Part shown: positions 1 to 64,000 of the stretch, piece after piece
How positions within the stretch are numbered: position 1 is the stretch's first letter
How the letters are laid out: each line of letters begins with the position of its first letter
NCBI GenBank assembly: GCA_964486505.1
Contig: CAZAMC010000003.1
Location: forward strand, 139,120 to 203,119
DNA from: an uncultured Gammaproteobacteria bacterium
Lineage (GTDB): Bacteria; Patescibacteriota; Patescibacteriia; PEXW01
DNA length: 64,000 bases
Direction of reading: 5' to 3'
Notes under the pieces: generated by a model
Seen by the model: only the letters and a program-made list of their open reading frames with translations
What the model was told of the DNA's origin: nothing
The model's database searches: none
Translations under genes and position numbers: made by a program

Positions 1-3000
1 CAGTGGTTTCAAAACTCTCCACCACCGGGCCGCTAGCCGCGGCTTTCAGCCGGACTTTTACGGACGTGGCGGTGGCCGACGACACGTTGAACCGAATCCC
101 CGCGTGCACCAAGGTGATAGCATCATTCGTACCAATACCTGCGTTCGCCGCGGTCTCAAAATTATTGTCTTCGGTTTGGTTCAGCGTGGAGGAGCCCACC
201 GCATCGGTAGCGTCATTGGGTGTCACTTCATCTACGCACGTGTAATCCACGGCAACGCAGGAAATGCTCACTGCCCAGGCTGTGTTATCACCCGTGGCGT
301 TCGGCTGCATGGCCACCACCGACCCGGGCCCAGGGTAGGAATTCTGGGTCGCACCCAAGCCTTGGTTCAGCGCCGCGTCATCCCAGTACATGTCGGCAGT
401 AGTACTGGTCGTTACCGCCCCCAGCAGCAAACTCTTCACCCCGTTGTCATGGTTCACCGTACCTGAGGCAAACTCCTGATTATCAATGCGAGCGGCAAGT
501 GCAGTGGAGCCTATAGTCGTTGTGTCCACCTTGAGCTCCAACATGTACCACGTATTCGTCGCAATCACCCGGCTAGAGTCTGAACCAACTTGAATTGGCG
601 TACCGCCCGTGCCTTCTTCATCCCAGAGCTCCAAAGTATTGTTGGCGTTGTCATACCGAATACTCGCTTGGTCCGTCCCCGCATTATCTCGGAAGACCAT
701 GATCTTCGTATTGGAATTGGGACGAGTAGCCATGCGCACGTAGGCCCGGGCGTAGAAGTCATCCGTCACATCCCCCGTTCCAAAGTCATTGCTCATTGCC
801 ATGAGGGCACCGGAGGGGTTTGTACGCAAACTTGCAGCCCCGGAACGAAAGGTGCCCGCGGTAGTGCTAATAGCTGGGTTGGTTCCCGCATTCGTGGTGT
901 ATTCAACCCCCGCCGTCACGCTTTGCAGCTCAAAACCGCTGGTCCACAGCCGCCCACCTTCTGCCGGAATGTACTCCACCTCCACCCAAATGGTGTCCAC
1001 GTTCATCACCGGGCTGCAGTCCGTACTGGCAAGACGCACTTGGGCACTATTCACACCCGTGGGCGTCCAGGGTGCCACGGTTGCGCCGGGCTGGTCGTAC
1101 GAAATCATCCCCGTAGTCACGGCACCCGTGGCATCGACGGTGGTCGTCACGTTGCGCGGTGAAGAGTCATCGTTCATGTAGAACGTGGTGTTGTTGTTCT
1201 GAAACGTTACCACAGTAGCGGTATTAAAGGTTGTGCCATCACCTATAACCAGACTGTAATTTCTCCCGAGTGTAGACGAGCCGGCGCCTGCTCGGGCCAT
1301 GGCCATCATCAGGCGAATTTCGTCATTCGCATCAATCCCGCTCGACGTCGCGTCGGTGAGGGTGTAGTCCTCGGTCTGTGAGCCACTACAGGAAACGTAG
1401 AGATCGGTCTGGCTGTTCGTGGTTTCGGGAACCACTTCATCCACACTCTGGTAATCCGCCACACAGCCGGCGCCCGTGCAGTTTGGCCACGCGGTATTCG
1501 TACCGTTGCCGTTCGGGCGCAGGTACACAATGCTCCCTGGGCCCGGGTACCCTTCGCCGGCCACGGAGTTTGTGGAATCCACGTTAATAGCAAAATCGTC
1601 AAGGAACATATCGGCGGAAGTCGAGGTGGTAATAATCCCCGCCTGAAGGGTCATGATGCCGTTCACCCAGTTTCGATTCGTGGAGCTCGCAAACTCAACC
1701 CCATCCAGACGGGCCGCCAAGATGGTATTGCCAGAGGAGCCCGTGCCAAAGTCTACGCGCATTTCTACCCGATACCAGGTATTCGTTGCAATGATTGCGG
1801 AATTCGATCCCACTTGCTCAGCTACGCCATTCGATAAGGTGCCATCGTCATCCCAGAGCTGCAAGACATTACTACTCGACACGAAGCGGACACTAGCCTG
1901 AGTCGAGGGCCCAGAGTCATTGATGGCAATGAGCGTAGTGTTCCCCGCGGGCAATGTGGCAAAACGCATGTACACCCGGAAGTACGTTCCGGTTGCATCG
2001 TTCGACGCGCGGAAATTGTAGCTCATGCCCTGCGTGCTGCTCGAAGGATTGGCACGCAGCGAGTAGGAGCCGCTCCGCACCGTGGTGCCGCTCACCGTGG
2101 GGGAATTCACGTTCGCCGTGTACTCATTGTCCGCGGCTGGCGTGCTCGTGGCGGCTTCCGAACTCTCAAAGCCAGTCATCCATAGCCGAGTTGGCGCCGC
2201 CGCACCAATGGCGTCCGACGCAATCTGCCACTGCCGGCTCTCTTGCACGTCACCAACCTGCAGCGGCCCCAGGCGGAAGAGCTCTGGGCTTATGTCCGGC
2301 GCATCGTACCGGTAGGTTAGCGTCTTCAAGGTGTGATCGGGAATGTCCACCTGCCAGCGAATGGTGGTGCGCTGCTGCCCCTTAATCACCGTGCCGCCGT
2401 CGCTCACTTTGAGAATAGTAAAGGAGGGCGGCACGTATTCTTCCACCGTTCCACGGTACTGCTGCTGGGGCCGCACATCCACCGCCATGGTGTACTGCGC
2501 GGGCGGAAAAATACGCATGCTCCCCCGACGGCCAATGGCAATGGGAATGACCGCGTCCACCACAACGGCGTCCGAAATAGTGTACTCTCCTTCCTGTGTT
2601 TTGGCGGTGAGCGTAACGGTATAGGTTCCCTCATCAAAGGTTTCGTACTCCGCACTGTAGTCGGCAACGTCAGTAACGTTGTCTGGCCCACACGTCGTGG
2701 AACGTTGCACGCCGTCCTCCTGCTCGGTAGTGAGCACTTTTTCAGAACCGTCAGGCGCCACGATACGCAGGGTCAAACTGGCATCGCACACTGTGTGGCC
2801 TTCGGCGTTCACCACGCCCATGCCAAAACTCACCGTCTCTCCCGGCCAGTACACAGACTTATCCATGTTAATCACCAGCACGCCCCACAAGAATTCGCTG
2901 GTGACAATCGCTTCCTTGTTCCCCTCCACAACCGTCAGCTCGGTTGTGTACATGCCGGGTTTGGAAAAACCGTCGGTGTGAATGGCGTACTTGGCCACCA

Positions 3001-4057
3001 CGCCCTTGCTGGTCTGCACGTTCGTAACGTCGTACGTCGCCGCCATAACTTTTCCGTCCGGCCCCGTAACCGCAACGCTCTCCACCGTGCGCGCGGTGTC
3101 TTTCACCCCCAGGAATTTTAGCCGCGAAGGCTTGCTCACCTGCACGCTCACCACCGGCTCATCCGTGGGCTTCACAATCTGCTTATCAATGCTCACCGCG
3201 TCTTTCGGTAGTACCAGAGATTCGCGCTTCACCGTTGGTTTGGCGCCAGCTTCCACTGTAAAACCATCTACGTACACGGCAACACTCGTGTCGGAGGGTA
3301 CGGTAACAAACCGCGCCCGCACCTGCAGCGTGCTCAGCGCATCCCGCGTGAGGGTGGGGAAGGGGAAGCGCCAGTACCCACCGTGGGAAACGTTGCTCAC
3401 ATCTTCGGTGAGGAAAAAAGAGTCCAGCTTTGTCCACTGCTGGCCGTCGAGGCTGGATTCCAAAACAAATGCATCTTCACTGGCCGCATTCCCCTGGGCC
3501 GCCAGCGACACGACGAGCGTGGGATTTGTAAAGTCGGCCTCGGCTGGAAACTCTTCCGGCAAAGAAAAACCTTTACACTTGAGCAAAGGGTCAACGCTTG
3601 ATGCATCCCCAGGCTTCCGGCTAGCCACCGTTGCAGAAATGTCAGCCGTGGGTACGCCGTTACTCAGGACATCAAGGTTCGTCGCACGGTCGGCATTTTC
3701 CCAGCCCGAACAGGCCGCGGGCTGAGCGCGGTAGGCAGCGGTACCGGATGACTGTGCGCGCCCGGTAAGGGCAATGCCCGCAATGAGGAGCAGACTCAGG
3801 AGCCCCGCGGACGTGACCAGGGAATGCCGGAAAAAACGTTGGACACGATTGGCGGCCAAAAGCGCAGCGTGGCGGGCGCGCTTCCGCACACGGGTGGGCC
3901 GGGGACCAACCCGCCCTGGTTTTTTTGTCTGGCTAGCGGCACCACGCACCGATGCCGATACGCCCGACACTCGACGACGCGAAACTGACGATCGGCTGCT
4001 TCGTAAGCCAAACGGTTTTGCTTTGGTATACCGCGTGCGAGATTTTGATGAAGGCAT
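1..4057 (-). CDS. Giant cell-surface protein (partial; C-terminus lies beyond left window edge): N-terminal basic tail + single TM anchor, >1300 aa extracellular beta-rich domains, lectin/LamG-like C-terminal region
   Basis: Minus-strand frame is open from 4057 to position 1 and is missing from the ORF track because it has no in-window stop. ATG at 4057-4055 is preceded by AAGGAGG (4062-4068). N-terminus reads MPSSKSRTRYTKAKPFGLRSS...RFFRHSLVTSAGLLSLLLIAGIALTG (TM helix), then long S/T/G/V-rich extracellular sequence ending ...NTWYRVEMRVDFGTGSSGNTILAARLDGVEF... The overlapping plus-strand ORFs (590..1162, 2333..3121, 2982..3725) are S/T/R-rich antisense artefacts. Confidence 0.6.
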   Translation of the reverse strand, partial: MPSSKSRTRYTKAKPFGLRSSRSSVSRRRVSGVSASVRGAASQTKKPGRVGPRPTRVRKRARHAALLAANRVQRFFRHSLVTSAGLLSLLLIAGIALTGRAQSSGTAAYRAQPAACSGWENADRATNLDVLSNGVPTADISATVASRKPGDASSVDPLLKCKGFSLPEEFPAEADFTNPTLVVSLAAQGNAASEDAFVLESSLDGQQWTKLDSFFLTEDVSNVSHGGYWRFPFPTLTRDALSTLQVRARFVTVPSDTSVAVYVDGFTVEAGAKPTVKRESLVLPKDAVSIDKQIVKPTDEPVVSVQVSKPSRLKFLGVKDTARTVESVAVTGPDGKVMAATYDVTNVQTSKGVVAKYAIHTDGFSKPGMYTTELTVVEGNKEAIVTSEFLWGVLVINMDKSVYWPGETVSFGMGVVNAEGHTVCDASLTLRIVAPDGSEKVLTTEQEDGVQRSTTCGPDNVTDVADYSAEYETFDEGTYTVTLTAKTQEGEYTISDAVVVDAVIPIAIGRRGSMRIFPPAQYTMAVDVRPQQQYRGTVEEYVPPSFTILKVSDGGTVIKGQQRTTIRWQVDIPDHTLKTLTYRYDAPDISPELFRLGPLQVGDVQESRQWQIASDAIGAAAPTRLWMTGFESSEAATSTPAADNEYTANVNSPTVSGTTVRSGSYSLRANPSSSTQGMSYNFRASNDATGTYFRVYMRFATLPAGNTTLIAINDSGPSTQASVRFVSSSNVLQLWDDDGTLSNGVAEQVGSNSAIIATNTWYRVEMRVDFGTGSSGNTILAARLDGVEFASSTNRNWVNGIMTLQAGIITTSTSADMFLDDFAINVDSTNSVAGEGYPGPGSIVYLRPNGNGTNTAWPNCTGAGCVADYQSVDEVVPETTNSQTDLYVSCSGSQTEDYTLTDATSSGIDANDEIRLMMAMARAGAGSSTLGRNYSLVIGDGTTFNTATVVTFQNNNTTFYMNDDSSPRNVTTTVDATGAVTTGMISYDQPGATVAPWTPTGVNSAQVRLASTDCSPVMNVDTIWVEVEYIPAEGGRLWTSGFELQSVTAGVEYTTNAGTNPAISTTAGTFRSGAASLRTNPSGALMAMSNDFGTGDVTDDFYARAYVRMATRPNSNTKIMVFRDNAGTDQASIRYDNANNTLELWDEEGTGGTPIQVGSDSSRVIATNTWYMLELKVDTTTIGSTALAARIDNQEFASGTVNHDNGVKSLLLGAVTTSTTADMYWDDAALNQGLGATQNSYPGPGSVVAMQPNATGDNTAWAVSISCVAVDYTCVDEVTPNDATDAVGSSTLNQTEDNNFETAANAGIGTNDAITLVHAGIRFNVSSATATSVKVRLKAAASGPVVESFETT

Positions 4058-4134
4058 GGTCCTCCTTTTGCGCTCCTTCGGTGAGGTGCTGCACGCACTG
4101 CTGCGCCACCGAGCGAAGCAAAAAACTCCCTATC

Positions 4135-4163
4135 ATTATGCCAAAAAACGCGCGTATTCGCAA
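4135..4163 (-). promoter_or_regulatory. Putative sigma70 promoter with extended -10 for the giant surface-protein gene
   Basis: Minus strand reads TTGCGA (4163-4158), a 17-nt spacer, then TGGCATAAT (extended -10, 4143-4135); about 75 nt leader to the ATG at 4057. Confidence 0.4.
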
Positions 4164-4181
4164 CCCGCGTCATGTATATTT

Positions 4182-4595
4182 TTAGACGCTGGAATTTCCA
4201 GGATGTGCCATCAGCCGCCGTGCCACCATAATGCACGTTCCAGCATCATTCATGATTAGTCCGTGCCGCGCAACCTGCTTGATGATGTCTGCCGATTCCG
4301 CGCCCGGCTGGAACCACATTTTCTGAATGCCCAGGCGTGCGGCTTGCTCCACTACCTGCAACCCCACCGCGGCGGGCACAACGACAATGACGACATCCGG
4401 TTTCCACGGTAGCGAGCCAAGATCGGGGTAGCAGGGAATGCCAGCGACCTCTCTGTACTTTGGATTTACCCCAACCACGGGCATGCCCGCGCCGTGTAAG
4501 TCCTGCAAGACGCGAAACCCATACTTCGATGTGTTGGTCGTGGCGCCGACCACCGCGTACCGGTAACCTGGTTGGAGGAATGCTTGCGCATCCAT
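4182..4595 (-). CDS. CoA-binding domain protein (YccU/YneT family)
   Basis: 137-aa ORF with YRYAVVGATTNTSKYGFRVLQDL...VVIVVVPAAVG, the Rossmann-like CoA_binding_2 pattern. Confidence 0.7.
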   Translation of the reverse strand: MDAQAFLQPGYRYAVVGATTNTSKYGFRVLQDLHGAGMPVVGVNPKYREVAGIPCYPDLGSLPWKPDVVIVVVPAAVGLQVVEQAARLGIQKMWFQPGAESADIIKQVARHGLIMNDAGTCIMVARRLMAHPGNSSV

Positions 4596-4648
4596 AGGCT
4601 TATCGGGTACTATCTGAACTACGTAGCGTAGTATACCTTGTTTTTCCT

Positions 4649-5176
4649 ATGCCTACACCCACCGCGCACGTCGCCACAAAGACGTACCAGACCCAACATC
4701 GACAAGAGTTCATCACGATTACCAAAGACGTCGAAGCGGCGATTGCGGCCTCGGGCGTACACACCGGCACGATTACCATCCAGTCGCACCACACCACGGC
4801 GAGCATTTGGGTAAACGAGGATGAGAAGAATCTCATTGGCCCCCACGAAAAACTCGGATACACACCCGACCTCTCTCGGGTGCTGGATAGGTTTGCGGAT
4901 CCGGAAGAAGACTACGGGCACAACGACGTCCGCGACGTAAATAACCCCAAAGGCAAGCGCGACACGCACCTGTGCACGCCCGACTCCTGCGGCGTGGTGC
5001 ACGAGTGCATCAACGGCCACGCGCATGCCCAGGCGATGATTCTGCCGTGCTCTGTAACAATGGTTGTCGCTGAGGGTAAACTGGTGAAAGGTATTTGGCA
5101 GCAAGTCATGCTGGTGGAGCTGGACCACGACCGCGAGCGCACGGTAACGTTCCTCGTACAAGGAGTAAGTAAGTAA
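4649..5176 (+). CDS. yjbQ: YjbQ/UPF0047 family protein (secondary thiamine-phosphate synthase-like)
   Basis: Matches the YjbQ pattern: ...GTITIQSHHTTASIWVNEDE...Y.HND......KGKRDTHLC..., GKLVKGIWQQVMLVELD, ~175 aa. The overlapping minus ORF 4619..5254 is rejected. Confidence 0.75.
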   Translation: MPTPTAHVATKTYQTQHRQEFITITKDVEAAIAASGVHTGTITIQSHHTTASIWVNEDEKNLIGPHEKLGYTPDLSRVLDRFADPEEDYGHNDVRDVNNPKGKRDTHLCTPDSCGVVHECINGHAHAQAMILPCSVTMVVAEGKLVKGIWQQVMLVELDHDRERTVTFLVQGVSK

Positions 5177-5211
5177 AAGAAAACGGCCGTTCGAATACGA
5201 GCGACCGTTGT

Positions 5212-5796
5212 TTACATTTGCTTCTCTCTCATTCGCAGGAGCCACCGAAGCCACCAGCGGTAGTCCTTGTCTTCCTTGAGGGCGAGATGCCCAACAATGC
5301 TACCAATTGCAAGGACGATGGCGAGCCACAACAGCCAGCTTGCCAGTGCTGGATTTCGCATAAACAGCAAGATGATTGCCGCGCCTTCGCTACAGAGCTT
5401 GGCTTTCCCAAACCAATTCGCGCCAAGTCGCCGTTTCACCCGAAAGAATGCGGCGATACCGGGCAACGCAGCGAGAACCACAGCAAAAGAAAGGACGAGG
5501 ATGAACTGCGGGGCGAGTTCTGGATACTTACTCTGAAACTGGTAGAGCAAGAACAGATGCAGGACCTTGTCGGCTAGCGGATCCAGCAGCTTACCAATGT
5601 CAGTCACTGCATCCAGCCAACGAGCAACCGCGCCATCCAAGTAGTCAGTGAACAGCGCGCCGCAGTACAACCAAAATGCCAAGCTATGATCATCCAGGTT
5701 CAAGGCCCACCACAACGGTAACACCGCGACCATGCGTGCAAATGAGAGGAGGTTTGGAATAAGGTACTTCCACTTCACCTTCACCTCCAATTTCAA
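5212..5796 (-). CDS. CDP-alcohol phosphatidyltransferase (PgsA-like)
   Basis: Carries the D-G-x2-A-R-x8-G-x3-D-x3-D motif (DYLDGAVARWLDAVTDIGKLLDPLADKV) in a multi-TM protein. Confidence 0.75.
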   Translation of the reverse strand: MKLEVKVKWKYLIPNLLSFARMVAVLPLWWALNLDDHSLAFWLYCGALFTDYLDGAVARWLDAVTDIGKLLDPLADKVLHLFLLYQFQSKYPELAPQFILVLSFAVVLAALPGIAAFFRVKRRLGANWFGKAKLCSEGAAIILLFMRNPALASWLLWLAIVLAIGSIVGHLALKEDKDYRWWLRWLLRMREKQM

Positions 5797-5846
5797 AGAT
5801 CTAGGATTGGTGGAATCCTAGGGACAAAAGCAGCCGTCGTCAACAA

Positions 5847-6845
5847 CTACTCGCCAGTGTACTTCCCCTGGTTGGCGGCAACGTTGGCCTGCAGTCGCTT
5901 CATAAACTCGGCCTGCGCGGCTGGGACATTTTCAGCTTTCCCCTTCCAGAGGTCGAGGGGTGGACCTTGCAGGGCGCGGGCGTAGGAGAAGCTAATCGTC
6001 CAGGGCCCCGGGTTTACCTTCGCAATTGCGTTGAGGTTCTCGGTAGCTTGCACTGCGGTCTGCCCACCCGAAAGAAAAACAATACCGGGGACTTCCGCGG
6101 GTACACTGGCGGTGAAACACCGAATCGTTGCCTCGGCGATCTGCTCGGGAGAGGCCTGCGAAGCGCAGGTTATGCCGCTTATGACCATGCTCGATTTCAA
6201 AATGACGCCAGCCAGGTCCACGCTGTGCGCCTGGAGCTGGTTGAAGACTTCTTTCAGGGTCTTCGTAGTTACGGTCTCGCTTATGGCTAGGGTATGGTCA
6301 CCATCAATGAGCACTTCGGGTTCCACGACCGGCACGATCCCGGCCTCCTGGCACAAAGCGGCGTAGCGAGCTAGGGCGTGCGCATTCGCCGTAATGCAGT
6401 AGTCCGTGGGCAAGCCGTTGCCAATGCTAATCACCGCGCGCCACTTCGCAAATTGCACCCCGTGGCTGGCGTAGTCCTTCAACCGCTCACGCAGTTTGTC
6501 TAAACCTTCTGTAACTTTTTCTCCGGGGAAGTTCGCCAGGGGGTGCGCGCCTTCGTCCACCTTAATACCCGGGGCAATGCCTTTCTGCTGCAGGAGGCGG
6601 ACGAACGGCGTGCCGTCATCGGCAGACTGGCCGAGCGTTTCGTGGTGCAAAATCACCCCGCTAATGCCGTGCTCAATGCCGGCCGCGGTAAAGAAAAGGT
6701 TACGGTACTGGCGCCGGTTCTCAGCCGTGTTTTCCAAACCTATGGTGGCTAAACGCTTGCCTGCAGTTGTGGTGCTCTCATCCGCAGCGAGGAAGCCCTT
6801 ATGATCAGCGAGGAGTTTCTTGGCGATGTCGTTGAGGTTGGGCAT
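5847..6845 (-). CDS. fba: Fructose-bisphosphate aldolase, class I
   Basis: 332 aa with IAKKLLADHKGFLAADESTTTAGKRL...IKVDEGAHPL...YARYAALCQEAGIVPVVEPEVLIDGDH...ILKSSMV...FLSGGQ, the class I (Schiff-base) FBA signature. Confidence 0.9.
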   Translation of the reverse strand: MPNLNDIAKKLLADHKGFLAADESTTTAGKRLATIGLENTAENRRQYRNLFFTAAGIEHGISGVILHHETLGQSADDGTPFVRLLQQKGIAPGIKVDEGAHPLANFPGEKVTEGLDKLRERLKDYASHGVQFAKWRAVISIGNGLPTDYCITANAHALARYAALCQEAGIVPVVEPEVLIDGDHTLAISETVTTKTLKEVFNQLQAHSVDLAGVILKSSMVISGITCASQASPEQIAEATIRCFTASVPAEVPGIVFLSGGQTAVQATENLNAIAKVNPGPWTISFSYARALQGPPLDLWKGKAENVPAAQAEFMKRLQANVAANQGKYTGE

Positions 6846-6848
6846 ACA

Positions 6849-7793
6849 TTATTTTTTAAAAGCGTCGTGGTGGGTGGTGATGTAGCGTAGTGTACCAGAC
6901 TGCCCCCGGAGCACCATGGAGTGGGTAATGACCCGATCGTTCTGAAACAGAACACCGGGCAGGAGCGGCCCCTCAATCACCCCCGTGCAGGTGAACGTGA
7001 GCTGCTCGCCTTTTGCCAAGTCAGCCGCGGCCCACACCTTGGTCGCGTCATGGCCGAAAGCCGTAAGCCGCTGTTCTTGCGTCTCACCCTTCGGCGCAAA
7101 GCGGCCAAGCAACTGGCCGCCCATAATTTTTATTGGCACTGCGGCGAGCACACCCTCGGTGCTCCCACCAATGCCCATGAGCGCATCAATTTCATTACCC
7201 GGGGTGCATGCCGCTATGGCGCCGGCAACATCACCATCGGTGATGAGGCGCACGCGTGCGCCGGCCCGCCGGATGTCCTGGATGAGCTGCTCGTGCCGCG
7301 GCCGATCCAGCACAATCACCGTCACCTCGCCCACATCTTTCCCTAAAGCTTTTGCTACCTTCTGGAGGTTGTCTGCAACTGGCGCGTCCAGATCAATGAC
7401 GCCTGCGGCCTCTTTTCCAACGGCAATCTTCTGCATGTACACGTCTGGCGCGGCGAGCAAACTTCCTTCTGCTCCCGCAGCAATGACGGCAATAGCGTTG
7501 TACCGACCGAACGCCACGCTATCTGTACATTCAAGTGGATCAATAGCCAAATCCATCCGCGGGCCGTTGCCGGCGCCAACGTCTTCACCATTGAAGAGCA
7601 TGGGCGCCTTGTCTTTCTCGCCTTCGCCAATCACCACTGTGCCGGTGAAAGCAATCTGGTTAAACCGGCTGCGCATCTGGTCCACTGCAGCTTGGTCAGC
7701 AGCTTTGTCGTCGCCCTTGCCAATCCACTTGGCGGCAGCAATAGCGGCAGCTTCGGTAACGCGGACGAATTCGAGGGCAAGGTTACGGTCCAT
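6849..7793 (-). CDS. glpX: Fructose-1,6-bisphosphatase class II (GlpX)
   Basis: Near full-length similarity to GlpX: LALEFVRVTEAAAIAAAKWIGKGDDKAADQAAVDQMR...VIGEGEKDKAPMLFNGE...DLAIDPLE...MGIGGSTEGVLAAV. Adjacent to fba, forming a gluconeogenic pair. Confidence 0.9.
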   Translation of the reverse strand: MDRNLALEFVRVTEAAAIAAAKWIGKGDDKAADQAAVDQMRSRFNQIAFTGTVVIGEGEKDKAPMLFNGEDVGAGNGPRMDLAIDPLECTDSVAFGRYNAIAVIAAGAEGSLLAAPDVYMQKIAVGKEAAGVIDLDAPVADNLQKVAKALGKDVGEVTVIVLDRPRHEQLIQDIRRAGARVRLITDGDVAGAIAACTPGNEIDALMGIGGSTEGVLAAVPIKIMGGQLLGRFAPKGETQEQRLTAFGHDATKVWAAADLAKGEQLTFTCTGVIEGPLLPGVLFQNDRVITHSMVLRGQSGTLRYITTHHDAFKK

Positions 7794-7858
7794 TAATGTA
7801 TTCTACCCACCTTGACCCCCAAGGGAAAGCGCCCTAGAGTTGCGGCACGAAAACGTAC

Positions 7859-8755
7859 ATGAAAAAAGGAGAAGCTGTGTACACCATTCAGTACGACGAC
7901 ATTCCCTGCTGGTACGAATTGGGCTGGCAGAACCAACCGCCAGCGCTGATTGTGCGCCTGCATAAGGAGATTATCCCGAGCACCCTCTGGCCTGCCGCTG
8001 ATAGCCCGCCCATCCTCGACTTTCAGAAAACCTACGGTTTCAAGAACTTCGAAGTGCAGCTGGAACAGGGGTTCGGGTTTGAACGGGCGTTCACGTTTGT
8101 AGAGCAAGACGCTCACTGGCTCACCCTCCGCGGAGATATCCCAACAATGATCGCGGGAAGCACGACCTGCAGTGAGTGTAACGGAACGGGGACACGCGAA
8201 ATATTCGAAGATACGTGCCCGCGGTGCAAGGGAAGCAAAAAGATGCGCGTAATCAGCTGGCACAAGCTCAATGCGCTTTCCGCGTCGTGCGCTGTCCTCT
8301 TCGGCTACCCGCTGTTCATGTTCCAGGGTAAGACTTCTGCCCACCAGCCGCAATTGCTCACACTCGAGTGCATCCTGCAGTCAGGATGGCATGGTGCCTC
8401 CATGGGTGGGCACATTAGTAAGGCGCTGGCCTTGTGGTGCAAGGCACGTGGCAATGACGTGCTGGATGAACCCACACTGGCAATGCGCACCGCCCTCCGG
8501 CGCCTGCAGGGGAAGCTCGACAAGTACGACGAACGTGAGACGTACCTGCGCATTGACCAAGGCAACATCTTCGCTACGTGCCCGGGCAATGCCACGCAAA
8601 TCCACCCCGCCAGTGGGTACATTGAGAACGTCCAGGAAGGCTTCGAGCTTGGTTGCCATAACCTCGACAGTGCCTGGCAACAGCTAACCTTCTTCGCTGG
8701 CCTCGCCAGCCTACATGACCTTGCTCGTTCGGAAATGCAAAAGCCGTCCGCCTAA
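7859..8755 (+). CDS. Hypothetical protein with DnaJ-like Cys-rich zinc-ribbon (CSECNGTGT...CPRCKGSK)
   Basis: 298-aa ORF with no recognised family. The real start is possibly GTG at 7877 (AAGGAG, 5 nt, then GTG). A CxxCxGxG-x13-CxxCxGxK motif sits at residues ~103-127. The stop lies inside the terminator hairpin. Confidence 0.6.
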   Translation: MKKGEAVYTIQYDDIPCWYELGWQNQPPALIVRLHKEIIPSTLWPAADSPPILDFQKTYGFKNFEVQLEQGFGFERAFTFVEQDAHWLTLRGDIPTMIAGSTTCSECNGTGTREIFEDTCPRCKGSKKMRVISWHKLNALSASCAVLFGYPLFMFQGKTSAHQPQLLTLECILQSGWHGASMGGHISKALALWCKARGNDVLDEPTLAMRTALRRLQGKLDKYDERETYLRIDQGNIFATCPGNATQIHPASGYIENVQEGFELGCHNLDSAWQQLTFFAGLASLHDLARSEMQKPSA

Positions 8756-8770
8756 TTGGACGGCTTTTTC
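8738..8770 (+). terminator. Rho-independent terminator
   Basis: GCCGTCC / GGACGGC stem (8743-8749 / 8758-8764) followed by TTTTT. Confidence 0.5.
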
Positions 8771-8841
8771 TATTGACGGACGCAGTGGGGCGACGTAAGC
8801 TGCACTGAAAATTGAACATGAACAAATGGAAAGGAGACCAT

Positions 8842-9612
8842 ATGAAATGGCCACGAGAGCTCACGCTCATCCGTCACGATACCTCGACCTTCAATGCGTC
8901 GAAAGTCGCAAAGGAGACCGATGAACTCTACCTTCGTTTCCGCAACGCATTCGAGGCAAACCCGGACAGTGAAGAAACTCACGAGCTCGCCCTGCAGGTG
9001 CACGAGAAGTTCAAACCAACAGTCGGTGACTGGAACACGCCGCTGTGGGATGGCGAAAGCCCAAACGCCAGCACGGTGGGCGCGAACCTCGTAGAGCACA
9101 TTGGCCGGCCGGACGTTATCTTCGTCTCACCGTACATTCGTACACAAGCCACGTTAGCCGGCCTCACCCGTGGCTGGCCCGAGCTCGGCACCGTGCGGAC
9201 GTACGTGGATGACCGACTCCGTGAGCAAGAGCACGGCTTGGCAAACTTGTATGGCGACTGGCGGGTATTCCACGCCCTGCATCCCGAGCAGCGGGCCCTC
9301 TACACCATGCACAAGCGGTACTTCTACTGCTTCCCGCAGGGTGAGAGCGTCCCCAACGTCCGCGAACGCATTGCCCTGTGGCTGAACACCATCACCCGCG
9401 ACTTCGCGGACAAACGCATCCTGGTGGTCACCCACCACCTCACCATCCTGTCTATCCGCGCCAGCCTGGAACGCCTGAGCTTTGAACAGTTCATCGAACT
9501 CGATGAACATGAAAAACCCATCAACTGTGGCGTAACCATCTACCGTGGCTACCCCAATATGGGCAGCGATGGCCGCCTCATCCTGGACCAGTACAACGTA
9601 AAGCTGTACTAG
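8842..9612 (+). CDS. Histidine phosphatase superfamily protein (phosphoglycerate-mutase-like)
   Basis: N-terminal LTLIRHDTS (an RHG-type motif variant) and ...VVTHHLTI... RBS AAAGGAGA lies 5 nt upstream of the ATG at 8842; the track start at 8812 lacks an RBS. Confidence 0.65.
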   Translation: MKWPRELTLIRHDTSTFNASKVAKETDELYLRFRNAFEANPDSEETHELALQVHEKFKPTVGDWNTPLWDGESPNASTVGANLVEHIGRPDVIFVSPYIRTQATLAGLTRGWPELGTVRTYVDDRLREQEHGLANLYGDWRVFHALHPEQRALYTMHKRYFYCFPQGESVPNVRERIALWLNTITRDFADKRILVVTHHLTILSIRASLERLSFEQFIELDEHEKPINCGVTIYRGYPNMGSDGRLILDQYNVKLY

Positions 9613-9638
9613 AACCCCACCACCACATTGTCCTCTAC

Positions 9639-9664
9639 GCCGTCCAAGAAATTGGACGGCTTTT
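9639..9664 (+). terminator. Rho-independent terminator (between convergent genes)
   Basis: GCCGTCCA / TGGACGGC stem followed by TTTTG; the stem is nearly identical to the terminator at 8738..8770. Confidence 0.5.
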
Positions 9665-9665
9665 G

Positions 9666-10469
9666 CTACACCAACGTCACGCGATGCAACCGGACGTGTT
9701 TGCCAAACCACGACCAGGCATGCGCACGAACGGCCGGCGTGATGGAAGTGAGCACGATGCGAATGGAACGGTGCCGGCTGAGCGCCTGGGCAATCTCGGG
9801 ATGGTGGTGGAGGTAAGCCTTGAGTTTCGGGGGAACAACGGCATCCTGCGCCAGCAATCTCGTCTGCCGGGGAAAACTCTTCCGAAACGCTGCACGGAGT
9901 ATCCCGTAGTGCGTACAGCCCAAGATGACGACGTTCGGTTTGAGTCGTGCCATGGGCTGCGCGTAGAGGGGCACCAAGGCACGAGCAGTGCGTAACTCAT
10001 CATTTTCCACAAGCGGAACAAGGCGCGGCGCTGCTTGCTGCACGAGCTTCAAGTGCTCGCGCCGCTTGAAGAATTCCTTCACGTACGCGTTGGACTCTAC
10101 GGTGCTCTGCGTGGCCACCACGCCCACGGTTCTGCCAACGGACTTGGCCAGAGCGGCTTCCACGGTGGGGATTATCACCCCGAGCACGCGCCGGTTGGGG
10201 TAGTGCTTCGGCAAGTACCTCCGCTGGATTTTCCGCAACGCCTGGGCCGACGCAGTGTTGCACGCCAGAATAACAAGCACGCATCCACGCTTGAACAAGT
10301 ACTCCACGCCTTGCCGCGTGAATTGGTAAATCTCCGCCTGCGATCGGTTACCGTACGGCACGCGCGCCGTATCGCCCAGGTACACGTAATCGTACTGCGG
10401 CAGCTTCTTCTGAATACTCCGGAGCACAAATAGGCCGCCCAGCCCAGAATCAAAAATGCCAATCTTCAT
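9666..10469 (-). CDS. murI: Glutamate racemase
   Basis: MKIGIFDSGLGGLFVLRSI...YVYLGDTARVPYG...ILACNTAS...GCTHYG are the canonical MurI motifs. The upstream extension in the track ORF (to 10625) overlaps the neighbouring gene and was trimmed. Confidence 0.85.
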   Translation of the reverse strand: MKIGIFDSGLGGLFVLRSIQKKLPQYDYVYLGDTARVPYGNRSQAEIYQFTRQGVEYLFKRGCVLVILACNTASAQALRKIQRRYLPKHYPNRRVLGVIIPTVEAALAKSVGRTVGVVATQSTVESNAYVKEFFKRREHLKLVQQAAPRLVPLVENDELRTARALVPLYAQPMARLKPNVVILGCTHYGILRAAFRKSFPRQTRLLAQDAVVPPKLKAYLHHHPEIAQALSRHRSIRIVLTSITPAVRAHAWSWFGKHVRLHRVTLV

Positions 10470-10480
10470 ACCCTGACTAT

Positions 10481-10512
10481 AGCAAAAGCCATCCAGACAC
10501 CTGGATGGCTTT
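10481..10512 (-). terminator. Rho-independent terminator for the IMPase-family gene
   Basis: AGCCATCCAG / CTGGATGGCT stem with loop ACAC; the minus strand continues with TTTTGC. Confidence 0.45.
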
Positions 10513-10525
10513 GCAAGGTACGTGG

Positions 10526-11299
10526 TCAACGGAACAGATTTAGGAGCTCGTCGTGGACTTTTCCGTTCGAAGCAATGATGCTCGTGGTCTTTACCGAGAT
10601 GGACTCTCCATGAATATCTGTGCACCGCCCACCCGCTGCTTCAATAATTGCGGCGAGCGCGGCGATATCCCAGACTTTTATACCGATCTCCACAACGGCC
10701 TCAATCCGGCCACTCGCCACCAAATGGTACGGCCAGACATCGCCGAAGGCTCGGAGACGCCCCGCAGTACGGATGAGCTGCTCTAGCGCTGCTCCCTGCT
10801 TTCGACCGTAGAACTGCTTCATGCCGGCAATGCTCACCGTGCTCTCGCGAAGCAGCGGAATGTCGGAGACGTTCACCCGTGCGCCGTTCAGGCACGCGCC
10901 TTCGCCCACCTCACCCCATAGCAGCTCCTGCATACCCGGAACGTTCGATACGCCGAGATCGCACATCCCATCGTGCAACAAGCCAATTAAAATTCCGAAG
11001 AGCGGAATGCGACGAATGAAATTCTTCGTCCCGTCAATTGGATCAACGACCCATACGAACGAAGCATCGGCATGTGAAGTCCCCGACTCTTCGCCAAGGA
11101 AGCCATATTCTGGGAATGCCCGGCCGAGTAACTCGCAAATCAAAGCCTCTGCCTCTCGATCGGCAATGGTCACTGGCGTCGCATCTGCTTTGCGCTCCAC
11201 GGCGGCGCCGTGCTGGTAGTAGCGCATCACAAGGTCTGCAGCCCGGCACGAGGCTTCTAGCGCGGCGTGCACTGCTGTTGAAAAATTACTCTGTGTCAT
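10526..11299 (-). CDS. Inositol monophosphatase family protein (SuhB/HisN-like)
   Basis: Carries the IMPase motifs: FLGEE, WVVDPIDGTKNFIRRIP, and a WD..A motif near the C-terminus. Confidence 0.8.
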   Translation of the reverse strand: MTQSNFSTAVHAALEASCRAADLVMRYYQHGAAVERKADATPVTIADREAEALICELLGRAFPEYGFLGEESGTSHADASFVWVVDPIDGTKNFIRRIPLFGILIGLLHDGMCDLGVSNVPGMQELLWGEVGEGACLNGARVNVSDIPLLRESTVSIAGMKQFYGRKQGAALEQLIRTAGRLRAFGDVWPYHLVASGRIEAVVEIGIKVWDIAALAAIIEAAGGRCTDIHGESISVKTTSIIASNGKVHDELLNLFR

Positions 11300-11418
11300 C
11301 AGTTCTCCTTTGTACTTTCTGTGTTCCCTGCACCTTAGGCCGCAGGCGGAGCATTGTCAAAAGCCGCCCAAAATTTTTGGCTGGCTTTTCCCTATCGGTC
11401 ATTGCGAGCCCAGAGGGG

Positions 11419-12051
11419 TTACTTCACCAACCCCGTGACCGCTGTTGCCTCAATGCTCACCCAATGCACATCACGGCGCTTCCCTTGATCCGCAAACATC
11501 CGGGATGATTGAATACTAAAGCCGGCATGCCGAAGCAGGCTTTCCATCTCCTTCTTCGTAAAGTACGTAAAGAATCGGGGGAGTTTAGACAATGTATCGG
11601 TCACCCACCCAGAACCTCTACCAACCTTCACCCGCACATGCAGGCAGCCACCGGGGACAAGAACCTTCTGCAAACGTCGGAGAACGGGGGGAACATCTTG
11701 CCGCTGCAAATGCAGGAGCACGGCGTTCGCCCAAACCGCATCAAAGGACTTCGGCGGAAAGGCCAACTTCCGGACATCCATGAAAATGAATCGCCCTTTC
11801 GGTACTCGCTTCTTTGCAAGCGCCAGGAGGGTTGTACTCGTATCAATACCGGTGACGCGTAGCCCTTCCTTCACAAAATACTGGGCATCACGTCCACCGG
11901 CACAGCCCACTTCCAAAACCCGTGATCCTTTGGCCAACGTCTTTGCAAACGCCTTCCGCTCCTCTGGGACAAGCGGTTCAATGGAGCGCACGTATGCACG
12001 CCCCAACGTGTTGTAGGTCTTCCGCGTCTCCTCGTAAACCGAGGCAGGCAT
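11419..12051 (-). CDS. Class I SAM-dependent methyltransferase
   Basis: Motif I VLEVGCAGGRD, and a Methyltransf_11/25-like layout. Its start overlaps the gdh stop (TAATG). Confidence 0.75.
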   Translation of the reverse strand: MPASVYEETRKTYNTLGRAYVRSIEPLVPEERKAFAKTLAKGSRVLEVGCAGGRDAQYFVKEGLRVTGIDTSTTLLALAKKRVPKGRFIFMDVRKLAFPPKSFDAVWANAVLLHLQRQDVPPVLRRLQKVLVPGGCLHVRVKVGRGSGWVTDTLSKLPRFFTYFTKKEMESLLRHAGFSIQSSRMFADQGKRRDVHWVSIEATAVTGLVK

Positions 12052-13325
12052 TACTTCACTAGCCCCCGCGCCTTCATGGCGTCTTCCACACGCTTCAAGG
12101 CCACAATGTACGCACCAGTGCGCAGGTCAACCTTATGCTTCTCGGCGGCGGCCCACACGTCGTTGAAGCTCGTGGTCATCACCTGCCGTAACTTCGTGAA
12201 CACTTCTTCCTTGGTCCAGTACGCCCCGCCAAGATTCTGCGCCCACTCGAAGTAGCTCACGGTCACACCGCCGGCGTTAGCCAAAATGTCTGGCACTACT
12301 GGAATCTTGCGGCGGAAAAGTTTCTCATCAGCATCCGGCGTGAGCGGGCCGTTGGCCATCTCCACAATTGCCTTCGCCTTAATCTTCCCGACGTTCTTCC
12401 CAGTAATGACGTTCTCCAGCGCGGCAGGAATGAGCACGTCAACCTTCAGCTGCAAGAGTTGATCGTTGGTAATCTGCTTGTAGTTCTCGCAGTCACACAC
12501 CGAGCCAATGCAGTAACACCCGTCAATCATCCCTTTCTCCTTCTTGGCGTGCATCACGTTTCGCGGGTCCATGCCCTTGCCGCGCACATCCAAGATCCCG
12601 CCTTTGGAATCGGAGAGGGCGATAATCTTGTAGCCCAAATCGTGCAGCTTCTCCGCCACGTAGTAGCCCACGTTACCAAAACCTTGCACCGCAATGGTCG
12701 CGCCCTTCTTGAGTTTGAGTTTCTTCGCCAATTCTTCAAAGACCATAGCGCCCCCAAACCCCGTAGCTTCGGTGCGGCCTTGCGAACCGCCAATGGCCAA
12801 GGGTTTGCCGGTAAACACCGCCGGTTCCCACGCGCCCGTCAGCCGTGCATACTCGTCCACCATCCAGCCCATAATCTGCGGTGTGGTGTACACGTCCGGC
12901 GCTGGTACATCGGTGCGCGGTCCCAGGTACTTCACGAACGCCCGTACCCACGCACGGGAGAGCGCTTCAATTTCCCGGGCCGACAACTTTTTCACGTCAA
13001 CGATAATGCCGCCCTTGCCGCCACCCATGGGAATGCCAGCCACGCCCGTCTTCATGGTCATCCAGAAGGCCAGTGCCTTCACTTCGTTGAGGTCAACCTT
13101 GGGATAGTAGCGAATGCCGCCCTTGAACGGTCCGCGCGCGTCGTTGTACTGGACGCGAAAGGCGGTAAAGCTCTTCGTCGAGCCATCATCCATGGTAATG
13201 GTAAGGCTCGCTTCCATAATGCGCTGCGGTTTCTGCAACGATTCAAGAAAGCGTGGATCAAGCTGGGCAACCGCGGCAGCTTTCTTTAGCTGGCGCATTG
13301 CGTTGGCAAAAGGATTCTCGGCCAT
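12051..13325 (-). CDS. gdhA: Glutamate dehydrogenase (Glu/Leu/Phe/Val dehydrogenase family)
   Basis: 424 aa with GPFKGGIRYYP, GIPMGGGKGGIIVD, GFGNVGYY and GGVTVSYFEW, the classic GDH signatures. Confidence 0.9.
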   Translation of the reverse strand: MAENPFANAMRQLKKAAAVAQLDPRFLESLQKPQRIMEASLTITMDDGSTKSFTAFRVQYNDARGPFKGGIRYYPKVDLNEVKALAFWMTMKTGVAGIPMGGGKGGIIVDVKKLSAREIEALSRAWVRAFVKYLGPRTDVPAPDVYTTPQIMGWMVDEYARLTGAWEPAVFTGKPLAIGGSQGRTEATGFGGAMVFEELAKKLKLKKGATIAVQGFGNVGYYVAEKLHDLGYKIIALSDSKGGILDVRGKGMDPRNVMHAKKEKGMIDGCYCIGSVCDCENYKQITNDQLLQLKVDVLIPAALENVITGKNVGKIKAKAIVEMANGPLTPDADEKLFRRKIPVVPDILANAGGVTVSYFEWAQNLGGAYWTKEEVFTKLRQVMTTSFNDVWAAAEKHKVDLRTGAYIVALKRVEDAMKARGLVK

Positions 13326-13358
13326 ATGGTCGTAGGTAGTTGAGGAGGAATAGGATGA

Positions 13359-14327
13359 CTAACGTCTGGACGTGCCCCAGTCGATGCGCGCCCCCCGCTT
13401 GCCCGTAAGTTTGAGCAGGTACTGGTCAGCTTCCAAGGCGGCTTTGGCACCTTCGCCAGCCGAAATAACCACTTGCTTAAACGTAATTGTGGTAATGTCG
13501 CCCGCTGCGAATATGCCCGGTTTTGAGGTTTCGCAGTTGGGGCCAATTTTAATTTGCCCTCGGGGGTCGGTTTCCACAATACCCTTCACCCAGCCGGCTT
13601 TGGCCATGTACCCAATTTCCACAAAGACCACATCGGCAGGGATGTCTTGCAACTCCTGCGTCTTCTTGTTGAGAATCCGAATGCCGGTCACCGAGGTGTC
13701 ACCCAAAACTTCTTTCGTCTCTGCGCTATCGATGACCGAAATGTTCGAATGCTCGGTCATACGCTGGATGACAACCGTTTCCGCGGTGAGGTGTTCGTTC
13801 ACGTTGACGAGCTGCACCGTACTCGCCAGGTGTGCCAATGTAATCGCCGCTTGCACGGCCGATGAGCCGCCACCAATAACGAGAACATTCTTATCTTTGT
13901 AGTAGTGCGCTTCGCAAATTGCACAGTACAGCAAGCCCTTCCCGCTCAGCCGCTCTTCACCCGGTACGTTGAGGTGGCGATGGGAAAGACCAAAGGCGAG
14001 GATGACAACCGGTGCATCATACGACGTCGTTGCTGTGCGCACTGTGTACGTGCCGTCAGCCTTGGGTTCGAGTGCCGTTACCGTGTCAAAGGAGAACAAG
14101 GCACCGTACTTCTCGGCTTGGGCTTTGAACTTCTTCATTAAGTCCAGCCCATCAATGAACTCAATGCCTGGGTAATTCTCAATATCCGGCGTTGTGGCGG
14201 CCTGCCCGCCAACGTCCTGAGAAATGATCATAGTCTTGTACCCTCGACGGGCCGTAAACATGCCAGCCGTTAACCCGGCTGCGCCACCCCCGACGACGAT
14301 GACCTCAAACCCAGTAGGCATTTCCAT
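13359..14327 (-). CDS. Thioredoxin-reductase-like flavoprotein lacking the HRR NADPH motif (atypical CAIC redox motif)
   Basis: FAD motif VIVVGGGAAG and redox motif YCAICEAHYY (canonical is CATCDGFF); GGGSSAVQAA is present, but the HRRD/R NADPH-phosphate motif is replaced by VNVNE. Sits immediately downstream of trxA. Confidence 0.75.
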   Translation of the reverse strand: MEMPTGFEVIVVGGGAAGLTAGMFTARRGYKTMIISQDVGGQAATTPDIENYPGIEFIDGLDLMKKFKAQAEKYGALFSFDTVTALEPKADGTYTVRTATTSYDAPVVILAFGLSHRHLNVPGEERLSGKGLLYCAICEAHYYKDKNVLVIGGGSSAVQAAITLAHLASTVQLVNVNEHLTAETVVIQRMTEHSNISVIDSAETKEVLGDTSVTGIRILNKKTQELQDIPADVVFVEIGYMAKAGWVKGIVETDPRGQIKIGPNCETSKPGIFAAGDITTITFKQVVISAGEGAKAALEADQYLLKLTGKRGARIDWGTSRR

Positions 14328-14336
14328 GGCTCTAGC

Positions 14337-14660
14337 TTACAACGTTTTCTTCAGTTCCTCCATGATGGCTTGCTTCGTCTGTAATCCCGCAACCCGCCAC
14401 ACTGGCTTCCCGCCCTTGAAAATCGCCAAAGTCGGGATGCTCATGATTGCGTGGGCTTGGGCAGTGACCGGATTTTCATCTACATCAAGCTTGCAGACCT
14501 TGGCCTTATCGCCAATCTCTTTTGCAATCTCTTCCACAATTGGGCCCTGCACTTTGCACGGGCCACACCAGGTTGCCCAAAAATCTACAAGGACCGGCTT
14601 GGTGGGTTCATCAACTACCTCTTTTTGGAAGTTCTGGTCATTGAGGATCACTTCGGACAT
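14337..14660 (-). CDS. trxA: Thioredoxin
   Basis: 107 aa with the WCGPC active site (DFWATWCGPCK). Confidence 0.9.
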   Translation of the reverse strand: MSEVILNDQNFQKEVVDEPTKPVLVDFWATWCGPCKVQGPIVEEIAKEIGDKAKVCKLDVDENPVTAQAHAIMSIPTLAIFKGGKPVWRVAGLQTKQAIMEELKKTL

Positions 14661-14705
14661 ACGGGCGCGTGGGGTTAAGGAAGGGAAGGTGAGTATAGGA
14701 ATTGG

Positions 14706-15047
14706 CTACGTACCCGACAATGGTCTTTTCATGGGCAAATAGGTACGGGACCAAGAAGCCATGGCGTGCAGGACCTTCTTGAAGGCTCGCCCGCTGGGTG
14801 TCAAGCTGTATTCTACCCGGGGCGGGGCTTCGCGGAAGGTTTTCCGGCTTATCATGCCGCAGGCCTCCAGCTCGCGGAGGCGCTTGGTAAGGGTACGGCT
14901 GCTCGTCTGCCCTACGTCGGCCATGAGCTCAGAAAAACGACGTGACTTTTTCTCGGCTAAGCGCTGGAGGATAACGAACGCTTCACGATCATTTACGTAC
15001 CCGCATAACCGGTCAACTGGACATGAGCCTGATTTTAATGCTTTCAT
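14706..15047 (-). CDS. HxlR-family winged-helix transcriptional regulator
   Basis: CPVDRLCG...REAFVIL..L....RFSEL......SRTL...LRELEACGMISRK..REAPPRVEYSLTPSG matches the HxlR pattern. Confidence 0.75.
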   Translation of the reverse strand: MKALKSGSCPVDRLCGYVNDREAFVILQRLAEKKSRRFSELMADVGQTSSRTLTKRLRELEACGMISRKTFREAPPRVEYSLTPSGRAFKKVLHAMASWSRTYLPMKRPLSGT

Positions 15048-15160
15048 AAGTAAAGTATTACCTACGCGAAGTTTGTTGTCAAATGGCTGCTTCGTTGTAG
15101 TACTCTATAGGCAGCAACACCTGCTTAGATTCCTACCTTACCTGTGAGAGGAGGTGCGCT

Positions 15161-15892
15161 ATGAAACGAAAATCTATAAGTCTGTCGGTACTCTCGCTTC
15201 TTGCGATGCTCTTCATTGCTCTACCGCAAGGTAGCTTTGCTGCATCCATAGATTCTGACCAGGATGATGTTAGCAACGCTCGTGATCCATTACCCTACGA
15301 CCACGACAACGATGGCATCGTTGATAGTCGTGATACGGATGATGATGACGATGGCATCCGTGATGCACTGGAGGCACTTACGGTACGTCTCGACCACGAT
15401 AACGATGGCATTAAAGACGTTACTGACACGGACGACGACAACGACGGCGACAAAGACAAGAGTGAGCGCCGAAAGCAGTTTGACCATGACAACGATGGTA
15501 CACGAGACCTACTCGACAGCGATGACGACAACGATGGGACTCGTGACACCAGTGAACGTACGCTCACACGTCGGTATGACCATGACAACGACGGCCTCCG
15601 TGACGATCGCGATGTTGACGATGATGAAGATGGGTTAGAAGACGTAGATGATCTCTACGACTTTGACCATGACAACGACGCAGTGCGTGATGATCGCGAT
15701 ACTGACGACGATGAAGATGGAATCGAAGATTCTGAAGACTCACATGACTGGGACCATGACAATGATGGGACAGTTGATGACGAAGACTCAGATGATGATT
15801 CCGACGGCATTAGTGATACAGAGGAGGAAGACGGAGAAGAGTGGGACTATGATAACGATGGCACAGCTGACGACGAGGAAACCTCTTCCTAA
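15161..15892 (+). CDS. Secreted highly acidic repeat protein (seven DxDNDGxxD calcium-loop-like / thrombospondin-type-3-like repeats)
   Basis: RBS GAGGAGG; signal peptide MKRKSISLSVLSLLAMLFIALPQGSFAAS; then DHDNDG(I/T/L)xD...D(T/S)DDD(N/E)DG repeated 7 times, with about 45% D/E content. The coding DNA here is visibly more AT-rich than its flanks. Confidence 0.7.
   Translation: MKRKSISLSVLSLLAMLFIALPQGSFAASIDSDQDDVSNARDPLPYDHDNDGIVDSRDTDDDDDGIRDALEALTVRLDHDNDGIKDVTDTDDDNDGDKDKSERRKQFDHDNDGTRDLLDSDDDNDGTRDTSERTLTRRYDHDNDGLRDDRDVDDDEDGLEDVDDLYDFDHDNDAVRDDRDTDDDEDGIEDSEDSHDWDHDNDGTVDDEDSDDDSDGISDTEEEDGEEWDYDNDGTADDEETSS
15290..15870 (+). repeat. In-frame tandem DNA repeats (~75-90 nt units) encoding the DHDNDG...DDDxDG modules
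   Basis: Recurring gaccatgacaacgatgg...gatgacgatggcat units visible directly in the sequence. Confidence 0.55.
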
Positions 15893-15906
15893 GGAAATAA
15901 ACAATT

Positions 15907-15933
15907 GGCAGCGCAAAGCTGCCTTTTGTTTTT
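15907..15933 (+). terminator. Rho-independent terminator
   Basis: GGCAGCGCAAAGCTGCC hairpin followed by TTTTGTTTTT. Confidence 0.55.
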
Positions 15934-16016
15934 CCTGCCAAGCAGAAAGCATGTGGAGACTAGCTTTGGGAGAAGAATCTATAATCGCAAAACTAGAAGC
16001 TGTTATGGTACTTAAG

Positions 16017-16048
16017 CAAAAAACAGGACCATAGTGCGTCCTGTATTT
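16017..16048 (-). terminator. Terminator ending the minus-strand tRNA operon
   Basis: CAGGAC...GTCCTG hairpin flanked by A and T tracts, immediately 3' of tRNA-Ala(GGC). Confidence 0.5.
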
Positions 16049-16124
16049 TGGTGGACCTCAGGGGACTCGAACCCCTTACCTCTTCCATGCCATGGAAGCG
16101 CTCTACCAGATGAGCTAGAGGCCC
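16049..16124 (-). tRNA. tRNA-Ala (anticodon GGC)
   Basis: Reverse complement is GGGCCTCTAGCTCATCTGGTAGAGCGCTTCCATGGCATGGAAG...TTCGAGTCCCCTGAGGTCCACCA: cloverleaf, G3:U70 Ala identity pair, anticodon loop AT-GGC-AT, encoded CCA. Confidence 0.9.
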
Positions 16125-16150
16125 ATATTTTGCCTAACACTAGCACTTAT

Positions 16151-16178
16151 TTTCAAAATGTTCCACGTGGAACATTCT
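16151..16178. promoter_or_regulatory. Conserved element with perfect 14-bp palindrome GTTCCACGTGGAAC (copy 1), upstream of tRNA-Ala(GGC)
   Basis: ttttcaaaatGTTCCACGTGGAACattc; 27 of 28 nt identical to copy 2. Confidence 0.4.
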
Positions 16179-16285
16179 CAATGCCGGGAACCACAACTTC
16201 AGCTAGGCATAGACTTTCGGTGCACGGAGCGCACGAGTCGCAATCACTTAGGGGCTCTTACTACCTAACAAAGAAACATTCTTCT

Positions 16286-16361
16286 TGGTGGACCAAAGGG
16301 GATTCGAACCCCTGACCTCTGCAATGCGAATGCAGCGCTCTACCAGCTGAGCTATTGGCCC
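16286..16361 (-). tRNA. tRNA-Ala (anticodon CGC)
   Basis: Reverse complement is GGGCCAATAGCTCAGCTGGTAGAGCGCTGCATTCGCATTGCAG...GGTTCGAATCCCCTTTGGTCCACCA: G3:U70, anticodon CGC. Confidence 0.9.
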
Positions 16362-16376
16362 ATGGATACTAGTGAT

Positions 16377-16405
16377 TTTCAAATTGTTCCACGTGGAACA
16401 TTCCT
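16377..16405. promoter_or_regulatory. Conserved palindromic element GTTCCACGTGGAAC (copy 2), upstream of tRNA-Ala(CGC)
   Basis: ttttcaaattGTTCCACGTGGAACattcc. Confidence 0.4.
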
Positions 16406-16630
16406 TTTCATTTTTGTTTCTCAACTGTGCCCCTAACGCAAATCCTACGAGGGGAGTACACATCTGTGTGTCTAAGTGACGGATTCTTTGCCGTACAACG
16501 CGAAGGCGATCTGCCCATAACTATTCGCCCCACACCTCCCTTTGAGGGTATTAAGACACTCGCTATTTTAAGGATGACAAGTCATTACTTTTAGATGGCC
16601 CGCCATGAACCCGTGCATAGCGAGCAGTTC

Positions 16631-16705
16631 ATGGTGCCCCCGGAGGGAATTGAACCCCCATCTCTCCCTTAGGACGGGATAGCTCTATCCTTTGAGCTAC
16701 AGGGG
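16631..16705 (-). tRNA. tRNA-Arg (anticodon CCT)
   Basis: Reverse complement is GCCCCTGTAGCTCAAAGGATAGAGCTATCCCGTCCTAAGGGAG...GGGGGTTCAATTCCCTCCGGGGGCACCA: 75 nt, U33-CCT-A37. Confidence 0.85.
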
Positions 16706-16719
16706 CTAATTCTCTAGTT

Positions 16720-16905
16720 TTAGCTATTATTTAGTGTCGCAAAATATATCCAGTTTGAAACCCTATCAATTACTGTGCTCGTTTTATCGAAGTAGGCTAC
16801 TATACCAAACAGGACAGCGATACCGATAATGAGCAATCCTAACGTGCGAAGGTCGCTCCGGATAAATTTGTTTGCCGCGTGCGGCGCTGGTGAGGGTGTG
16901 TACAT
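16720..16905 (-). CDS. Possible small membrane protein (61 aa)
   Basis: One hydrophobic helix (LGLLIIGIAVLFGIVAYF); no clear RBS. Confidence 0.3.
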   Translation of the reverse strand: MYTPSPAPHAANKFIRSDLRTLGLLIIGIAVLFGIVAYFDKTSTVIDRVSNWIYFATLNNS

Positions 16906-16948
16906 AATCCACGTGAGTGTACCGTAACCAATTCTTCACAGCAATTCC

Positions 16949-16977
16949 TTTGACCACATTTCTGTTCCTAACTACAA
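16949..16977 (+). promoter_or_regulatory. Sigma70-type promoter upstream of the bactofilin gene
   Basis: TTGACC (16949-16954), a 17-nt spacer, then TACAAT (16972-16977). Confidence 0.5.
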
Positions 16978-17007
16978 TACCCTACCTCAGACTTAAACGT
17001 ATACCCT

Positions 17008-17385
17008 ATGGCAATGTTTAAAGGTGACAACTCTTCCGGGCATGAAGTTGGAACGGTTATTGGTGCAGGAGTAAAAGTTGAAGGGAACTTCACGGGCGAA
17101 GGCAACGTGGTCGTTGATGGTCAGCTGCAGGGCTCGTTAAAAACAAAACACAATGTGCAGGTGGGCGCCGGCGCGCTGGTGAAAGCGAATGTTGAGGCCC
17201 ATGACATCCAGTTAGCCGGAGAACTTCATGGAAACGTGAAGGCCACGGGGAAACTCGTCCTCGCGCCCAGCGCAAAACTTACTGGCAACGTTGAGGTAGG
17301 CTCGCTCTCAATTGCCGAAGGCGCTAGCTTCAATGGCAAGTGCGCAATGTTGAGCAGCCAAAATTCTGTCGCCGCTGTGAAGTAG
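17008..17385 (+). CDS. Bactofilin (polymer-forming cytoskeletal protein, DUF583)
   Basis: GEGNVVVDGQLQGSLKTKHNVQVGAGALVKANVEAHDIQLAGELHGNVKATGKLVLAPSAKLTGNVEV is the beta-helical bactofilin repeat pattern. Confidence 0.8.
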   Translation: MAMFKGDNSSGHEVGTVIGAGVKVEGNFTGEGNVVVDGQLQGSLKTKHNVQVGAGALVKANVEAHDIQLAGELHGNVKATGKLVLAPSAKLTGNVEVGSLSIAEGASFNGKCAMLSSQNSVAAVK

Positions 17386-17388
17386 TTC

Positions 17389-18129
17389 ATGTATACGTAC
17401 GTCGTCGAAGCAAGCGCGAACACGAAGAAGCACGAGGTTGAACTTGCGCGAGTAGAATCGCGGCTCATTGCTTTGGAGATCGGCGGCCGAATTGAAAAAC
17501 TTACAATCCTAAAAAGTTTGAAGGAAACCCTCAACGACGCGGCGCGTTCAGCTAGCTCAACGGTTGTACTCATTGGCTCGGATAAACTTGTAAACGAAGC
17601 TATGTCAACGCTGGCAGAGCTTGATGTTACGGTAGGCATTATCCCAATAGGGGAACCAACCGTTATTGCGAACGCTCTGGGCATTCCGTACGGCGTTGCC
17701 GCGTGCGACATTCTCTCCGCTCGCATTACCGCTGCACTCGATCTCGTTCGGGTGAACAACCGTTACTTTCTCTCGACCCTGCACCTGCCGGTGGGCGCAG
17801 CCGTAACGCTAGATTGTGATAATCGCTACCAGGTAACCGCCACTACGCCCGCGGCAATCGATATTGCGAACTTTAGTGAAAGTAGCAACCCCAATGATGG
17901 ACAGCTTGAAGTCATTGTTCGCCCAGAAGAAAAATCGGGACTCTTTTCTTTCGGTCGAAAATTTAGCAAGGCCAGCGTTTTCCCTTTTAAGAAATTAACG
18001 ATCCGGAGCGGCAGCGAGAGTCTGCCCATCATGGCCGATGGGGAAACCGTACTCAAAACCCCGGCGACTATTGAAGTTGCGCCACACCGCCTGAAACTCA
18101 TCGTTGGCAAGCACCGCCACTTCGCGTAA
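17389..18129 (+). CDS. Divergent diacylglycerol-kinase-catalytic-domain-like (YegS/DAGK_cat-like) protein
   Basis: VVLIGSDKLVNEA ... GIIPIGEPTVIANALGIP resemble the GGDGT...GIIPLGTGN motifs of DAGK_cat in degenerate form. Confidence 0.45.
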   Translation: MYTYVVEASANTKKHEVELARVESRLIALEIGGRIEKLTILKSLKETLNDAARSASSTVVLIGSDKLVNEAMSTLAELDVTVGIIPIGEPTVIANALGIPYGVAACDILSARITAALDLVRVNNRYFLSTLHLPVGAAVTLDCDNRYQVTATTPAAIDIANFSESSNPNDGQLEVIVRPEEKSGLFSFGRKFSKASVFPFKKLTIRSGSESLPIMADGETVLKTPATIEVAPHRLKLIVGKHRHFA

Positions 18130-18212
18130 AACCCCGGTAACAAGGGGATATTGCTGCTCCTACTGAAGGGTGCTAGTTTAGGGTTAACCCGAAAAACCAC
18201 AAGGAGTCGTGC

Positions 18213-18341
18213 ATGAAGAAACTGCGCAAGGACAAGGCCCCCAAGCGCCCCGCGCGCAAGCGACCCACCTCACCGGCCGCTAGCTACATTCCTGATCGTG
18301 GACACCTGATCAGCGAGTACGCCCGCACGCGGCACCAGTAG
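18213..18341 (+). CDS. Small basic protein (42 aa) of unknown function
   Basis: RBS CAAGGAG 7 nt upstream of the ATG; a possible promoter TTGCTG-17-TAGTTT sits upstream; sequence MKKLRKDKAPKRPARKRPTSPAASYIPDRGHLISEYARTRHQ. Below the ORF-track length cutoff. Confidence 0.35.
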   Translation: MKKLRKDKAPKRPARKRPTSPAASYIPDRGHLISEYARTRHQ

Positions 18342-18405
18342 CGTTCCGCGCCTGTACTCTGTACCCATCCCGCCCACCAGCCAACTGGTGGGCGCTCTAT
18401 ATGCA

Positions 18406-18434
18406 TTGACGAAAAGGGGTTATTTCCGTAGAAT
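18406..18434 (+). promoter_or_regulatory. Sigma70 promoter for infB (near-leaderless transcript)
   Basis: TTGACG (18406-11), a 17-nt spacer, TAGAAT (18429-34), then only 10 nt to the infB ATG at 18445. Confidence 0.55.
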
Positions 18435-18444
18435 CTACGCACGT

Positions 18445-20439
18445 ATGAACGTTACTGAGCTTGCCCGACGGCTTCGCATTCCGGTTCAGGACCTTCGCAC
18501 AGCGTTGCCGAAGCTCGGGTTTGGCATTGGCTCGAAGGCCCACAAAGTTTCGGACGTGGTTGCACAGGGTATCATTAAGAAACACAAGGAGCAGCCCGAG
18601 CTCTTCGAGCCCGAAAAAGAAGTAGATGAAATTGCCATAGCCGAGAAGACGGCCGTCTCTGGGCCAGTCGAAATTCCATCGCGCATTACGGTGCGTGAAT
18701 TTGCCGCACGCCTTGGCAAGCCGGCACCGCTGGTTATCTCCCACTTGATGAAGAATGGAATCTTAGCAACGCTAAACGAAGAAATTGACTTTGACACCGC
18801 TTCAATTGTGGGTTCGGACTTTGGGGCGAATGTGATGCGCCAGAAAGAGCAGACCACAAGCGAGCGCGAGACCGAACTTGCAGATAAAGTGACGCAGCTC
18901 ATTGCCGCCGATGAGCACAAGACGTACAGTCGCCCGCCCGTTGTCGTGGTCATGGGGCACGTTGACCATGGGAAGACCAGCCTGCTCGATGCTATCCGCA
19001 AAGCAAAGGTTGCTGAAAAAGAACATGGCGGCATCACGCAGCACATCGGTGCATACCAAGTGACCCACGAAGGCAAGCTCATAACCTTCATTGATACACC
19101 GGGCCACGAAGCCTTCACCGCCATGCGCTCCCGCGGGGCGAATGTTGCCGACATTGCTATCGTGGTCATTGCGGCAGACGATGGCATAAAACCCCAAACC
19201 CGAGAAGTACTCAACATCGTGGAGCGCACGAAGCTGCCTTTCGTTGTGGCGATCACAAAGATTGATAAGGACGGCGCGAGCGCTGACAAGGTAAAGACTG
19301 ATCTAGCCTCCATCAACCTGCAGCCAGAAGACTGGGGCGGCAAGGTGATGACGGTGCCAGTTTCGGGTAAAACAGGCGCGGGCATTCCAGACTTACTGGC
19401 CGCAATTAACCTGGTGGCCGACGTTGAAAAAGACAAGCTCCTCTCCAATCCAGAAGGCAAACTTGTTGCTACGGTTATTGAGTCCCACGTGGATCCGGGT
19501 GAAGGCCCCATTGCCACGGTGCTCGTGCAGAACGGCACCCTCCGCCAAAGTGACTTCATCGTTGCGGGGCCGGTGGTGGGGAAAGCCCGCAACCTGAAGA
19601 ACTGGAACAACGAAATTGTGGATGCCGCGGGCCCCTCCATGCCTGTGGTCATCCTGGGCTTGAAAGCGGCGCCCTCGGTGGGCGACATTCTCGAATCTCC
19701 GGAAGACGAAAAGGCGGCTCGGAAGCTCATGAAGCAACAGGAAGCGGCGTTGCGGCTCATGCAAATGAAGGCTCGCGAATCGGCCAAGACTGCGTCGGTC
19801 ATCGCTGGCAAATCGGTAACCGGTGACGTAACAAAACTGCCGCTCTTCCTCAAGGCCGACAAAGTTGGCTCCATGGAAGCAATCATCGAGAGCATGAAGG
19901 CCTTCAGCTTTCCCGAAGTTCGCCCCGAGGTAGTGGGCCAAGGTCTAGGCGACATCACAGAGTCAGACGTGCTGCGGGCCGAACAGGCAGGAGCGTGGCT
20001 GCTGGGCTTTAACGTGAGCGTGAGCCCCAAGGTAGTATCCAATGCCCGAACCAAAGTTGAAACCTTCACCGTCATTTACGAACTTTTGGATGCAGTGAAA
20101 GCTGGCTTGGAAGAAAAAGTAGGCGCCGATGTGGTGGAAGAACCCGTCGGCCAAGCCCGGGTACTCAAGGTCTTCCGGAGCGAAGGGAAAACTGCGATTG
20201 CGGGGGCGAAGGTTACCGAGGGCGTTGCCAAGGCGAAAGCGAAGGTCCGCGTCTTCCGTGCCGGAAAAGTCTTGGCCACGGTGAAGTTGGAGCAACTCCA
20301 GCAGAACAAGCAGAGCGTGGGTGAAGTGGCGACAAACTTGGAGTGCGGACTCAAACTCTCGGGCTTTGCAGGCATTACCGAAGGGGACACCTTGGTGTTC
20401 GTCGAGGAAAAACTTGTGAAGCGCAAACTCGAAGGGTAA
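18445..20439 (+). CDS. infB: Translation initiation factor IF-2
   Basis: IF2_N motif (MNVTELARRLRIP), G-domain VVVMGHVDHGKTSLLD...DTPGHEAF...NKIDK, and IF-2 beta-barrel domains. The track start at 18388 lies inside the promoter; 18445 is preferred. Confidence 0.9.
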   Translation: MNVTELARRLRIPVQDLRTALPKLGFGIGSKAHKVSDVVAQGIIKKHKEQPELFEPEKEVDEIAIAEKTAVSGPVEIPSRITVREFAARLGKPAPLVISHLMKNGILATLNEEIDFDTASIVGSDFGANVMRQKEQTTSERETELADKVTQLIAADEHKTYSRPPVVVVMGHVDHGKTSLLDAIRKAKVAEKEHGGITQHIGAYQVTHEGKLITFIDTPGHEAFTAMRSRGANVADIAIVVIAADDGIKPQTREVLNIVERTKLPFVVAITKIDKDGASADKVKTDLASINLQPEDWGGKVMTVPVSGKTGAGIPDLLAAINLVADVEKDKLLSNPEGKLVATVIESHVDPGEGPIATVLVQNGTLRQSDFIVAGPVVGKARNLKNWNNEIVDAAGPSMPVVILGLKAAPSVGDILESPEDEKAARKLMKQQEAALRLMQMKARESAKTASVIAGKSVTGDVTKLPLFLKADKVGSMEAIIESMKAFSFPEVRPEVVGQGLGDITESDVLRAEQAGAWLLGFNVSVSPKVVSNARTKVETFTVIYELLDAVKAGLEEKVGADVVEEPVGQARVLKVFRSEGKTAIAGAKVTEGVAKAKAKVRVFRAGKVLATVKLEQLQQNKQSVGEVATNLECGLKLSGFAGITEGDTLVFVEEKLVKRKLEG

Positions 20440-20808
20440 ATGCCTTCCAAACGCGTCAACCAACTCAACGCCTTGCTCCAGCAGAAACTGGGGGAAATTT
20501 TTCTCATAGAAATGAACTTCCCCGAAGGCGCTGTGGTCACCATAACCCGCGTCGAAACAACGGGGGATATTCGTCACTGTGTCGTTTTCCTGTCGGTCCT
20601 ACCGGAAAAGTTTGAGGGCGGCGTGCTAACGTTGCTGAACAAGCGCTTGCCCTTCCTGCACCACGAGCTCATGAAGGCGCTCACCCTCTCCCGCATCCCC
20701 ACCCTGCACTTCCGCATTGAAACGCGCGGCAAAGCGGCGGGCGATATTGAAAAGTTACTGGACCAAGTGAAGGCGGATTTGCCGCCGGAGGAACTGCGGC
20801 CGCAATAG
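20440..20808 (+). CDS. rbfA: Ribosome-binding factor A
   Basis: RbfA pattern (RVNQLNALLQQKLGEIF...VTITRVETTGDIRHCVVFLSV) and the conserved infB-rbfA order; stop/start junction TAAATG. Confidence 0.85.
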   Translation: MPSKRVNQLNALLQQKLGEIFLIEMNFPEGAVVTITRVETTGDIRHCVVFLSVLPEKFEGGVLTLLNKRLPFLHHELMKALTLSRIPTLHFRIETRGKAAGDIEKLLDQVKADLPPEELRPQ

Positions 20809-20846
20809 CAAGAAAGGACCGCGCAGAGCACGGTCCTCAAGGATGA

Positions 20847-21080
20847 CTACAACCTCGGGCTAAATTTTTTCGATCCCGATGGTGGGGATGGCGGGCCTCC
20901 ACGTCCAATCCGAGAGATGACGAAGCCGATGACCAGGATGATCACGAAAATGGCCACGGGAGCTCTCAGGTCTCTTAGCATTGCTCCCGGCGTGTCCCAC
21001 GCTTCGGCATCCGGGTTGTTAAGTGCGGCCACGTTTGAACCAATCACGAGCAAAAAACACAACAGAATGAACTTTTTCAC
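20847..21080 (-). CDS. Small secreted/membrane protein (77 aa, GTG start)
   Basis: GGAGG then 8 nt then GTG; signal peptide MKKFILLCFLLVIGSNVAA and a second TM helix (VAIFVIILVIGFVI). Confidence 0.45.
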   Translation of the reverse strand: MKKFILLCFLLVIGSNVAALNNPDAEAWDTPGAMLRDLRAPVAIFVIILVIGFVISRIGRGGPPSPPSGSKKFSPRL

Positions 21081-21186
21081 TTGCAAACCTCCGGTCAACT
21101 TTTGTGCTTACGTCGTACCACACGCCCGGTACCTCCACAAGTTGGAGGCGTAAGTAGAGCGCCCACACGGGAGCGCTCCGAACAGA

Positions 21187-21513
21187 CTACTCATTGGTGT
21201 CCCAGAAAAAGTCCTCTCTGCTGGCGCCGATGCGAATGCTGCTCCCAGCCGTTAACAGCTTTTCAGCTTTTTCGCGTATCTCACTAACTTCCTGTTCCTT
21301 GAATGGCATGCCGAGCATGAGCAGCTCTACAGATGCACGCACCGTACTGCCATAAACATTCGAGTCAGCGACTTGCCAAACGGACACACAGTGGACTTTT
21401 TCAGGATGACCGTGCGCGGTTGCTACAATCAGTGGCAGCGCATCCTGCAGGTCCTGACACTTTTTGAGGTCTGGACCAAACGTGTTAATTTTCATCAGAA
21501 CCACAATGTTCAT
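21187..21513 (-). CDS. Hypothetical protein (108 aa)
   Basis: Strong RBS AAAGAGGAGG 5 nt upstream of the ATG; no recognised family (contains an AHGHPEKVHC segment). Confidence 0.55.
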   Translation of the reverse strand: MNIVVLMKINTFGPDLKKCQDLQDALPLIVATAHGHPEKVHCVSVWQVADSNVYGSTVRASVELLMLGMPFKEQEVSEIREKAEKLLTAGSSIRIGASREDFFWDTNE

Positions 21514-21613
21514 TGTTCCTCCTCTTTCAAATCAATTTGGTTTTGTGCAACAGCCAAGGCTAACACTCTGCGGTTTCCGATGTCAAGGGCGGGAGATGGT
21601 CAAGCTAATCTAC

Positions 21614-21642
21614 AAAAGCCCGACAGTTATTGTCGGGCTTTT
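21614..21642. terminator. Bidirectional rho-independent terminator
   Basis: AAAA-GCCCGACAgttatTGTCGGGC-TTTT. Confidence 0.5.
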
Positions 21643-21662
21643 CATAATGAACGTGGGCAGAC

Positions 21663-21857
21663 TTAGGCGTGGCCACCATTGGGCTGAACCTTGAGCCAGC
21701 GCACTGCCACCACCTCGCGACAGAAAGCGTAGAACGCCGTACCCGCGAGAGCACCGATGATGATGCTCGCCACAGACAGCAGGGCTCCACCCTGCAAAAA
21801 GTACCGTTCAGCGACGAAAGTGACGACCATGCCAAGCGAGGCGTCGACCAAACACAT
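21663..21857 (-). CDS. Possible small membrane protein (64 aa)
   Basis: ORF ends just upstream of the terminator; hydrophobic segment LLSVASIIIGALAGTAFYAF; no RBS found. Confidence 0.3.
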   Translation of the reverse strand: MCLVDASLGMVVTFVAERYFLQGGALLSVASIIIGALAGTAFYAFCREVVAVRWLKVQPNGGHA

Positions 21858-22092
21858 TGCCCGGTCACGACAGTGGACGACACCGCACCGGCTGCGGCGC
21901 CAGCATACATCCTGACGCCAAGGCCCTGGGGCCGCGCACCTGTAAGAAGCAGCATGAAATCCTGTGCCAGAGCGGCTGCGATTTCTGTCCGCACTGCGGC
22001 CAGGACATTAGTTTCTACCGCTTCTTCTTGGTCGCCTAAACTCCCGGCCAACCCCTCCCTTGGGTTGGCCGGCTTTCCATTGCCGTCGTGGT

Positions 22093-22121
22093 CTTGACGC
22101 AGTACGCTGGACGTCGTACAG
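22093..22121 (+). promoter_or_regulatory. Sigma70-type promoter for nrnA
   Basis: TTGACG, a 17-nt spacer, TACAGT, then 14 nt to the ATG at 22136. Confidence 0.45.
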
Positions 22122-22135
22122 TACGTGATCTTCTT

Positions 22136-23110
22136 ATGACTGACCACCTCGCCACCTACGACGCCATTACCCAGGCAATCCGCGACGCTCGGGAAATCCT
22201 GCTCATTGCCCACAAAAAGCCGGATGGCGACACCCTGGGAGCGAACCTCGCCGTAGCCAATTGGCTGCGGGACCAAGGGCGCCACTTCCACATCTACTGC
22301 ACCCATCCCGTGCCCGCCCACTTCCAGTACCTGCCGCTCTGGCAGCACGTGAAAACCACCGATGAAGAACTGGCGGGCATCCCGTTTGACCTGGTGATCG
22401 CCATTGATTCATCCAGCCTGTCGTACTCGGGGGCCGAAGACCTGGTGAGCAAACTCCAGGGCAAACCAAAGATTGTGAACATCGATCACCATGCCACGAA
22501 TCCACACTTCGGCGATCTCAACGTCGTGGATGCTTCCGCGTCCTCGGCCTGCGAGCTGGTGTACCGCTTCCTCACGCATGTGGGCGGGACTGTAACCCGC
22601 GATATTGCTACGTGCTTGCTCACGGGCATCCTCACCGACACCGGCGGCTTCTCCAACATGGCCACAACGTATGAAGCCATGGACATTGCGGGCACGCTCC
22701 TCAAGCGGGGCGCGAAATTCCGGGCTATCACCAACCACACCGTTCGGAACAAATCCGTTACGACGCTCAAACTCTGGGGCCGCGCTTTGGACCGACTCAC
22801 GCGTCACGCGAATGGCGTCGTCAGCACCGTCATAACGCAGGCAGACTTACAAGAGTGCGAAGCCACGGAGGACGACATGGAAGGCATTGCCAACTTCCTC
22901 AACGCGCTCCAGGACGCCAAGATCATCATGGTGCTCAAAGAACAAGATGGAATGGTGAGGGGTAGCCTGCGCACCACCGAGCCCGACGTGGACGTTGCCG
23001 AGCTGGCGAAGCGCTGGTTTGGCGGGGGTGGACATAAGAAAGCCGCGGGCTTCAGCGTGCCGGGCAAACTCGTCCAGACCCCACACGGCTGGCGAATCGA
23101 AAGTGTATAA
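22136..23110 (+). CDS. nrnA: DHH-family phosphoesterase NrnA (oligoribonuclease / pAp phosphatase)
   Basis: DHH motifs (HKKPDGDTLGA, NIDHHATN) and DHHA1 (GGGGHKKAAG). Confidence 0.85.
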   Translation: MTDHLATYDAITQAIRDAREILLIAHKKPDGDTLGANLAVANWLRDQGRHFHIYCTHPVPAHFQYLPLWQHVKTTDEELAGIPFDLVIAIDSSSLSYSGAEDLVSKLQGKPKIVNIDHHATNPHFGDLNVVDASASSACELVYRFLTHVGGTVTRDIATCLLTGILTDTGGFSNMATTYEAMDIAGTLLKRGAKFRAITNHTVRNKSVTTLKLWGRALDRLTRHANGVVSTVITQADLQECEATEDDMEGIANFLNALQDAKIIMVLKEQDGMVRGSLRTTEPDVDVAELAKRWFGGGGHKKAAGFSVPGKLVQTPHGWRIESV

Positions 23111-23150
23111 AAAAGGAGCCGAGATTGTGTCTCGACTCCCGTGAAGAACA

Positions 23151-25970
23151 TTACTTCGATTCCATCTTTACAAGAATCTGGCCGAGCATCTCCAAGCGGC
23201 GTCCAGCTTCGGCAAATTTGCCTTCGCTGTTCAACTGCTTGTACTCGCTGAAGAGCCGGCGCGCTTCGTCAGCAAGGTTGCTGTCTCCGCCCGCCACATT
23301 GTTGGTCAAGCCCCCTGCCAGAACTTCAACGTGGCCACCTTGCCGGTTCAGTAGATCCTGCAAAGCTTCATTGAAGGTTGCGCCGTACCCAAGCGCGGTT
23401 TGACTTGCAACGACAACGCGCTGGAGCTGCGGCATATTGGCGTTCTCTGACTGCAGGTAGATAGGCGCCACGTACAGGAGCTCAAAGTTCGGCAGCGGGA
23501 TGACGAGGACATCACGCTGGATGACATTCGATCCCTTCTGATTCCACAGAGTGAAGTCTTGGGAGATCTTATCATCTTGATTAATGTTGGCGTTCACCTG
23601 CAGGGGCCCGTAGACCAGCCGATCTTTGGGGAAATGGTACACGTACAGTTCCCCGTACGCGTCACCATCGCAACGAGCGGCAATCCACGCCACCATGTTG
23701 TTCTTGGTGTTCGCGGGGTCTTTGGTGTGCGGGGTAAACGGGAGCATACCCACGTACTCTTCAGTCGCATGACCGGGGAGTTGCATGAGCAGGTAATACG
23801 CCGGCATACGACCGACGTTCCCATCACCACTCTGCTGCGCCACATCCCAGGCATCTTCCTGATTGTAGAAGAGCCCAGGGTCGTTCATGTGATACCGGCA
23901 GAGCATGTCCGCTTGAATATTGAGCAAGTCTTCGGGGTAACGAATGTGCTTGCGCAACGAAGCCGGCATTTGCTCCATGGGCGTAAAGAGCGACGGGAAG
24001 ATACGCTCCCAGGTCTGGATCATCGGGTCAGTTGAATCTGACACGTAAAACATGACCCGGCCATTGAAGGCGTCGATCGTGATCTTTACCGAATTGCGGA
24101 TGTAGTTAATGTCCGCCCCGTGCTTTTCTGAGTACGGGTACTTATCGGTCACGGTATATGCGTCCAGCATGTAGTAGAGGGCGCTGTCCGCAACAACACA
24201 GTAGGGATCAAAATCAAGCCTCAGAAATGGAGCAAGCTTCTTTACCCGAGTAATGATGTCGCGATCAAACAGAATGCGACTTTCGGCATGAAGCTCGCTG
24301 GCCATAAACATACGGAAGCCATCAAACGCCCAGGCGAGAGCCAGCTTATGCAGACCGGTACCGAGAGGCACGCCGCCCGTACCGTTATAGGTATACAGTA
24401 CGTTCGTTCCGGAGTCGGATGGGTAATCAAACTCCTTGTGGCTCGTCTGTACTATCACCGTAGAGTTGGTCACCTCGCCGTAGTAGATACGCGGCTGTTT
24501 GATCCCAAGTTCGGGATACTTCGCTTGCGCGGGGATATCCTTCACCCAGTAATCAGGTTCACCACGACCCAGTACGACGTTGGATGGGTTCATGCACACC
24601 CCCATGCCATGGGTGTAGACGAGGCGTAAGTTCTGCCACGTCTGCGCCTGCTCGGTGATGTGGTCACTATAGAGCTCCCGCGGGGCAACCATAAGCTGCA
24701 CCGCTTTGCCCTGCACTTCATACCGGTCAACGTCGACATCGGGGAACCCGTAGTAGGTTCTCAGAGCCTGACGGTTGTGATTGTTTGCAATCAACACCCG
24801 CCAGTCCCATAAACGGATACTCCCCAGCGTCCCGGCACTTACTTGCAGCGTCGAGCTCGTAATACTGTCGTGCAGCGCGAACTCTTTATCGTGGATATGC
24901 GAGAGGTTATAGGCCTCACGCGTGGCCACAATGTTCCGCTCAATGTAGACCTGTTCTTTGGTCAGTTCATTCGGCGCTACGCTGTAGTGCTGAACCAACC
25001 CTGGATACAGAACCATGCCTGAGAGGAAAAATAGCACTGCGCCACCGAAACCGATGATCAACGACCGAACCGTAAACTTCAGGCTCTTATGGAAAGCGCC
25101 TATGAAATTCACGGCGGCGAAAATCACTAGCAGCCACTGCGCCAGCTGGTACATCGGCAGTCGGGCATGTAAGTCTGTGTAGCCAGCACCGACGACGACG
25201 CCGTTGGTGGAGTACACAAGTTCCCACATGTTAAGCCGCGCGCCCCAAGCGAAAAGCAGAAGCATGCATGCGACGAGGAAGGAACCGTGACTGAGTAGCA
25301 AGTACTTCAGCCGGCGGTTGCGTTCCATTACGGCTCTCGATTCATTGCTCCAGGAGTTGTAGTTCCATACGCACTTGGTGAGGTAACCAGCCGCCGTAAG
25401 GGCAGCCGCACACACGATAAGCCCGAAGAAGTACGTCGCAAGATCGTTGAACCACGGGAGAGCGTAAACGTAGAAGCTAATGTCCTTATTGAACACCGCA
25501 TCTACTTTCCCAAACCCCACGTGTGCCCCGTACTGCAAGTACGTTTCCCAGCTAGACGCTGTGAAAAGGCCGGCGATGACTGAAACACCTGCAAAGATCG
25601 ACACCAATTGACCATGGGAGGGGTAGGCAATCCCTTCTGTACGGCCTATGGGGTGAAGATCTTCTTTCCGAACCTTCCACTGGATGAACTTGGCGTTGGC
25701 CCAGAGTACCAGGAAGAACCCGAGCGTACCGAAGATGAATAGCTGGACTTTCGTCCAGAATCCTGTCCAGTACACACTGGCCTGCCCGAGCTCCTCAAAC
25801 CACATTGCATTCACCCACACTCCCGACGCAATAATCGCCAGGATTATGGCTACGTCAGCCGCTATTGCGGACCATACTGCTAGTCCTTTCCACGGACGCT
25901 TGCGTATTGCAGCGAGCACCCAAGGAATGTGCACAGCGACAAAGAGGACGGTGATGAGGAAACCAAACAC
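23151..25970 (-). CDS. UPF0182 family large membrane protein
   Basis: 939 aa: N-terminal ~7 TM helices, then a large extracytoplasmic domain, matching UPF0182 architecture. The coding region is visibly lower in GC than its neighbours. Confidence 0.75.
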   Translation of the reverse strand: MFGFLITVLFVAVHIPWVLAAIRKRPWKGLAVWSAIAADVAIILAIIASGVWVNAMWFEELGQASVYWTGFWTKVQLFIFGTLGFFLVLWANAKFIQWKVRKEDLHPIGRTEGIAYPSHGQLVSIFAGVSVIAGLFTASSWETYLQYGAHVGFGKVDAVFNKDISFYVYALPWFNDLATYFFGLIVCAAALTAAGYLTKCVWNYNSWSNESRAVMERNRRLKYLLLSHGSFLVACMLLLFAWGARLNMWELVYSTNGVVVGAGYTDLHARLPMYQLAQWLLVIFAAVNFIGAFHKSLKFTVRSLIIGFGGAVLFFLSGMVLYPGLVQHYSVAPNELTKEQVYIERNIVATREAYNLSHIHDKEFALHDSITSSTLQVSAGTLGSIRLWDWRVLIANNHNRQALRTYYGFPDVDVDRYEVQGKAVQLMVAPRELYSDHITEQAQTWQNLRLVYTHGMGVCMNPSNVVLGRGEPDYWVKDIPAQAKYPELGIKQPRIYYGEVTNSTVIVQTSHKEFDYPSDSGTNVLYTYNGTGGVPLGTGLHKLALAWAFDGFRMFMASELHAESRILFDRDIITRVKKLAPFLRLDFDPYCVVADSALYYMLDAYTVTDKYPYSEKHGADINYIRNSVKITIDAFNGRVMFYVSDSTDPMIQTWERIFPSLFTPMEQMPASLRKHIRYPEDLLNIQADMLCRYHMNDPGLFYNQEDAWDVAQQSGDGNVGRMPAYYLLMQLPGHATEEYVGMLPFTPHTKDPANTKNNMVAWIAARCDGDAYGELYVYHFPKDRLVYGPLQVNANINQDDKISQDFTLWNQKGSNVIQRDVLVIPLPNFELLYVAPIYLQSENANMPQLQRVVVASQTALGYGATFNEALQDLLNRQGGHVEVLAGGLTNNVAGGDSNLADEARRLFSEYKQLNSEGKFAEAGRRLEMLGQILVKMESK

Positions 25971-26239
25971 ATGAACCTCCTTCTAATAGGTCTTGTATAT
26001 TGAATTTTTACAATTTTTCAACGTGCGCTCCAGGAATCTGGAATCACTATGTTTGCAAAGCTCTAGCTGAGCATTCCAAACGTGCCAGCATAACTCATTT
26101 TTTCAAATTTGTCAAGGTGTGCCACTATTCGGGATCAATATTTTTTCTCTGCAATCACCGGTTGACCGCCCGCACAGATTGACGGAACAGTGCTTTTGCC
26201 ATATACCACTACTACCTACTCCCTAGCCTCATCTCACGT

Positions 26240-26824
26240 ATGTACCTGGTCCCCACCGTTATCGAAAAGACCAACTTCGGCGAGCGCGCCTACGACATTT
26301 ACTCCCGCTTGCTCAAAGACCGAATCATCTTTCTTGGCGACGCCATTGACGATGGCATCGCGAATACGGTCATCGCGCAGATGCTCCTCTTGGCTAGCCA
26401 AGATTCGGACAAAGACATCAAGCTCTACATCAACTCACCCGGCGGCTCGGTGACCTCGGGCATGGCCATTTACGACACCATGCAGTACGTGAAGCCGGAC
26501 GTGAGCACCATCTGCGTGGGCATGGCCGCGAGCATGGCGGCCGTTCTCCTCGCCGGCGGGAAGAAGGGCAAGCGCCTGGCCCTGCCGAATGCCGAAATTC
26601 TCATTCACCAGGTGATGGGTGGCACCGAGGGGCAAGCCTCGGACATAAAAATTCGCGCTGAGCACATCCTGAAGATAAAGGACCGGCTCAACCAGATCCT
26701 CGCCAAGCACACGGGTCAACCTATTCGGAAAGTGGAAGAGGATAGCGACCGGGACAACTACATGAGTGCCGAAGAAGCCCGGAAGTACGGCATCGTGGAC
26801 AAGATAATTACCAAGACTCCGTAA
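26240..26824 (+). CDS. clpP: ATP-dependent Clp protease proteolytic subunit
   Basis: [21 protein letters not shown]...[20 protein letters not shown]...[16 protein letters not shown]...HQ, the Ser-His-Asp ClpP signatures. Confidence 0.92.
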
Positions 26825-26836
26825 ATCCCCGCCCAA

Positions 26837-26861
26837 ACGCGCAGTACCCCTGCGCGTTTTG
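26837..26861 (+). terminator. Rho-independent terminator after clpP
   Basis: CGCGCAG / CTGCGCG stem followed by TTTT. Confidence 0.5.
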
Positions 26862-26950
26862 CATTTCTCAGAGAACATGGTATGGTACGGTCTGCTACGA
26901 AACTGGCGGATTTTCCGCAGTAGCCCTCAAATCCCACATGTTCCTCCCTT

Positions 26951-28507
26951 ATGACACTTTCATCCGTGGACAACTCCCTCGCTATTTGGTTTTGGCTAGG
27001 ATTCTTACCCGTCGGCACGTTCGGCGGGATGCTCGTCGGGTACTTCGCCCGTAAAGTCTGGGCATCGAAACAAGTCGAAGGCGCTGAAGCGAAACTCCAG
27101 AAAGCTCTGGAGGAAGCGAAGAAGCAAGAACAAGAGCTGCTCTACAAAGCAAAAGAGCGGGCTTTGAAGGTGATTGATGAAGCGAAGCGTGAAGAGGCTG
27201 AGCGTCGGAAGGAGCTGCAGCACCTGCAGTCACGTTTGGAGCAGCGCGAAAGCCAGTTCGACGCAAAACTTCTGCAGATTGAGAAGAGCAAACAGCAGGT
27301 GCAGGAGAAGGAAAACCGCTTAGAGAACATTCGCAAAGAGCTGGAACAAGTGCGTGAGCAGCAGGTGGCAAAGTTGGAGAAGATTGCCGGCCTCTCTAAA
27401 GAGGAGGCGCGCCGGGTGCTCATGGATGCAACCGAGCGGGATATGAAAGACGAACTCATGGAACGCATCAAGAGGTTCCAAGAAGAGTCGGCTGAGGAAA
27501 TTGATAAGCAGGCCAAGAACCTCATTGGCCTTGCTATTCAACGCGTGGCTTCCCCACATACGGCCGAAACCACCACGACCATCGTCAACCTGCCGAATGA
27601 GGAAATGAAAGGGCGCATTATTGGAAAAGAAGGCCGGAACATTAAGACGCTGGAACTCATGACCGGCGTGGAAATTATCGTGGATGAAACCCCAGAATCT
27701 ATCGTCGTGTCGGGCTTCTCGCCCGTACGCCGCCAAGTGGCAAAGCGCACGCTGGAGCGCCTCATGGCCGACGGCCGCATCCACCCCGGACGCATCGAGG
27801 ACGCCGTGGACCAAGCGAAGAAAGAAATTCAACAGGACATGAAGAAGGCGGGCGAAGAGGCAGCCTACGAAGTGGGCGTCGCGGGCATGGATCCGAAGCT
27901 GCTGCTCTTACTTGGCCGCCTGAAGTACCGCACGAGCTACGGCCAGAACGTCTTGCGGCACTCGGTGGAGGTTGCCACCTTGGCTGGCCTCTTGGCCGAA
28001 GAGCTGGGCGCCAACGTGAGCGTGTGTAAGAAGGGTGGCCTTTTGCACGACATTGGCAAGGCGCTTGACCACGATATCCAAGGCACGCACCCGGAAATTG
28101 GCTACGACATTCTGCGCCGAAAGTTCAAGATGCCCGAAGAGGTTGCCTACCAGTGCATCTCCCACCACGAAGACAGCCCCAAAACCCTCGAGGGTGCCAT
28201 TGTGAAAGCCGCAGACGCCATCTCTGGCTCCCGCCCCGGCGCACGCAAGGACAGCATCGAGCAGTACATCCAGCGCTTAGAAGAACTGGAAAAACTGGCA
28301 GCGAGCTTCGAAGGCGTGGAGAAAGCCTACGCAATTCAAGCGGGCCGTGAGATCCGCGTGTTTGTCCGGCCGGAAAAGGTGGATGACTACGCCGCCGTGA
28401 AGCTGGCCCGCGAAGTGGCGAACAGTATCGAGAAGGAGCTGCAGTACCCGGGTGAAATTAAAGTTACGGTCATCCGCGAGAAACGAATTATTGAATACGC
28501 AAGGTAA
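26951..28507 (+). CDS. rny: Ribonuclease Y
   Basis: N-terminal TM, coiled-coil, KH domain (GRIIGKEGRNIKTLE) and HD domain (LLHDIGKALDHD...SHHED), near full-length similarity to B. subtilis Rny. Confidence 0.9.
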   Translation: MTLSSVDNSLAIWFWLGFLPVGTFGGMLVGYFARKVWASKQVEGAEAKLQKALEEAKKQEQELLYKAKERALKVIDEAKREEAERRKELQHLQSRLEQRESQFDAKLLQIEKSKQQVQEKENRLENIRKELEQVREQQVAKLEKIAGLSKEEARRVLMDATERDMKDELMERIKRFQEESAEEIDKQAKNLIGLAIQRVASPHTAETTTTIVNLPNEEMKGRIIGKEGRNIKTLELMTGVEIIVDETPESIVVSGFSPVRRQVAKRTLERLMADGRIHPGRIEDAVDQAKKEIQQDMKKAGEEAAYEVGVAGMDPKLLLLLGRLKYRTSYGQNVLRHSVEVATLAGLLAEELGANVSVCKKGGLLHDIGKALDHDIQGTHPEIGYDILRRKFKMPEEVAYQCISHHEDSPKTLEGAIVKAADAISGSRPGARKDSIEQYIQRLEELEKLAASFEGVEKAYAIQAGREIRVFVRPEKVDDYAAVKLAREVANSIEKELQYPGEIKVTVIREKRIIEYAR

Positions 28508-28642
28508 TGTCTGGAGGGGAACCTTGGACGGTTCCCCTTCCAGCGTCCCGCCGTCGCGGGACTGCCTCCCTTCCCTGGCTGTGTCGCGGCGTCAGTCGTC
28601 GGACAAGCCAAGCTTGAACCTCCTTCTTCCTTGCGACGTTCC

Positions 28643-29422
28643 ATGAAAATACTTTTCATTGGGGATATAGTGGGTAAACCTGGGCGCGCCATTGTGGCCC
28701 AGGTCTTACCGAATCTCAAGAAGGAACTCGCAATTGACGTTGTCATCGCCAACGTAGAAAACCTCGCACACGGCAAGGGTGTAACGCAGAAAACGTGGGA
28801 CGAGGTGCGCCGGGCGGGGGTGGATATTGGCACGGGCGGCAACCACACGGTGAGCAAAGATGATGCGCGATCGCTCTTGGCCGATCCTGCACAGCCACTT
28901 GTACGACCCGCGAACTACGCAGACCTACCCGGCACAGGTGACCGCACGATTACTGTGCAAGGAGCAGAGATTCGCGTGCTCAACCTCGTGGGCCAATCCT
29001 TCATGGATGAATCGGTAGCATCACCCTTTACCACCGCCGATACACTCCTCACCGAAAAAGGCGCGCCCGTAACTATCCTGGACATGCACGCCGAAGCGAC
29101 CAGCGAGAAAGTGGCTATGGGCTGGCACGTTGATGGCCGCGTGAGCGCTGTGGTTGGCACGCACACCCACGTACCAACCGCCGACAGCCGCATCCTGCCC
29201 CACGGCACGGCCTACGTGACGGATGCCGGCATGTGTGGCCTGCGCGACAGCATCATCGGCGTGGACCGGGAGGCCATTATGCCGCGCTTCCTGGGCGGGG
29301 AAAAGCGCCGACATGACATTGCTGAGCACGGCCCTGCGGTTTTCAACGCCGTCCTCATCGAAGTGGATGCACATGGCCATGCCACGAGCATCGTTCGGGT
29401 AGACCGGGAAGATGCGGTATAA
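28643..29422 (+). CDS. ymdB: YmdB-like metallophosphoesterase (TIGR00282 family)
   Basis: MKILFIGDIVGKPGR...NVENLAHGKG...GNHT...GTHTHVPTAD. The conserved rny-ymdB gene order supports the call. The TTG at 28631 is the alternative track start. Confidence 0.85.
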   Translation: MKILFIGDIVGKPGRAIVAQVLPNLKKELAIDVVIANVENLAHGKGVTQKTWDEVRRAGVDIGTGGNHTVSKDDARSLLADPAQPLVRPANYADLPGTGDRTITVQGAEIRVLNLVGQSFMDESVASPFTTADTLLTEKGAPVTILDMHAEATSEKVAMGWHVDGRVSAVVGTHTHVPTADSRILPHGTAYVTDAGMCGLRDSIIGVDREAIMPRFLGGEKRRHDIAEHGPAVFNAVLIEVDAHGHATSIVRVDREDAV

Positions 29423-29464
29423 TGGGAAGTGCGCATTCGCACTGACCGAAAGGGGGTGGCACTC

Positions 29465-29743
29465 ATGAATAAAGCTGAACTCATCGATAAGCTCGCGGAA
29501 AAGGCCGGCTTGAATAAGAAGCAGGTAGAAGACCTGCTCCAGGGTTTTGAGGATACCGTTACCGAGACCATCAAAGCCGGCGGTGAAGTGACGCTCACGG
29601 GCTTCGGCACGTTCCTGGCAAAGGAACGCTCGGCCCGCACGGGTGTGAATCCCCAGAATCCCACAGAGAAAATCCAGATCGCCGCGGTCCGCGTGCCGAA
29701 GTTCAAGGCCGGCAAGTCCCTCAAGGACGCGCTGAAGAAGTAA
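29465..29743 (+). CDS. hup: HU family DNA-binding protein
   Basis: MNKAELIDKLAEKAGLNKKQVEDLL...TLTGFGTF...R.ARTGVNPQN...I...VPKFKAGK; RBS AAAGGGGG upstream. Confidence 0.85.
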   Translation: MNKAELIDKLAEKAGLNKKQVEDLLQGFEDTVTETIKAGGEVTLTGFGTFLAKERSARTGVNPQNPTEKIQIAAVRVPKFKAGKSLKDALKK

Positions 29744-29761
29744 ACGAATACTCCAAGCACA

Positions 29762-29787
29762 AGCCCCGACCTATTCGGGGCTTGTTT
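29762..29787 (+). terminator. Rho-independent terminator after hup
   Basis: AGCCCCG / CGGGGCT hairpin followed by TGTTT. Confidence 0.5.
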
Positions 29788-29853
29788 GACATTACCGAGT
29801 GGTGTGGTAAGTTCCGGTGAAATAGCAAATGCCCTTTACCAGAAGGAGTCTGC

Positions 29854-30159
29854 ATGCAAACCTTGATGCAGTACCTGTACCAGAAGTGTGAGTGGCTCGT
29901 GAAGGCGAGGTGGTTTCAATTCCTCATGACCTTCATTATCCTCCTCAACCCAATTGCGATTTTCCCGCAAGTGGTTGTGGTATTTACCGCCCCCAGTGTA
30001 GCCGGAGTGTCAGTCCAAGCCTTTGGGATCTTCGCCGCCATCCAACTCGCCTTCCTCTTTGAAGGTATTCGAACTAAGAATGCCGGCGTGTTTCTGGCTA
30101 TGGTGGTAAGTCTCATGGAGTCAATCACCATTATTACGGTTGTACTTATGCGAAGTTAA
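29854..30159 (+). CDS. SemiSWEET-like PQ-loop (MtN3/saliva) three-TM transporter
   Basis: 101 aa with 3 TM helices; TM1 carries the PQ motif (NPIAIFPQVVVVF), as in bacterial SemiSWEETs. Confidence 0.5.
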   Translation: MQTLMQYLYQKCEWLVKARWFQFLMTFIILLNPIAIFPQVVVVFTAPSVAGVSVQAFGIFAAIQLAFLFEGIRTKNAGVFLAMVVSLMESITIITVVLMRS

Positions 30160-30317
30160 CCACATGGCAATGAAACAGTAAGCCCTCAGGATCATCTGGG
30201 GGTTTTCCATATCCACCCTTGCCTAATCTGTTGCTGCTCTATACAATGCTCACGCATGGGAGCACCACGGAAGAATAGATGCGGATTTGGAAAAATTGAA
30301 TAAACCAGAATTCTTGT

Positions 30318-30393
30318 GGGAGCATAGCTCAGCTGGTAGAGCAGACGCCTCTTAAGCGTACGGTCGGGGGTTCGAACCCCTCTGCTCCCACCA
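30318..30393 (+). tRNA. tRNA-Lys (anticodon CTT)
   Basis: GGGAGCATAGCTCAGCTGGTAGAGCAGACGCCTCTTAAGCGTACGGTCGGGGGTTCGAACCCCTCTGCTCCCACCA: cloverleaf, U33-CTT-A37, encoded CCA. Confidence 0.9.
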
Positions 30394-30545
30394 CCTCATT
30401 TCGCGGTTACAGTTCCGCGTGACGCGCTTTCGCGCATCCCGCTGCACCGTTCCCGCGAAGCCTCGGTCTACCTCGCAAACCCGTGCTCGTCCCGCGAGCG
30501 GGTCTGCGCTTCGTGTTTGCGAGGGCCCCAGAGAAATCTTGAAGT
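30394..30545 (+). repeat. tRNA-linked structured spacer repeat, copy 1
   Basis: ...tttcgcgg...cgaagcctcg...CTCGCAAACccgtgctcg...GTTTGCGAGggcccca; shares blocks with copy 2 and its long hairpin shows compensatory changes between copies. Confidence 0.45.
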
Positions 30546-30576
30546 ACAGTAAGGGGCGTGGTAGGTTTGTTTGTAC

Positions 30577-30652
30577 GCGCCCGTAGCTCAATGGATAGAG
30601 TACATGGCTTCGGACCATGGGGTTGGGGGTTCGAGTCCCTCCGGGCGCACCA
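30577..30652 (+). tRNA. tRNA-Arg (anticodon TCG)
   Basis: GCGCCCGTAGCTCAATGGATAGAGTACATGGCTTCGGACCATGGGGTTGGGGGTTCGAGTCCCTCCGGGCGCACCA: cloverleaf, anticodon TCG. Confidence 0.9.
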
Positions 30653-30800
30653 GCTCGTTTCGTGCTTCACCCTCCGTGACCGCACGGTTGTTTGGTCACT
30701 GCGGGTTTTGCACGAAGCCTCGCTGAACCCCGCAAACCCGTGCTCGCCTTCGGCTCCGCTCCTGCTTTGCGGGGACCCCAATGCTACTTAAGGCACACAT
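30653..30800 (+). repeat. tRNA-linked structured spacer repeat, copy 2
   Basis: ...tttcgtgc...cgaagcctcg...CCCGCAAAcccgtgctcg...TTTGCGGGgacccca. Confidence 0.45.
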
Positions 30801-30850
30801 CCCTCCGGGTGCATTAGCTCGATGAACGAGCATGCGTTTTTACTAGTATT

Positions 30851-30887
30851 TGTAAAAAATAAAACCACCGCCCTGGTTGGGCGGCGG
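30851..30887 (-). terminator. Rho-independent terminator for pilT
   Basis: CCGCCC / GGGCGG hairpin followed on the minus strand by TGGTTTTATTTTTT. Confidence 0.5.
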
Positions 30888-30908
30888 CTGATTGGCGATC
30901 CCGAATAC

Positions 30909-31955
30909 TTAGCCTTTCAAGCTCTCTGGGTTCATCATGTACGCCTTCGCAATGTCTTCAGTTATTTCATTCGCTTCAAAGAGCCGTGTGAGGTCCTGGT
31001 CCATAGTCACCATACCGTCCGACGCCGACGTCTGGAGCACTGTCTTGATTTGCGCAATTTTGTTCTCCCGGATCAGGTTGGAAATTGCTGGTGTATTGAT
31101 GAGAATTTCCCGAGAAGAAATTCGCCCCCCATTCACCCGCGGCAGGAGCTGCTGCGAGATAATGCTTTTCAAGAACAGAGAAAGCTGAATGCGCACCTGG
31201 TCTTGCTGGTAGGGCGGGAAGACGTCGATGATGCGATCAACCGTCTGGGCGGCATTGAACGTGTGCAGGGTGGCGAGCACCAAGTGGCCCGTTTCAGCTA
31301 AGGTGATGGTTGCGGCAATGGTTTCGAGGTCGCGCATTTCCCCAACCATAATCACGTTTGGATCTTGACGGAGCACATGCTTCAAAGCATCCTGGAATGT
31401 CACCATGTCTGTGCCGAGCTGACGTTGCTTGATAATGGACTTCTTTGATTCGTAGAGGAACTCAATGGGATCCTCGAGCGTAATGATGTGCGCCGACCGC
31501 TCGTTGTTAATGAAGTTAATCATGGCGGCGAGCGTGGTTGACTTGCCACACCCCGTTGGCCCGGTAACGAGGATCAAACCCTGCTTCTGCCGCAACATCT
31601 CGTACACCACCTCGGGGAGCATCAAGTCCTCCATCGTGGGGATCTGCTGGGAAATGATACGAGAGACCAGACCAGCGTTATTCCGCTCCCAGTGGCAGTT
31701 CACACGGAAGCGAAAACCACCAGGAATCTCGTACGACATGTCGAGCTCCCGATCGGTGATGAACAGCTGCTTCTGCTTGTCGTTGAGAATGGAGAAGACA
31801 AGTGCCTGCGTATCTTTCGGCGAAAACGGAGGGATGCCTTCCACTTCATTCAGCTCCCCATCAATGCGCAGGATGGGCGGCTTGTTCGCCACGATGTGAA
31901 CGTCCGATGCGCGGCGGTCTACGGCAATCTTGAAAAGGTCGTCAATTTTTATCAT
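30909..31955 (-). CDS. pilT: Type IV pilus retraction ATPase PilT
   Basis: Near full-length similarity to PilT: ASDVHIV...LILVTGPTGCGKSTTLAAMI...ITLEDPIEF...DPNVIMVGEMRDLETI...AETGHLVLATLHT. RBS AGGAGG 7 nt upstream of the ATG at 31955. Confidence 0.9.
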   Translation of the reverse strand: MIKIDDLFKIAVDRRASDVHIVANKPPILRIDGELNEVEGIPPFSPKDTQALVFSILNDKQKQLFITDRELDMSYEIPGGFRFRVNCHWERNNAGLVSRIISQQIPTMEDLMLPEVVYEMLRQKQGLILVTGPTGCGKSTTLAAMINFINNERSAHIITLEDPIEFLYESKKSIIKQRQLGTDMVTFQDALKHVLRQDPNVIMVGEMRDLETIAATITLAETGHLVLATLHTFNAAQTVDRIIDVFPPYQQDQVRIQLSLFLKSIISQQLLPRVNGGRISSREILINTPAISNLIRENKIAQIKTVLQTSASDGMVTMDQDLTRLFEANEITEDIAKAYMMNPESLKG

Positions 31956-32271
31956 ACGCGCAACCTCCTGGGTAAGGCCTACCAACGACGCTTCGGGCGC
32001 CGGGTGAGCAATGACGAAATACCGCGGACAATCCGTCGTCCGAGGCTGGGTGAAGACTTAGCGTAGTACATAGTCTGGCCAAGCATGAGCAAGCTGATTT
32101 GCCCTTGCGGGAATACACTTGGTGCGAGGCGTTTCATAGTGTGGTTTTTCTTTTAGGTTACGAATACAGTGTAGCACTTTTTTCTCATCTCGTCAACGTA
32201 CGCTTGCGAACCTCGGATAAACACGTTAGGGTGCAAAAAACGAAAAACTGCAACTTCGAAAGGTGGTGCAC

Positions 32272-32910
32272 ATGCCTGCGCCTTCAGCTCCAACTCGTTT
32301 GCACCAATTAGCAGCGTCAATCCTGTCGCCGGTGGTTCAGGCTCTCAATGCCGCCCACGTCGAGCCAAATGTGCTAACAGGACTGAGCGTTGGGTTTGCG
32401 ATGCTGGCCGCCTGGGCAATTGCGACGCACGCCTGGTGGTTGGCAATTCTCGCCCTCTTGAGCAATGGCCTCTGCGACATGCTCGATGGTGAGCTCGCGC
32501 GCCGGCAACCCCACCGTGCCGCCTGGCTCGTCCAGCTGGGCGCGTTCCTCGACCCTGCCGTTGATCGCATTGCCGATTCAATCCTCTTCCTCGGCATCAT
32601 TGCCTACCTCGTGCCCTGGGCACCCGAACGGTTCATCCTCATTGTGGTGGGCGCCTGTGCCGCAAACCTCATCTCCAGTTGGTTCCGGGCCAAGATTGAA
32701 TCGCTCAACCGCACGTTCACGGATCGCCGGCCGCTCACCCGCGCGACGTTCCACGTCCAAGTGCTCGCGGCCTGTCTGGGGGAACGGTATATTCCGGGCG
32801 CGTTCATGTGGGTTATGGCCTTCACCTGCGCCTCAACGTACTGGACCTTTGCCAGCCGCTTCCGGCACGCCATTGCCCTGTTCCACAAGCACACCCCGCC
32901 CTTTCCGTAG
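32272..32910 (+). CDS. CDP-alcohol phosphatidyltransferase family protein
   Basis: DMLDGELARR...GAFLDPAVDRIAD motif in a multi-TM protein; RBS AAAGGTGG 5 nt upstream of the ATG at 32272 (the track start at 32263 is a GTG inside the RBS). Confidence 0.7.
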   Translation: MPAPSAPTRLHQLAASILSPVVQALNAAHVEPNVLTGLSVGFAMLAAWAIATHAWWLAILALLSNGLCDMLDGELARRQPHRAAWLVQLGAFLDPAVDRIADSILFLGIIAYLVPWAPERFILIVVGACAANLISSWFRAKIESLNRTFTDRRPLTRATFHVQVLAACLGERYIPGAFMWVMAFTCASTYWTFASRFRHAIALFHKHTPPFP

Positions 32911-32953
32911 ACGCCCCACCTCACAGTGCTGGGCGTCTTGCTATACTAGGACT

Positions 32954-33208
32954 ATGGCAAAACTCCAACGCAAAGTTACGCTGCAGATCATTACGCTGCT
33001 CACCGGTGCGCTTGGCATGGTGGCGGCGCTCGCCTGGAATGAAGCGGTGAAAGCCCTGTTTGAAAAAATCTTCGGCGACGCCAGCAGCCTGGTCGCGAAG
33101 TTTACGTACGCGGTGGTGATTACCGCTATCGTCGTGTGGGTCACCACCCACTTGGCGAAGCTGCAGGATCAGTCGGACGAGGAGAAGAACCAGGACCGCA
33201 AGCCCTGA
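32954..33208 (+). CDS. Small two-TM membrane protein (84 aa), leaderless transcript
   Basis: Extended -10 TGcTATACT (32939-32947) then 6 nt then ATG; only the last 85 codons of the long track ORF 32465..33208 are protein-like. Confidence 0.5.
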   Translation: MAKLQRKVTLQIITLLTGALGMVAALAWNEAVKALFEKIFGDASSLVAKFTYAVVITAIVVWVTTHLAKLQDQSDEEKNQDRKP

Positions 33209-33630
33209 CGCGCTTCGGCCGCTGTCCACACCAAGACTGCCACCGCGAGGATCACAGCCTGCGAGGCGAGGCAGACAATGCAGTAGGCCTGCAGGTCAAA
33301 AGCCTCTACGCCCGTGAGGAAGAGCGCAAACCCGAGGGCGCCGGCACTTGCCAGGGCCATTGCACCCCACGTAAGGGCGCGGAGTTTTTGCGTGATCATC
33401 AACCACACACTCCCCAGAGCAAGCAGCGCATAGCCAACTATGCCGATGAGCGCCACCGGCACGCCGGCAATCTGGCTGGCCCAGCTCTTGTTCACCACGT
33501 CGCAGTTGAAGGTGTCGTTGATATTGCAGAACGTGGATGGGCCCACGGTGTAGTGCAATTTCAACGCATAGGCCGACACGGCAATGCCAACAAGTGACAG
33601 GATGAGGATGGCGATGAGTTTGCGGCGCAT
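33169..33630 (-). CDS. Vitamin K epoxide reductase (VKOR) family protein
   Basis: Four TM helices, a loop Cys pair (CNINDTFNC) and CIVC in the last TM, matching VKOR. Start chosen at MRRKLIAILIL. Confidence 0.6.
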   Translation of the reverse strand: MRRKLIAILILSLVGIAVSAYALKLHYTVGPSTFCNINDTFNCDVVNKSWASQIAGVPVALIGIVGYALLALGSVWLMITQKLRALTWGAMALASAGALGFALFLTGVEAFDLQAYCIVCLASQAVILAVAVLVWTAAEARQGLRSWFFSSSD

Positions 33631-33719
33631 GGTCTGTAGGCTACCAGGTTGACGCGCCCTCGTCGAGGCGGTACCGTAGGCGCACAAACCCATAAATGCC
33701 CTTTGAGAAAGGAGGCTCC

Positions 33720-34922
33720 ATGTACGGAGTCCGCATTGCTGGATTGGGCACGGCCGTGCCTAACTGGCGCATTACAAACGCAATGATCGCGCAGCTCCTC
33801 CAGGATGAACGCGAACGCCTGCGGGTGTTGAAGGTTAAGGTTCCAGCCGATCAAGAAAAAGAGTTCGAGACGAATGATGAGTGGATCCAGTCGCGAACGG
33901 GCATTCGCCAACGCTACTTTTGCCCGCGGGATAACTCCGTGGCGACCAGTGACCTTGCCGTCGAAGCCGCTGGCAATGCCTGGACCGATGCTTACGGCGA
34001 AGCGCTGGATACCTTCCCCGAATTCATCATCATTGCCACGGTGAGTCCGGACCACTTCACCACCCCGCCGACCTCGGTCATAGTGCACCGGAAGTTGGGC
34101 GTGCCGAAAACCCAGGGTGGGCACGTGTGGCCCTGTGTCCTGGCTGACATCACGCTTGCGTGCACGAGCTTCATGGTGGCCTTGCAATACGGCTGCATGC
34201 TCATCGAAACCGGGCGGTGCCAGCGGGGCTTGGTCATTGGCGCGGACCGCATGAGTACCACGATGAGCTGGCAGCGGCGATCCCCCTTCGTCATCCTCGG
34301 TGACGGTGCAGGCGCGCTCGTCCTTGAGCGCACAACTGCGGAGGGATCCTTCATCCAGCCTAACCACTGGATTGTGGCCGGTGATGGTGGCAAGGACGGA
34401 GAAATGGAAAACCTCATTAAGAACTGGGCGGGCGGCTCAGCCCAACCGCTGCAGCCGGAGCACCTTCGTCCGCTCGTCGAAGCGCACCTCATGGCTATGG
34501 ACGGCAACCCCGTCTTCCAGACTGTGGGTCCGCTGGTTACGAAGACGGTCATCCCGGCAATTCTCGAACGCATTGAGCTCACGCTGGAAGACATCGACGT
34601 GCTCGTCCTCCACCAAGCCAACCAGCGGATTACCGACTTCGTGGCGAAGGGCTTACAGAAGTCCAATCCGAAAACGGACATCCGCATCGCCACGCTGGAC
34701 AATCCCGACGGCACATCGGTAGCCCCGAAACCGAACGGCGGGCACATCGTCCGGATATTCTGCAACATCGAACGGTACGGGAACATGACCTCCGCCAGTG
34801 TCCCGACCGCCCTCGCCGAAGCACGGGATGCTGGCGTTATTCAGCCGGGATCGAAAGTGATAATTTCGGCTTTCGGCGGCGGCTTGAGCTGGGCCGCAGC
34901 ATTCGCTACCTGGAGGGAGTAA
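33720..34922 (+). CDS. 3-oxoacyl-ACP synthase III (FabH-like KAS III) with N-terminal insertion
   Basis: RBS AAAGGAGG; EWIQSRTGIRQRY, the active-site Cys in LACTSF, HQANQRI, GNMTSASVP and FGGGLSW; a ~25-aa insertion after the first beta-strand relative to canonical FabH. Confidence 0.8.
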   Translation: MYGVRIAGLGTAVPNWRITNAMIAQLLQDERERLRVLKVKVPADQEKEFETNDEWIQSRTGIRQRYFCPRDNSVATSDLAVEAAGNAWTDAYGEALDTFPEFIIIATVSPDHFTTPPTSVIVHRKLGVPKTQGGHVWPCVLADITLACTSFMVALQYGCMLIETGRCQRGLVIGADRMSTTMSWQRRSPFVILGDGAGALVLERTTAEGSFIQPNHWIVAGDGGKDGEMENLIKNWAGGSAQPLQPEHLRPLVEAHLMAMDGNPVFQTVGPLVTKTVIPAILERIELTLEDIDVLVLHQANQRITDFVAKGLQKSNPKTDIRIATLDNPDGTSVAPKPNGGHIVRIFCNIERYGNMTSASVPTALAEARDAGVIQPGSKVIISAFGGGLSWAAAFATWRE

Positions 34923-35061
34923 GCACTTTGTATGAAACGCACCGTACGCCACCGGTGTGTTTTTCAATACGGCGGAAACAAAACCTGCATTGACAATGGG
35001 GACGGTTGTTGGTAATACACCTTCACCAAGAAATCAAAAACCCTTTGACAAGGAGGAATGC

Positions 35062-35979
35062 TTGAACGGTTTCAAAGCGGTGCTCAAGAGAGCCCAGGAG
35101 ATTGAGGCGGCGCGCTACGTACCAGTTCCAACGCAGACGTCGGTGGTGCTCCCCATCGTGGGCGCAGTCCGCATCACCGAAGAAAAGCTCGGTGGCGACG
35201 CGCGCTGGAGGGCGACAAATCCAGAGCAGGAAATATTCCTGCGGGACTACTACGGGTCAACGATTTCGCTGCTGGCAAGGGTGCCGGAGCTCGTATCGAG
35301 TGCCGAGGTACTCAAGGCTGCTGACCGGTATGAAGTGCGGGCGAAGAGCGTGCTGGATGTCACCGTCGAGTGGCCCGAGCTGGGTGATCAGACGGACATT
35401 GAGCACGCAATTACCAAGCAGCGCTTCGCGGGTGTTCGCATGAAGAGTGCGTACGTGACCTTCTTCCGCACTGCGGACCACCCGTACCCCGTAGCCTGTG
35501 TGAAGACGAAAACTGGTGACACTGTGTATATGGCTATGTGCCCAGAAGCACGGGGCCTGAAAGATCGGGAACTCGACCGGCTCATTGCCAAGTGCTTCTC
35601 CAGTGCCCAGCTTCGCCCCACATTTCGTGAATTCGGTGGCCTGCGCTTCCCCATGGTCAAGCACGAGCGCCTAGAGAACATCACCTGGCTCGTGGGCATG
35701 CGCGGCCAGGATGCCGAAGAGTGGCCCGCGGAAATCGTGGAGGCAACGCAGGAGACGAAGCTCCGTATGAACTGCAAAGGAGCACGCGTGCGCTCCGAGG
35801 TGCGACTCCGCACAGTGGTGTTACTCAGCGCCGGTCCCATGGACATGCCCCCGCCTGACCACACCATCGACCTCCCGTTCCTCATCTGGTTCACCCGACC
35901 GTCGCTCCCGGTCCCGTACGCCATTGCGCTCATTGGCGAAGCTGACTGGCGCGACCCCGGTGACCTCGAAAACATCTAG
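35062..35979 (+). CDS. Hypothetical protein (~305 aa)
   Basis: Frame is open from 34957; the preferred start is TTG at 35062 (AAGGAGG then 5 nt) downstream of a TTGACA-17-TAATAC promoter at 34990-35018. Alternative ATG starts are at 34957 and 34996. No recognised family. Confidence 0.5.
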   Translation: MNGFKAVLKRAQEIEAARYVPVPTQTSVVLPIVGAVRITEEKLGGDARWRATNPEQEIFLRDYYGSTISLLARVPELVSSAEVLKAADRYEVRAKSVLDVTVEWPELGDQTDIEHAITKQRFAGVRMKSAYVTFFRTADHPYPVACVKTKTGDTVYMAMCPEARGLKDRELDRLIAKCFSSAQLRPTFREFGGLRFPMVKHERLENITWLVGMRGQDAEEWPAEIVEATQETKLRMNCKGARVRSEVRLRTVVLLSAGPMDMPPPDHTIDLPFLIWFTRPSLPVPYAIALIGEADWRDPGDLENI

Positions 35980-35988
35980 CTCACTTGC

Positions 35989-36020
35989 AAAAGCCATCCA
36001 CGGTATCGTGGATGGCTTTT
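35989..36020. terminator. Bidirectional terminator between convergent genes
   Basis: AAAAGCCATCCACGgtatCGTGGATGGCTTTT. Confidence 0.55.
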
Positions 36021-36041
36021 CCTTACAATCGATATGTTGAA

Positions 36042-36959
36042 CTAGCCCGCTGACATGGCCAGAAACTTCTCTGCATCCAGCAGCGCCATCACACCGAAAC
36101 CCGCGGCTACCGAAGCCTGCCGGTAGCGGGGATCGTGCACGTCGCCGGCGGCAAAAACCCCCTCCACGTTTGTCTTGGTGAAGTCCTTCACCACAATGAA
36201 GCCGTGGCTATCAACCTCGAGCTGGTCTTTAAAAATATCAGTTGCGGGTTTGTGGCCAATGGCGAGGAACAGCCCTTGGCAAGCGTAGTCCCGCACCTCA
36301 CCCGTCTGCGCATCCTTCAGCTTCACCCCAGCTACCGCTTGCTCACCAAGCACATCAACAACCTCACTTTTCCACTGCACGGAAATTTTCGGATTTGCAA
36401 GAACACGATCCTGCATAATCTTGCTGGCGTTGAATGAATCTTTCCGATGGACAATTGTCACTTTTGTAGCAAACTTTGTAAGAAAATTTGCTTCTTCCAT
36501 TGCCGTGTCGCCGCCACCGACGATTACGACTTCCTTGCCCTTGAAGAAGAATCCGTCACACGTGGCGCACGCCGATACGCCAGCGCCCCGCAGGCGCTGC
36601 TCATTGGGTAAACCCAGCCACTTCGCCTGCGCGCCCGTGGCGACAATGACGGTCTGCGCTTGTAGCGCTTGATCACCCACCCACAGCCGAAAAGGCCGTT
36701 GGGAAAAATCGACCTTTGTAACGTTCCCATCAATGAACTGCGTACCAAAATGCGCCGCTTGATCGCGCAGCTTCTGCATGAGCTCTGGCCCCTTGATGCT
36801 CACGTAACCGGGGAAATTTTCTACGTCTGTCGTATCCATGAGCTGGCCGCCCGGCTTCATACCAGCAATGACTAGGGGCTGGAGCTCGGCCCGGGCACCG
36901 TAAATTGCCGCCGATAAACCCGCCGGACCAGAACCAATGATAATGAGTTTATGAGCCAT
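36042..36959 (-). CDS. trxB: Thioredoxin reductase (canonical, NADPH-dependent)
   Basis: IIIGSGPAGL...GVSACATCDGFFFKGKEVVIVGGGDTAMEEANFLTKFATKVTIVHRKD: the CATC redox motif and HRKD NADPH motif are both present. Start chosen at MAHKLIIIG. Confidence 0.9.
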   Translation of the reverse strand: MAHKLIIIGSGPAGLSAAIYGARAELQPLVIAGMKPGGQLMDTTDVENFPGYVSIKGPELMQKLRDQAAHFGTQFIDGNVTKVDFSQRPFRLWVGDQALQAQTVIVATGAQAKWLGLPNEQRLRGAGVSACATCDGFFFKGKEVVIVGGGDTAMEEANFLTKFATKVTIVHRKDSFNASKIMQDRVLANPKISVQWKSEVVDVLGEQAVAGVKLKDAQTGEVRDYACQGLFLAIGHKPATDIFKDQLEVDSHGFIVVKDFTKTNVEGVFAAGDVHDPRYRQASVAAGFGVMALLDAEKFLAMSAG

Positions 36960-37110
36960 AGGGGTGAGGAATGTGGAAGCCCCCGCATCATAGCAATATC
37001 CTTCGACCCATCGCAAGGAACTCGCGAGAGAGAAAATCTCGTCACGAGGAAGGACGAGGATTCCCGCGGCGCGGGATCCGTGTCCTGACAAAGTTACACC
37101 AGCCCCGATA

Positions 37111-39231
37111 TTATTGCTCCTCCCAGCTCAACGTCTCGTACTGCCCCGTGGTGGGGAAATCAGGCGGCGGGGCGTAACTCAAGTTCGCATCGAAGATAAG
37201 GTCACGCAAGCAGTACCCCGAATTGTTATACTGGCCACCCCCACAATCAAACAGATTGTAGCCGGTCCAGGCAAAACCGTACCGTTGGTTCGTTGCAATC
37301 GCTCCAAAGTTCGTTAGCTGGGCGCGCTTGCGGTACTCCTGGCACGTTGTCCCGCCATCTGGATTTTGGCTCTGCGTGCAGGTGTCGGTGGTCACGCAGG
37401 TATCACCGGACGTACAGGGCCCCGTACTCGTCGTCACGCAGGTGTCGGTGGTCACGCACGGCCCAACGTCAGGCGCGCTCGAATCACACGTCCCAAAACC
37501 GGTACAGTGCGAATTCTGGGAGCACCCCCGATTATGGTCACCGGTACACCAACCGTTGCACCGCGCGTTCGTCGTGCACGAACGAGTTGGATCATTCTGG
37601 CAGTAGTTGCGGCAGTTGGTGTTCGTCGTGCACGCGCGCGTGGGAAACGCGTTGCAGTAGTTAATGCAGTCCCCGGTGACCGTGCAGGCGCGGTCGGTGT
37701 CCGTGCTGCACTTGTTGTTGCACTGAGCGTCGGCCGTGCAGTTGAGCGTGGGCGTGGCTTGGCAGTAGTTTGTACAGTCGCCATTCACGGCACAGGATCG
37801 TGCGGGGTTGCCCACGCAAATGCCGCCGGTGGGGTAGAGTTGGAAGTTCGCATTGTTCGTCGAGGTCGTGAAGCCTGCCCCGTAGTACGGTCGGCCCACC
37901 CGCCCGTTCTGAGCAATGAGGGCGGCGTCAATGCGAATGTCATTCTCGCTAAAGTACCCAACGAGAATGTTGTCCTGCGCGATGAGCCCAATAACGTCGC
38001 CACCGCTCGTATCGCCAACCGGCGTATACGTGAGGTCCTCGTTCAAGTAGATGTTTGCGCGGCCCGATGCAAGCGGCTCACGAGCGGCCACGATAGTGAG
38101 CCGAGAATTATCAACAGCCCCGTCAACCCAGAGATCGTCTTCCACGAAGATAATGCCATTTGCGGGCAGGTCTACGCCCAGGGAAGAGCCGCCGTTGTAG
38201 GTAAAGGCCGCCTGGTCATTCGCCCGGGTGCCCACGGAGTGTGACGACTGCACGCAGGTTGCCCCCGACGAACACTGGCTACTCTGTGTACAGCTGGTGT
38301 TGAAATCATTTGAACAGTACCCAAAGTCACGCCACGTCCCGCTGGCGTTGTACTGGCAGCGTAGCTGCGCATTCACCACGCGCATGTCAACCTTGCCATC
38401 GGTACGGAGCGTGAGGTGGTACCCTTGCCCACCGGATGGGAGCAGACGTATGCCGCTGGCAATAGCTTTGGTCTGCAACGCCTGCAAGTCCGCGGTGATA
38501 TTGGCGAAATCTACGTAGTCAGCCTGTACCTGCCGGCCCGCTTCAAAAACGTCGGGGCGGCTAGCAATTGTGGCCGGCGGCGCGGCGGGTGGAATGGGGT
38601 CGGTGGGGGCTATGTGTGTATGTACGCCCAGCTCGTTGCTGCCGGTGTGGTCAGGATCGTCGTAGCTATACCGGTACGACGTGACGAGATTATGTGCCAA
38701 ACCGTCAAACCGGATGCCGCCATTGCTGTGTATAGGACCAAATACTTCGGTACCGACGCCGAAGCGCATATCGGCATTCGCCACGACCGCCCACTTGGTG
38801 AATGAGGGGATCCCTTGCCGCACAACCACGGTGCGTGCGCTCGCCGGCCGATTGGTGAGCTGTCCAGTGGAGGTAATGGTTACAACCGTTGACCCCGAAG
38901 GGGGTGGCGCGATATCCAGGGTAAACGTGCCAATCACATTCCCGGTGGTGTCACGGTACTGGTGCACGTAGGGTCCCGTCGTACCCGTGCCATCTTGGAA
39001 ATCATCGGGCACGTGGGCAAGGTGCCACCGGTAGTACTCTACGCCTGCTTCGGCAATCTGAAATGCGCGCTCGCGTTCTACCCGAAATTTACTCGCCGCG
39101 TTCTGGGTGATGATGAACTGGAGGGCCAGCATACCGAGTGTGACGAAAAGTCCGGTGATAACCAGAATGCTCACGAGCATCGAGCCGGAGGACTGATTCG
39201 TTCGCGGTGAATTGGCGCGCGCACGACTCAT
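37111..39231 (-). CDS. Large prepilin-like protein (GspK/minor-pilin-like N-terminus lacking Glu+5) with Cys-rich tandem repeats
   Basis: N-terminus ...QSSGSMLVSILVITGLFVTLGMLALQ is a class-III-signal-like hydrophobic segment. C-terminal region holds 7-8 repeats of C-x5-C-x3-C (...CTNYCQATPTLNCTADAQCNNKCSTDTDRACTVTGDCINYC...). 706 aa; last gene of a three-gene operon. Confidence 0.6.
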   Translation of the reverse strand: MSRARANSPRTNQSSGSMLVSILVITGLFVTLGMLALQFIITQNAASKFRVERERAFQIAEAGVEYYRWHLAHVPDDFQDGTGTTGPYVHQYRDTTGNVIGTFTLDIAPPPSGSTVVTITSTGQLTNRPASARTVVVRQGIPSFTKWAVVANADMRFGVGTEVFGPIHSNGGIRFDGLAHNLVTSYRYSYDDPDHTGSNELGVHTHIAPTDPIPPAAPPATIASRPDVFEAGRQVQADYVDFANITADLQALQTKAIASGIRLLPSGGQGYHLTLRTDGKVDMRVVNAQLRCQYNASGTWRDFGYCSNDFNTSCTQSSQCSSGATCVQSSHSVGTRANDQAAFTYNGGSSLGVDLPANGIIFVEDDLWVDGAVDNSRLTIVAAREPLASGRANIYLNEDLTYTPVGDTSGGDVIGLIAQDNILVGYFSENDIRIDAALIAQNGRVGRPYYGAGFTTSTNNANFQLYPTGGICVGNPARSCAVNGDCTNYCQATPTLNCTADAQCNNKCSTDTDRACTVTGDCINYCNAFPTRACTTNTNCRNYCQNDPTRSCTTNARCNGWCTGDHNRGCSQNSHCTGFGTCDSSAPDVGPCVTTDTCVTTSTGPCTSGDTCVTTDTCTQSQNPDGGTTCQEYRKRAQLTNFGAIATNQRYGFAWTGYNLFDCGGGQYNNSGYCLRDLIFDANLSYAPPPDFPTTGQYETLSWEEQ
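37366..37700. repeat. Direct DNA repeats encoding the Cys-rich modules
   Basis: cacgcaggtgtcggtggtcacgca occurs twice (about 37375 and 37436), with many related copies (gtcaccaccgacacctgcgtgac family). Confidence 0.5.
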
Positions 39232-39830
39232 AGGTTGTCTTTGAGGTTACGGAAGGCCACGCTGGTTTGCAAATCAATAGCGGCCGGGGTTTGGCTGGGG
39301 TCGGCATCAATACTGAGCAGGACGGTGACTAACCGAACGTCCTGCAGAGTTACTGGGAAGGTGAGCGCGGCTTCCGATCCGGTGTATGACGTATCGAAGT
39401 ACTGGAAGATGGGTGCCGCGCCATTGCGCACGCCAGTTACCAACGTGCTCACCGCTTCGCTACCCGCTGGGTACGACGCCGGTTGGCCAACGGGCTGGAT
39501 GAAGCCGAGCTTCAAATCAGAACCCTGGAGAAAGAAGCGAACCTGCTCCCGATCCGCATCTGCATCTGCATTCGCGTAGAAAGTTAATGACTGCGCGGCC
39601 GCCGCAGCAATGGGGTAGCTCCCGTTATTCGAGGGCTGCGCTTCCCGCACAAGCCGTGTAATGCGCGCCAAAGCCGTCCGGGCTTGCTCCTGCGCGTCAA
39701 CTTGCTCTCGATTCTGGTTCCACGTCCGCAAACCAAAAGCCGCAAAGGTGCCTAGCATCGTTGCCACAATTGCAAAGATGCTCGCGGTCACAATGACTTC
39801 AACTAGAGTGAATCCTGAGGGGCGATGCAT
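39228..39830 (-). CDS. Type IV pilin-like / pseudopilin (GspJ/PilV-like minor pilin)
   Basis: Prepilin-peptidase motif MHRPSG|FTLVEVIVTASIFAIVA (G-F-T-L-V-E with Glu at +5); 200 aa; 4-nt overlap with the upstream gene. Confidence 0.75.
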   Translation of the reverse strand: MHRPSGFTLVEVIVTASIFAIVATMLGTFAAFGLRTWNQNREQVDAQEQARTALARITRLVREAQPSNNGSYPIAAAAAQSLTFYANADADADREQVRFFLQGSDLKLGFIQPVGQPASYPAGSEAVSTLVTGVRNGAAPIFQYFDTSYTGSEAALTFPVTLQDVRLVTVLLSIDADPSQTPAAIDLQTSVAFRNLKDNL

Positions 39831-39833
39831 AGC

Positions 39834-41996
39834 TTAGGCCGGAACGAGTGAGAAGGTGTTCTGAACATGACCGCTCACATCCACATCAACCGTCAGAGGG
39901 GTGTAGCCGTCTTTCGTCAACGTCACGCTATAGGTTTGCGCCGAAAGACTGGGGAAGAATGCTTGGCCCGGGGGGGTGCACCCCGTGGTAAATCCAATAC
40001 GCACATCAGTAATACCGGGCGTCACCTTCTGGTCTGCCGTCTGCAAGAAGAGCTTGTACCGGATATAGCGCTTCGACTGAATACTGGCTGGCAATGCATC
40101 ACCGCTTGTGGTGAAGTACGTAGCGTTCGTGCCATCTGGCCCCACGAAATTCCACGTTGCATTATCGTCATTCGTTGCGAGCTGGAAACGGGCCGCCTCA
40201 GACCCTGCCTCGGCGGTCTGGCTTTGCGGTTCCCACGTGAGCCCAAAGAACGTGCTCGCCGTACCCGTGTCATAGGACGACGACGTGAGCGTCCCGTTGC
40301 TGGCGTACGTCTCTATAGTCAAGTCAATGGAGACATCCTGCACGACGGGCGTCACATTGGGGTCGGCGGTTTCGAGTTCAATACGGAAGCGCAGGACGTC
40401 ACCCGCCGAAACAAAGGCATGGGTCACATCGGGGGTAACTTCTTCAAACGTCGTGCCATCGGCCGACAGGTAGTAGCGAATAACCTGGCCATTCTCATTC
40501 CGCGCCGAACTCAGCGTGGCATCCACAATCTTCCCGGCGGGTGTGGGGATCTGCAAAGTCTGGGCTATCGCGCTAGCATCGTATAGCCCCGCGGTCTGAG
40601 ACAGGCGGAGCTCGCCCGCCCCGGTATCCCAGGTCGCCGTCGTAGAAGGATCACGGTTGGTAGTGGTATCAAAACTTTCGGATACCGCATCGGCACTCGA
40701 TGACTTCGTGAGCGTTACCTGGCCCGGCGTAGAGGTGACGTCAATTCCGCCGGTCTCGCTGTCGTACTTCGTCGCGTCTGTAAAATCTGCTTGGCCACTC
40801 CCGCCCGACCAGTTGGTTTGTGCCCATGTGCCCTGGCCGGTTGTCTTCGTCCCTACCCCGCTTACGTCAACGGTCGCCCCCGAGATGGGTGCGCCCGTGT
40901 TGGCATCCTTCACGCTCGCCAAAAGGGAGTTGGCCGAGTAGCTGGTCGTGAGGACCAAGGTAACTTGCGCATTCGTATCCGGCAGCACGTTCAAGCTCGC
41001 GGGCGGGATTATGCCAGCAATATTTCGCGTCAGCCCACCGAGCGTCAGGGCGTAGTTATCCCAAACCAAGCTACTCGCGGTCGCTTGGCCGCTACCATTG
41101 GTGGTGAAGCTCTGATCATACGCCAGCACCGGCGAGGGCGGTGGGTTGCCTTTCAACCGTTGGCCGCTGAGCTGGAAGTCAACTCCGGATTGCACTGCGC
41201 ACGTCTCGTTCACGGTGGTGAACGCCAAGCTGCTCAGGTGATCGATAGCAAAAGTGATGTCGAGCACGCCGCCGGCGGTAATCGAAAGGTTCGGGCGCAC
41301 GGGGTTGGGGAGTGCTACGGAAACTGCAAAGGTTTGATCTGTCGTGAATCCCGCTTTTGTTACGCGAACATTGTAGTTGTCTACGTCAGGCAGCAGGCTC
41401 AACAGTTGTAGCTTGCCGTTCACGTCCGTCTTCGAAGAAATGTCGACATCCGGATCCAGATTAGTATTCGTCACGTACACGTCTGCTTCCGAGACAGGCA
41501 GCCCCGACGCATCAATAACCGAAACCAGGAGCGAACCGGTATTCGATGGCGACTCCAGGCCCGCCGGCATAATAGATGTAGTGAGTTTAACCGCCTCGTC
41601 GCCTCCTGCCCACGTAACAGACACCTCGACCAGCTTGTAGTCCGTGGGCACCGTATCGGGTGGCGTGTCGGTGACCAGCTTATCGAACGTATCATCTACC
41701 CACTTCACACACGTATCCACCGTGAAGGTGACGTTGGAACGGACGGCGGTCATGGAGCGGGCGAATGGTCCGGTCACTTCGCACGTTGGCGCTTGCGTCC
41801 CGACGTCGCTAAACGGCGCATTGCGGAGCACCTCAATGCGCTCATTGGCTAGTGCGGTTGCGAGGACGCGAACCTTAGAACGGGCCAACTTCTCGGCGCT
41901 TAAGCTAAACATCCCTAACGCAAATGTCACCACGAGGCCAATAATTGCGACCCCAATGAGTGTCTCCACAAGTGTCGTGCCCTTCCTCCGTAGCAT
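39834..41996 (-). CDS. Giant prepilin-like protein (720 aa) with Ig-like/carboxypeptidase-regulatory-like extracellular domains
   Basis: N-terminus MLRRKG|TTLVETLIGVAIIGLVV is a type IV pilin class III signal with Glu+5, followed by a long S/T/V/D-rich beta domain. Confidence 0.7.
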   Translation of the reverse strand: MLRRKGTTLVETLIGVAIIGLVVTFALGMFSLSAEKLARSKVRVLATALANERIEVLRNAPFSDVGTQAPTCEVTGPFARSMTAVRSNVTFTVDTCVKWVDDTFDKLVTDTPPDTVPTDYKLVEVSVTWAGGDEAVKLTTSIMPAGLESPSNTGSLLVSVIDASGLPVSEADVYVTNTNLDPDVDISSKTDVNGKLQLLSLLPDVDNYNVRVTKAGFTTDQTFAVSVALPNPVRPNLSITAGGVLDITFAIDHLSSLAFTTVNETCAVQSGVDFQLSGQRLKGNPPPSPVLAYDQSFTTNGSGQATASSLVWDNYALTLGGLTRNIAGIIPPASLNVLPDTNAQVTLVLTTSYSANSLLASVKDANTGAPISGATVDVSGVGTKTTGQGTWAQTNWSGGSGQADFTDATKYDSETGGIDVTSTPGQVTLTKSSSADAVSESFDTTTNRDPSTTATWDTGAGELRLSQTAGLYDASAIAQTLQIPTPAGKIVDATLSSARNENGQVIRYYLSADGTTFEEVTPDVTHAFVSAGDVLRFRIELETADPNVTPVVQDVSIDLTIETYASNGTLTSSSYDTGTASTFFGLTWEPQSQTAEAGSEAARFQLATNDDNATWNFVGPDGTNATYFTTSGDALPASIQSKRYIRYKLFLQTADQKVTPGITDVRIGFTTGCTPPGQAFFPSLSAQTYSVTLTKDGYTPLTVDVDVSGHVQNTFSLVPA

Positions 41997-42069
41997 AGGT
42001 AGTAGTATAGCGTACTTCCACGGAGGGCAGTGCTATACTAAGGGGCGACTCGCTCTAACCCAAAGGCTT

Positions 42070-45000
42070 ATGACCCGTCGACACTACCTGAAGTTCACGA
42101 GTGGACTTCTCCTATTCACTGTGCTCTGGTCATTCCCGGGAATGATGAGCCCAGCGCGGGCTGTGACCAACGTCGTTGCTGGCACCGTTACTACCAGCGC
42201 CGGGGCGCCCATGGCGGGTGTCACCATGGAGCTGCACACGCCGGACGGTGTTTTCACGACAAATACCACGACCGCGGCGGATGGTACGTATCACTTTGAC
42301 AACGACCTTACGGTGGGTACGAACTACGTGGTGGAACCGCGGACGCCCGCAGGCTACAACCGCGTAAATACCAGCGCGAACAACAATAACTTTACCTACG
42401 ATGGGGTTTCTCGCTCAGGGGTGAACTTCCAGTTTGTTGCCACGAGCAAAACCATCAGCGGCCGCGTGACGGACACGAACGGCGTTGCCATTACCGATGC
42501 CGACATTAACATCACGCCCTACAACAACCCCAATGCCAGTAACGCCGCCGCCCGAACCGACGGCACCGGCGCCTACTCGGCCACGGTCGTGGGCGGCACG
42601 TGGTTTGCCCAGCCTGTGGTCAACCTCTCCGAATACACACAGCGCTGGATTAGCGAGACGCCTCCACAGCGCATCGACTTTGCGAACGACGCTACTGCCG
42701 AAACGGCAACCCTCAACTTCCAGGTAACCCCCGCCACTGGGAAGGTAACCGTAACCTTGCTCAACAGCGACGGGAGCAAGCTCACGACGAGCAACTTCGT
42801 AGCCGACATTAACTTCCGCCGGGCCGATGGCGTAGGCACCATGCGCAAAGTGCAAGCGGCCACCTCCACTGTGAGCGTGTACCTCACCCCGGGCATCTAC
42901 ACCATCTCGGCGTTCCACAACGATCTTCGCGGTAAGTCATTCGATCCCGCCGCAACGACCTTTGTAATGACAGAGAACGGGAACGTAGACCTCGGGACAG
43001 TGCAAGCCCAAGTCGATAGCGCCCACCTGACAGGCAAGGTGACGAATACCAGTGGCCAAGCCCTACCGAATGTGCACATCCAGGCCATCCGCGAAGGCGG
43101 ACAGGAGCGGCCGAGTGGGAATACTGACCCGAATGGAAACTTTGATCTCACGGTTGGTGCAGGCACCTGGGTGATTGGCCTGGATACGAACGATACCTCG
43201 CACACCCTGGTTGCTCCAGTGAGCGCAACGGTGACGAACGGGCAAACCACGACGGGCCTCAATTTGCAGGTCAAGGACCTCGACCGAACGGTTTCCGGAC
43301 GGGTGCTGAACGCGAACGGCGCGGTGGTCACTGACTTCGTGGGCAGCGTGTACGTCCGAACACTATCGAACAGCGCCCGGGTGAGCGCCCCGGTCGTTGA
43401 TGGCACGTTTAGTGTAAAGTTCGCATCCAAAGAGATAACGGGCAGCAAAATTGTCGTTGGAACCCAAGCCGCCCCCGGCACGGCCTATGCGGGCGGCAAT
43501 GAAAAGCAGGTAACGTCGGGAAATACTGTGGCTACCGATCTTACCCTCCGAGCATACGATGCCACGCTCACGGGTACACTCCGCTTGCCGGATGCCACGG
43601 TAGTCACCAATGCGGGTTCGGACCTACAGGTCGTGGCTGTAGATGCCAGCGGTAACTTTGCCAGCACCACAGTTGGGGCTGATGGCTCGTACTCTCTGCC
43701 CCTTGCCGCCGGCACTTGGCTCTTCGACTACGACATTGAAGACCCTGAGGATACCAGTGGGTTGCTCAACCGCCCCTCGGGCCAGAGCAGCGTCACCATC
43801 AAGGCCGGCCAAACGCTCACGCGCAATCTCACGGTTCGGCTCGGCACGAATACCATCACCGGCACAGTGCGCGACTCCAGTGGTGCTGCCGTTGGGAGCG
43901 TAAAAGTGACCATCGACAACCGCCCCTCGCTGGAGAGCAATGCGGCCACAAATCCAAACGACATTGTCACGCAGACCGTGGAGACGGATGTGAACGGCGT
44001 GTACACCACAAAAGTCCCGAATGGTACGTACCTCATCACTGTGGGCGAGACCCCAGCAGTTGCCGACACCCAGATCCAACCCGATGGCAAGGCGGTAAAA
44101 GTGAGCGGCGGCTCAACCACGACCGTGAACCTCACCTTTGAGGCAAGCAACGCCGTAGTGAAAGGCAAGGTCCTCCTCAACGGCAAGGGCGAGGGTGGCG
44201 GTACCATTACCGCGTACTCCGCCGATGGCGCGCAGGCAACGGCCACCGTGAACAGCTCGGGCAACTACACCCTGAACCTAAACAAGAACGAGAAGTGGAC
44301 CCTGGTCGCCACTGACCTCAAGGGTCAGCGCTTGGTGGCAAGCGACGCTGCCGAAATTACGCCGAAAGCAAACACGACGACCAAGAACCTCACGGTAAAA
44401 GACACGGGACTTGCTGTTCCCGGCCCGGTCACCAAGACCGGCAACGCCGATGATAGCGTGAGCGTGAGCCTGGCCGATGGCACGAACGTCACGGTTCCGC
44501 CCTTCGCCCTCGATATTTCGGGCACTGTGGAAGTAACCGTTACCCCCACCATCGATATTGACCCCACGACGCTGGATCGCCCGGCTTCTCTCGCCTATGA
44601 AGTAAGCGCATTCGATGCAACAGGCCGCGAGGTGAAAGCGCTCAACACTCCGGCGACGATAACCTTGCCGTACAAAGAGAGCACGGTGGTGAATAACGGG
44701 TTGCGGGAGAAGGCGCTGGCGACCAAGTACTGGGACTCGCAAACCGAATCCTGGTCCACCGATGGCGCCGCCGGACTTGTGAATACCACCAAGAACACGG
44801 CGACACTCACTACGACTCACCTTTCAAAATTCTCGGTTACCGGCACGGCCCGGGCGACACCAAAACTGACGGCGAGCAAGTTGGTGAGCCGCAATAGCAC
44901 CAGCCTGGTCATCGAAGTAAGCGGCAGCAACATGAAGGGCAAAGCCACAGCAAAACTTGGCACGGTGAAAGCCACAAAAGTAGAGGTGCGCAGTAGCAGC

Positions 45001-45153
45001 GTTGCCCGCCTCACCTTCCCGACCAAGTCGGTGAAGAACGGCACGTACGACCTCACCTACACCAATGCCGATGGCCGCTCGACAATCAAACGGACTACGG
45101 TAAGTACCGGCCGCGTGCTTGGCGAGAGCGTGGCGCGGATTATTCCCCGATAA
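42070..45153 (+). CDS. Large secreted multi-domain protein (repeated CarboxypepD_reg/Cna-B-like Ig-fold modules, C-terminal IPT-like domain)
   Basis: Start chosen at MTRRHYLKFTSGLLLFTVLWSFPGMMSPARA (signal peptide). Recurring ...G.V.D..G.....A.V........TDA.G.Y.....G.Y modules; 1027 aa; divergent from the pilin-like operon. Confidence 0.7.
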   Translation: MTRRHYLKFTSGLLLFTVLWSFPGMMSPARAVTNVVAGTVTTSAGAPMAGVTMELHTPDGVFTTNTTTAADGTYHFDNDLTVGTNYVVEPRTPAGYNRVNTSANNNNFTYDGVSRSGVNFQFVATSKTISGRVTDTNGVAITDADINITPYNNPNASNAAARTDGTGAYSATVVGGTWFAQPVVNLSEYTQRWISETPPQRIDFANDATAETATLNFQVTPATGKVTVTLLNSDGSKLTTSNFVADINFRRADGVGTMRKVQAATSTVSVYLTPGIYTISAFHNDLRGKSFDPAATTFVMTENGNVDLGTVQAQVDSAHLTGKVTNTSGQALPNVHIQAIREGGQERPSGNTDPNGNFDLTVGAGTWVIGLDTNDTSHTLVAPVSATVTNGQTTTGLNLQVKDLDRTVSGRVLNANGAVVTDFVGSVYVRTLSNSARVSAPVVDGTFSVKFASKEITGSKIVVGTQAAPGTAYAGGNEKQVTSGNTVATDLTLRAYDATLTGTLRLPDATVVTNAGSDLQVVAVDASGNFASTTVGADGSYSLPLAAGTWLFDYDIEDPEDTSGLLNRPSGQSSVTIKAGQTLTRNLTVRLGTNTITGTVRDSSGAAVGSVKVTIDNRPSLESNAATNPNDIVTQTVETDVNGVYTTKVPNGTYLITVGETPAVADTQIQPDGKAVKVSGGSTTTVNLTFEASNAVVKGKVLLNGKGEGGGTITAYSADGAQATATVNSSGNYTLNLNKNEKWTLVATDLKGQRLVASDAAEITPKANTTTKNLTVKDTGLAVPGPVTKTGNADDSVSVSLADGTNVTVPPFALDISGTVEVTVTPTIDIDPTTLDRPASLAYEVSAFDATGREVKALNTPATITLPYKESTVVNNGLREKALATKYWDSQTESWSTDGAAGLVNTTKNTATLTTTHLSKFSVTGTARATPKLTASKLVSRNSTSLVIEVSGSNMKGKATAKLGTVKATKVEVRSSSVARLTFPTKSVKNGTYDLTYTNADGRSTIKRTTVSTGRVLGESVARIIPR

Positions 45154-45170
45154 CTTCTCGCTCGCAATGG

Positions 45171-45198
45171 AAAAGCCTCGCTTCAGCGAGGCTTTTTT
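45171..45198. terminator. Bidirectional terminator between convergent genes
   Basis: AAAAGCCTCGCttcaGCGAGGCTTTTTT. Confidence 0.55.
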
Positions 45199-45202
45199 GT
45201 AC

Positions 45203-45748
45203 CTACGCTGCCAATGACGCAATAATGAAAATTCCGAGCCCGTTGAGGAGAAAGGAGAGTGGCAAGAAGTACTTTTGGGGCATGTGCGAGAGCCCCAGGA
45301 GACCACTGCCGAGCTCATCAGGCAACGGAGAGGCGATGACCAGCGCACCCACTGCGGCGAGCGCCCACGCAATTGCCGGCTTACCAAAGTACTTCTCACG
45401 AAGCGTGGCGAAAAATGGACGCGTCGTTGTCTGTCGGACGAAGGCAAAGATGAGGGCATCGTAGAGCATGGCCCCCAACCCGCCCAGTAGTGCCAAGGAC
45501 CACGGTGACATGGTGGGTGCCGCATCAATGATCATGGCTGTAGCAAGCGGCGCGGTGAAACCAATGGTATAGAGCACGCCCGTAATGAACGCGCCGAGCG
45601 GCCCGCTCTCGGCAATGCCAAAGACCACGGACCGTAAGCCGGGCACCAGGAGGACCACCGCAACGAAGGCAAGGCCAAAAATGAAGAGGGTGAGCGGCAG
45701 CTGGTTTCGTACCACGCTCTTCTGTACCGGCTGAATAATGTCGACCAT
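45203..45748 (-). CDS. Hypothetical polytopic membrane protein
   Basis: Start chosen at MVDIIQPV; 5-6 hydrophobic helices; no recognised family. Confidence 0.5.
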   Translation of the reverse strand: MVDIIQPVQKSVVRNQLPLTLFIFGLAFVAVVLLVPGLRSVVFGIAESGPLGAFITGVLYTIGFTAPLATAMIIDAAPTMSPWSLALLGGLGAMLYDALIFAFVRQTTTRPFFATLREKYFGKPAIAWALAAVGALVIASPLPDELGSGLLGLSHMPQKYFLPLSFLLNGLGIFIIASLAA

Positions 45749-45816
45749 GAGAGTAGTGTAGCAAACGAAACCAGCCCCGCATTTGCGGGGCTGGTGCGGT
45801 GCGTTCAACTATTCTG

Positions 45817-46983
45817 CTAGTCGTCGTCTTCGACGCTGGCGTCCTGGGCTTCTTTAAAGAATACTCGTTCTGCGGTGAGCTTCTTCGTGTTGGACGTGTA
45901 CGTGCCCAGAACCTTCAGCTTGTCGCCCACAGTAATGTCGGCGAAGGTTCGCAAGCCGTTCTCATCCACGTACTTTGTCGCAGCGGTCACGATGACGGTA
46001 ATGTCACCGTAGCTCTTCTCCTTGGTGCGGAGTGTAAACGACGTTCCGTCGGTACCCAAGGCGAGAACCGTCCCCTGGACATCACCCCGCTTGATCTTCA
46101 AGCTGGAATTGCGTACGGACTTCGCGTTCATCGTGTTCGTGTCTGTAAGCGTGCCCCGAGCCTCTACCTTATCGCCGACCAAAAACTCTTCAATGGTCGC
46201 CGTCTTCAAGTAATGACGGTAGAGCTTCGTGCTGGAGGTCACGTTGACAGTCCAAGACGTTGTGGGCGTGGAGCTATTCTCCGAGGTACTGGCCTTCACC
46301 CCTTTCGAGCTCTTTCCCTTCACGGTAACGGTGAGAGTCGCGGGCAAACCGCCGTCCGTCAGGGTGATGGCACTCACGGTACCGCTAATCGTGCGCAGGT
46401 CAACGATGACCCGATCGGCATCAATGCGGCTGTCGGCTTTACGCCAAATCCCAATGACCTTCATGCGCTCACCATTCGTCAAGCTGGCACAGCCAATCTT
46501 TTCGCCCCCGCGAGTGAACTTGGTCGCAGTGGTGAAATACACGGTCTGCTGCGCCCGTTCGTCCGGCTTAAACGTGAATGAGTTGCTATCGCAATTCTTC
46601 TCAAGGAGCTTGCCCTTAAAGGTGCCCCCAATTCGCTGGATTGATACGTTCTTAATCCGCGTGGCATTTATGGTATTCGCGACGTCATTTGAGGGTGTGC
46701 CGCGAACTTCTACGCTGTCCCCAACCAAAAACTCACCGAGGTCGGATGTACCATTGTACTTCCGCACAACTGTGGTCGAACTCGTTATCTCTACTGTGTA
46801 GATTGTCGCCCCAGACTTCACTGTCATGGTGGCAGGAATGGTCGTGCCACTCATCGCTTGGATGGTGCCAACCACCCGCAAGGTGCTGCTACTAGTGTCC
46901 TCCGCTCGAACGGGCACGGCCGCTCCAAGCATAGCGGCGAGGGCGATAGCGCTCACGCCCGCTGTGAGAATGCGTTTTCGCAT
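45817..46983 (-). CDS. Secreted repeat protein (three related beta-rich modules)
   Basis: Signal peptide MRKRILTAGVSAIALAAMLGAAVPVRA; internal repeats ...EFLVGDSVEVRGT..., ...EFLVGDKVEARGT..., ...ITVGDKLKVLGT... Confidence 0.6.
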   Translation of the reverse strand: MRKRILTAGVSAIALAAMLGAAVPVRAEDTSSSTLRVVGTIQAMSGTTIPATMTVKSGATIYTVEITSSTTVVRKYNGTSDLGEFLVGDSVEVRGTPSNDVANTINATRIKNVSIQRIGGTFKGKLLEKNCDSNSFTFKPDERAQQTVYFTTATKFTRGGEKIGCASLTNGERMKVIGIWRKADSRIDADRVIVDLRTISGTVSAITLTDGGLPATLTVTVKGKSSKGVKASTSENSSTPTTSWTVNVTSSTKLYRHYLKTATIEEFLVGDKVEARGTLTDTNTMNAKSVRNSSLKIKRGDVQGTVLALGTDGTSFTLRTKEKSYGDITVIVTAATKYVDENGLRTFADITVGDKLKVLGTYTSNTKKLTAERVFFKEAQDASVEDDD

Positions 46984-47121
46984 AGTGCGTACATGGGTTA
47001 GGGAACGAGTGTTGCGAAGTATAGAATACGGACCAGCGTATAGGCAACCTTGCCGGACGCTATAACCTAGTACACTCGAACACAAAAAAACTTTCACGTC
47101 TACCGTGCCAATGTGCGAAAA

Positions 47122-48777
47122 CTAGGAAATTTCCTCGCGCTTTTCCTTAAGGTAACTAAACCACTCGTCAACGGCCTCCACGAACATCTTGAACGGTGCT
47201 TCGATAATGAAATCCAGGAAGAAAACAATGAAATTCACTTTCGGCACCTTCTTGGAGAACCACTGCCCTAAACGCAGGATCGGCAGGGAGAATGACGAGA
47301 GGAGAAGCAAAAATAAGTTCTCCCGACGATCGCGAAGGGTGAGCTCTTGAGCGAGACCCCGCACGCGCGTGCCAAACAGTGAGATAACCGAGAGGAAGAA
47401 AATAAAGACGACGATGGAAAGCCAGTTGAACTGCAAGGCGGTGAGGCCCCAGACAATGGCGCCAAAGGTGACAACGAAAGTCGCCAGGTAGAACAGGTAA
47501 AAGAAGAACGAGCGCAGTTTGCCCCGGGGCCGGGGTCGGAGCCGAGCGCCGAAGATTTCTCGCGGCGTGGTGGGACTCACAATTTCCTGCACAGCTTTTA
47601 CCACGAGCGCCGTATTCTCCTTACCAGGCAAGCGGGCGGAGAGAGCAATGGTGAACATGAGCACCGGGTGGAAAATGCTGTTGATGTAGATTGGCATGAG
47701 CGCCCGCTCACGCAGCACGAAGACTTCGTACGGCAACTCTATCGCCAGCGCCAGCATCATCTTGGTGATGAAGATGTAGATAATGCTCCGAACCGAGGTG
47801 CGGCGTAGGCGCGTCCGGGCCGTCTTCAGCTTGCTCTTCATGGCCTCCTCAACCGCTTCCTGCAGGGTAGCGGGATTCTGCAGGATGGCGTTGGCTTCCT
47901 GGGCGCCTTTCTCGCGAACTATGTCAGCCAAAATGAGAAACGGGATTGTGTACCGACGACAGATGACGAGCAGGCGTTCGGAGAGAGGATGGTTAATGCG
48001 CTCTTCAATGGACTCAACAAGCTTTGGAAATTTCTCTCGCACCTGTTCGGTAACGGCGTGATTGGGGTGCTCCCACTCGGGGAAGGCCCACTTGAAAAGG
48101 TGGTAACGGAGCACAGCGTCATCGCTCTTTATGAGCGCTCGGTGAATTGCCAAGTACACGAGTACATCTTGCTCCTGGCCAGCCGGCACGCTTTCGGGAA
48201 GTACGAGATTTGAACGAATCGTAGCGTACATGACTTCCACCAGGGCATCTTGCCGCGTACTGGGTGACAGCCGTTCTTCTAAATCGGCAGAAGCCACGCT
48301 GAGAATCCAACGAATATGCCGGCGGTCTTCCGGGTTCGTGCGCCGAAGCTGAAGGTGGTCCAGGAGCGCCAGGTACCGGTCCACGTAATTTTGGACGACG
48401 GCCACAAGTGTCTCAGGCAAAGCATTGTTGGGCAGGTACCGGCCACGAATGAGTTCGTAGATGAGCAGCCGAGCATCGACCATGGAACGATTCTCAACCA
48501 AGTACCGCCGCCGGAGAATGCGCTCAATGGCGTTCCGCCGCAACAGGTGCTCCTCATTGAACTCAATACTGTTGCGCAGCTTCTCGTAGAAGTACGCCAT
48601 CTTGCCAATGACTTCGTTGAGCTTAATGCGGGGCAAGCCTGGCGGCGCCTCCAAGTTCGGCAAAGGCTCTGCATAGCTCTGGAGGAGCTTCAGGGCGCTT
48701 TTCGGGAATGGGGAGCCTTCGGTCATATGGGTATCTCTATTGTAGCCGAAACCTACCACGTCGACGATGGATGACAA
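47122..48777 (-). CDS. Hypothetical protein, N-terminal ~330-aa helical domain + C-terminal multi-TM domain (551 aa)
   Basis: Long ORF with good coding composition but no RBS; 5-6 TM helices in the last 220 aa; no family recognised. Confidence 0.5.
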   Translation of the reverse strand: MSSIVDVVGFGYNRDTHMTEGSPFPKSALKLLQSYAEPLPNLEAPPGLPRIKLNEVIGKMAYFYEKLRNSIEFNEEHLLRRNAIERILRRRYLVENRSMVDARLLIYELIRGRYLPNNALPETLVAVVQNYVDRYLALLDHLQLRRTNPEDRRHIRWILSVASADLEERLSPSTRQDALVEVMYATIRSNLVLPESVPAGQEQDVLVYLAIHRALIKSDDAVLRYHLFKWAFPEWEHPNHAVTEQVREKFPKLVESIEERINHPLSERLLVICRRYTIPFLILADIVREKGAQEANAILQNPATLQEAVEEAMKSKLKTARTRLRRTSVRSIIYIFITKMMLALAIELPYEVFVLRERALMPIYINSIFHPVLMFTIALSARLPGKENTALVVKAVQEIVSPTTPREIFGARLRPRPRGKLRSFFFYLFYLATFVVTFGAIVWGLTALQFNWLSIVVFIFFLSVISLFGTRVRGLAQELTLRDRRENLFLLLLSSFSLPILRLGQWFSKKVPKVNFIVFFLDFIIEAPFKMFVEAVDEWFSYLKEKREEIS

Positions 48778-48799
48778 AATTGAGGCATGTTCGGCGTAC

Positions 48800-48875
48800 T
48801 GGGGTGGCCAATGGGATTTGAACCCACAACCACTGGTACCACAAACCAGTGCTCTACCATTGAGCTATGGCCACC
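48800..48875 (-). tRNA. tRNA-His (anticodon GTG) with genome-encoded G-1
   Basis: Reverse complement is G-GTGGCCATAGCTCAATGGTAGAGCACTGGTTTGTGGTACCAGTGGTTGTGGGTTCAAATCCCATTGGCCACCCCA: the extra 5' G pairs with discriminator C73. Confidence 0.9.
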
Positions 48876-48987
48876 CCAGCACGTCCAACCAAAGGAAAAA
48901 CAAAGAACGCGAATGCGTGCGCAGTGTACGATGAAACCCCGCTCACGTCAACGGAAAGGCTGCTCGGGGAGAGCAGCCTTCAAGGTA

Positions 48988-49389
48988 CTAGTAGCACTCG
49001 AGCTCGGCGTACGTGGCGTGGGGGTCCCACCGGGCATGACTCCGATACCGTTCAATCTCGGGCGGCGGTGTGAAGCCAAGCCGTCGCGCTAGGGAATCCA
49101 GCGTATTCAGCCGCGTGTGCAGCGAGTCGTAGCGGCACTCCAGGGCGTAGTTGTCGGTGGGAAACACCTGCCACTGCTTGGCGGTTTCGCACGCTTCATC
49201 GAGAAGCGAGCGTAAAACATTGGTCACCGCCTCCTGCGCCACTTGCGGGCGGTCGGGGGAGCAGGCAAAGGCTTCGGTGAATGCCGTAACGTCAGCTGGC
49301 GTGTGGAAGATGCTGTAGAACAGCAACCCACAACCGATGAGGAAAATAACCGCACACACGCTGGTAAGGGTTTTCGATCTGCCGAACAC
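48988..49389 (-). CDS. Hypothetical membrane-anchored protein (133 aa)
   Basis: N-terminal TM (VCAVIFLIGCGLLFYSIF) and several Cys residues; no family recognised. Confidence 0.45.
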   Translation of the reverse strand: MFGRSKTLTSVCAVIFLIGCGLLFYSIFHTPADVTAFTEAFACSPDRPQVAQEAVTNVLRSLLDEACETAKQWQVFPTDNYALECRYDSLHTRLNTLDSLARRLGFTPPPEIERYRSHARWDPHATYAELECY

Positions 49390-49467
49390 TGTTTACCTCC
49401 GGGTAATTGGTTTTAGGAAGTTTCCGGCTACGCTACCAAACCCACCCCTCCCTGTCAACCCGAGGCG

Positions 49468-49496
49468 TTGACACCCCCCGCCCGCTCTGGTACAGT
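49468..49496 (+). promoter_or_regulatory. Sigma70 promoter upstream of sigA
   Basis: TTGACA (49468-73), a 17-nt spacer, TACAGT (49491-96). Confidence 0.5.
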
Positions 49497-49547
49497 CCAC
49501 CGCTACAACAACAACCATTAACCGCTCGTTGAAAGGAGGTGAGCAGC

Positions 49548-50441
49548 GTGAGCAAGCTCCCCGACCATACGACTCGTGCAAAATTTACGCGCGAGACCGA
49601 TCCTAGTCTGGACCGCTACCTGAAGGAGATTGGCGAAACGCCGCTCATCACCCAGGACGAAGAGGTCCGCCTCGCCCGCAAAATAAAAGCGGGTGACAAG
49701 AAGGCGCTCGAAAAACTCACCAAGGCAAACTTGCGCTTTGTCGTGAGTGTCGCGAAGCAGTACCAGAACCAGGGCCTGCCCCTTCCAGACCTCATTAGCG
49801 AAGGGAACATCGGACTCATCAAAGCCGCACGTCGATTCGATGAAACGCGGGGCTACAAGTTTATTAGCTACGCAGTGTGGTGGATTCGCCAGGCAATATT
49901 GCAAGCCCTGGCGGAGCAAAGCCGCATTGTGCGCTTGCCGTTAAACCGCGTGGGCGTCCTGCACAAGATTGGCAAGGCTTCAACAAAGCTGCAACAGAAC
50001 TTGGGCCGGGCCCCTTCGGACGAGGAGCTCGCTGAGGAGCTCGACCTGAGCCTGCACGAAGTCGATGAAACGCGGCGGATCCAGAGCTCACACCTTTCGC
50101 TCGATGCGCCGTTCAGCGTCGGAGAGGAGAATTCCCTCATCGATGTTCTCGAGGATGCTCATGCGCTACCTGCCGACAAGATGCTGGACATGGAAGATCT
50201 GCGGAACTTGCTCGATAAAGCGCTGGAGTCGCTCAAAGGGCGAGAAGCCGAGGTGATTACCATGTACTTTGGCTTGAACGGCGAAAAGCCTATGACCCTG
50301 GAAGAAATCGGGGCTCACTTCAGCCTCACGCGTGAACGGGTACGGCAAATTAAAGAGAAAGCAATCCGCCGACTCAAGTTTGCCGCTCGCCGCCACGGGC
50401 TGGAAGACTACCTCGACCGCCTGAACCATCGCTCATCCTAA
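49548..50441 (+). CDS. sigA: RNA polymerase sigma factor, sigma-70 family (RpoD/SigA-like, short form)
   Basis: Regions 1.2 to 4: [19 protein letters not shown], region 2 ([37 protein letters not shown]...[10 protein letters not shown]), regions 3 and 4 ([26 protein letters not shown]). Preferred start is GTG at 49548 (GGAGG then 8 nt); the track start at 49539 overlaps the RBS. Confidence 0.9.
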
Positions 50442-50480
50442 AAGCCGTCCCCAATACCTGGAGACGGCTTTTCTTTTTTC
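50441..50480. terminator. Bidirectional terminator (sigA / anti-sigma convergent pair)
   Basis: AAAAGCCGTC...GACGGCTTTTCTTTTTT. Confidence 0.55.
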
Positions 50481-50487
50481 TCGTGTG

Positions 50488-51957
50488 TTACCGACTGTCA
50501 GGAGCAACCGCTGGGGCGTCCACTGCGGCCGATCCTTCGCGGGCGGGCAGAATGGTAGTCTGCTGATCTAGCACCGCCGTGACGAGCGGCACCACGATTG
50601 CGGTGCGGTAGAGTTGCTCACCCTGTGGCGCTTTGGTAATGGGGAAGACGAGCGCAGGAATGAGGTACTCGGTATTCGTCTGCTCTATCTGGTAACGGCT
50701 GGGGTAGTAGCCCAGGGTGGGTGTACCGACCTCCACCTGTACCTTCTGCACGTTCTGATCGGTGATGGTCGAGCCGTACATCCCGCCTCGCTTCACCACG
50801 TCCAGCACCTGTGCTGTATCACTAATCAATGGGTACGCCGACGACTCGTACTGCAAACTCGTGAGGTTATTCACCGATGTCACCCGGTTGAGCGTCAGGT
50901 CAATGTCCACCGTGAGGCCCATGGGGTAGCCATTCTCGTTGACGACCGCCGTACCATTGACAACCAGCGGGTATACCACCTGCACGCTCTGCACGTACCC
51001 CAGACCGGCCTTCACCGACGTTTCACCGTAGCCCAAGAAGTACTTCGGCACTGCCGGCGCGCCATATGCGCTCCGAGGAATACCGTACTGATCCAAGAAG
51101 GCGTTCGCTGTGGCAATCAGCTGGTCGTCGCTCGGCAGCGTCGGCCCGCTGTTTACATTCGCCACCGCCTCGCGCAGCGGCTGCGTCCAGCGCTCCCAAT
51201 TCTGGTAGAGCCCAATGGATCCGTCCCGCAGGTCAATGCTCACTGCGTACCCTTGGTCCTTGTCCTCGGCGAGCGCAATTTGCTGCACCGTAAGCTGAGA
51301 GAACTTCTCCAAGTCCACGAGCCCGAGGTTCGCGCTCTGCACAATTGCATTGAGCGTGCTGCTCGGCAGCTGATTGGTGCGCTTCAGTACGGAAGCCGTG
51401 GGAATGGCGAACTGCGAACCGGTGTACACGTACACGTAGGTTTTGGCCGGCACCGGCGCAATGAGCGATGACGGAGCACTAGAGTCAGCCATGGACTTAA
51501 CGGACGACGTGCTGCCACCTGAGCCCAGCCCTTCCCCTAAGCGTGCTGATTCCTGCGCCACCGGGTTGCTACTGAAATTTCCAAAAGCGCCGGCGTCACG
51601 ACTCGTCACCGCTACCCGTGGGGCAGTGGCACCGTCGTCGGTCGCGATGGATGCTGGCTCAGTGCGCGTGACGTATGCGTAGGTACCAATACCCACAACG
51701 GCCAAAGCGAACACGCTGAAGAGGGCGTAAGAAAACTTGCGCATAGTGAAGAAGGGTGAAGAGTGAGCGGGGGAATGGCGCGCCTCACGCGCTGCAAGCT
51801 GCTGACGCATCTGGTCACGAAATGCGGGGTCCAGGTGCGCGTCGGGTTTGGTTGCCAAGAGTTTCTGGATGATAGGCACGAGCTCGGCCTCGCGCTCGCG
51901 GAGTGACGGCTCCACGGCGTAGAGGTCGGCGAGGATGTCTTGCAGGAGATCAGGCAT
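50488..51957 (-). CDS. Putative anti-sigma factor (N-terminal cytoplasmic domain, single TM, large extracytoplasmic domain)
   Basis: 8-nt overlap with the upstream ECF sigma gene; TM at KFSYALFSVFALAVVGIGTYAYV; about 390-aa extracellular domain. Confidence 0.6.
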   Translation of the reverse strand: MPDLLQDILADLYAVEPSLREREAELVPIIQKLLATKPDAHLDPAFRDQMRQQLAAREARHSPAHSSPFFTMRKFSYALFSVFALAVVGIGTYAYVTRTEPASIATDDGATAPRVAVTSRDAGAFGNFSSNPVAQESARLGEGLGSGGSTSSVKSMADSSAPSSLIAPVPAKTYVYVYTGSQFAIPTASVLKRTNQLPSSTLNAIVQSANLGLVDLEKFSQLTVQQIALAEDKDQGYAVSIDLRDGSIGLYQNWERWTQPLREAVANVNSGPTLPSDDQLIATANAFLDQYGIPRSAYGAPAVPKYFLGYGETSVKAGLGYVQSVQVVYPLVVNGTAVVNENGYPMGLTVDIDLTLNRVTSVNNLTSLQYESSAYPLISDTAQVLDVVKRGGMYGSTITDQNVQKVQVEVGTPTLGYYPSRYQIEQTNTEYLIPALVFPITKAPQGEQLYRTAIVVPLVTAVLDQQTTILPAREGSAAVDAPAVAPDSR

Positions 51958-52480
51958 AGGGGTGGGTGGTGAAAAAAATGAGAAGAGCTACAAGGGGGAG
52001 GCTGGCGTGCAATGTGCGCACACTTCGCGAGAAAGCCATTTTTACACTCGCCTCAGTCTTGCCAAGAATTTCGGCGATTTCGGCATGCGTGAGTCCATCC
52101 CATACCCGCATGAGCACAATGTCACGCTGCTCGCTTGGAAGTTTCTCCAGCTCAACCAGAACCTTTTCAAGCTGGATACGGCGCGCTGCATCCTGCGCGG
52201 GGTTGCTTGTGCTGGCCACGTCGCTCGCGTGGTCCAGATCGACGTGTGGCCGGTGTGTGCGGTAGTGGTCGGTGATGGTATTGCGTGCAATGCGGTACAA
52301 CCACGCCCGCACGTTCCCACCGTCGAAGCTGGCATACTTATCCAGTGCCTTCAAGAATGTCGTACTCGTAAGGTCTTCGGCAATTTCACGGTGCTGCACG
52401 CGGTAGTAGACGAAGGCGTAGATCTTCTCCACGTACGCGTCGTACACCTCGGCAAAGCCCATAGATGCATCAGTGGCCAT
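51950..52480 (-). CDS. ECF (extracytoplasmic function) sigma-70 family sigma factor
   Basis: Region 2 (VYYRVQHREIAEDLTSTTFLKA...LYRIARNTITDHYR) and region 4 (EQRDIVLMRVWDGLTHAEIAEILGKTEASVKMAFSR). Confidence 0.85.
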   Translation of the reverse strand: MATDASMGFAEVYDAYVEKIYAFVYYRVQHREIAEDLTSTTFLKALDKYASFDGGNVRAWLYRIARNTITDHYRTHRPHVDLDHASDVASTSNPAQDAARRIQLEKVLVELEKLPSEQRDIVLMRVWDGLTHAEIAEILGKTEASVKMAFSRSVRTLHASLPLVALLIFFTTHPYA

Positions 52481-52565
52481 GCTATTAGGTTGTCAGGTAG
52501 AAGCTTCCTGTACTATACAACGATAAAAACCGGCAATGGTAACCGGCCGGGTTGAGCAAACATGT

Positions 52566-53375
52566 CTACCGTGCTTGCCGCCGGAAAATTGACGTGGTAG
52601 CAGTGAGCCCGACCACGAGAATGATGAGGCTCCACACCACAGTCCACCAGACGTGGTTTTCGACTGGTGTGCCAACCAGTAATCCGCGGATAGACTCAAT
52701 GAGGTGCGTGAGGGGCTGGTTCTCGGCAAAGACGCGCAGCCACGATGGCATGGTTTCGACCGGTACAAAGGCGCTGCTGACAAACGTGAGGGGGAAAATG
52801 AGGATGAAGCCGAATTGCTGGACGAACTGAATAGACTTGCCAATGAGTGCCACGATGACGAACAGCCACGAAAGCGCGAACGAGAAGAGCAGCAGCAGGC
52901 CAATGGCCAGCGCCCACTCGGCCAGGTTCGCTTCGGGACGGAAGCCCACGGCCAAACCCGCACCAATCATAACCGCCATGGCCAGGAGGTTGCGAAACAA
53001 GTCGGCGACGACGTGGCCGGTGAGCACGGCGCTCTTCACCATAGGCAACGATCGGAAGCGGTCCATAATCCCTTTCTCCAAATCAATAGCCACGCTGTAG
53101 CTCGAAATGGTTGAACCAAAGGCTGCGGTTTGCACGAAGATGCCAGCCATGAGGAAGTTGACGTAGCTCACGCCCCCGGTATCAATCGCCCCACCAAAGA
53201 CGAAACGGAATAGCACAACAAACATAATCGGCTGGATCGTGAGGCCCAGGAGCTGCTCTGGGTCTTGCCGGATTTGCAGCAGGCTGCGCTTCACCATCAC
53301 CCAGCTGTCGGTGAAGAACCAAGCTAGGCTAGATCGTTTGAGTTGCGGGATCTTGCTGGCAATTGTCGTAGCCAT
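52566..53375 (-). CDS. ABC-2 type transporter permease
   Basis: Six TM helices, ABC2_membrane-like; RBS GGAGGAG; its start overlaps the stop of the ATPase gene (TAATG). Confidence 0.8.
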   Translation of the reverse strand: MATTIASKIPQLKRSSLAWFFTDSWVMVKRSLLQIRQDPEQLLGLTIQPIMFVVLFRFVFGGAIDTGGVSYVNFLMAGIFVQTAAFGSTISSYSVAIDLEKGIMDRFRSLPMVKSAVLTGHVVADLFRNLLAMAVMIGAGLAVGFRPEANLAEWALAIGLLLLFSFALSWLFVIVALIGKSIQFVQQFGFILIFPLTFVSSAFVPVETMPSWLRVFAENQPLTHLIESIRGLLVGTPVENHVWWTVVWSLIILVVGLTATTSIFRRQAR

Positions 53376-54328
53376 TATGTAGTCTCCTCCGTTTTTATCT
53401 CCGCTTCATGGCCGGTAAGCTTCAAGAAAACGTCATCCAGTGTTGGTCGGTGGGTGGCAATGCTCTTCACGTTGACGTGCGCTTCATCAAACTGGTCCAG
53501 TATCGAGCGGAGTTGGTGCACGCCGTGCTCAACCGGAAATTGTAGGGTTTGGGTTGCTGCATTGCGCAAGCTCGCTTGCTGGCCGAGTACAGTCAACGCT
53601 TTGGCATAGTCGGCGTCGGTTTCCATAACCACCTCCAGCTGTTCGCGGCCAACCTTGTCTTTGAGCTCGTCGGCCGTGCCCATGGCAATGACAACCCCTT
53701 TGTCGATAACCGCGATTGTGTCGGCCAGCTGGTCCGCTTCTTCTAGGTACTGCGTAGTGAGCAGAATGGTGGTGCCCCTTTCCACAAGCTCCTCGATAAT
53801 CGCCCACATGGTGTTGCGGCTGTGCGGATCCAGACCGGTCGTCGGTTCGTCTAAGAAAATAATGGGCGGCGTGACAATGAGGCTGGCCGCCAAATCAAGG
53901 CGGCGGCGCATCCCGCCGGAATATTTTTTAACCGCCCGGCCCGCTGCATCCAGCAGTTCAAAACGCTCAAGCAGCTCTTGCGCCCGGCGCTTCGCGTCGG
54001 CGGCGCTAATGTGGTAGAGCCGACCAATGATTTCCAGATTTTCCCGCCCAGTGAGCTTTTCATCCACTGCGGCAAATTGACCGGTGAGACCGATGATGCC
54101 GCGAACGTCGTTGGCTTGTTTCACGACGTCAAAACGACCAACCGTTGCGGTGCCGCTATCGAGCTTGAGGAGGGTGGTGAGAATGCGAACAATCGTGGTC
54201 TTGCCAGCACCGTTGGGGCCGAGCAGGGCAAAAACCGTTCCAGTAGGAACTTCCAGATTTACGCCTTTAAGGACTTTCGTATCCCCAAAAGACTTGTGGA
54301 GGTTGCTTACGGTGATCGCGGGGGTCAT
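53375..54328 (-). CDS. ABC transporter ATP-binding protein (DrrA-like)
   Basis: Walker A GPNGAGKTT, signature YSGGMRRRL, Walker B IIFLDEPTTGLD and the H-loop. Confidence 0.9.
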   Translation of the reverse strand: MTPAITVSNLHKSFGDTKVLKGVNLEVPTGTVFALLGPNGAGKTTIVRILTTLLKLDSGTATVGRFDVVKQANDVRGIIGLTGQFAAVDEKLTGRENLEIIGRLYHISAADAKRRAQELLERFELLDAAGRAVKKYSGGMRRRLDLAASLIVTPPIIFLDEPTTGLDPHSRNTMWAIIEELVERGTTILLTTQYLEEADQLADTIAVIDKGVVIAMGTADELKDKVGREQLEVVMETDADYAKALTVLGQQASLRNAATQTLQFPVEHGVHQLRSILDQFDEAHVNVKSIATHRPTLDDVFLKLTGHEAEIKTEETT

Positions 54329-54422
54329 GGTGAACTCCGATGGTTAGAGTATGAGTATAGCAAATGCCAGGGAAGCGATGAAGTCTCCCGCTCTAATCCA
54401 TGGGCATCGCAGTCCCCGGTGG

Positions 54423-54821
54423 CTAACGAATCCGCACTAATTTCCCTTTACGTTTGATAATATTCTTGTAATCCCACTGGATGGTTTTGGCTTTGCGTAA
54501 CCAGCGTTTGATCTCTGCGCGTTTCAGTTCTCTGCTGGTCGTGTAGGTAATGCCAGCGGCCTTAAATTTTTTAACGTTGCCAACTGGAAAAAGATGTGGC
54601 TCAGAAAACGACATACCGCTCCAGAACATCAGCTGCACGCCCTGCTTACGCAGCGAATAGCCAACAATTGGGTTCCCGGCTAGGAACCACACGGGCCCGC
54701 CGTGCCACACTTTACTCTCAGCTTTTGGGAGTGAGGCATCAATCACCCGACGTAAGGCATTGCAAATGCTCTGCACATTCTTTGTTTGCGAGCGGTTGTA
54801 GGTAGTAATTGCGTTGGTCAT
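54423..54821 (-). CDS. DUF1801 (YdhG-like) domain protein
   Basis: Start chosen at MTNAITTYNRSQ...; ...ESKVWHGGPVWFLAGNPIVGYSLRKQGVQLMFW... matches the DUF1801 pattern. The track ORF's N-terminal extension overlaps tRNA-Ala and was trimmed. Confidence 0.65.
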   Translation of the reverse strand: MTNAITTYNRSQTKNVQSICNALRRVIDASLPKAESKVWHGGPVWFLAGNPIVGYSLRKQGVQLMFWSGMSFSEPHLFPVGNVKKFKAAGITYTTSRELKRAEIKRWLRKAKTIQWDYKNIIKRKGKLVRIR

Positions 54822-54924
54822 AGCTGGATCGTAGCAAGTGCAAGCACCTCGTTGCAATGCGTTAGCAATTCTTATGAAAAATACTGCACTTGTAAAACAG
54901 GGAGTGCGCTTCGTATAGTGTTCC

Positions 54925-54999
54925 TGGTGGACCGTAGCGGATTTGAACCGCTGACCCCCGCATTGCAAATGCGGTGCTCTACCGCTGAGCTAACGGCCC
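54925..54999 (-). tRNA. tRNA-Ala (anticodon TGC)
   Basis: Reverse complement is GGGCCGTTAGCTCAGCGGTAGAGCACCGCATTTGCAATGCGGGGGTCAGCGGTTCAAATCCGCTACGGTCCACCA: G3:U70, anticodon TGC. Confidence 0.9.
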
Positions 55000-55275
55000 T
55001 TAGAGGGAATCAGTCGTTTCTTCCTGCGGCGTAACCGTAGGCTCGTTCGGATTGAACACCTTTTGCAAGCCTTTGCCAAGCCCACCGCTCATGAGCAGGA
55101 AGGCCAGGATGATAAGGAAAACGCCGACAAGCTTGTACATGAGACGCGTACCGCCATCACTGCCCAGGTGTTGCTCGGCCCACTCAATGCGGCCCAGGTT
55201 GTTCATGAGCCATTCCGACTTCCAGATGATGACGAAGCCAATGGCGATGACGATGATACCAACGAGGTATTTCAT
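55000..55275 (-). CDS. Small two-TM membrane protein (91 aa)
   Basis: Start chosen at MKYLVGIIVIAIGFVII; second TM at LVGVFLIILAFLLM. Confidence 0.4.
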   Translation of the reverse strand: MKYLVGIIVIAIGFVIIWKSEWLMNNLGRIEWAEQHLGSDGGTRLMYKLVGVFLIILAFLLMSGGLGKGLQKVFNPNEPTVTPQEETTDSL

Positions 55276-55419
55276 ACAGTTGATTCTACCACGAGGGGTC
55301 CCCGCAAAGTTGGCACGGAACAAAGTGAGCACGACTTTGCGGGGCAAAGCGAGGCTTCGTCCGTAGGACGGTGGGGGTCTGCGAACGCGGACACGCGGAA
55401 CTCGATGGACGAAACGAGC

Positions 55420-55496
55420 TGGTGGGCAACGTAGGAGTCGAACCTACGACCTTCTCGGTGTAAACGAGACGCTCTAACCAACTGAGCTAGTTGCCC
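55420..55496 (-). tRNA. tRNA-Val (anticodon TAC)
   Basis: Reverse complement is GGGCAACTAGCTCAGTTGGTTAGAGCGTCTCGTTTACACCGAGAAGGTCGTAGGTTCGACTCCTACGTTGCCCACCA: 77 nt. Confidence 0.9.
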
Positions 55497-55685
55497 AAAA
55501 TACTGCTGCCTTCGATGTAAACCCGCCTCGACTCGCGGCTTTTTCGACGCGAGGCGGGCGAGACGCTCTATCCGGGGCAGCGCCGGACGCTACGCACACT
55601 CGCGTCCGTCGGCGCTCTCCCGCCGTACGGCGGGATCGCTGCTGCCCGTTCCACCTTCGGTGAAACCCAACTGAGCTAGTTGCCC
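55497..55685 (-). pseudogene. Decayed tRNA-Val-derived pseudo-copy (5' acceptor/D-arm fragment + D-stem/anticodon-loop fragment with inserted hairpins, no T-arm)
   Basis: Minus strand reads GGGCAACTAGCTCAGTTGGGTT-(~95 nt)-ATAGAGCGTCTCG-CCCGCCTCGCGTCGAAAAAGCCGCGAGTCGAGGCGGG-TTTACAT..., directly abutting the intact tRNA-Val 5' end. Confidence 0.4.
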
Positions 55686-55807
55686 GCATCGGGAGTATAC
55701 TCGCACTTGGCCTGAAACCCTAGCATTTGTAGCACTTTTTTGGCTAGAGGTGTAGGGTAGGGGGTGCCCTTCAGCAAAAGTTCAGGTAGCCAGAACACCC
55801 TGGAAAC

Positions 55808-56485
55808 ATGCGCATTCTCCTCATTGAAGACGAGCACAAGATAGCCAACGCCCTGAAGAAAGGCTTGGAGCAGGAAGCCTATGCCGTGGACGTCCTCTAC
55901 GAAGGCAGGCAAGGGCTGGCCCGCGCACTCCGGGGGAACTACGACCTCCTTATCCTGGATCGCATGCTCCCTGGCATTTCAGATGGTTTGGTCATTGGCC
56001 AGGAAATTCGCAAAGCTGGACTCCACCAGCCCATCCTCGTCCTCACTGCTCGGGATGCAACCGCAGATCGCGTGCATGGTTTAGACAGCGGTGCTGATGA
56101 CTACCTGGTAAAGCCATTCTCTTTCGAAGAGCTCCTCGCGCGCGTCCGCGCCTTACTGCGACGTCCCAACCAAGTGATGAGCACGACGCTGCGGGTGGGC
56201 GACCTCGAACTGCACCCCGATACCTTCAAAGTTTCCCGAGCGGGGAAGACGATTGACCTCTCGAACAAGGAATTTGCGCTCCTGGAGTACCTCATGCGCA
56301 ATCCCAACCGCATTCTGACGAAAGATCAGATCATCCAGCACGTGTGGGACTTCGACGCCGACATCTTGCCGAACACGGTGGAAGCGTTCATCGCCAGCCT
56401 GCGGCAAAAAGTTGACCGGCCCTTCAACCCGCCGCTCATCCACACCGTGCGGGGCTTCGGCTACAAATTCACCACTACCCCATGA
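55808..56485 (+). CDS. OmpR-family response regulator
   Basis: Receiver domain (MRILLIEDE...LLILDRMLPG...DDYLVKPF) and winged-helix output domain (...LLEYLMRNPNRILTKDQIIQHVW...). Confidence 0.9.
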   Translation: MRILLIEDEHKIANALKKGLEQEAYAVDVLYEGRQGLARALRGNYDLLILDRMLPGISDGLVIGQEIRKAGLHQPILVLTARDATADRVHGLDSGADDYLVKPFSFEELLARVRALLRRPNQVMSTTLRVGDLELHPDTFKVSRAGKTIDLSNKEFALLEYLMRNPNRILTKDQIIQHVWDFDADILPNTVEAFIASLRQKVDRPFNPPLIHTVRGFGYKFTTTP

Positions 56486-57519
56486 GCTTCGTCCTTCAAC
56501 TACAGAAATTTTTCCGCGCCCCCGTCACCCGGCTCACGCTCTGGTACGTCCTCATCGTCATGGTGATTAGCGTTGGCTTTAGTGCCATCATCTACCGGCA
56601 AACGGCGGCGCAGCTTAAGGTAGACTTCATTCCACGTGGACGCGTGATGATGGACTTCGGTGACCCATTCACTGAACCAATCCGCACACGCGTTCAAGAA
56701 CTTTTCGAGCAGCAGTACGACCTCGCCACTGGCCACCTTCGCAATCAACTCATCATTATCAACCTCGTCGTGCTCGGCGCGGCGAGTTTAGCCAGCTACT
56801 TCCTAGCAAAGCGCACGCTCCGCCCAATTGAGGAGTCGCTGGAAGAGCAGCGACGCTTCACGGCCGACGCCTCGCACGAGCTGCGCACGCCGCTCACGGC
56901 CATGCGCTCGGAAATTGAAGTTGCACTGCGTAACGCAAATACAAAGCCCGGAGAGCACGTCGACATTCTCCGCAGTAATTTGGAAGAAATTCACCGCTTA
57001 GAACAGCTCTCCCGTGGCTTGCTCCGCTTAGCGCGCAGTGAAGTAGATGCGAAAGGTGTGGCCTGGGAGGTCACGCCGGTGAGTGCCATCGTTGACGATG
57101 CCGTGCGACAAGTGACGCCCCATGCGGAGAAAAAGCACATCACCCTCGACCGTGTAGACATTGGCGGTTCGTGGCGCGGGGACAAGCATAGCTTCGTGGA
57201 GCTCCTCGTCATCTTGCTCGACAACGCCATCAAGTACAGCGATGAGAAAACGACGGTGCGCGTCGCAGGGAACGCGAGCAGCCGACACGTGAGTCTACGC
57301 GTGCAAGATCACGGCATTGGCATGAAAGCGTCTGATATCCCCCACATCTTCGACCGCTTCTACCGCGCCGATTCCTCACGCACGAAGAACACTGTGGATG
57401 GCTACGGCTTGGGTCTGCCTATCGCCAAGCAAATTGTGGAGCGGTTCAACGGGAAAATCTCCGTAATGAGCACCATTGGCGAAGGTTCGACGTTCACAGT
57501 GACATTCCCGAGGGCGTAA
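56482..57519 (+). CDS. Sensor histidine kinase (two TM helices, short periplasmic loop)
   Basis: HisKA H-box ADASHELRTPLTAM and HATPase_c N/G boxes (LLDNAIKYS, DHGIGM, GYGLGL); 4-nt overlap with the regulator gene. Confidence 0.85.
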   Translation: MSFVLQLQKFFRAPVTRLTLWYVLIVMVISVGFSAIIYRQTAAQLKVDFIPRGRVMMDFGDPFTEPIRTRVQELFEQQYDLATGHLRNQLIIINLVVLGAASLASYFLAKRTLRPIEESLEEQRRFTADASHELRTPLTAMRSEIEVALRNANTKPGEHVDILRSNLEEIHRLEQLSRGLLRLARSEVDAKGVAWEVTPVSAIVDDAVRQVTPHAEKKHITLDRVDIGGSWRGDKHSFVELLVILLDNAIKYSDEKTTVRVAGNASSRHVSLRVQDHGIGMKASDIPHIFDRFYRADSSRTKNTVDGYGLGLPIAKQIVERFNGKISVMSTIGEGSTFTVTFPRA

Positions 57520-57692
57520 TGCTTCTGTCATTCTGAGTCCCGTCCTCGAACGGGACGAAGAATCTCATCAGCTTGAAAGCCTTGTGAGATCCTTCGCCCG
57601 CCAGTAGGCGTGCTCAGGATGACAAGGATTCTTTCAGCCTCCTTTCAGCCACCGAGCGTACGGTTGGCCTATTCACCCTTTTCTGGTCACCT

Positions 57693-59054
57693 ATGAACGC
57701 CCTTACCCGCGGGGTACGCAATGCCTTCCGTAACCCGCTCCGCACGCTCGCTGTCACCGCTATCCTGGGCATTAGTTTGGGGCTGGTTGTCGTCATGCTG
57801 GCGGCGCGCAGTGCCGTGACTGCCCGTATTACCGAGGTGAAAGAATCAATTGGCAACACGGTGACGGTTACGCCAGCTGGTGCCCGCGGGTTCATTGGCG
57901 GTGGTGAGCCGCTCACCCAAGCGAAGGTGGATGGGCTGGCGAGCATTGCAAACGTGACGAGTGTGGATGCGACCATTGATGCCATGCTCCGTGCCAATGA
58001 TGACACCTCATTGGAATCGGCTGTGGAAGCCGGCAGCCTAGGCGGCCGGCAGCAGCGGGTATTTGTTGGCAGTGATGAGCGTTCGGGCACCGTGCAGTCG
58101 GCACCGGATGGTGGAACATTCACGCCGCCCATTTTTGCCATTGGCACCAACAATCCATCATACGCTGGGGAAATGGTCGGCGCGTCGGTGAACATTTCGG
58201 ATGGCTCCGCGTTCGAAGCAGGCACCGATGCCAACGTGGCGATCATTGGCAAAACCTTAGCCGAAAAGAATAGCGTAAGCGTTGGGAAAACCTTCAAAGC
58301 GTATGACACGGATACCACCGTTGTGGGTATCTACGACGCCGGCAACCAGTTCGCTAACAATGCAGTGGTCTTCCCGCTCAAGACCTTGCAGAAGCTATCG
58401 GATCAAGTGGACGACGTGACCTCGGCAGTCGTCCACGTGAACTCGTCGGATAACCTGGCTAGTGTGACGAGCGCCGTGCAGGAGAACATGGGGGATACGG
58501 CCGACGTGAGCTCATCGGAAGAGTCGGTCAAAGCCGCCATCACGCCCCTGGAGAACATCCACAGCATTGCCACCACCAGCCTCATCGGTGCGCTCATTGC
58601 CGCCACAGTCATCTCCCTGCTGGCCATGGTCATGATCGTCCGCGAGCGCCGCAAGGAAATTGCCGTGCTCAAAGCCATTGGCGCCAGTGAGCCGACCATC
58701 ATAACGCAGTTCGTTTCGGAGTCGGTCATCCTGTCGTTGCTCGGCAGCGTCGTCGGCATTGTCCTCGGCTTCATCTTGAGCAACCCAATCTTGCGCGCCC
58801 TGCTCAACTCCAGCACGAGTACGACGGGTGCGCCGAGTGTCAGTGCTGGTGAAGGTCCAGGACGAGGCATCCGCGTGGCGATCGGCGGTTTTCGTGCCGT
58901 ACGTGGAGCAGTGCAGGATCTCACCGCGGTCGTGGACTGGCACCTGATTGTCTACGGCGTGCTGGCGGCCATTGTTGTCGCCATCGTTGGCGCGGCGTTC
59001 CCCGCCTGGCTTATTGGCAAAGTGCGGCCGGCTGAAGTTCTCCGGAGCGAATAA
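57693..59054 (+). CDS. ABC transporter permease, FtsX/MacB-like (one N-terminal TM, large extracytoplasmic domain, three C-terminal TMs)
   Basis: MacB_PCD-like topology and a C-terminal FtsX domain (...ERRKEIAVLKAIGASEPTIITQFVSESVILSLLGSVVGIVLG...). Confidence 0.8.
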   Translation: MNALTRGVRNAFRNPLRTLAVTAILGISLGLVVVMLAARSAVTARITEVKESIGNTVTVTPAGARGFIGGGEPLTQAKVDGLASIANVTSVDATIDAMLRANDDTSLESAVEAGSLGGRQQRVFVGSDERSGTVQSAPDGGTFTPPIFAIGTNNPSYAGEMVGASVNISDGSAFEAGTDANVAIIGKTLAEKNSVSVGKTFKAYDTDTTVVGIYDAGNQFANNAVVFPLKTLQKLSDQVDDVTSAVVHVNSSDNLASVTSAVQENMGDTADVSSSEESVKAAITPLENIHSIATTSLIGALIAATVISLLAMVMIVRERRKEIAVLKAIGASEPTIITQFVSESVILSLLGSVVGIVLGFILSNPILRALLNSSTSTTGAPSVSAGEGPGRGIRVAIGGFRAVRGAVQDLTAVVDWHLIVYGVLAAIVVAIVGAAFPAWLIGKVRPAEVLRSE

Positions 59055-59065
59055 TCCTTAACTCT

Positions 59066-59737
59066 ATGATTACTGTCCAAAAACTCTCAAAATCATTTAC
59101 CAGTGCGGGGAGCAAGGTGCACGCCCTCCGTGATGTAAGCTTCCAAGTAGAGCCCGGTCAGCTGGTTGCAGTCATTGGCAAGAGCGGCAGCGGCAAGAGC
59201 ACCTTGCTGGCGCTCCTCGGCGCACTCGATGCGCCAACCGACGGCGCCGTAATGGTCGGGCAAGATGATGTCACGCAATACCGTGGCCGCAAACTCCTGG
59301 CGTACCGCCGTGACACGATTGGCTTCGTCTTCCAGAACTACAACCTGGTGCCAAACCTTTCCGCACTCGAGAACGTCATGCTCCCCATGGAGTTTGCCGG
59401 AAAAGCCGCCAAGGAGCGCCACCGCCGCGCCACCCACCTCCTCAACCAAGTGGGTCTCACGGGCGACAAGCTCAAGCGCACCCCGGGCCGGCTCTCCGGC
59501 GGTGAGCAGCAGCGCGTGGCCATTGCCCGGGCGCTTGCCAACCAACCCAAACTCATCCTGGCCGATGAGCCAACCGGCAACCTGGACACGGCCACCAGCC
59601 AGCACATCGTGGAACTGCTGCGCTCGCTCGCGCGCTCCGAACAGACTACCATCATCACCGTCACCCACGATCCAGCCGTTGCCCAGCACGCCGACGTCAC
59701 CTACCAACTGCAGGATGGAAAACTCGTGAAAACGTAA
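59066..59737 (+). CDS. ABC transporter ATP-binding protein (MacB/LolD-like)
   Basis: Walker A GKSGSGKSTLL, signature LSGGEQQRVAIARAL, Walker B ILADEPTGNLD. Confidence 0.9.
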   Translation: MITVQKLSKSFTSAGSKVHALRDVSFQVEPGQLVAVIGKSGSGKSTLLALLGALDAPTDGAVMVGQDDVTQYRGRKLLAYRRDTIGFVFQNYNLVPNLSALENVMLPMEFAGKAAKERHRRATHLLNQVGLTGDKLKRTPGRLSGGEQQRVAIARALANQPKLILADEPTGNLDTATSQHIVELLRSLARSEQTTIITVTHDPAVAQHADVTYQLQDGKLVKT

Positions 59738-59753
59738 AACTGTTCAAGCACTA

Positions 59754-59777
59754 AGCCGGTGGTTAGCCCGGCTTTTT
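59754..59777 (+). terminator. Rho-independent terminator
   Basis: AGCCGG / CCGGCT stem followed by TTTTT. Confidence 0.5.
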
Positions 59778-59831
59778 GCTATATGAAAAGCCCGGCTTGG
59801 AAAGTCGGACTTAACGTACTCAAGAAATGTG

Positions 59832-60062
59832 CTACTTCACGATTACGCCGCGATCCCGGAGAAGAGCCTCCAATTTGCGGATGTACTTTGCGGTTGTCAG
59901 GTAGAACAACAAGAGCACTGCACCTTCAAACCACATATGCTCAAAAGCGGCTTTCCAGTTAGCCGGAGGGACTAATGCTTGGTATGCATATGAACCAATA
60001 GCGAAACCAAGAAATGTGCCCAACGCAGCCCTTTTGTACCACCACATTTTGCTAAACCACAT
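59832..60062 (-). CDS. Possible small membrane protein (76 aa)
   Basis: Two hydrophobic helices; Trp-rich N-terminus; no RBS identified. Confidence 0.35.
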   Translation of the reverse strand: MWFSKMWWYKRAALGTFLGFAIGSYAYQALVPPANWKAAFEHMWFEGAVLLLFYLTTAKYIRKLEALLRDRGVIVK

Positions 60063-60215
60063 GTTGTCTCCTTGCCCACAGAGTTTTGTTTTCTTTACTG
60101 GGTGTACAACGCTAAGCCAGCCATGTCAAGCAAGGTCGCATCTATATTCCACCACTCCCCATCAACGTTGGTATCGTCCCGCTCACACCTAGTAAAATCT
60201 GGGTATACTACGAAC

Positions 60216-60842
60216 ATGCCGAATCATGAGGTGGAAAAACCGAACGAGCATACCACTGGCTTGTTATGCCTCATGAGCATGCTGGGCTTGTATATCGTGC
60301 TCATCCTCCTGCTGGATGGCAGCCGTGTGAGCCGGAGCCTAATCTCGGCCGCTCTTGTCCTCACAGCAGCGGGCTGGGGGCTGCTCAATGCTCGACGAAG
60401 TGAATTTTTGCTCCAAGCACTCGGAGCAAAACCGCGCTGGCGGGCAACTATTGTGTTCACCATTATCACGTTCGTCCTCGTCCGGCTGGCAGGTTACGGG
60501 TTCGCCGCTGCATTCCCTGCTCAGGCGATTTCCCTGCGGCATGACGTAGTGTCGTGGCCGTTCCTGGCCTTCTACTTCCTAGTGAGCATCCCGCTGCAGG
60601 AATTCGTGTTCCGCGGGTACGCACTCACCGCACTGGAGCGCTGGACCAAAAACTGGGTTGCTCCCGTCATCATCAGCTCTGGCATCTACGCCTTCTTCCA
60701 CCTCCACTACGGCTGGAAGCTCGCCCTCGCCGTTTTCCCGCTGGGTTTGCTCTTCGGGTACATCAAACACCACACCCACTCGCTAGTGTACGCCACTATC
60801 ACGCACGCTATTGTCGCTTTGGTGTTCTACTACCTCATCTAA
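60216..60842 (+). CDS. CPBP family intramembrane metalloprotease (CAAX protease / Abi-like)
   Basis: Motif 1 QEFVFRGY (EExxxR-type), FxxxH (AFFHLHYG) and HxxxN/D-type (ITHAIVA). Start chosen at MPNHEVEK, 6 nt after TATACT, so likely leaderless. Confidence 0.75.
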   Translation: MPNHEVEKPNEHTTGLLCLMSMLGLYIVLILLLDGSRVSRSLISAALVLTAAGWGLLNARRSEFLLQALGAKPRWRATIVFTIITFVLVRLAGYGFAAAFPAQAISLRHDVVSWPFLAFYFLVSIPLQEFVFRGYALTALERWTKNWVAPVIISSGIYAFFHLHYGWKLALAVFPLGLLFGYIKHHTHSLVYATITHAIVALVFYYLI

Positions 60843-61375
60843 CCCGCCTTCGCCTGCAGCCGCTGCAGCCCTGCGCGGGCCTTTTCTAACTCCATGAGAA
60901 ACGATGGCACGTACTGCTCGGGGTGAGCCTGAATTTTTTGTACAAGCTCGTCCACTGGTACGGCCATAAATTCTTCCACTTCCTCATTCACCTGCGGAAT
61001 TTTATCACTCATGCCCACGAAAAGGTGTGAAAGCCGTCGGCGCAGCGAACCGTCTTCCCCCGGGAATTCGTTGAGGAAGGCTTCGACGAAGTGAAGGTCG
61101 CAGGTAAAACCCATTTCCTCTGCCATTTCCCGCTGGGCGCTCTCTTCGGGTTTCTCGCTGTGCACAATCCCGCCACATGCTGAAATATCCCACATACCGG
61201 GAAAGTGCTTCTTGGTCTTGGCGCGCTTCTGCGCCCACACTTCACCCTTGGGCGTAAAAATGAAGATGATGGCGTTGGGTGTAATGTGGTTGTCACGCTC
61301 GGCTTCTTCCCGCGTCACCGTACGCACGACATTGCCTTGCTCATCCATGACGTTGAGAACTTCGGTGTTGGACAT
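60839..61375 (-). CDS. NUDIX hydrolase (Idi-like subgroup)
   Basis: Nudix box GGIVHSEKPEESAQREMAEEMG; high-GC coding. Confidence 0.8.
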   Translation of the reverse strand: MSNTEVLNVMDEQGNVVRTVTREEAERDNHITPNAIIFIFTPKGEVWAQKRAKTKKHFPGMWDISACGGIVHSEKPEESAQREMAEEMGFTCDLHFVEAFLNEFPGEDGSLRRRLSHLFVGMSDKIPQVNEEVEEFMAVPVDELVQKIQAHPEQYVPSFLMELEKARAGLQRLQAKAG

Positions 61376-61392
61376 AATTTTTAAAGCTAACC

Positions 61393-61944
61393 TTAAATGA
61401 GTGTTTTAATTTTGCGAAACACTTCCAAAATATCTGGAACGAAAATCGAGGAAATGAAACGTTTTTTATCTTCCACGGAAATATTCAGTATCGTAGCAAT
61501 CGGCCATGCTTCGAAACCAGCTCCCTTGCCCTGTTCAACCTTTAATTTCTCAACTGGACCGTCATACTTATAGGCAAAGACTGCCCGTAAAACATTGTTG
61601 GTTCTGTTGGTAACTGAATCATAGGACTTATTCCTATGCGTCTTAATGTGCATCAATTTCTCTGACGAAACTTTAAGCCCCGTTTCTTCTTCAATTTCCT
61701 TAACTGCAGTAGTGACGTAATCATCGCCATTCTCTACGTGCCCACCAACTGTGGCATCGAGCAAGTCAGGAAAAGTGTCCTTATCTTTTGCCCGATGCTG
61801 AAAAATGATCTTGCCATCCGGGGTATAAAACCAAACATGAATCTCTTGATGCAAGAGCCCCTGAGCGTGCACATTCGCACGCGAATCTTCACCCAGGATA
61901 TTCCCATGTTCGTCTACAACATTGATATTGGGTTGGTCGGTCAT
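61393..61944 (-). CDS. NUDIX hydrolase paralog (low-GC)
   Basis: Nudix box GGHVENGDDYVTTAVKEIEEETG; N-terminus homologous to the neighbouring NUDIX (V.DE.GN...R...H..GLLH); coding DNA conspicuously AT-rich relative to flanks. Confidence 0.8.
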   Translation of the reverse strand: MTDQPNINVVDEHGNILGEDSRANVHAQGLLHQEIHVWFYTPDGKIIFQHRAKDKDTFPDLLDATVGGHVENGDDYVTTAVKEIEEETGLKVSSEKLMHIKTHRNKSYDSVTNRTNNVLRAVFAYKYDGPVEKLKVEQGKGAGFEAWPIATILNISVEDKKRFISSIFVPDILEVFRKIKTLI

Positions 61945-61956
61945 ATATAAATGGTC

Positions 61957-62031
61957 TGGTACCCCCGGCAGGAGTCGAACCTACATCTTGGGCTTAGAAG
62001 TCCCTTGCACTATCCGTTGTGCTACGGGGGC
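61957..62031 (-). tRNA. tRNA-Arg (anticodon TCT)
   Basis: Reverse complement is GCCCCCGTAGCACAACGGATAGTGCAAGGGACTTCTAAGCCCAAGATGTAGGTTCGACTCCTGCCGGGGGTACCA: cloverleaf with a weak anticodon stem (two non-canonical pairs), U33-TCT-A37. Confidence 0.8.
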
Positions 62032-62066
62032 GTAGCGAGAAACTGTACGAGCTTACTGGCGGAGCG

Positions 62067-63041
62067 TCAATCTTCGTCCTTCTTCTCTTTCTTCCCTCTC
62101 CTATTGTGGAAGGCTTTGTACACCTCACGCAGCTGCTGGTTGGTGACGTGCGTGTAGATCTGCGTGGTGGTGATACTCGCGTGGCCGAGCATGGATTGCA
62201 CGGATCGAATATCCGCGCCGTTCATCAATAAATCGGTGGCGTAGCTGTGGCGCAACGTGTGCGGCGTGATGCGCTTGGTAATCCCTGCGGCTTTGGCGTA
62301 GTGCTGCACGATGCGCTGAATAGACCGCGGCGTGAGGGGCTTGAAATTCTCGGCCGAGCGTTTCATAGCCCGGTCGTGACGCAAAAACATCCACTCCTCA
62401 TCATCACTGCGCTGCTTGAGGTACTCGCCCACCCAGTGCCGCGCGTTGTGGCTGAGGAATACCACACGCAGTTTGCTGCCTTTGCCACGCACGGTGAACT
62501 CATCTTTCTCTAGGTTCACCTGGTCCTTCTTCAATCCTGCCAGCTCCGACACGCGCAAACCGGTGGAGAAGAGCAGCTCCAGAATTGCCTTATCACGAAT
62601 CTGGACGAGGTTCGGTTGATCGGTTTTCATTGGCGCTTCCAAGAAGCGCTCCAAGTCCGCCCCTTCCATAAAACTCACCTGTCGTTCTTGTTGCTTGGCG
62701 AGCTCTACTTTCTCGGATGAGAGCGTCGTAACGTCCCGTTTGGCTAGGTACTTCAGGAAGGCGCGCAGGGCAATGAGGTGGTAGTTGCGCGTGCTCGCTT
62801 TGAGCAGCTCCTTCTGCGGGTTGACCAGGCGATTAAGGTACAAACGGTACTGCCGAACTTTCTCCGAAGTAATGTCTTTTGGATCCTGCAACTTGCCCCA
62901 CGCCAAGAACCGGCGGAGGTAAAAGTCGTAATTCTTCACCGTGAGCGGGGAAACGTTCTTCTCGATTTCCAAGTACTCCAAAAATTCGGTGAGGAGCTTG
63001 GAGAGTTGGGGAACAGCCATAGCGCGGATATTGTACGACAC
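62067..63041 (-). CDS. Tyrosine site-specific recombinase, XerC/XerD family
   Basis: N-terminal SAM-like domain (LTVKNYDFYLRRFLAWG) and catalytic R...HxxR...Y motifs (GLRVSEL, HTLRHSYATDLL, GHASITTTQIYTHV). Confidence 0.85.
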   Translation of the reverse strand: MSYNIRAMAVPQLSKLLTEFLEYLEIEKNVSPLTVKNYDFYLRRFLAWGKLQDPKDITSEKVRQYRLYLNRLVNPQKELLKASTRNYHLIALRAFLKYLAKRDVTTLSSEKVELAKQQERQVSFMEGADLERFLEAPMKTDQPNLVQIRDKAILELLFSTGLRVSELAGLKKDQVNLEKDEFTVRGKGSKLRVVFLSHNARHWVGEYLKQRSDDEEWMFLRHDRAMKRSAENFKPLTPRSIQRIVQHYAKAAGITKRITPHTLRHSYATDLLMNGADIRSVQSMLGHASITTTQIYTHVTNQQLREVYKAFHNRRGKKEKKDED

Positions 63042-63239
63042 TTTCCACTGACTGCCTAGCGGTTGGGAAAAGGCTCATTTGACGCTCTGCCCTGTACGCC
63101 GTACTCTGGAGGCTCAACGGTCAGTTTGTAGTTCTTTCGCCGGTTCCATTCCGGCCCGCTGATCAACGGTCTTGATCATGATTTCCTCCACGAAGCCCCC
63201 GGCTGCTACCCACAGCCGGGGTTATTCTTTTCATAAGCC

Positions 63240-63268
63240 TTGACATTGGCGCCTTTCCCCGCTATAGT
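63240..63268 (+). promoter_or_regulatory. Sigma70 promoter for rpsO
   Basis: TTGACA (63240-45), a 17-nt spacer, TATAGT (63263-68), followed by an ~80-nt leader. Confidence 0.55.
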
Positions 63269-63347
63269 CTTGGCGACTCAATTCTCTAAGGTACGGCAGC
63301 TTGGTTCGGGACTTTCCCCGCTCTCGGCTCCCGCGAAAGGTCACGCT

Positions 63348-63647
63348 ATGCTCGACAAGACTGCGAAGGATAGGATTATCAAGAAGTTCAAGACCCACGA
63401 AGGGGACACGGGCTCACCCGAGGTCCAAATTGCCATACTCTCCCACGAAATCGAGCAGCTCACCGAGCACTTGAAGACCCACAAGAAGGACTTCAGCTCC
63501 CGCCGTGGCCTGCTGAAAAAAGTTGGCCAACGCCGCCGACTCCTCGTGTACCTCCAGCGCGAAGACAACACCCGGTTTGAGGAGCTCACCAAAAAGTTGA
63601 AACTCAAAGCCCAGACGTACATCATTCCCACCGCTCCCGCTGAATAA
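63348..63647 (+). CDS. rpsO: 30S ribosomal protein S15
   Basis: [70 protein letters not shown] matches S15. The track ORF start at 63240 is a TTG inside the promoter. Confidence 0.9.
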
Positions 63648-64000
63648 TGATCTCCATAGCAGACCAACGCATTGGTGTCTTCGTAGACCTCTCTAACCTC
63701 TACCATTCGGCCCGACGGCTCCACGGCGGTCGGCCAAATTTTGGCGCTATCCTGGAGAAGGGTGTGGGGGATCGAAAACTTATTCGCGCGTTTGCCTACG
63801 GCATAACCAACCAAACACCGGAAGAGGAAAAGTTCTTCGAGACTCTCACCAAGCAGGGCTACGAACTCCGGATGAAAGAGCTTCAGGTGTTCGGCGACGG
63901 TACGAAAAAGGGCGACTGGGACATTGGTATCGCCATCGACGCTCTGCGGTACGCCAAGAAAGTCGACGTGGTCATCCTGGTGACTGGTGACGGCGACTTC
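63647..64000 (+). CDS. NYN-domain (LabA-like, PIN-fold) protein, partial; runs off right edge
   Basis: [25 protein letters not shown]...KLIRAFAYG...DWDIGIAIDAL...VDVVILVTGDGDF is the NYN/LabA pattern; its ATG overlaps the rpsO TAA (TAATG). Confidence 0.7.
   Translation, partial: MISIADQRIGVFVDLSNLYHSARRLHGGRPNFGAILEKGVGDRKLIRAFAYGITNQTPEEEKFFETLTKQGYELRMKELQVFGDGTKKGDWDIGIAIDALRYAKKVDVVILVTGDGDF

Follow-up and report, generated by a model that had tools for sequence, protein, structure and literature searches.

A stand-alone FabH-like condensing enzyme as variable cargo between VKOR and thioredoxin reductase genes in Patescibacteria

Introduction

Why would ultra-small bacteria, presumed incapable of fatty-acid synthesis, carry a lone FabH-like condensing enzyme as optional cargo? 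This question is raised by a locus in a Patescibacteria (CPR) genome, which was analyzed in a window of 64 kb (the whole stretch of DNA studied here) out of a 217-kb contig; the genome probably comprises ~1 Mb, and relatives of the window include a 'Candidatus Kerfeldbacteria' MAG. CPR bacteria have been reported to be generally without fatty-acid synthesis (PMC7242380, PMC4736985) and to lack known complete lipid pathways (PMC7242380; PMC4736985; PMC12455944). A preliminary description read five adjacent genes at 32272-35979 as a membrane/lipid-type cluster, in which a KAS III-type enzyme would, in an organism without a complete type II FAS, more likely prime a specialised product. All five ORFs were found at these positions, and profile searches of the window ORFs gave significant family matches for four of the five. 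As described below, the cluster itself did not withstand the comparison with related loci, and the five genes are neighbors through insertion history and not through a common pathway.

The condensing enzyme

The KAS III is a FabH-like protein of 400 aa, encoded at 33720..34922 on the plus strand, and represents 'type A' of a Patescibacteria clade (PF08545, PF08541; ACP_syn_III E 2e-20, ACP_syn_III_C E 4e-25). The longest ORF opens at 33696, and the start is the ATG at 33720, preceded by a GAAAGGAGG RBS at 33708-33716 in the divergent intergenic region of 89 bp (33631..33719). A terminator-like hairpin with a T-run (34944..34960, plus strand) lies 3' of the stop codon. The protein is ~27-31% identical to E. 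coli FabH and reaches 39% against other FabHs; its scores stay just below both NCBIfam FabH cut-offs (PRK09352 244.5 vs 249). The predicted catalytic residues Cys148, His298 and Asn355 were borne out as invariant, as are W55, R187 and R303, and 58 invariant columns, all catalytic residues among them, are found across 17 clade members. Alignment to E. coli FabH further shows that the GGG oxyanion loop, the Trp32/Arg151 CoA-adenine clamp and the Arg36/Arg249 equivalents are kept, the last being the ACP-docking arginine, which is invariant, and that conservation does not extend to the equivalents of Lys214 and Lys257. At the position of E. coli Phe87, the acyl-pocket cap, the enzyme has Thr, like M. 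tuberculosis FabH, a correspondence that is tentative because an alignment gap adjoins it.

Compared with FabH, the enzyme carries ~80 extra residues in four clade-specific insertions. The N-terminal one had been noted at about 25 aa and is real (~23 aa), and three more had been missed, of ~8 aa before the catalytic Cys, of 4 aa, and of ~27 aa before the Asn loop. Insertion A (residues ~24-46 by alignment; 33789..33857, plus strand) follows the first strand; it lengthens the N-terminal helix and places another one beside the W32/R36-equivalent CoA-contact segment, modelled as helices 20-36 and 43-49 with pLDDT >90. Insertion D (residues ~316-342 by alignment; 34665..34745, plus strand) is a beta-hairpin right after the helix with the ACP-docking Arg and Lys, with model strands 319-324 and 342-347. 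Both of these large insertions border segments by which E. coli FabH contacts CoA or ACP. The AF2 model includes the insertions in its confident fold (pLDDT 96.1) and has its best PDB matches in E. coli FabH 9ka6/6x7r (TMt 0.92-0.93, normalised to FabH).

The FabH fold (E. coli and others; PDB 1hn9, 6x7r, 9ka6; TM 0.92-0.93) is thus also that of the window enzyme. The same fold is found in specialised relatives, namely PqsD (3h77), BioZ (6kue, 9w96), V. cholerae FabH2 (4x0o), M. tuberculosis FabH (1hzp), DarB/StlD, OleA and NphT7, which are stand-alone or pathway-specific condensing enzymes with unusual primers and which are structurally nearly as similar as FabH (TMt 0.80-0.91). By sequence they are more distant (PqsD E 6e-25 vs FabH 7e-40; DarB 33 bits at a cut-off of 550); none of their partner genes lies near the window KAS III, and none of them shares the clade insertions, as judged by alignment lengths.

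The enzyme was described as stand-alone, and so it is. In tblastn searches with E. coli PlsX, FabD, FabG, AcpP, FabF, FabZ, FabI and AccA/B/C, nothing except the KAS III matched in the 64-kb window, and the same fab/acp/acc queries found only the KAS III in 13 other loci of clade members (L001-L020 searched). Likewise, the called neighbor genes of the KAS III loci include no fab or ACP Pfam families, and the plsX-fabD-fabG-acpP-fabF linkage known for FabH does not apply to the window enzyme.

A conserved backbone with a variable slot

Synteny was assessed by tblastn across L001, L009, L012, L014, L018 and L020, together with the called genes of relatives. A gene order of PilT, DUF5654, VKOR, a slot, TrxR and pilus-associated giant proteins is common to ~16 related loci. 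The left anchor of this backbone is a PilT-type retraction ATPase (30909..31985, minus strand; PF00437, E 1e-44), which is 88-98% identical in all syntenic loci. It is followed by the DUF5654 small 2-TM protein (32957..33208, plus strand; PF18898, E 5e-19), and the 3' ends of the DUF5654 and VKOR genes overlap convergently by 40 nt in the window and by 40-43 nt in L001, L009, L018 and L020. The VKOR-family thiol oxidoreductase (33169..33630, minus strand; PF07884, E 1e-23) has an ORF that extends to 33693, but its homologues begin at the position of the second Met, with a length of 153 aa; its four conserved cysteines, Cys35, Cys43 and C117-x-x-C120, are invariant. The right anchor of the slot is the thioredoxin-disulfide reductase TrxR (36042..36959, minus strand; TIGR01292, 394.6 bits vs cut-off 343), which is syntenic in all related loci with 66-90% identity. 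Among syntenic loci, VKOR is 60-86% and a 706-aa protein 60-90% identical.

Between VKOR and TrxR, the slot holds one of four deeply divergent KAS III types, other genes, or nothing, with the cargo on the strand opposite to both anchors; in the window the cargo consists of two genes, the KAS III and a 305-aa serpin-like protein. Types A, B and C were recovered again in a slot census by VKOR-anchored metagenome scan, which was pattern-based and can miss divergent members. Two close relatives have no KAS III here: in L032 TrxR and VKOR form one operon in which the stop codon of the former overlaps the start codon of the latter (ATGA), and in L036 Ddl, a Nudix-like gene and hypotheticals take its place. 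DNA homology between the window and its closest relative L014 is interrupted at 33750-36065 (KAS III and 305-aa gene) and also at 32183-32937 (CDP-alcohol transferase gene); with L018, blastn shows a single break, at 33684-34927, corresponding to the KAS III ORF. The intergenic DNA at 33631..33719 stays conserved even where the body of the KAS III is swapped, as homology to L014 and L009 crosses it up to 33750/33763; homology to L018 stops at 33684. The slot borders show no integrase, tRNA or repeats, and the cargo had no match to PADLOC defence models.

Variable-cargo slots with conserved core flanks, or genomic islets, include defence islands, O-antigen/capsule loci and similar integration hot spots. 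The VKOR/TrxR slot resembles them in its fixed flanks, its alternative non-orthologous or deeply divergent cargo, its empty state and its sharp homology breakpoints at gene boundaries. It differs in that most of its cargo belongs to a single enzyme family, KAS III, represented by several allelic types.

The KAS III proteins of syntenic loci are 27-86% identical overall and 27-50% between types, with flanks at 60-98%; between the window and L014, a KAS III identity of 45% stands against 83-95% in the flanks. Because dS has reached saturation in most of the comparisons, arguments about relative rates are based on amino-acid identity. In an NJ tree, syntenic and non-syntenic genomes are intermixed and the L018 type falls outside the long-form clade, so that the gene tree is incongruent with the flanks. 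The dN/dS ratios of 0.088 (window/L027) and 0.11 (L014/L009) indicate purifying selection, which is strong in every allelic type. Six other genomes have the KAS III without any of its cluster neighbors in the window, and it lies elsewhere than in the slot in L003, L004, L011, L013, L016 and L017; in loci with no KAS III in the slot, a copy might likewise be present elsewhere in the genome. The clade is small and restricted to Patescibacteria, with 17 clusters of 398-421 aa among the matches listed in a search of 5.8 billion proteins, and with at least 8 loci among 185,579 species-representative genomes, a rarity to be read as a lower bound because pattern-based scans may miss divergent members. 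No clade member was found in IMG/VR. Taken from these comparisons, the KAS III appears to be a dispensable accessory gene that is exchanged horizontally, as a cassette, among related genomes, which distinguishes it from housekeeping FabH, a core gene.

The neighboring genes

The preliminary description had linked the KAS III to VKOR. VKOR pairs instead with TrxR, which is encoded on the same strand and forms an overlapping operon with it once the slot is empty, and the two constitute a thiol-redox unit. In CPR, VKOR has been tied to pilin disulfide formation, with MdbA-like oxidoreductases and pili (PMC6744442).

The second CDP-alcohol phosphatidyltransferase (32263/32272..32910, plus strand; PF01066, E 3e-13) is PIP/AIP-synthase-like, with an intact motif D-x2-DG-x2-AR...G-x3-D-x3-D. 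Its best NCBIfam models are archaetidylinositol-P synthase (84 bits, cut-off 180) and PIP synthase (63 bits, cut-off 170), and its best PDB matches are the PIP synthases 6h53, 5d92 and 6wm5. Only 13 homologues were found, all at most 48% identical except the window's own record, and they occur in unrelated gene contexts. The gene is an insertion specific to the window lineage between PilT and DUF5654 and is missing from every related locus; around it, homology to L014, L018, L009, L020 and L001 breaks at 32183-32199 and resumes at 32936-32938. A first CDP-alcohol transferase had been placed at 5212..5796, correctly so, and is PgsA-like.

The 305-aa cytoplasmic protein (35062..35979, plus strand) is an accessory component of the slot, positioned towards TrxR and separated from the KAS III stop by the hairpin mentioned above. 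Its ORF starts with TTG, 6 nt after an AAGGAGG RBS at 35049-35055. The gene had been credited with its own promoter and RBS, of which the RBS was confirmed; a sigma-70-type promoter was not called by the scan, with only a TTGACA visible at 34990. The impression of a conserved protein holds in part, as there are only three close homologues (80-100%), a match to P0124 at 34% identity, and a remote family. This family is a large, uncurated one of ~290-aa proteins, for which the profile finds 1317 clusters at 50% identity, and 41 of 58 members match Pfam Serpin. Against the PDB, the family profile finds PAI-1 (E 8e-7) and dozens of other serpins, and hhalign to alpha-1-antitrypsin residues 307-413 gives E 8e-5; the window protein itself is below every Pfam threshold. 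Its C-terminal ~100 residues align to the s5A / reactive-centre-loop / s1C-s4B-s5B region of serpins (PF00079), including the E-x-G hinge start and the P-F-L-F/W motif seen in PAI-1, alpha-1-antitrypsin and many others. Unlike the compared serpins, however, it has no signal peptide and no detectable similarity in its N-terminal 185 residues, the family is shorter (~290-305 aa vs ~380), and the hinge positions are Arg, Glu and Val instead of the small residues of inhibitory serpins. A co-occurrence check did not bear out a partnership of this protein with the KAS III, as the gene is also found in L018 beside a different type and thus accompanies two unrelated KAS III types.

As the CDP-alcohol transferase and the 305-aa gene, the latter missing in most related loci, are lineage-specific insertions, the genes of the lipid cluster are not conserved as a functional unit.

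Proposed role and alternatives

We think it somewhat probable that this locus combines a conserved backbone and a variable VKOR/TrxR slot with a swappable, FabH-derived KAS III that serves a non-essential, lineage-variable product. The backbone of the lineage consists of PilT, DUF5654, VKOR, TrxR and the type-IV-pilus-associated giant proteins, with the slot taking opposite-strand cargo and the CDP-alcohol transferase as a third lineage-specific insertion, located outside the slot between PilT and DUF5654. An acyl-CoA primer would acylate the enzyme on Cys148, and a decarboxylative Claisen condensation with a malonyl thioester, carried by ACP or CoA, would yield a beta-ketoacyl product; as no malonyl-CoA source was seen, the decarboxylative mechanism is itself uncertain. 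This product would go into a small molecule or specialised lipid, perhaps built from scavenged acyl chains, instead of initiating housekeeping fatty-acid synthesis. The earlier suggestion of a specialised role is thereby partly supported, by the sub-cut-off FabH score and by the accessory, hypervariable nature of a small clade; the part that drew on VKOR and lipid neighbors falls with the synteny.

It is rather unlikely that the enzyme is a housekeeping FabH that starts ordinary type II FAS, with acpP, fabD, fabG, fabZ, fabI and fabF scattered elsewhere in the genome. FabH is its best structural and sequence match, with a score only 4.5 bits under the cut-off, the triad, the CoA-contact residues and the invariant ACP-docking Arg249 equivalent are all kept under purifying selection, ACP, FabD and elongation enzymes could lie outside the 64-kb window, and a near-complete FAS II has been reported for some CPR, namely Nealsonbacteria (PMC7242380). 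However, such a role fits poorly with a gene that is missing from the slot in L032 and L036, that is replaced by 27-50%-identical variants between genomes with 80-95%-identical flanks, and whose tree departs from that of its flanks. The absence of fab, acp and acc genes from 64 kb and 13 other loci, the detection of the clade in only 8 of 185,579 species representatives (pattern-based, a lower bound), the scores under both FabH cut-offs and the general lack of FAS in CPR (PMC4736985, PMC7242380) also speak against it.

A KAS III use outside FAS, without ACP or malonyl-ACP, seems less probable again. The enzyme could be an NphT7-like acetoacetyl-CoA synthase feeding the mevalonate pathway, perform an OleA-like condensation, or be a lipid-remodelling acyltransferase; the OleA-like variant would be a head-to-head condensation of two scavenged acyl-CoAs. 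A Cys-His-Asn triad is typical of decarboxylating condensers, and known O-acyltransferase relatives of KAS III have altered triads. The extra catalytic Glu typical of OleA was not identified, NphT7-type chemistry still requires malonyl-CoA, for which no acetyl-CoA carboxylase was seen in the searched loci, and a central isoprenoid-supply enzyme would not be dispensable or swappable. In favor of this use are the lack of a local ACP, the large insertions flanking the substrate/carrier entrance, the tentative Thr at the Phe87 position, and the frequent occurrence of the mevalonate pathway and lipid scavenging in CPR (PMC4736985, PMC7242380, PMC12455944).

That the CDP-alcohol transferase, the 2-TM protein, VKOR, the KAS III and the 305-aa protein form one membrane-lipid or quinone pathway is very improbable and appears largely refuted by synteny. 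The genes are physically adjacent in the window, VKOR uses quinones in other bacteria, and the KAS III relatives PqsD and DarB make quinolone or resorcinol scaffolds. But the CDP-alcohol transferase occurs here only in the window lineage, the serpin-like gene has its own RBS behind a hairpin, VKOR is encoded on the other strand than the KAS III and shares an operon with TrxR where the slot is empty, the KAS III does without these neighbors in six genomes, and its DarB score is far below the cut-off. Even more remote is the view of the KAS III as a decaying remnant of a lost FAS II without current function. It could draw on the high divergence between types, the patchy presence and the reductive evolution in CPR, but the selection data already contradict it: dN/dS is 0.09-0.11 within types, the catalytic residues and the other invariant columns persist throughout the clade, the ORFs are intact with a strong RBS, and the model folds confidently, insertions included.

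Conserved backbone and inserted genes

An ORF reading of the window recovers all five genes that the preliminary description had listed between 32272 and 35979. The second CDP-alcohol phosphatidyltransferase gene of the window (32263 or 32272..32910, + strand; PF01066, E 3e-13) is followed by the genes for a DUF5654 protein with two transmembrane helices (32957..33208, +; E 5e-19), a VKOR-family protein (33169..33630, -; PF07884, E 1e-23), the 400-aa FabH-like condensing enzyme KAS III (33720..34922, +; ACP_syn_III and ACP_syn_III_C) and a 305-aa protein (35062..35979, +) that has no match in Pfam or NCBIfam. Downstream of the latter lies a thioredoxin reductase gene, TrxR (36042..36959, -; TIGR01292, 395 bits, above the cut-off). 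The first CDP-alcohol transferase of the window is PgsA-like and is found at 5212..5796. Translation of KAS III starts at an ATG at 33720 with GAAAGGAGG just upstream, and the public gene call for this protein (P0001) also has 400 aa. A terminator-like hairpin (34944-34960) stands behind the KAS III stop, and next come a TTGACA motif, an AAGGAGG motif and a TTG start at 35062; because all of these precede the ORF, the 305-aa gene is probably a separate transcription unit, as had been proposed.

The context of these genes was compared through the neighbourhoods of KAS III homologues and by tblastn of the window proteins against all fetched loci. One lineage shares a conserved order of RNase Y, YmdB, HU, PilT, DUF5654 and VKOR, then KAS III, and thereafter TrxR, a 706-aa Cys-rich protein, a pilin-like protein and a 720-aa protein; this order is present in the loci L001/L010, L009/L015, L012, L014, L018/L019 and L020 from other genomes and metagenomes, and L033 is a rearranged version. 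None of these syntenic loci possesses a CDP-alcohol transferase gene between PilT and DUF5654, and the 305-aa gene occurs only in L018/L019. At the DNA level, the homology of the window to five relatives ends at 32183-32199 and returns at 32936-32938, which brackets the CDP-alcohol transferase gene exactly. A 184-aa gene that follows KAS III in L001 was considered as a counterpart of the 305-aa gene and rejected, as it is unrelated and weakly DUF218-like. Moreover, neither VKOR nor DUF5654 nor TrxR adjoins the related KAS III genes in six other genomes (L003, L004/L017, L011, L013, L016). Because of the synteny, the DNA breakpoints and these non-syntenic KAS III genomes, the five genes are no conserved functional unit, and the idea of a membrane/lipid-type cluster found no support. 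A composition check found no anomaly in GC or GC3 of the inserted genes, and composition therefore offers no evidence of a recent foreign origin. The DUF5654 and VKOR genes converge, and their 3' ends share 40-43 nt in each of the syntenic genomes (window 33169..33208; L001:9448-9487; L009:9446-9488; L018:7917-7956).

KAS III is a FabH-type enzyme with four insertions

KAS III matches PF08545 (E 2e-20) and PF08541 (E 4e-25) and has the thiolase-like fold. Its best PDB sequence matches are FabHs (E 7e-40 and weaker), and an AF2 model of high confidence (pLDDT 96.1, pTM 0.94) retrieves nearly only FabHs among the top 30 Foldseek hits, with the E. coli enzyme as best match (TM 0.92-0.93, target-normalised). 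In alignments of 24 and 40 sequences that include E. coli FabH, the residues C148, H298 and N355 and the GGG oxyanion loop G386-G388 are invariant. The same holds for W55, R187 and R303, which correspond to Trp32, Arg151 and Arg249 of E. coli FabH, and R59 (Arg36) is nearly invariant; the equivalents of Lys214 and Lys257 vary. In the E. coli enzyme Trp32 and Arg151 are the clamp of the CoA adenine, Arg36 is a further contact to the CoA primer, and Arg249 is the key residue for ACP docking. Judged by these residues and by the model, KAS III possesses all that a decarboxylating Claisen condenser needs for catalysis and has kept the CoA contacts; it clearly derives from FabH and is predicted to work in a FabH-like manner. 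The residue aligned to E. coli Phe87 is a threonine as in the M. tuberculosis enzyme, which is a mere hint, since a gap adjoins this position. Phe87 closes the acyl pocket in E. coli, and the M. tuberculosis enzyme accepts long chains.

Compared with FabH, KAS III contains four additional insertions that are common to a clade of 398-421-aa proteins. Insertion A (about 23 aa) forms helices beside the segment with the Trp/Arg CoA contacts, insertion B (about 8 aa) precedes the catalytic cysteine, insertion C comprises 4 aa, and insertion D (about 27 aa) is a beta-hairpin right behind the helix with the ACP-docking Arg and Lys; the model gives each of the four a pLDDT >90. As A and D both flank the CoA/ACP entrance, they most plausibly alter the recognition of partner or substrate. 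This long-form clade comprises at least 17 clusters of this length with 43-100% identity among the matches listed from a search of 5.8 billion proteins, and after it the listed matches fall sharply to ordinary FabHs at about 35% identity. Among 185,579 species-representative genomes at least eight loci were found, the best match having 67% identity; these counts are lower bounds because the searches rest on common words or patterns. A scan of IMG/VR detected no member in viral contigs, and PADLOC and NCBIfam returned nothing for the KAS III types.

The proposal that this gene is no housekeeping FabH was supported in part. By score KAS III is nearest to FabH; it stays below the curated NCBIfam cut-offs, however (PRK09352, 244.5 vs 249; TIGR00747, 202 vs 292.1), a near miss that is largely due to the insertions, at which the match breaks in two. 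Membership in one of the specialised condensing-enzyme families is not indicated by score either: DarB was matched with 32.7 bits against a cut-off of 550, StlD/DarB with 32.1 against 450 and HMG-CoA synthase with 48 against 244, and the PqsD and OleA families were likewise dismissed. Partner genes of the DarB/StlD, PqsD and HMG-CoA synthase-type families are absent from the KAS III neighbourhood. What speaks for the proposal, besides the missed cut-off, is the phylogeny. In an NJ tree the long-form clade is monophyletic, the syntenic KAS III alleles of types A (to which the window belongs), B and C are interleaved with non-syntenic genomes, and type D, found in L018, falls outside this clade among shorter forms that contain insertion A only.

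Three non-syntenic genomes carry a homologous small protein directly before the clade KAS III on the same strand (L003:9533-9877; L011:1622-2128; L016:6863-7204); that of L003 belongs to PF04020 (Phage_holin_4_2), and this protein may be a recurrent KAS III partner.

Exchange and selection of the KAS III gene

The proteins encoded around KAS III are well conserved among the syntenic loci, with identities of 88-98% for PilT, 60-86% for VKOR, 66-90% for TrxR and 60-90% for the 706-aa protein, and KAS III itself ranges from 27 to 86%. The locus that is closest to the window by its flanks, L014 (RNase Y 97%, PilT 95%, TrxR 90%, VKOR 83%), possesses a KAS III of only 45% identity to that of the window, and conversely shares 86% of its KAS III residues with L009, whose flanks are 73-77% identical. 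In L018, the 706-aa protein (90%) and VKOR (80%) resemble those of the window and the 462-aa KAS III reaches only 32%. This type D enzyme (L018:8472-9860) is only about 30% identical to the other KAS IIIs at this position. About 70 aa are inserted near its N-terminus, its internal insertion is another one, and Trp32 has no equivalent; the Cys-His-Asn triad is intact. Between window and L018, DNA homology breaks off only for the stretch of the KAS III ORF (33684-34927) and resumes in the intergenic sequence, from which it continues through the 305-aa gene to TrxR.

The position between VKOR and TrxR can also do without KAS III. It is empty in L032, and in L036 it is filled by genes for a D-Ala-D-Ala ligase, a Nudix-like protein and three hypothetical proteins, all on the opposite strand. 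With this variable slot, the incongruent NJ tree and the cassette-like breakpoints, the gene does not behave as a core gene, which together with its score below the curated cut-off sets it apart from a housekeeping FabH. A gene in decay would be another reading of such divergence, and the dN/dS ratios within types speak against it, as they are 0.088 (window against the related locus L027) and 0.11 (L014 against L009) and indicate strongly purifying selection. Taken together, the identities, breakpoints, NJ tree, dN/dS ratios and empty or differently filled slots lead us to regard KAS III as a predicted functional enzyme and replaceable cargo, whose gene is no part of the housekeeping core and is not in decay. 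We rate it as a Patescibacteria-restricted, insertion-bearing and cassette-like variant of the FabH-type enzyme.

Fatty acid synthesis genes and possible function

Proteins identical or closest to this KAS III are found in "Patescibacteria group bacterium" MAGs, and the syntenic relative L012 is a "Candidatus Kerfeldbacteria" MAG. The remaining window also looks like Patescibacteria (CPR), as it encodes giant surface proteins, PilT, pilin-like proteins and enzymes of glycolysis, and little for biosynthesis. According to published work, no known pathway to lipids or fatty acids is complete in CPR bacteria, which instead recycle lipids made by other organisms (PMC7242380, PMC4736985, PMC12455944); some Nealsonbacteria are an exception, as their FAS II is almost complete, although genes for ACP processing are missing (PMC7242380). 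Our literature search found nothing on FabH or KAS III in CPR/Patescibacteria.

That KAS III stands alone, as the preliminary description had assumed, was confirmed for the sequences at hand. Ten FAS II and ACC queries from E. coli (PlsX, FabD, FabG, AcpP, FabF, FabZ, FabI, AccA, AccB and AccC; NC_000913.3) gave no tblastn match at E<=0.01 in the window and L001-L020, about 370 kb, in which the E. coli FabH query matched every KAS III. No credible match to the ACPs of B. subtilis and E. coli appeared in the window and loci even at E<=10; an ACP-like match in L016 (E 0.064) was discarded, since it falls on the antisense strand of a gene for a membrane protein. Among the called neighbours of KAS III no fab or ACP Pfam family is represented. 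This shows that KAS III is unlinked to FAS II within the window and L001-L020, which is a statement on these loci and not on the whole genome.

In the reaction that we envisage, an acyl-CoA primer would acylate Cys148, and condensation with a malonyl thioester, whose decarboxylation His298 and Asn355 would assist, would give a beta-ketoacyl product. The latter would go into a compound that is not essential and varies between strains, and not into the bulk synthesis of fatty acids. One may go further and imagine the slot as a diversity hot spot for an ACP-independent lone condenser, with which lipid-scavenging, episymbiotic CPR would extend or condense host acyl-CoAs to a surface lipid or signal; types A-D would then be kept by host-specific or frequency-dependent selection, and the insertions would replace ACP docking. 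We consider this elaborate scenario rather improbable. CPR are regarded as incapable of making fatty acids and as dependent on the lipids of their hosts. A FabH-type condensing enzyme that is under purifying selection and has no FAS II partners in view speaks for some chemistry on acyl chains in CPR cells, and its status as exchangeable accessory cargo suggests that this chemistry differs from strain to strain. Such a selected and swappable enzyme is unexpected in organisms believed to lack fatty-acid synthesis and is directly testable; the gene is short and the model of high confidence, so that expression and assay should be easy.

VKOR and thioredoxin reductase

The VKOR of the window scores 84.4 bits against the PF07884 cut-off of 27.5 and belongs to this family. 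C35, C43, C117 and C120 are invariant and constitute the loop cysteine pair and the CXXC motif; the second methionine is the likely start, as the homologues have 153 aa. In CPR, VKOR is often found beside an MdbA-like disulfide oxidoreductase, a family that the authors tied to pilin folding (PMC6744442). VKOR and TrxR share one strand in the lineage studied here, and KAS III, in the window together with the 305-aa gene, lies between them on the opposite strand. A metagenome scan anchored on the VKOR of this lineage recovered L032, which has no KAS III and in which the stop codon of TrxR runs into the start codon of the co-directional VKOR gene (ATGA; L032:3039-4444, cf. window 33169..36959), so that both genes form a translationally coupled TrxR-VKOR operon. 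From this gene arrangement, VKOR is predicted to belong with TrxR and the pilus genes, and KAS III and, in the window, the 305-aa gene to be the inserted cargo. A link of VKOR to the synthesis of lipids or quinones found no support in the analysis.

The coupling of a cytoplasmic NADPH reductase to a membrane VKOR brings the direction of electron flow in these organisms into question. To our knowledge CPR typically lack quinone synthesis, which makes this question sharper. The window contains two TrxR genes and one thioredoxin. The other TrxR paralogue (13359..14327, -) scores below the TrxR cut-off and also matches AhpF strongly (272 bits, likewise below the cut-off); it adjoins the thioredoxin gene (14337..14660), the pair spanning 13359..14660 (-).

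The 305-aa protein belongs to a family with a serpin-like C-terminus

The 305-aa protein, which had been listed as unknown, can now be placed in a large unannotated family that has a serpin-like C-terminus and includes CPR proteins. The window protein itself has no Pfam match; it has three close homologues and another one at 34% identity, and only for the latter is a match to the C-terminal part of the Pfam Serpin profile recorded. When 1.84 billion representatives were searched with a profile of the family, 1317 clusters emerged, mostly of 280-310 aa, and 901 of them at E<=1e-10. The family thus comprises at least 1317 clusters at 50% identity, with proteins of about 290 aa whose C-terminal 100 or so residues are serpin-like (P0124-P0272). 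Among ten members that were looked up, those with a source name at all are called "hypothetical protein", in one case from a MAG of Candidatus Parcubacteria. PF00079, a profile of about 370 aa, is matched by 41 of 58 sampled members and only at profile positions of about 300-370. Searched against the PDB, the family profile finds PAI-1 (E 8e-7) and dozens of other serpins, and hhalign aligns family columns 185-283 with residues 307-413 of alpha-1-antitrypsin (E 8e-5, 61% probability, 95 columns), a stretch to which the strands s5A, s1C, s4B and s5B belong as well as the hinge and the reactive-centre loop. The likeness to serpins covers this C-terminal part only, and the N-terminal 185 residues of the family lie outside the alignment. 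In contrast to inhibitory serpins, which have small residues in the hinge, the window protein has Arg, Glu and Val there. It contains no signal peptide, and an AF2 model from a four-sequence alignment reached a pLDDT of 34. PADLOC, NCBIfam and Pfam contain no model for the family, none of its members was found in IMG/VR, and we found no literature on serpins in Patescibacteria. The gene stands beside two unrelated KAS III types, in the window and in L018, and is absent beside the type A genes of L020 and L001. This mixed co-occurrence therefore gives no evidence of a functional link between the 305-aa protein and KAS III.

Other genes of the window

CDP-alcohol transferase no. 2 scores 50.8 bits against the PF01066 cut-off of 22 and belongs to this superfamily; the motif D-x2-DG-x2-AR...G-x3-D-x3-D, as read directly from the sequence, is intact. 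Its nearest families are archaetidylinositol-phosphate and phosphatidylinositol-phosphate synthases, with scores far under the cut-offs (83.7 vs 180 and 63.3 vs 170), and its best solved relatives are PIP synthases (E 6e-5). Thirteen homologues were found, at most 48% identical except for the window's own record, in unrelated housekeeping contexts. At 4182..4595 (-), some 0.6 kb away from CDP-alcohol transferase no. 1, lies the gene for a stand-alone CoA-binding domain protein of 137 aa, which resembles the N-terminus of the alpha subunits of ADP-forming acetate-CoA ligases.

The gene for a pilin-like (N_methyl) protein has genes for giant proteins on its flanks, the whole set being located at 37111..39231 (-), 39228..39830 (-), 39834..41996 (-), 41644..45153 (+) and 2..4057 (-). 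The 706-aa neighbour among the giant proteins contains a long Cys-rich region of C-x3-C-x-N-Y/W-C-like repeats, others contain CarboxypepD_reg-type repeats, and one surface-protein ORF of more than 1350 aa runs off the start of the window. These proteins and the pilin-like protein are probably part of a pilus or adhesion apparatus. A secreted protein of 243 aa (15161..15892, +) consists almost entirely of Asp-rich repeats of the type DHDNDG...D(x)DDD(D/E)DG, which look like putative calcium-binding repeats.

Follow-up and report, generated by a model that had tools for sequence, protein, structure and literature searches.

Several described minor-pilin sets resemble the locus studied here. Characterised GspI-type subunits have about 120 amino acids. 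In the GspI-GspJ-GspK and PilV-PilW-PilX sets, three adjacent, co-directional genes encode, in order, a subunit with a small head, a subunit of about 200 amino acids, and a large subunit lacking Glu5. The C-terminal strand of K-type subunits, with GspK and CpaL as precedents, completes the pilin sheet (PMC13533445). The GspK-like pilin ComZ of Thermus thermophilus carries a solenoid insertion, and a position at the pilus tip has been proposed for it (PMC6561018). The tip complex of Streptococcus sanguinis, PilA-PilB-PilC, has modular pilins among its subunits (PMC9934059). Briefly, PilA is GspI-like, a vWA module is grafted onto PilB, and Ig-like and ConA-like lectin modules onto PilC (PMC9934059). 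Within the phylum considered here, Nanosynbacter lyticus TM7x encodes the minor pilins of its T4P-1 system (pilV1-pilZ1-pilW1-pilX1) after pilC. The pilA1, pilV1 and pilW1 genes of TM7x could not be deleted, T4P-1 is proposed to drive twitching, and the globular parts of pilins are reported to be poorly conserved across the phylum (PMC12206443).

We analysed a 64-kb stretch of DNA from an ultrasmall Patescibacteria (CPR) bacterium, hereafter the window, containing three genes (A, B and C) with the order and orientation of GspI-GspJ-GspK and PilV-PilW-PilX. The best explanation is that A-B-C is equivalent to one of these sets, or to Thermus PilA2-PilA3-ComZ. We estimate a probability of roughly 0.8 that the triad is the minor-pilin initiation and tip module of a type IVa-like pilus. 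Note that, by this likeness, a complex between A, B and C is putative. Unlike the GspI-J-K and PilV-W-X sets, the triad has no adjacent H-type gene (GspH/FimU) and no adjacent PilY1.

Three abutting genes and their N-termini

Genes A (39834..41996), B (39228..39830) and C (37111..39231) are on the minus strand, start with ATG, and encode proteins of 720, 200 and 706 amino acids. In the ORF list, A and B are 3 nt apart, and B and C overlap by 4 nt, exactly matching an earlier note on this DNA. Each gene has hundreds to thousands of homologues, so all three are real rather than chance ORFs. For B, the count is at least 1644, at about 205 amino acids each. Members of the A family usually have 580-780 residues, and those of the C family about 460-530.

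The earlier note proposed prepilin-type N-termini for all three products. This holds for A and B, which have class III signals, while C is hydrophobic and Gly-terminated but has no Glu+5. The N-termini read MLRRKG/TTLVE (A), MHRPSG/FTLVE (B) and ...NQSSG/SMLVSILVITGLF (C), where the slash follows the conserved Gly. For A, the leader is MLRRKG, cleavage is predicted before T7, and Glu occupies position +5; for B, the leader is MHRPSG and the mature protein begins FTLVE. A six-frame motif scan of the whole 64 kb found canonical prepilin motifs in A and B only, and no further canonical pilin. The signal of B, previously called a textbook example, was corroborated by Pfam N_methyl (E 2.7e-7, above threshold). 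TIGR02532 also scored above its cut-off, and a B profile matched solved type IV pilins over their alpha1 helix (E 1e-4). The signal proposed for A is conserved family-wide, but A itself matches N_methyl below threshold (E 0.0058). Its +1 residue, Thr, is rare in the family (3 of 55), where the consensus is [KR]-G-F-T-L-I-E, with variants [KR]-G-[FTVLY]-[TS]-L-[IV]-E. Matches to N_methyl occur in 55 of the 69 A-family members and in 58 of the 61 B-family members. Gene C itself has no Pfam or NCBIfam match. Within the C family, 22 of 70 members match PilX_N; the family as such has AEAG-x-YYRWHLAH, a hydrophobic helix and a conserved Gly in common, and lacks Glu+5. We classify C as a PilX_N/GspK-type minor pilin of ComZ-like architecture. 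Profile searches against PDB sequences detected only the N-terminal helix.

The pilin fold presumed for the two giant proteins was recovered in AlphaFold models. Each has an N-terminal helix of 50-59 residues (residues 9-58 in A and 15-73 in C), then a small beta-sheet head (GspI-like, about residues 60-145, in A; residues 88-140 in C). The structural neighbours of these pseudopilin-like sheets are GspI, GspK and ComZ. Because both heads resemble generic pseudopilin folds, with C matching GspI too, the I and K labels rest partly on gene order and the missing Glu5. Gene B is proposed to be a GspJ/PilW-type middle subunit because of its size, gene position and automatic names; several homologues are labelled 'PulJ' by JGI.

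Might A and C instead be signal-anchored or Sec-secreted surface adhesins, with N-termini that merely look like those of pilins? The sub-threshold N_methyl score of A, and the lack of any profile match for C itself, would fit. So would the deposited NCBI model of gene A, which starts 9 codons later and excludes the motif. Furthermore, ComZ (PDB 6qvi), like C, lacks a canonical PilD motif. The same is true of TM7x PilX1, the enlarged last pilin of its set, and PilX1 and PilX2 are not predicted PilD substrates (PMC12206443). Nevertheless, the Gly(-1)/Glu(+5) motif is kept across the A family, in frame and 5' of the NCBI start. The long modelled helices also lead into sheets matching GspI, GspK and ComZ, and, in most genomes, the triad is strictly 3' of pilC and 5' of pilM, where detected. 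We consider adhesins of this kind very improbable.

Modules of genes A and C

Beyond its pilin part, A carries about 570 amino acids of Ig-like and jelly-roll modules that set it apart from GspI. Three transthyretin/CarboxypepD_reg-type beta-sandwich modules (40737..41537, minus strand; residues about 154-420) precede two jelly-rolls. The second of these is conserved and has no Pfam family (39981..40301, minus strand; residues 566-672). The first (40302..40694, minus strand; residues 435-565) is a tandem duplicate of the second, with 38% identity over 60 amino acids (E 3e-9). This extra module is confined to the subfamily of ~720 amino acids, and is absent from 41 of 41 members of ~600 amino acids. 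A PEGA/TTR-like sandwich forms the C-terminus (39837..39974, minus strand; residues 675-720). In joining Ig-like and jelly-roll modules to a pilin, A resembles the modular pilins of S. sanguinis, whose pilus, as presumed here too, is made by a cell without an outer membrane. The types of module differ, however, the I-like subunit is itself modular here, and no sequence homology between the triad and S. sanguinis PilA-B-C was detectable.

In the model of C, a beta-solenoid (about residues 149-470) occupies the place of the alpha-helical domain inserted in GspK. TM7x PilX1 is set apart by its description, which is of a beta-jelly-roll C-domain. Gene C encodes 32 Cys, 25 of which fall within 166 residues (about 466-632). 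The Cys-rich segment proper (37342..37818, minus strand; residues 472-630, 24 Cys) has about six 18-residue C-x5-C-x3-C-x7 units, then C-x5-C units, and is modelled with partly low confidence. As DNA, the segment contains no tandem repeat. The 25-Cys insert sets C apart from ComZ and is confined to the closest homologues (P0001-P0008), with a loop of 4-18 amino acids in the core family. Hence, of the Cys-rich repeat stalk described earlier, the periodicity stands, but the segment is a lineage-specific insert in the beta-solenoid and no core feature. One C homologue is named 'dickkopf-related', and Dickkopf_N weakly matches 2 of 70 members.

The extreme C-terminus of C (37114..37170, minus strand; residues 688-706, PPPDFPTTGQYETLSWEEQ) is nearly invariant family-wide. 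In the alignment, P688, P689, P690, F692 and P693 are invariant, and residues 699-705 form the terminal beta-strand of the AlphaFold model. By its resemblance to the in-cis closing strand of K-type subunits (PMC13533445), this strand is a candidate for closing the pilin sheet in cis. The layout of C is also like that of CpaL, from Tad pili, in which a pilin-like N-terminal domain and a large dispensable middle are followed by a strand at the C-terminus that rejoins the sheet. CpaL/TadG belongs to another pilus class, and the tapirins of Caldicellulosiruptor are, to our knowledge, not pilins; neither has a sequence relationship to C.

The likeness to ComZ raises the possibility that the triad serves specifically as a DNA receptor at the tip of a competence pilus, with C binding extracellular DNA. 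PilT-driven retraction would then reel in DNA, for nucleotide scavenging or transformation, and adhesion to host cells would be secondary or absent. Consistent with this, PilA2, which is GspI-like, and ComZ bind DNA together (PMC6561018), and Saccharibacteria are naturally competent (PMC10633639). Gene A also weakly matches the ComGE model (E 6.5e-4, under the cut-off). Conversely, C and ComZ are only 16% identical, sequence searches with C did not retrieve ComZ, and the two DNA-contacting lysines of ComZ cannot be placed in C. The same solenoid fold binds ice or cellulose in ice-binding proteins and tapirins. In Saccharibacteria, type IV pili are essential independently of ComEC, and mediate host binding and twitching (PMC10633639, PMC12206443). 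The modules of A are typical of adhesins or lectins. The two systems also differ in that the I-position partner of ComZ is a small pilin, and in that the cell carrying this locus, unlike Thermus, is believed to lack an outer membrane and a secretin. DNA binding by C is putative, and we regard a dedicated competence receptor as possible but doubtful.

Gene order across Patescibacteria

Among related loci with room for all three genes, A, B and C are adjacent, and in the same order, in 68 of 71. Judged from these sequences, Patescibacteria have the triad phylum-wide, as their standard minor-pilin module with a strict gene order; it is not an oddity. In 52 of 65 loci (about 80%), the pilB-pilC pair directly precedes the triad, and pilM-pilN-pilO were detected downstream in some. 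A major pilin is rarely close: only about 8 of 80 loci have one no more than 10 kb from the triad. In about 8 loci, a canonical pilin of ~140 amino acids directly follows C, reproducing the Thermus order pilA2-pilA3-comZ-pilA4. In the full Thermus locus, pilA1-pilA2-pilA3-comZ-pilA4, comZ comes after two smaller prepilin genes, a position like that of C (PMC6561018).

The triad is away from pilB/pilC and a major pilin in about 11 of 65 loci, comprising its own clade and a minority of others. In this window, as in the related loci L007, L008 and L001, the triad lies apart from pilB/pilC/pilMNO. From the loci compared, this split appears clade-specific, as do the TrxB, VKOR and PilT neighbours and the 25-Cys insert in C. 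As stated previously, no pilB, pilC, pilD or major pilin gene is in the window: BLASTP with references found no PilB, PilC or PilM/N/O among all window ORFs, and 33 further window ORFs, scanned with Pfam, included no prepilin peptidase. The nearby pilT (30909..31985, minus strand) encodes a genuine type IVa retraction ATPase (447 bits for TIGR01420, whose cut-off is 319; T2SSE, E 1e-44), although the distance is 5.1 kb and not about 6 kb. In L007 and L008, a 90% identical copy is found in the corresponding place.

The separation from pilB/pilC/pilMNO could indicate an orphaned remnant, in a clade where the machinery is lost or different and no pilus is assembled. We think this highly unlikely. 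The three ORFs are intact; their identity to orthologues in several genomes is 55-89%, and they retain invariant family residues and tight translational coupling. PilT is kept in the neighbourhood, and modules have been gained, not lost.

The divergent gene (42070..45153, plus strand) encodes a secreted protein of 1027 amino acids, with a Sec signal and multiple Ig/TTR repeats: six stretches match CarboxypepD_reg, and there are SpaA and Big_6 domains. The triad could be the piston of a T2SS-like pseudopilus, exporting neighbours such as this protein. The structural neighbours GspI and GspK are T2SS pseudopilins, homologues carry the JGI labels 'PulG' and 'PulJ', and the closest clade conserves the Ig-repeat gene as a divergently oriented neighbour. 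However, related loci contain the type IVa alignment genes pilM-pilN-pilO. PilT is encoded in the window, whereas T2SS lack PilT, and no secretin or GspC/L/M genes were seen. Cell filaments are also well documented in CPR bacteria (PMC12206443). The earlier description of a secreted, divergently transcribed Ig-fold protein was right, but it co-occurs with the triad in only the two closest reference genomes (L007 and L008, 64% identical and divergent from A), and is absent at 76 of 78 other loci. We consider a pseudopilus quite improbable. The Ig-repeat protein has no significant similarity to gene A and is probably a separate surface protein.

A putative assembly path

Conserved signals, models and pilus-operon position support the earlier suggestion that the pilin-anchored giants belong to an adhesin displayed on the pilus or to a tip complex, and that the distal subunit is GspK-like. 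Active pilus machinery in the genome is an assumption, because PilB, PilC, PilM/N/O, the peptidase and a major pilin are absent from the window. In the initiation and tip module that we favour, A and B would be cleaved after Gly6 by a prepilin peptidase whose gene is elsewhere in the genome. Gene C product, without Glu+5, as in K-type subunits, would go in first and cap the fibre. The three long N-terminal helices would form a membrane-embedded bundle on the PilC platform and template PilB-driven polymerisation of a major pilin encoded elsewhere. Since the cell is thought to lack an outer membrane, no secretin channel would limit size, so the bulky parts of A and C could ride at the pilus tip. 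From A, this load would comprise all the sandwiches (three transthyretin-like and one terminal) and both jelly-rolls; from C, it would comprise the ComZ-like solenoid and the disulfide-rich insert. Its modules may bind a host-cell surface polymer, DNA, or both, and PilT, encoded 5 kb downstream, would retract the fibre.

Two further neighbours are of interest. A thioredoxin-disulfide reductase gene, trxB (36042..36959, minus strand; TIGR01292, 394 bits; likely start M45), is about 150 nt downstream of C. It also follows C in L001-L003, L007, L008 and L087, and this synteny suggests an association with the triad. A VKOR-family membrane protein (33169..33693, minus strand; Pfam VKOR, E 9.8e-24), syntenic in L007 and L008, is a candidate extracytoplasmic disulfide-forming enzyme and, more speculatively, may be linked to the Cys-rich gene C.

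N-terminal signals of genes A, B and C

Three genes lie together on the minus strand: A (39834..41996, 720 aa), B (39228..39830, 200 aa) and C (37111..39231, 706 aa). In the ORF list, 3 nt separate A from B, while B and C overlap by 4 nt. The coordinates and shared orientation match exactly those in an earlier note on this DNA. A promoter and terminator scan of 36800..42300 did no better than shuffled controls. Downstream of this triad are genes for a thioredoxin reductase (trxB; 36042..36959, minus strand, TIGR01292), a FabH-like enzyme, a VKOR-family protein (33169..33693, minus strand), a CDP-alcohol phosphatidyltransferase and PilT (30909..31985). The earlier note was correct that pilT is nearby, and the gene is genuine (TIGR01420, 447 bits), but the distance is 5.1 kb, not about 6 kb. 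Upstream, and divergent, is a gene for a 1027 aa Sec-signal protein (42070..45153, plus strand) with CarboxypepD_reg, SpaA and Big_6 repeats. This Ig/TTR-repeat protein has no cysteine and a weak GPS-motif match. A recent duplication linking A and the divergent protein was considered and rejected, as the two are not significantly similar (E 0.22). BLASTP of all window ORFs detected no PilB, PilC or PilM/N/O, as the earlier note had said for pilB and pilC. Likewise, the window ORFs that were scanned yielded no prepilin peptidase (PilD) or Peptidase_A24-like gene. Four other ORFs, encoding 133-489 aa, have no Pfam or NCBIfam match: 34957..35979 (plus strand), 50488..51957, 48988..49389 and 45203..45808 (all minus strand).

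The translated N-terminus of A is MLRRKG followed by TTLVETLIGVAIIGLVV, and that of B is MHRPSG followed by FTLVEVIVTASIFAIVA. With a slash for the cleavage site, the contexts are MLRRKG/TTLVE and MHRPSG/FTLVE. Each is a class-III signal: a short basic leader ending in Gly, Glu at +5 and some 20 hydrophobic residues. A six-frame regular-expression scan of the 64 kb found canonical prepilin motifs in A and B only. Gene C encodes a basic leader, then SSG/SMLVSILVITGLF, with Ser at +5 and hence no Glu+5. We checked these N-termini with HMMs. B is above the thresholds of Pfam N_methyl and TIGR02532. A has an N_methyl match below threshold (E 0.0058), plus three stretches matching CarboxypepD_reg, and draws support from its homologues, 55 of 69 of which match N_methyl. 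Both proteins would be cleaved by a putative PilD. Note that, against PDB sequences, profiles of the B family and the A-family head matched only the N-terminal helix (alpha1) of solved pilins (E about 1e-4); GspI and GspJ were not found. Hence, subunit types cannot be assigned from sequence alone.

The NCBI model of A (P0121, 711 aa) begins nine codons late, at the GTG of Val10. This start follows an internal GGAGGA (41969..41996, minus strand) and loses the MLRRKG/TTLVE signal. In the A-family alignment, the motif [KR]-G-x-T-L-[IV]-E is in frame upstream of the GTG. Hence, the ATG at 41996 is the better start. Similar mis-starts would conceal pilins from N_methyl-based annotation.

Predicted architecture of A and C

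An AlphaFold2 model of A, from a 69-sequence alignment (mean pLDDT 87.5), shows residues 9-58 as a helix, followed by a small region of four strands (81-142) and then a chain of all-beta modules. The predicted structure is thus a lollipop fold, with an alpha1 of about 50 residues on an antiparallel beta-sheet. The pilin moiety (residues 1-145) precedes three TTR-like modules, two jelly-rolls and one PEGA-like module. Independent folded modules after a class-III signal and pilin moiety correspond to the modular type IV pilin concept, in which functional modules are grafted to a pilin moiety (PMC8179133, PMC9934059). The prediction also bears out the earlier view of A as a large pilin-anchored protein. 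The jelly-rolls (40302..40694 and 39981..40301, minus strand) are tandem duplicates, 38% identical over 60 aa (E 3e-9). The first copy (40302..40694) is missing from all A-family members of about 600 aa. The jelly-roll module matches no Pfam family.

C was modelled using 70 sequences (AlphaFold2, pLDDT 82.9, pTM 0.75). The model has a helix at 15-73, a sheet at 88-140 and then many short strands in succession, at about 149-470. The distal part includes a cysteine-rich stretch, partly of low confidence, and C-terminal strands at 636-705. Gene C has no match in Pfam or NCBIfam at E up to 1, so its family link is drawn solely from homologues and structure. A PilX_N match occurs in 22 of 70 C-family members, the window protein not being one of them. 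A pilin-like helix without Glu+5 points to C as K-type (that is, a GspK/PilX-like minor pilin), and Glu5 is absent family-wide. Together with the predicted helix and sheet, these observations support the proposal that the distal subunit is GspK-like. The family conserves a Gly, the hydrophobic helix and then AEAG-x-YYRWHLAH. The extreme C-terminus, PPPxFPTTGQYxxISWEE, is nearly invariant. In K-type subunits (GspK, ComGG-like, CpaL/TadG) a terminal strand completes the pilin sheet in cis, which licenses assembly by the PilI-PilJ dimer (PMC13533445). The modelled layout of C fits such a closing strand. A and C could alternatively be non-pilin surface anchors, and neither passes a pilin threshold itself. 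With a pilin-like helix and sheet predicted in both, we regard this as very improbable.

The C model also resembles ComZ, the Thermus DNA-receptor pilin. In ComZ, a solenoid like that of ice-binding proteins is inserted into a GspK-like pilin domain, ahead of its last strand (PMC6561018). It is argued to be at the pilus tip, binds the GspI-like PilA2 and DNA, and is not a predicted PilD substrate (PMC6561018). C is likewise predicted to combine a GspK-like pilin domain with an inserted beta-solenoid of the ice-binding-protein type. It is the one triad subunit that structure links to ComZ. No paper naming ComZ alongside Patescibacteria, CPR or Saccharibacteria turned up in a full-text search. 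We also considered C as an ice-binding (DUF3494) protein. This was rejected; there is no Pfam match, the protein has a pilin helix and head, and the gene sits in pilus operons.

The triad in related genomes and its proposed place in the pilus

All named homologues of A, B and C are from Patescibacteria (CPR). A word-indexed search returned 2938 matches to C, most of them 470-530 aa long; several carry the name 'pilus assembly PilX N-terminal domain-containing protein'. An exhaustive profile search gave 1802 cluster representatives at 50% identity, 366 of them at E ≤ 1e-30. There were 106 matches to A (580-780 aa, many with N_methyl and CarboxypepD_reg) and at least 1644 to B (about 205 aa, with the JGI name 'PulJ' on several). 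Orthologues of A or C were placed on long contigs by exact-product look-up. Scanning one-genome-per-species contigs yielded 80 loci, annotated by BLASTP with reference proteins. A, B and C adjoin one another colinearly in 68 of the 71 loci that could accommodate all three genes, and in the remaining three (L051, L055 and L076) an extra gene of about 1.5 kb separates A from B. Hence, an operon first taken to be unusual is ordinary for the lineage.

Pilus machinery genes are frequent neighbours. Upstream, on the same strand, pilB/pilC are found in 52 of 65 loci; about 11 of 65 have the triad without pilB/pilC within 10 kb. The pilM-N-O genes, for which BLAST sensitivity is limited, were seen directly downstream in a minority of loci. 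Three distant genomes have the order pilB (MshEN+T2SSE), pilC (T2SSF), A, B, C, pilM, pilN, pilO and a small gene. Two loci are ordered pilB-pilC-pilM-pilN-(pilO)-A-B-C. PilT in the window, and PilB-PilC (PilM-N-O where detected) flanking the triad in most related genomes, would fit a type IVa system. The Gsp-like subunits and 'PulJ' labels could instead indicate a T2SS-like pseudopilus but, alongside this machinery, we consider that quite improbable. Nor do we give much credence to the triad being an orphaned remnant, a reading suggested by the lack of pilB and pilC in the window. Directly after C, about 8 of 80 loci have a canonical pilin of about 140 aa (GFTLIELLVVIGIIAILA...), which lies about 100-800 nt downstream in L037, L051, L052, L055, L067, L074 and L076. 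This is likely the major pilin of those systems. Thermus pilA2-pilA3-comZ-pilA4 has the same order.

Loci L007 and L008 (62-64% identity to C) fall with the window in a small clade. The clade's layout is DUF5666, the divergent Ig-repeat protein, A, B, C, TrxB, (FabH-like), VKOR, a small membrane protein and PilT. L001-L003, which are somewhat further removed, retain A-B-C and TrxB, not the Ig-repeat gene. Co-occurrence of the triad with 42070..45153, raised in the earlier note, is therefore not a property of the module, since it is confined to the nearest relatives (L007 and L008). In both, the Ig-repeat, DUF5666 (45817..47097, minus strand) and 551-aa protein (47122..48777, minus strand) genes occur together beside the triad. 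The 551-aa protein has no family match. These genes may be a further surface-protein cluster.

Several observations combine to indicate a GspI-J-K / PilV-W-X-type minor-pilin module. These are the gene order; the place directly behind pilC; Glu5 in A and B but not C; the GspI-like head of A; the size of B (about 200 aa) and its automatic 'PulJ' labels; and the GspK/ComZ-like C with its conserved terminal strand. Elsewhere, the I-J-K complex primes assembly and stays at the tip (PMC9934059, PMC13533445). By analogy, A, B and C would form a heterotrimer located at the tip. Motifs, predicted folds, gene order and the place after pilC support the earlier tip-complex or adhesin interpretation, which is essentially right. 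We conclude that the triad is most likely a conserved Patescibacteria pilus tip module. In this clade it has an arrangement of its own, with A gaining a further jelly-roll and C a disulfide-rich insert. Host envelope polymers and DNA are candidate ligands. A dedicated DNA-receptor role, as for ComZ, is possible but doubtful.

Patescibacteria are thought to have no outer membrane, so large grafted modules could be displayed. Those of S. sanguinis PilB and PilC are likewise displayed (PMC9934059). The nearest precedent in the phylum is T4P-1 of TM7x (Nanosynbacter lyticus, Saccharibacteria), which has its minor-pilin genes downstream of pilC and an enlarged PilX1 that lacks a PilD signal (PMC12206443). 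PilX1 is described with a jelly-roll domain (PMC12206443), whereas a solenoid is predicted for C. The T4P-1 pilins tested could not be deleted, and pilin heads are poorly conserved across the phylum (PMC12206443).

The ultrasmall, host-dependent Patescibacteria conserve few surface machines, type IV pili being one of them. These pili are indispensable to cultivated Saccharibacteria, where they mediate host binding and twitching (PMC12206443, PMC10633639). Whatever sits at the tip would be what recognises host or DNA, in the rest of the phylum too. Here, tip and initiation roles are assigned to a strictly conserved three-gene module. Its variable parts, the jelly-roll duplication and cysteine-rich insert, are candidate specificity determinants and concrete targets for binding assays and comparative host-range studies. 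The system is not of a new kind; precedents exist in modular pilins, ComZ and I-J-K complexes, all of them established. The most useful new point is a ComZ-like cap subunit combined with an unusually large subunit at the I position (the GspI-like place in gene order).

The cysteine-rich insert of C and its neighbours

C has 32 cysteines, 25 of them within a 166-aa insert of about six 18-residue C-x5-C-x3-C-x7 units. Tandem Repeats Finder detected no DNA tandem repeat under this region. Hence, it is a diverged protein repeat and not a recent expansion. Only the homologues nearest to C, at 63-89% identity, carry the insert. In most of the family this site is a loop of 4-18 residues, and a protein may have just two cysteines in total. 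C292 and C630 are the invariant pair. Some family members (P0012, P0021, P0036 and P0038) have 28-56 cysteines and no insert at the site used in the window's C. Cysteine-rich decorations were therefore gained at different points of the solenoid in different lineages.

In L007 and L008, too, the VKOR-family gene and trxB accompany the triad, and the clade with this linkage is the one whose C bears the 25-cysteine insert. Such synteny is suggestive of a disulfide-forming partner for C, which may depend on VKOR. A bolder proposal is that non-Saccharibacteria Patescibacteria share an undescribed tip architecture. The I-position subunit would be a multi-module adhesin arm of 600-770 aa, and the cap a ComZ-type beta-solenoid pilin. 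The window clade would have moved the module from a pilBC-pilMNO operon to a TrxB-VKOR-PilT neighbourhood, duplicated the A jelly-roll and gained the 25-cysteine stalk in C. We think this unlikely as a whole. If true, tip assembly or stability would rely on a dedicated extracytoplasmic disulfide-forming pathway, and tip modules would evolve as a separately regulated host-range cassette.

Judged by translated N-termini, 13359..14327 (minus strand) reads as a second thioredoxin-reductase-like flavoprotein, which would give two TrxB-type genes in the window. It adjoins a thioredoxin gene (14337..14660, minus strand) with a WCGPC motif. G+C content is 0.49-0.51 at 14001..18000 and 60001..62000, compared with about 0.57 elsewhere in the window. 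The first of these regions spans the thioredoxin gene, a gene for a 243-aa signal-peptide protein and a bactofilin gene (17008..17385).

Follow-up and report, generated by a model that had tools for sequence, protein, structure and literature searches.

The cysteine-rich pilin gene considered here raises the question of whether a striking repeat in a surface protein marks a hypermutable DNA repeat or a slowly evolving structural module. The gene lies in a 64-kb stretch of DNA from an uncultured Patescibacteria bacterium (64,000 nucleotides, hereafter the window). A preliminary description of the window pointed to an array of three-cysteine units in a pilin-like gene, and suggested that the units had been duplicated recently and that their number might vary so as to change the phase or length of a surface stalk.

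The host gene and its pilin neighbourhood

The peptide quoted in that description was confirmed by translation as the product of the ORF at 37111-39231 on the minus strand (protein P0126; Table 1). No second ORF with the motif array was found within the 64-kb window. The possibility of a spurious ORF or same-frame artefact was rejected because conservation is strong and dN/dS in the array is about 0.1 or less. The N-terminus has a prepilin-type start, in which SSG is followed directly by SMLVSILVITGLF, the conserved Gly standing before a hydrophobic helix. This residue, Gly16, is kept in at least 90% of 121 relatives, and position +5 after it is Ser, not Glu. Two orthologues taken at full length, P0008 with 28.6 bits and P0013 with 28.1, pass the cut-off of PilX_N (PF14341; 25.5 bits), and precomputed matches exist for several relatives, whereas the window protein itself gives no match to this family, either whole (E<=0.01) or with its first 80 residues (E<=10). 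The confident part of its AlphaFold (AF2) model has a ComZ/GspK/IBP-solenoid fold that comprises a pilin domain and a large beta-solenoid of triangular shape, a relative of the DUF3494 ice-binding proteins. The protein is predicted to be a prepilin-type, PilX_N/GspK-like minor pilin located at the tip of a type IV pilus.

The neighbouring genes are also of the pilin type. Both genes upstream encode N_methyl motifs, and the nearer one is joined to the Cys-rich pilin gene by an ATGA overlap, so that the two are translationally coupled. The order of the pilin genes is common to the related loci L001 and L002 and to the contig that encodes the relative P0012. Genes for thiol and disulfide enzymes follow downstream, and the VKOR-family protein is 85% identical to the VKOR encoded beside the orthologous operon in L001. 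MdbA-like oxidoreductases and VKOR have been reported to be enriched in CPR genomes and were proposed to fold pilins (PMC6744442).

Table 1. Features of the Cys-rich pilin locus, with positions counted from the first letter of the window
Feature	Position	Strand	Details
VKOR-family protein, DsbB-like disulfide-generating membrane enzyme	33169..33693	-	3.4 kb downstream; PF07884 84.4 bits
Thioredoxin-disulfide reductase (trxB)	36042..37091	-	Immediately downstream; TIGR01292 393.9 bits; position same in L001 and L002
Predicted Cys-rich minor (tip) pilin gene	37111..39231	-	706 aa; PilX_N/GspK-type, ComZ-like; protein P0126
Site B part 2: C570, C576, C582 module, then Thr-rich tail to anchor Cys630	37342..37524	-	From Cys positions
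21-nt exact repeat, copy 1, GCAGGTGTCGGTGGTCACGCA (+ strand)	37378..37398	.	Second CVTTDTC, aa 612-618
21-nt exact repeat, copy 2	37438..37458	.	60 nt from copy 1; first CVTTDTC, aa 592-598
Site B part 1: Cys472, then five exact C-x5-C-x3-C-x7 units	37525..37818	-	Units aa 480-569, nt 37525-37794
Site A: anchor Cys292 and one basic 4-Cys module, C-x7-C-x5-C-x5-C	38254..38358	-	aa 292-326; pLDDT 91-95
Pilin alpha-1 helix, aa 15-73	39013..39189	-	AF2 helix; hydrophobic segment after Gly16
200-aa minor pilin, prepilin N-terminal methylation motif	39228..39830	-	Upstream; PF07963 30.3 bits; TIGR02532; weak GspI-like match
720-aa pilin-like protein, first gene of the cluster	39834..41996	-	N_methyl-like start and CarboxypepD_reg domain; kept in L001 and L002

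Layout and probable pairing of the array cysteines

The array runs from C472 to C630 (37342-37818) and holds 25 Cys in 159 residues. The repeat itself is real: 16 pairs of Cys lie 18 residues apart in the array region, while the maximum across 20000 shuffles was 11 and none of them reached 16. The 18-residue C-x5-C-x3-C units start at residues 480, 498, 516, 534 and 552. The count of seven to eight units given earlier was revised, as the five canonical units are followed by one variant unit (C-x5-C-x5-C, residues 570-582) and by a tail of different, shorter period. The variant combines with the third Cys of the fifth unit, C562, into a C-x7-C-x5-C-x5-C pattern. The tail is made of C-x5-C and C-x7-C spacings and ends at C630, and its Thr-rich part reads CVTTDTC-VTTSTGP-CTSGDT-CVTTDTC. 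Expressed as distances between successive Cys, the array is 8, 6, 4 repeated five times and then 8, 6, 6, 10, 6, 8, 6, 6, 12, and all Cys-Cys distances within it are even. The interval first assigned to it, 37250-37720, overlaps the array but misses the first one and a half units, and 37250-37341 lies outside.

Between the cysteines, the units consist of Thr, Asn, Ser, Asp and Gly with one aromatic residue each. His is nearly absent. Aliphatic core residues are almost absent as well, so that the array would be held together by disulfides and not by a hydrophobic core. Site B has 24 non-anchor Cys, enough for 12 disulfides, and the whole ectodomain has 32 Cys. The two anchors, C292 and C630, are near-invariant, each being conserved in at least 90% of the relatives. 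An even number of ectodomain Cys was found in 118 of 120 complete relatives (68 of the 70 with more than two Cys), which fits full disulfide pairing. Counted by site, anchor sites A and B hold an odd number of Cys in every case, and the middle site holds either none or four. Since each unit has three Cys, pairing within a single unit cannot close.

Coordination of a metal by these cysteines, in a metallothionein-like or Zn/Fe-S-like manner, would agree with their density, with short spacings that do not vary, C-x3-C among them, and with the failure of AlphaFold to fold the apo sequence. We regard it as quite improbable, because the array belongs to the extracellular part of a pilin encoded near a VKOR gene, its units almost lack His, it has no Pfam match even at E<=10, and an even Cys parity is predicted by disulfides but not by metal sites.

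The structural model is of unequal quality along the array. Residues 561-580 have a pLDDT of 80-85, while residues 496-555 remain below 50, whether the whole protein or the array alone is modelled, and are drawn, with very low confidence, as coil or as short helices. When the array was modelled by itself, from an alignment of 15 rows in which arrays of other loops were included, the pLDDT was 45.9. One structural version of the disulfide explanation is that the 18-residue units form extra coils stacked on the IBP-like beta-solenoid and held by internal disulfides, as in the beta-helix of beetle antifreeze proteins, with the Thr-rich CVTTDTC tail forming a flat, Thr-x-Thr-like surface. The even Cys-Cys distances, as if Cys alternated to one side of a strand, the constant unit length with its want of aliphatic residues, the IBP-type solenoid of the host domain itself and the long C-x5-C arrays of some relatives all point this way. 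Such a mini-solenoid is nevertheless unlikely: AlphaFold draws no solenoid coils, no PDB or Pfam sequence match was found, three Cys per coil yield no simple repeating disulfide pattern, and odd spacings of 3, 5, 7 and 9 occur in relatives.

The earlier statement that the module matches no recognised domain held in Pfam, NCBIfam and the PDB. The array retrieved no Pfam or NCBIfam family, and no PDB entry by phmmer or profile search, at E<=10, a threshold to be read with the fact that HMMER filters remove most matches above E of about 0.1. These databases gave no significant match to Dickkopf_N, EGF, EB, the insect antifreeze repeat, granulin or others. In an exhaustive profile search of 1.84 billion proteins, the array was found in this clade only, apart from one weak match to an RHS toxin (P0125) that has similar motifs; the other four of the five non-family matches (P0121-P0124) were dismissed as low-complexity noise. 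A word-index search with the array alone returned nine candidates and no match and missed the 89%-identical P0001, a limitation of the index with a low-complexity query. The relative P0015 was named 'dickkopf-related protein' by its source and shows very weak EB, EGF and DX matches (E 0.6-2.5); the Dickkopf name was not reproduced with Pfam or NCBIfam. A literature search found no paper on cysteine-rich pili of Patescibacteria.

Age and stability of the repeats

At the DNA level, the array is far less regular than at the protein level. The perfect 24-nt repeat that was thought to occur twice is present once exactly and once with two mismatches, the exact length being 21 nt. This 21-nt pair is the sole exact DNA repeat, and the longest, found in the array, and in L001 two synonymous changes are shared by both of its copies. 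The 54-nt units of the window gene are 31-63% identical in nucleotides, with third-codon identity near random, and a tandem-repeat finder (TRF) reports nothing in 37100-37850. Where near-copies had been taken as a sign of recent duplication, these comparisons indicate that the units are old.

The array has also been kept unchanged among close relatives. Cys spacing does not vary among the 17 proteins of three 90%-identity clusters, whose differences in length are confined to the N-terminal leader. Between the window gene and those of L001, L002 and L003, synonymous sites are saturated (pS 0.6-0.88), and the array contains no indel. In addition, frame switching by change of copy number is impossible since the unit is 54 nt long. 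By these comparisons among relatives the window array is old and stable, and very probably is not a phase-variable or contingency locus.

Over longer evolution, the picture is different. Orthologues have 0, 2, 5 or more units. The conserved core, some 480 residues long, bears their Cys-rich inserts in four different loops; most relatives have only the equivalents of C292 and C630, and site A holds up to 25 Cys in others. The orthologous locus L004 carries a 54-nt unit twice in tandem (107 nt) with 100% identity, and P0012 has three near-identical units, both of which demonstrate that unit duplication does occur. The array of P0012 is homologous to that of the window (49% identity, E 2e-45) and is placed in a different loop. 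The window units find their best matches in the units at the corresponding positions of P0001 and P0002. At least four sister pairs have the array in one taxon and lack it in the other, as judged from a core-only neighbour-joining tree without support values. Because sister lineages do without it, the array is dispensable for pilus assembly. The idea that such arrays expand and contract was thus upheld over long evolution, but not as fast switching.

These observations bear directly on the contingency reading, in which slipped-strand mispairing or unequal recombination would alter copy number at high frequency and vary the tip in phase or length. The window gene resembles phase-variable adhesin and pilin genes in encoding a surface protein that carries a tandem array, in frame, with a copy number that varies between lineages; the 21-nt direct repeat, the duplications in L004 and P0012 and the differing unit numbers of distant orthologues would also suit this reading. 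It differs from them in that its DNA repeats are degenerate, with no tandem repeat detected by TRF, its copy number is fixed in close relatives even at saturated synonymous divergence, and its unit cannot shift the frame. Moreover, a change by a single unit would leave one Cys unpaired, against the even parity of the family. A contingency locus is accordingly judged very improbable. A striking protein repeat, as a warning for annotation, need not mean a hypermutable DNA repeat.

Diversity-generating retroelements are common in CPR bacteria, and the Asn/Thr-rich units of a surface protein might be the variable region of one. That the array is such a target has almost negligible probability: 37331-37830 has no second, template-like copy in the 64-kb window, whose closest match to it elsewhere covers 27 nt at 89%, no reverse-transcriptase domain was seen among the neighbouring genes scanned, and relatives differ by substitutions of the kind expected under ordinary purifying selection. 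On the lack of a template-like copy in the window, this reading was rejected.

A probable disulfide-bonded tip module and known systems

The explanation that we consider likely is that the array is a slow-evolving, extracellular and probably fully disulfide-bonded accessory module, inserted in a loop at the surface of a minor pilin that sits at the tip of a Patescibacteria type IV pilus. It is probably an undescribed module, shaped by rare duplication and by gain and loss of whole blocks. The host protein has a GspK-like pilin domain and a ComZ-like triangular beta-solenoid, which retains the anchors C292 and C630. Cys-rich inserts specific to single lineages grow beside the anchors, at sites A and B, as well as in two other loops. 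In the window lineage, C472, the five units, the closing four-Cys pattern and the Thr-rich C-x5-C tail of site B could form 12 disulfides. The 54-nt unit would now and then be duplicated in tandem, whole arrays would be lost, gained or moved between loops, and selection would keep the Cys count even.

With regard to function, the array would most likely give the pilus tip a projection or binding surface, rigid and resistant to proteases, for contact with host cells, glycans or DNA; its rigidity, shape and exposure are inferred, as residues 496-555 have no confident AlphaFold fold. Candidate functions are thus adhesion, DNA binding and that of a spacer. A bolder proposal, offered tentatively as possible rather than likely, is that the three-Cys unit is a new disulfide-stapled repeat fold, in which, given the odd number of Cys in each unit, disulfides would have to link one unit to another. 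The array would act as a rigid tip probe, and whole arrays, as cassettes that are duplicated, lost and moved among four solenoid loops, would tune the recognition of host cells or ligands by an episymbiont.

All cultivated Patescibacteria live attached to other microbes, and their host contact and DNA uptake are attributed to type IV pili (PMC11623550, PMC6744442). The gene family described here combines a conserved ComZ-like tip pilin with surface loops that take up Cys-rich cassettes of very different length, found in no domain database and not foldable by AlphaFold. If it is the cassettes that make contact with ligands, host specificity would have a simple route to change as they are gained, lost or moved. 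The even-Cys rule, with the adjoining VKOR and trxB genes, would tie pilus function to extracellular disulfide formation.

Among known systems, the confident part of the model matches the published architecture of ComZ, the competence-pilus tip pilin of Thermus thermophilus (PDB 6QVI), in a paper whose main text does not contain the word 'disulfide' (PMC6561018). The two proteins share only 13% sequence identity, and DNA binding, which has been shown for ComZ, is a candidate function of the window protein. To our knowledge, ComZ has no Cys-rich insert. The organisms differ too, one being T. thermophilus and the other a Patescibacteria bacterium, and PilQ, the secretin of the outer membrane, is reported to be missing from CPR genomes (PMC6744442).

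A role in tip adhesion or as a receptor is plausible for the window pilin by analogy, because the large PilX-type minor pilins of Saccharibacteria are tip adhesins (PMC11623550). PilX1 and PilX2 of Saccharibacteria TM7x carry a jelly-roll or beta-propeller accessory domain, whereas the window protein has a beta-solenoid with Cys arrays. Short, regular Cys repeats with polar, Thr-rich residues between the Cys are shared with beetle antifreeze proteins, EGF/EB domains and the Dickkopf N-terminal domain. The beetle antifreeze proteins form a beta-helix of 12-residue Cys repeats held by internal disulfides, and their period of 12 residues with two Cys compares with 18 residues and three Cys in the window array.

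Cysteine repeats in the translated pilin gene

The peptide quoted in the preliminary description is present in the translation of a 706-aa ORF, which encodes a Cys-rich pilin. This protein contains 32 Cys residues, five at aa 292-326 (site A), 25 at aa 472-630 (site B) and two at aa 663 and 674. Starting at C472, the Cys spacing is 8, (6,4,8) x5, 6,6,10,6,8,6,6,12. Five exact C-x5-C-x3-C-x7 units are followed by one C-x5-C-x5-C variant unit and then by a Thr-rich tail, CVTTDTC-VTTSTGP-CTSGDT-CVTTDTC. Sixteen Cys pairs lie at a distance of 18, against a maximum of 11 among 20000 shuffles of the region; thus, the 18-residue periodicity is real in the protein. The repeat itself was recognized correctly at the outset, but the count of 7-8 units is replaced by five units, one variant and a different short-period tail, and the initial coordinates (37250-37720) by the extent listed in the table. 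All Cys-Cys distances inside the array are even. Odd spacings are found in some relatives, so that the even-distance rule is not universal.

Features of the window around the Cys-rich pilin gene
Feature	Position (nt)	Strand	Remarks
T2SSE-family ATPase (PilT/PilB-like)	30909-31985	-	5 kb from the minor-pilin operon
VKOR-family gene	33169-33693	-	PF07884, 84 bits; just downstream of the Cys-rich pilin
Predicted ORF, 340 aa	34957-35979	+	No Pfam family
trxB, thioredoxin reductase	36042-37091	-	Just downstream of the Cys-rich pilin
Cys-rich pilin gene	37111-39231	-	ORF, 706 aa
Site-B array	37342-37818		aa 472-630
Exact 21-nt repeat	37378-37398 and 37438-37458		Encodes the two CVTTDTC heptapeptides
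Five exact C-x5-C-x3-C-x7 units	37525-37794	-	aa 480, 498, 516, 534 and 552; from Cys spacing
ORF, 1169 aa	41644-45153	+	Four CarboxypepD_reg stretches, SpaA and Big_6 matches
Predicted ORF, 551 aa	47122-48777	-	No Pfam family
Predicted ORF, 489 aa	50488-51957	-	No Pfam family

Age and stability of the array

A tandem DNA repeat had been proposed, but Tandem Repeats Finder (TRF) reports none in the array. Identity among the 54-nt units is 31-63%, with third-codon positions close to random. The supposedly perfect 24-nt repeat has one exact occurrence, the other copy carrying two mismatches, and the repeat that is exact spans 21 nt. Judged from the DNA, the units of the window gene are old duplications. 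The two copies of the CVTTDTC repeat in L001, the locus of a relative, are identical to each other over 22 nt and differ from those of the window by the same two synonymous changes, while those in a second locus, L002, differ from each other. The shared changes in L001 hint weakly at local gene conversion and may equally be due to chance.

Over shorter evolutionary times, the array is fixed among close relatives. In three clusters at 90% identity, comprising 17 proteins from different samples, Cys spacing is identical within each cluster and length differences affect the N-terminal leader only. Among the window gene and loci L001, L002 and L003, synonymous sites are saturated (pS 0.6-0.88) and the array is without indel; array dN is approximately 1.5-2 times core dN, and dN/dS, where calculable, is approximately 0.1 or less. 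Units 1-5 find their best matches in their positional equivalents in the homologues P0001 and P0002, and relatives approximately 87% identical over the array segment exist. Phase or length variation, which the preliminary description had proposed, is therefore disfavoured, both by the constant spacing in the 17 cluster members and by the lack of indels despite saturated synonymous sites. The window locus is not the hypervariable locus envisaged. A DGR target was also rejected, as no template-like copy of the array occurs in the 64-kb window.

Cysteine-rich inserts among relatives

The aligned relatives share a conserved core of approximately 480 aa. At least 90% of the sequences retain C292 and C630 in this core, and 67 of 121 relatives have no Cys at sites A and B other than the equivalents of these two residues. 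Cys-rich inserts occupy four loops of the core: site A, after C292 (1, 3, 5, 9, 13, 17, 21 or 25 Cys); the loop after 'SSHSIGT' (query aa ~335-340), where P0012 carries an insert; a middle site (query aa ~402-410; 0 or 4 Cys); and site B, before C630 (1, 9, 13, 25, 27 or 31 Cys). Site A, the middle site and the end of the site-B array all show a four-Cys pattern, C-x7-C-x5-C-x5-C, which AlphaFold models with pLDDT 80-95 at the first and last of these positions. Among 120 complete relatives, 118 have an even total of ectodomain Cys, as do 68 of the 70 with more than two Cys; this is the signature expected if all Cys are paired. Metal binding by the array cysteines is unlikely given this parity, the extracellular location and units nearly devoid of His.

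Five canonical C-x5-C-x3-C units are found at site B in the query and in P0001-P0004. P0005 has five and P0008 six, each with an extra unit lacking the first Cys. P0006 has four and P0007 three; both keep all five unit positions, with the spacing altered in one or two. P0013 has two. P0009 has none, carrying a short, different 8-Cys insert, and all other relatives examined have none. A core-only neighbour-joining tree, which has no support values, places proteins that carry the array beside sisters that lack it in at least four cases (P0004 versus P0011/P0015, P0003 versus P0010/P0014, P0008 versus P0030 and P0013 versus P0023/P0025), indicating repeated gain or loss of the whole array. Since sister lineages lack it, the array is dispensable for the core pilin.

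In P0012 (848 aa, JGI 3300075153), aa 387-552 form an array collinear with the site-B array of the window (49% identity, E 2e-45) and bearing the signature NARCNGWCTGDH.RGCS...APDVGPC, yet located in a different loop; this protein also has three consecutive near-identical units. In L004 (Ca. Kerfeldbacteria bin-570), which contains the P0005 gene, TRF detects a perfect tandem duplication of one 54-nt (18-aa) unit at 2675-2781 (2.0 copies, 100% match, 107 nt), and an 18-nt x 2.9 repeat lies at 3069-3121 in the C-x5-C tail. The perfect duplication comes from a MAG and may be an assembly artefact. Together with the sister pairs, these cases indicate that unit duplication and block gain, loss and relocation do occur. 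On the best-supported reading, the array evolves through infrequent duplication of 54-nt units and through cassette-like turnover, with a constraint that keeps the Cys count even.

Relation to known domains and pilins

The statement that the module matches no recognized domain is borne out, as Pfam and NCBIfam yield no family for it at E<=10. The PDB gave no array match by sequence or by profile. When 1.84 billion representative proteins were searched with a profile built from ten segments of the array, seven matches were obtained: two family members, four low-complexity sequences regarded as noise and P0125, a 1926-aa RHS/YD-repeat toxin. The latter, the only other non-family protein matched, is weakly similar (E 1e-4) in its N-terminal Cys-rich region (aa ~260-400) and carries seven C-x5-C-x3-C motifs. 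Neither the three-Cys repeat of 18 residues nor its cassette-like spread over four loops is described in the databases and literature searched. The array is a hard target for structure prediction: pLDDT is below 50 at aa 496-555 and 591-606 of the full AlphaFold model, and 45.9 for the array alone. One speculative but appealing structure would be a mini-solenoid of stacked coils with a disulfide core, which would suit the even Cys-Cys distances and the solenoid nature of the host domain.

The VKOR and trxB neighbourhood is also found in L001. In CPR genomes, an MdbA-like oxidoreductase and VKOR are enriched and have been proposed to fold pilins (PMC6744442). This neighbourhood suggests that folding of the pilin is linked to disulfide machinery. 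L001 and L002 both retain the 1169-aa ORF, which is divergent from the pilin operon; because the listed start of this ORF overlaps a 720-aa pilin-like gene, the true one probably lies further downstream.

Pfam and NCBIfam gave no match to the 706-aa protein, which has 2938 homologues at E<=1e-3. Those whose source names or record titles state a lineage are all Patescibacteria, the name 'pilus assembly PilX N-terminal domain-containing protein' is given to several relatives, and two orthologues, P0008 and P0013, score above the PF14341 threshold. Both upstream genes carry prepilin N-methylation motifs, the pilin start ATG overlaps the preceding stop codon (ATGA), and relatives keep the gene order of the cluster. 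In the full-length AlphaFold model (alignment of 121 sequences, mean pLDDT 84.5), aa 15-73 form a long N-terminal helix and the body is rich in beta structure, with pLDDT >90; other minor pilins are among the best structural matches of the model. Gly16 is conserved, and the residue at +5 after it is not Glu; GspK-type tip subunits typically lack Glu5.

The array itself is best read as a disulfide-bonded accessory module that lies outside the cell on a pilus-tip protein. It could act as a rigid projection or offer a surface that binds host cells, glycans or DNA, and provides a useful lead on how Patescibacteria recognize their hosts. In Saccharibacteria, large PilX-type pilins are candidate tip adhesins (PMC11623550). 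In ComZ, a triangular beta-solenoid is inserted in a GspK-like pilin domain, an arrangement argued to fit only the pilus tip; the predicted architecture of the window protein is that published for ComZ (PMC6561018). The original term 'pilin-like' is thus correct, because of the homologue names, the PF14341 orthologues, the operon, the predicted ComZ/GspK-type fold and the Saccharibacteria parallel. It can be sharpened to ComZ-like tip minor pilin, and the host protein is one of the ComZ/GspK/PilX-type tip minor pilins, a kind already known.
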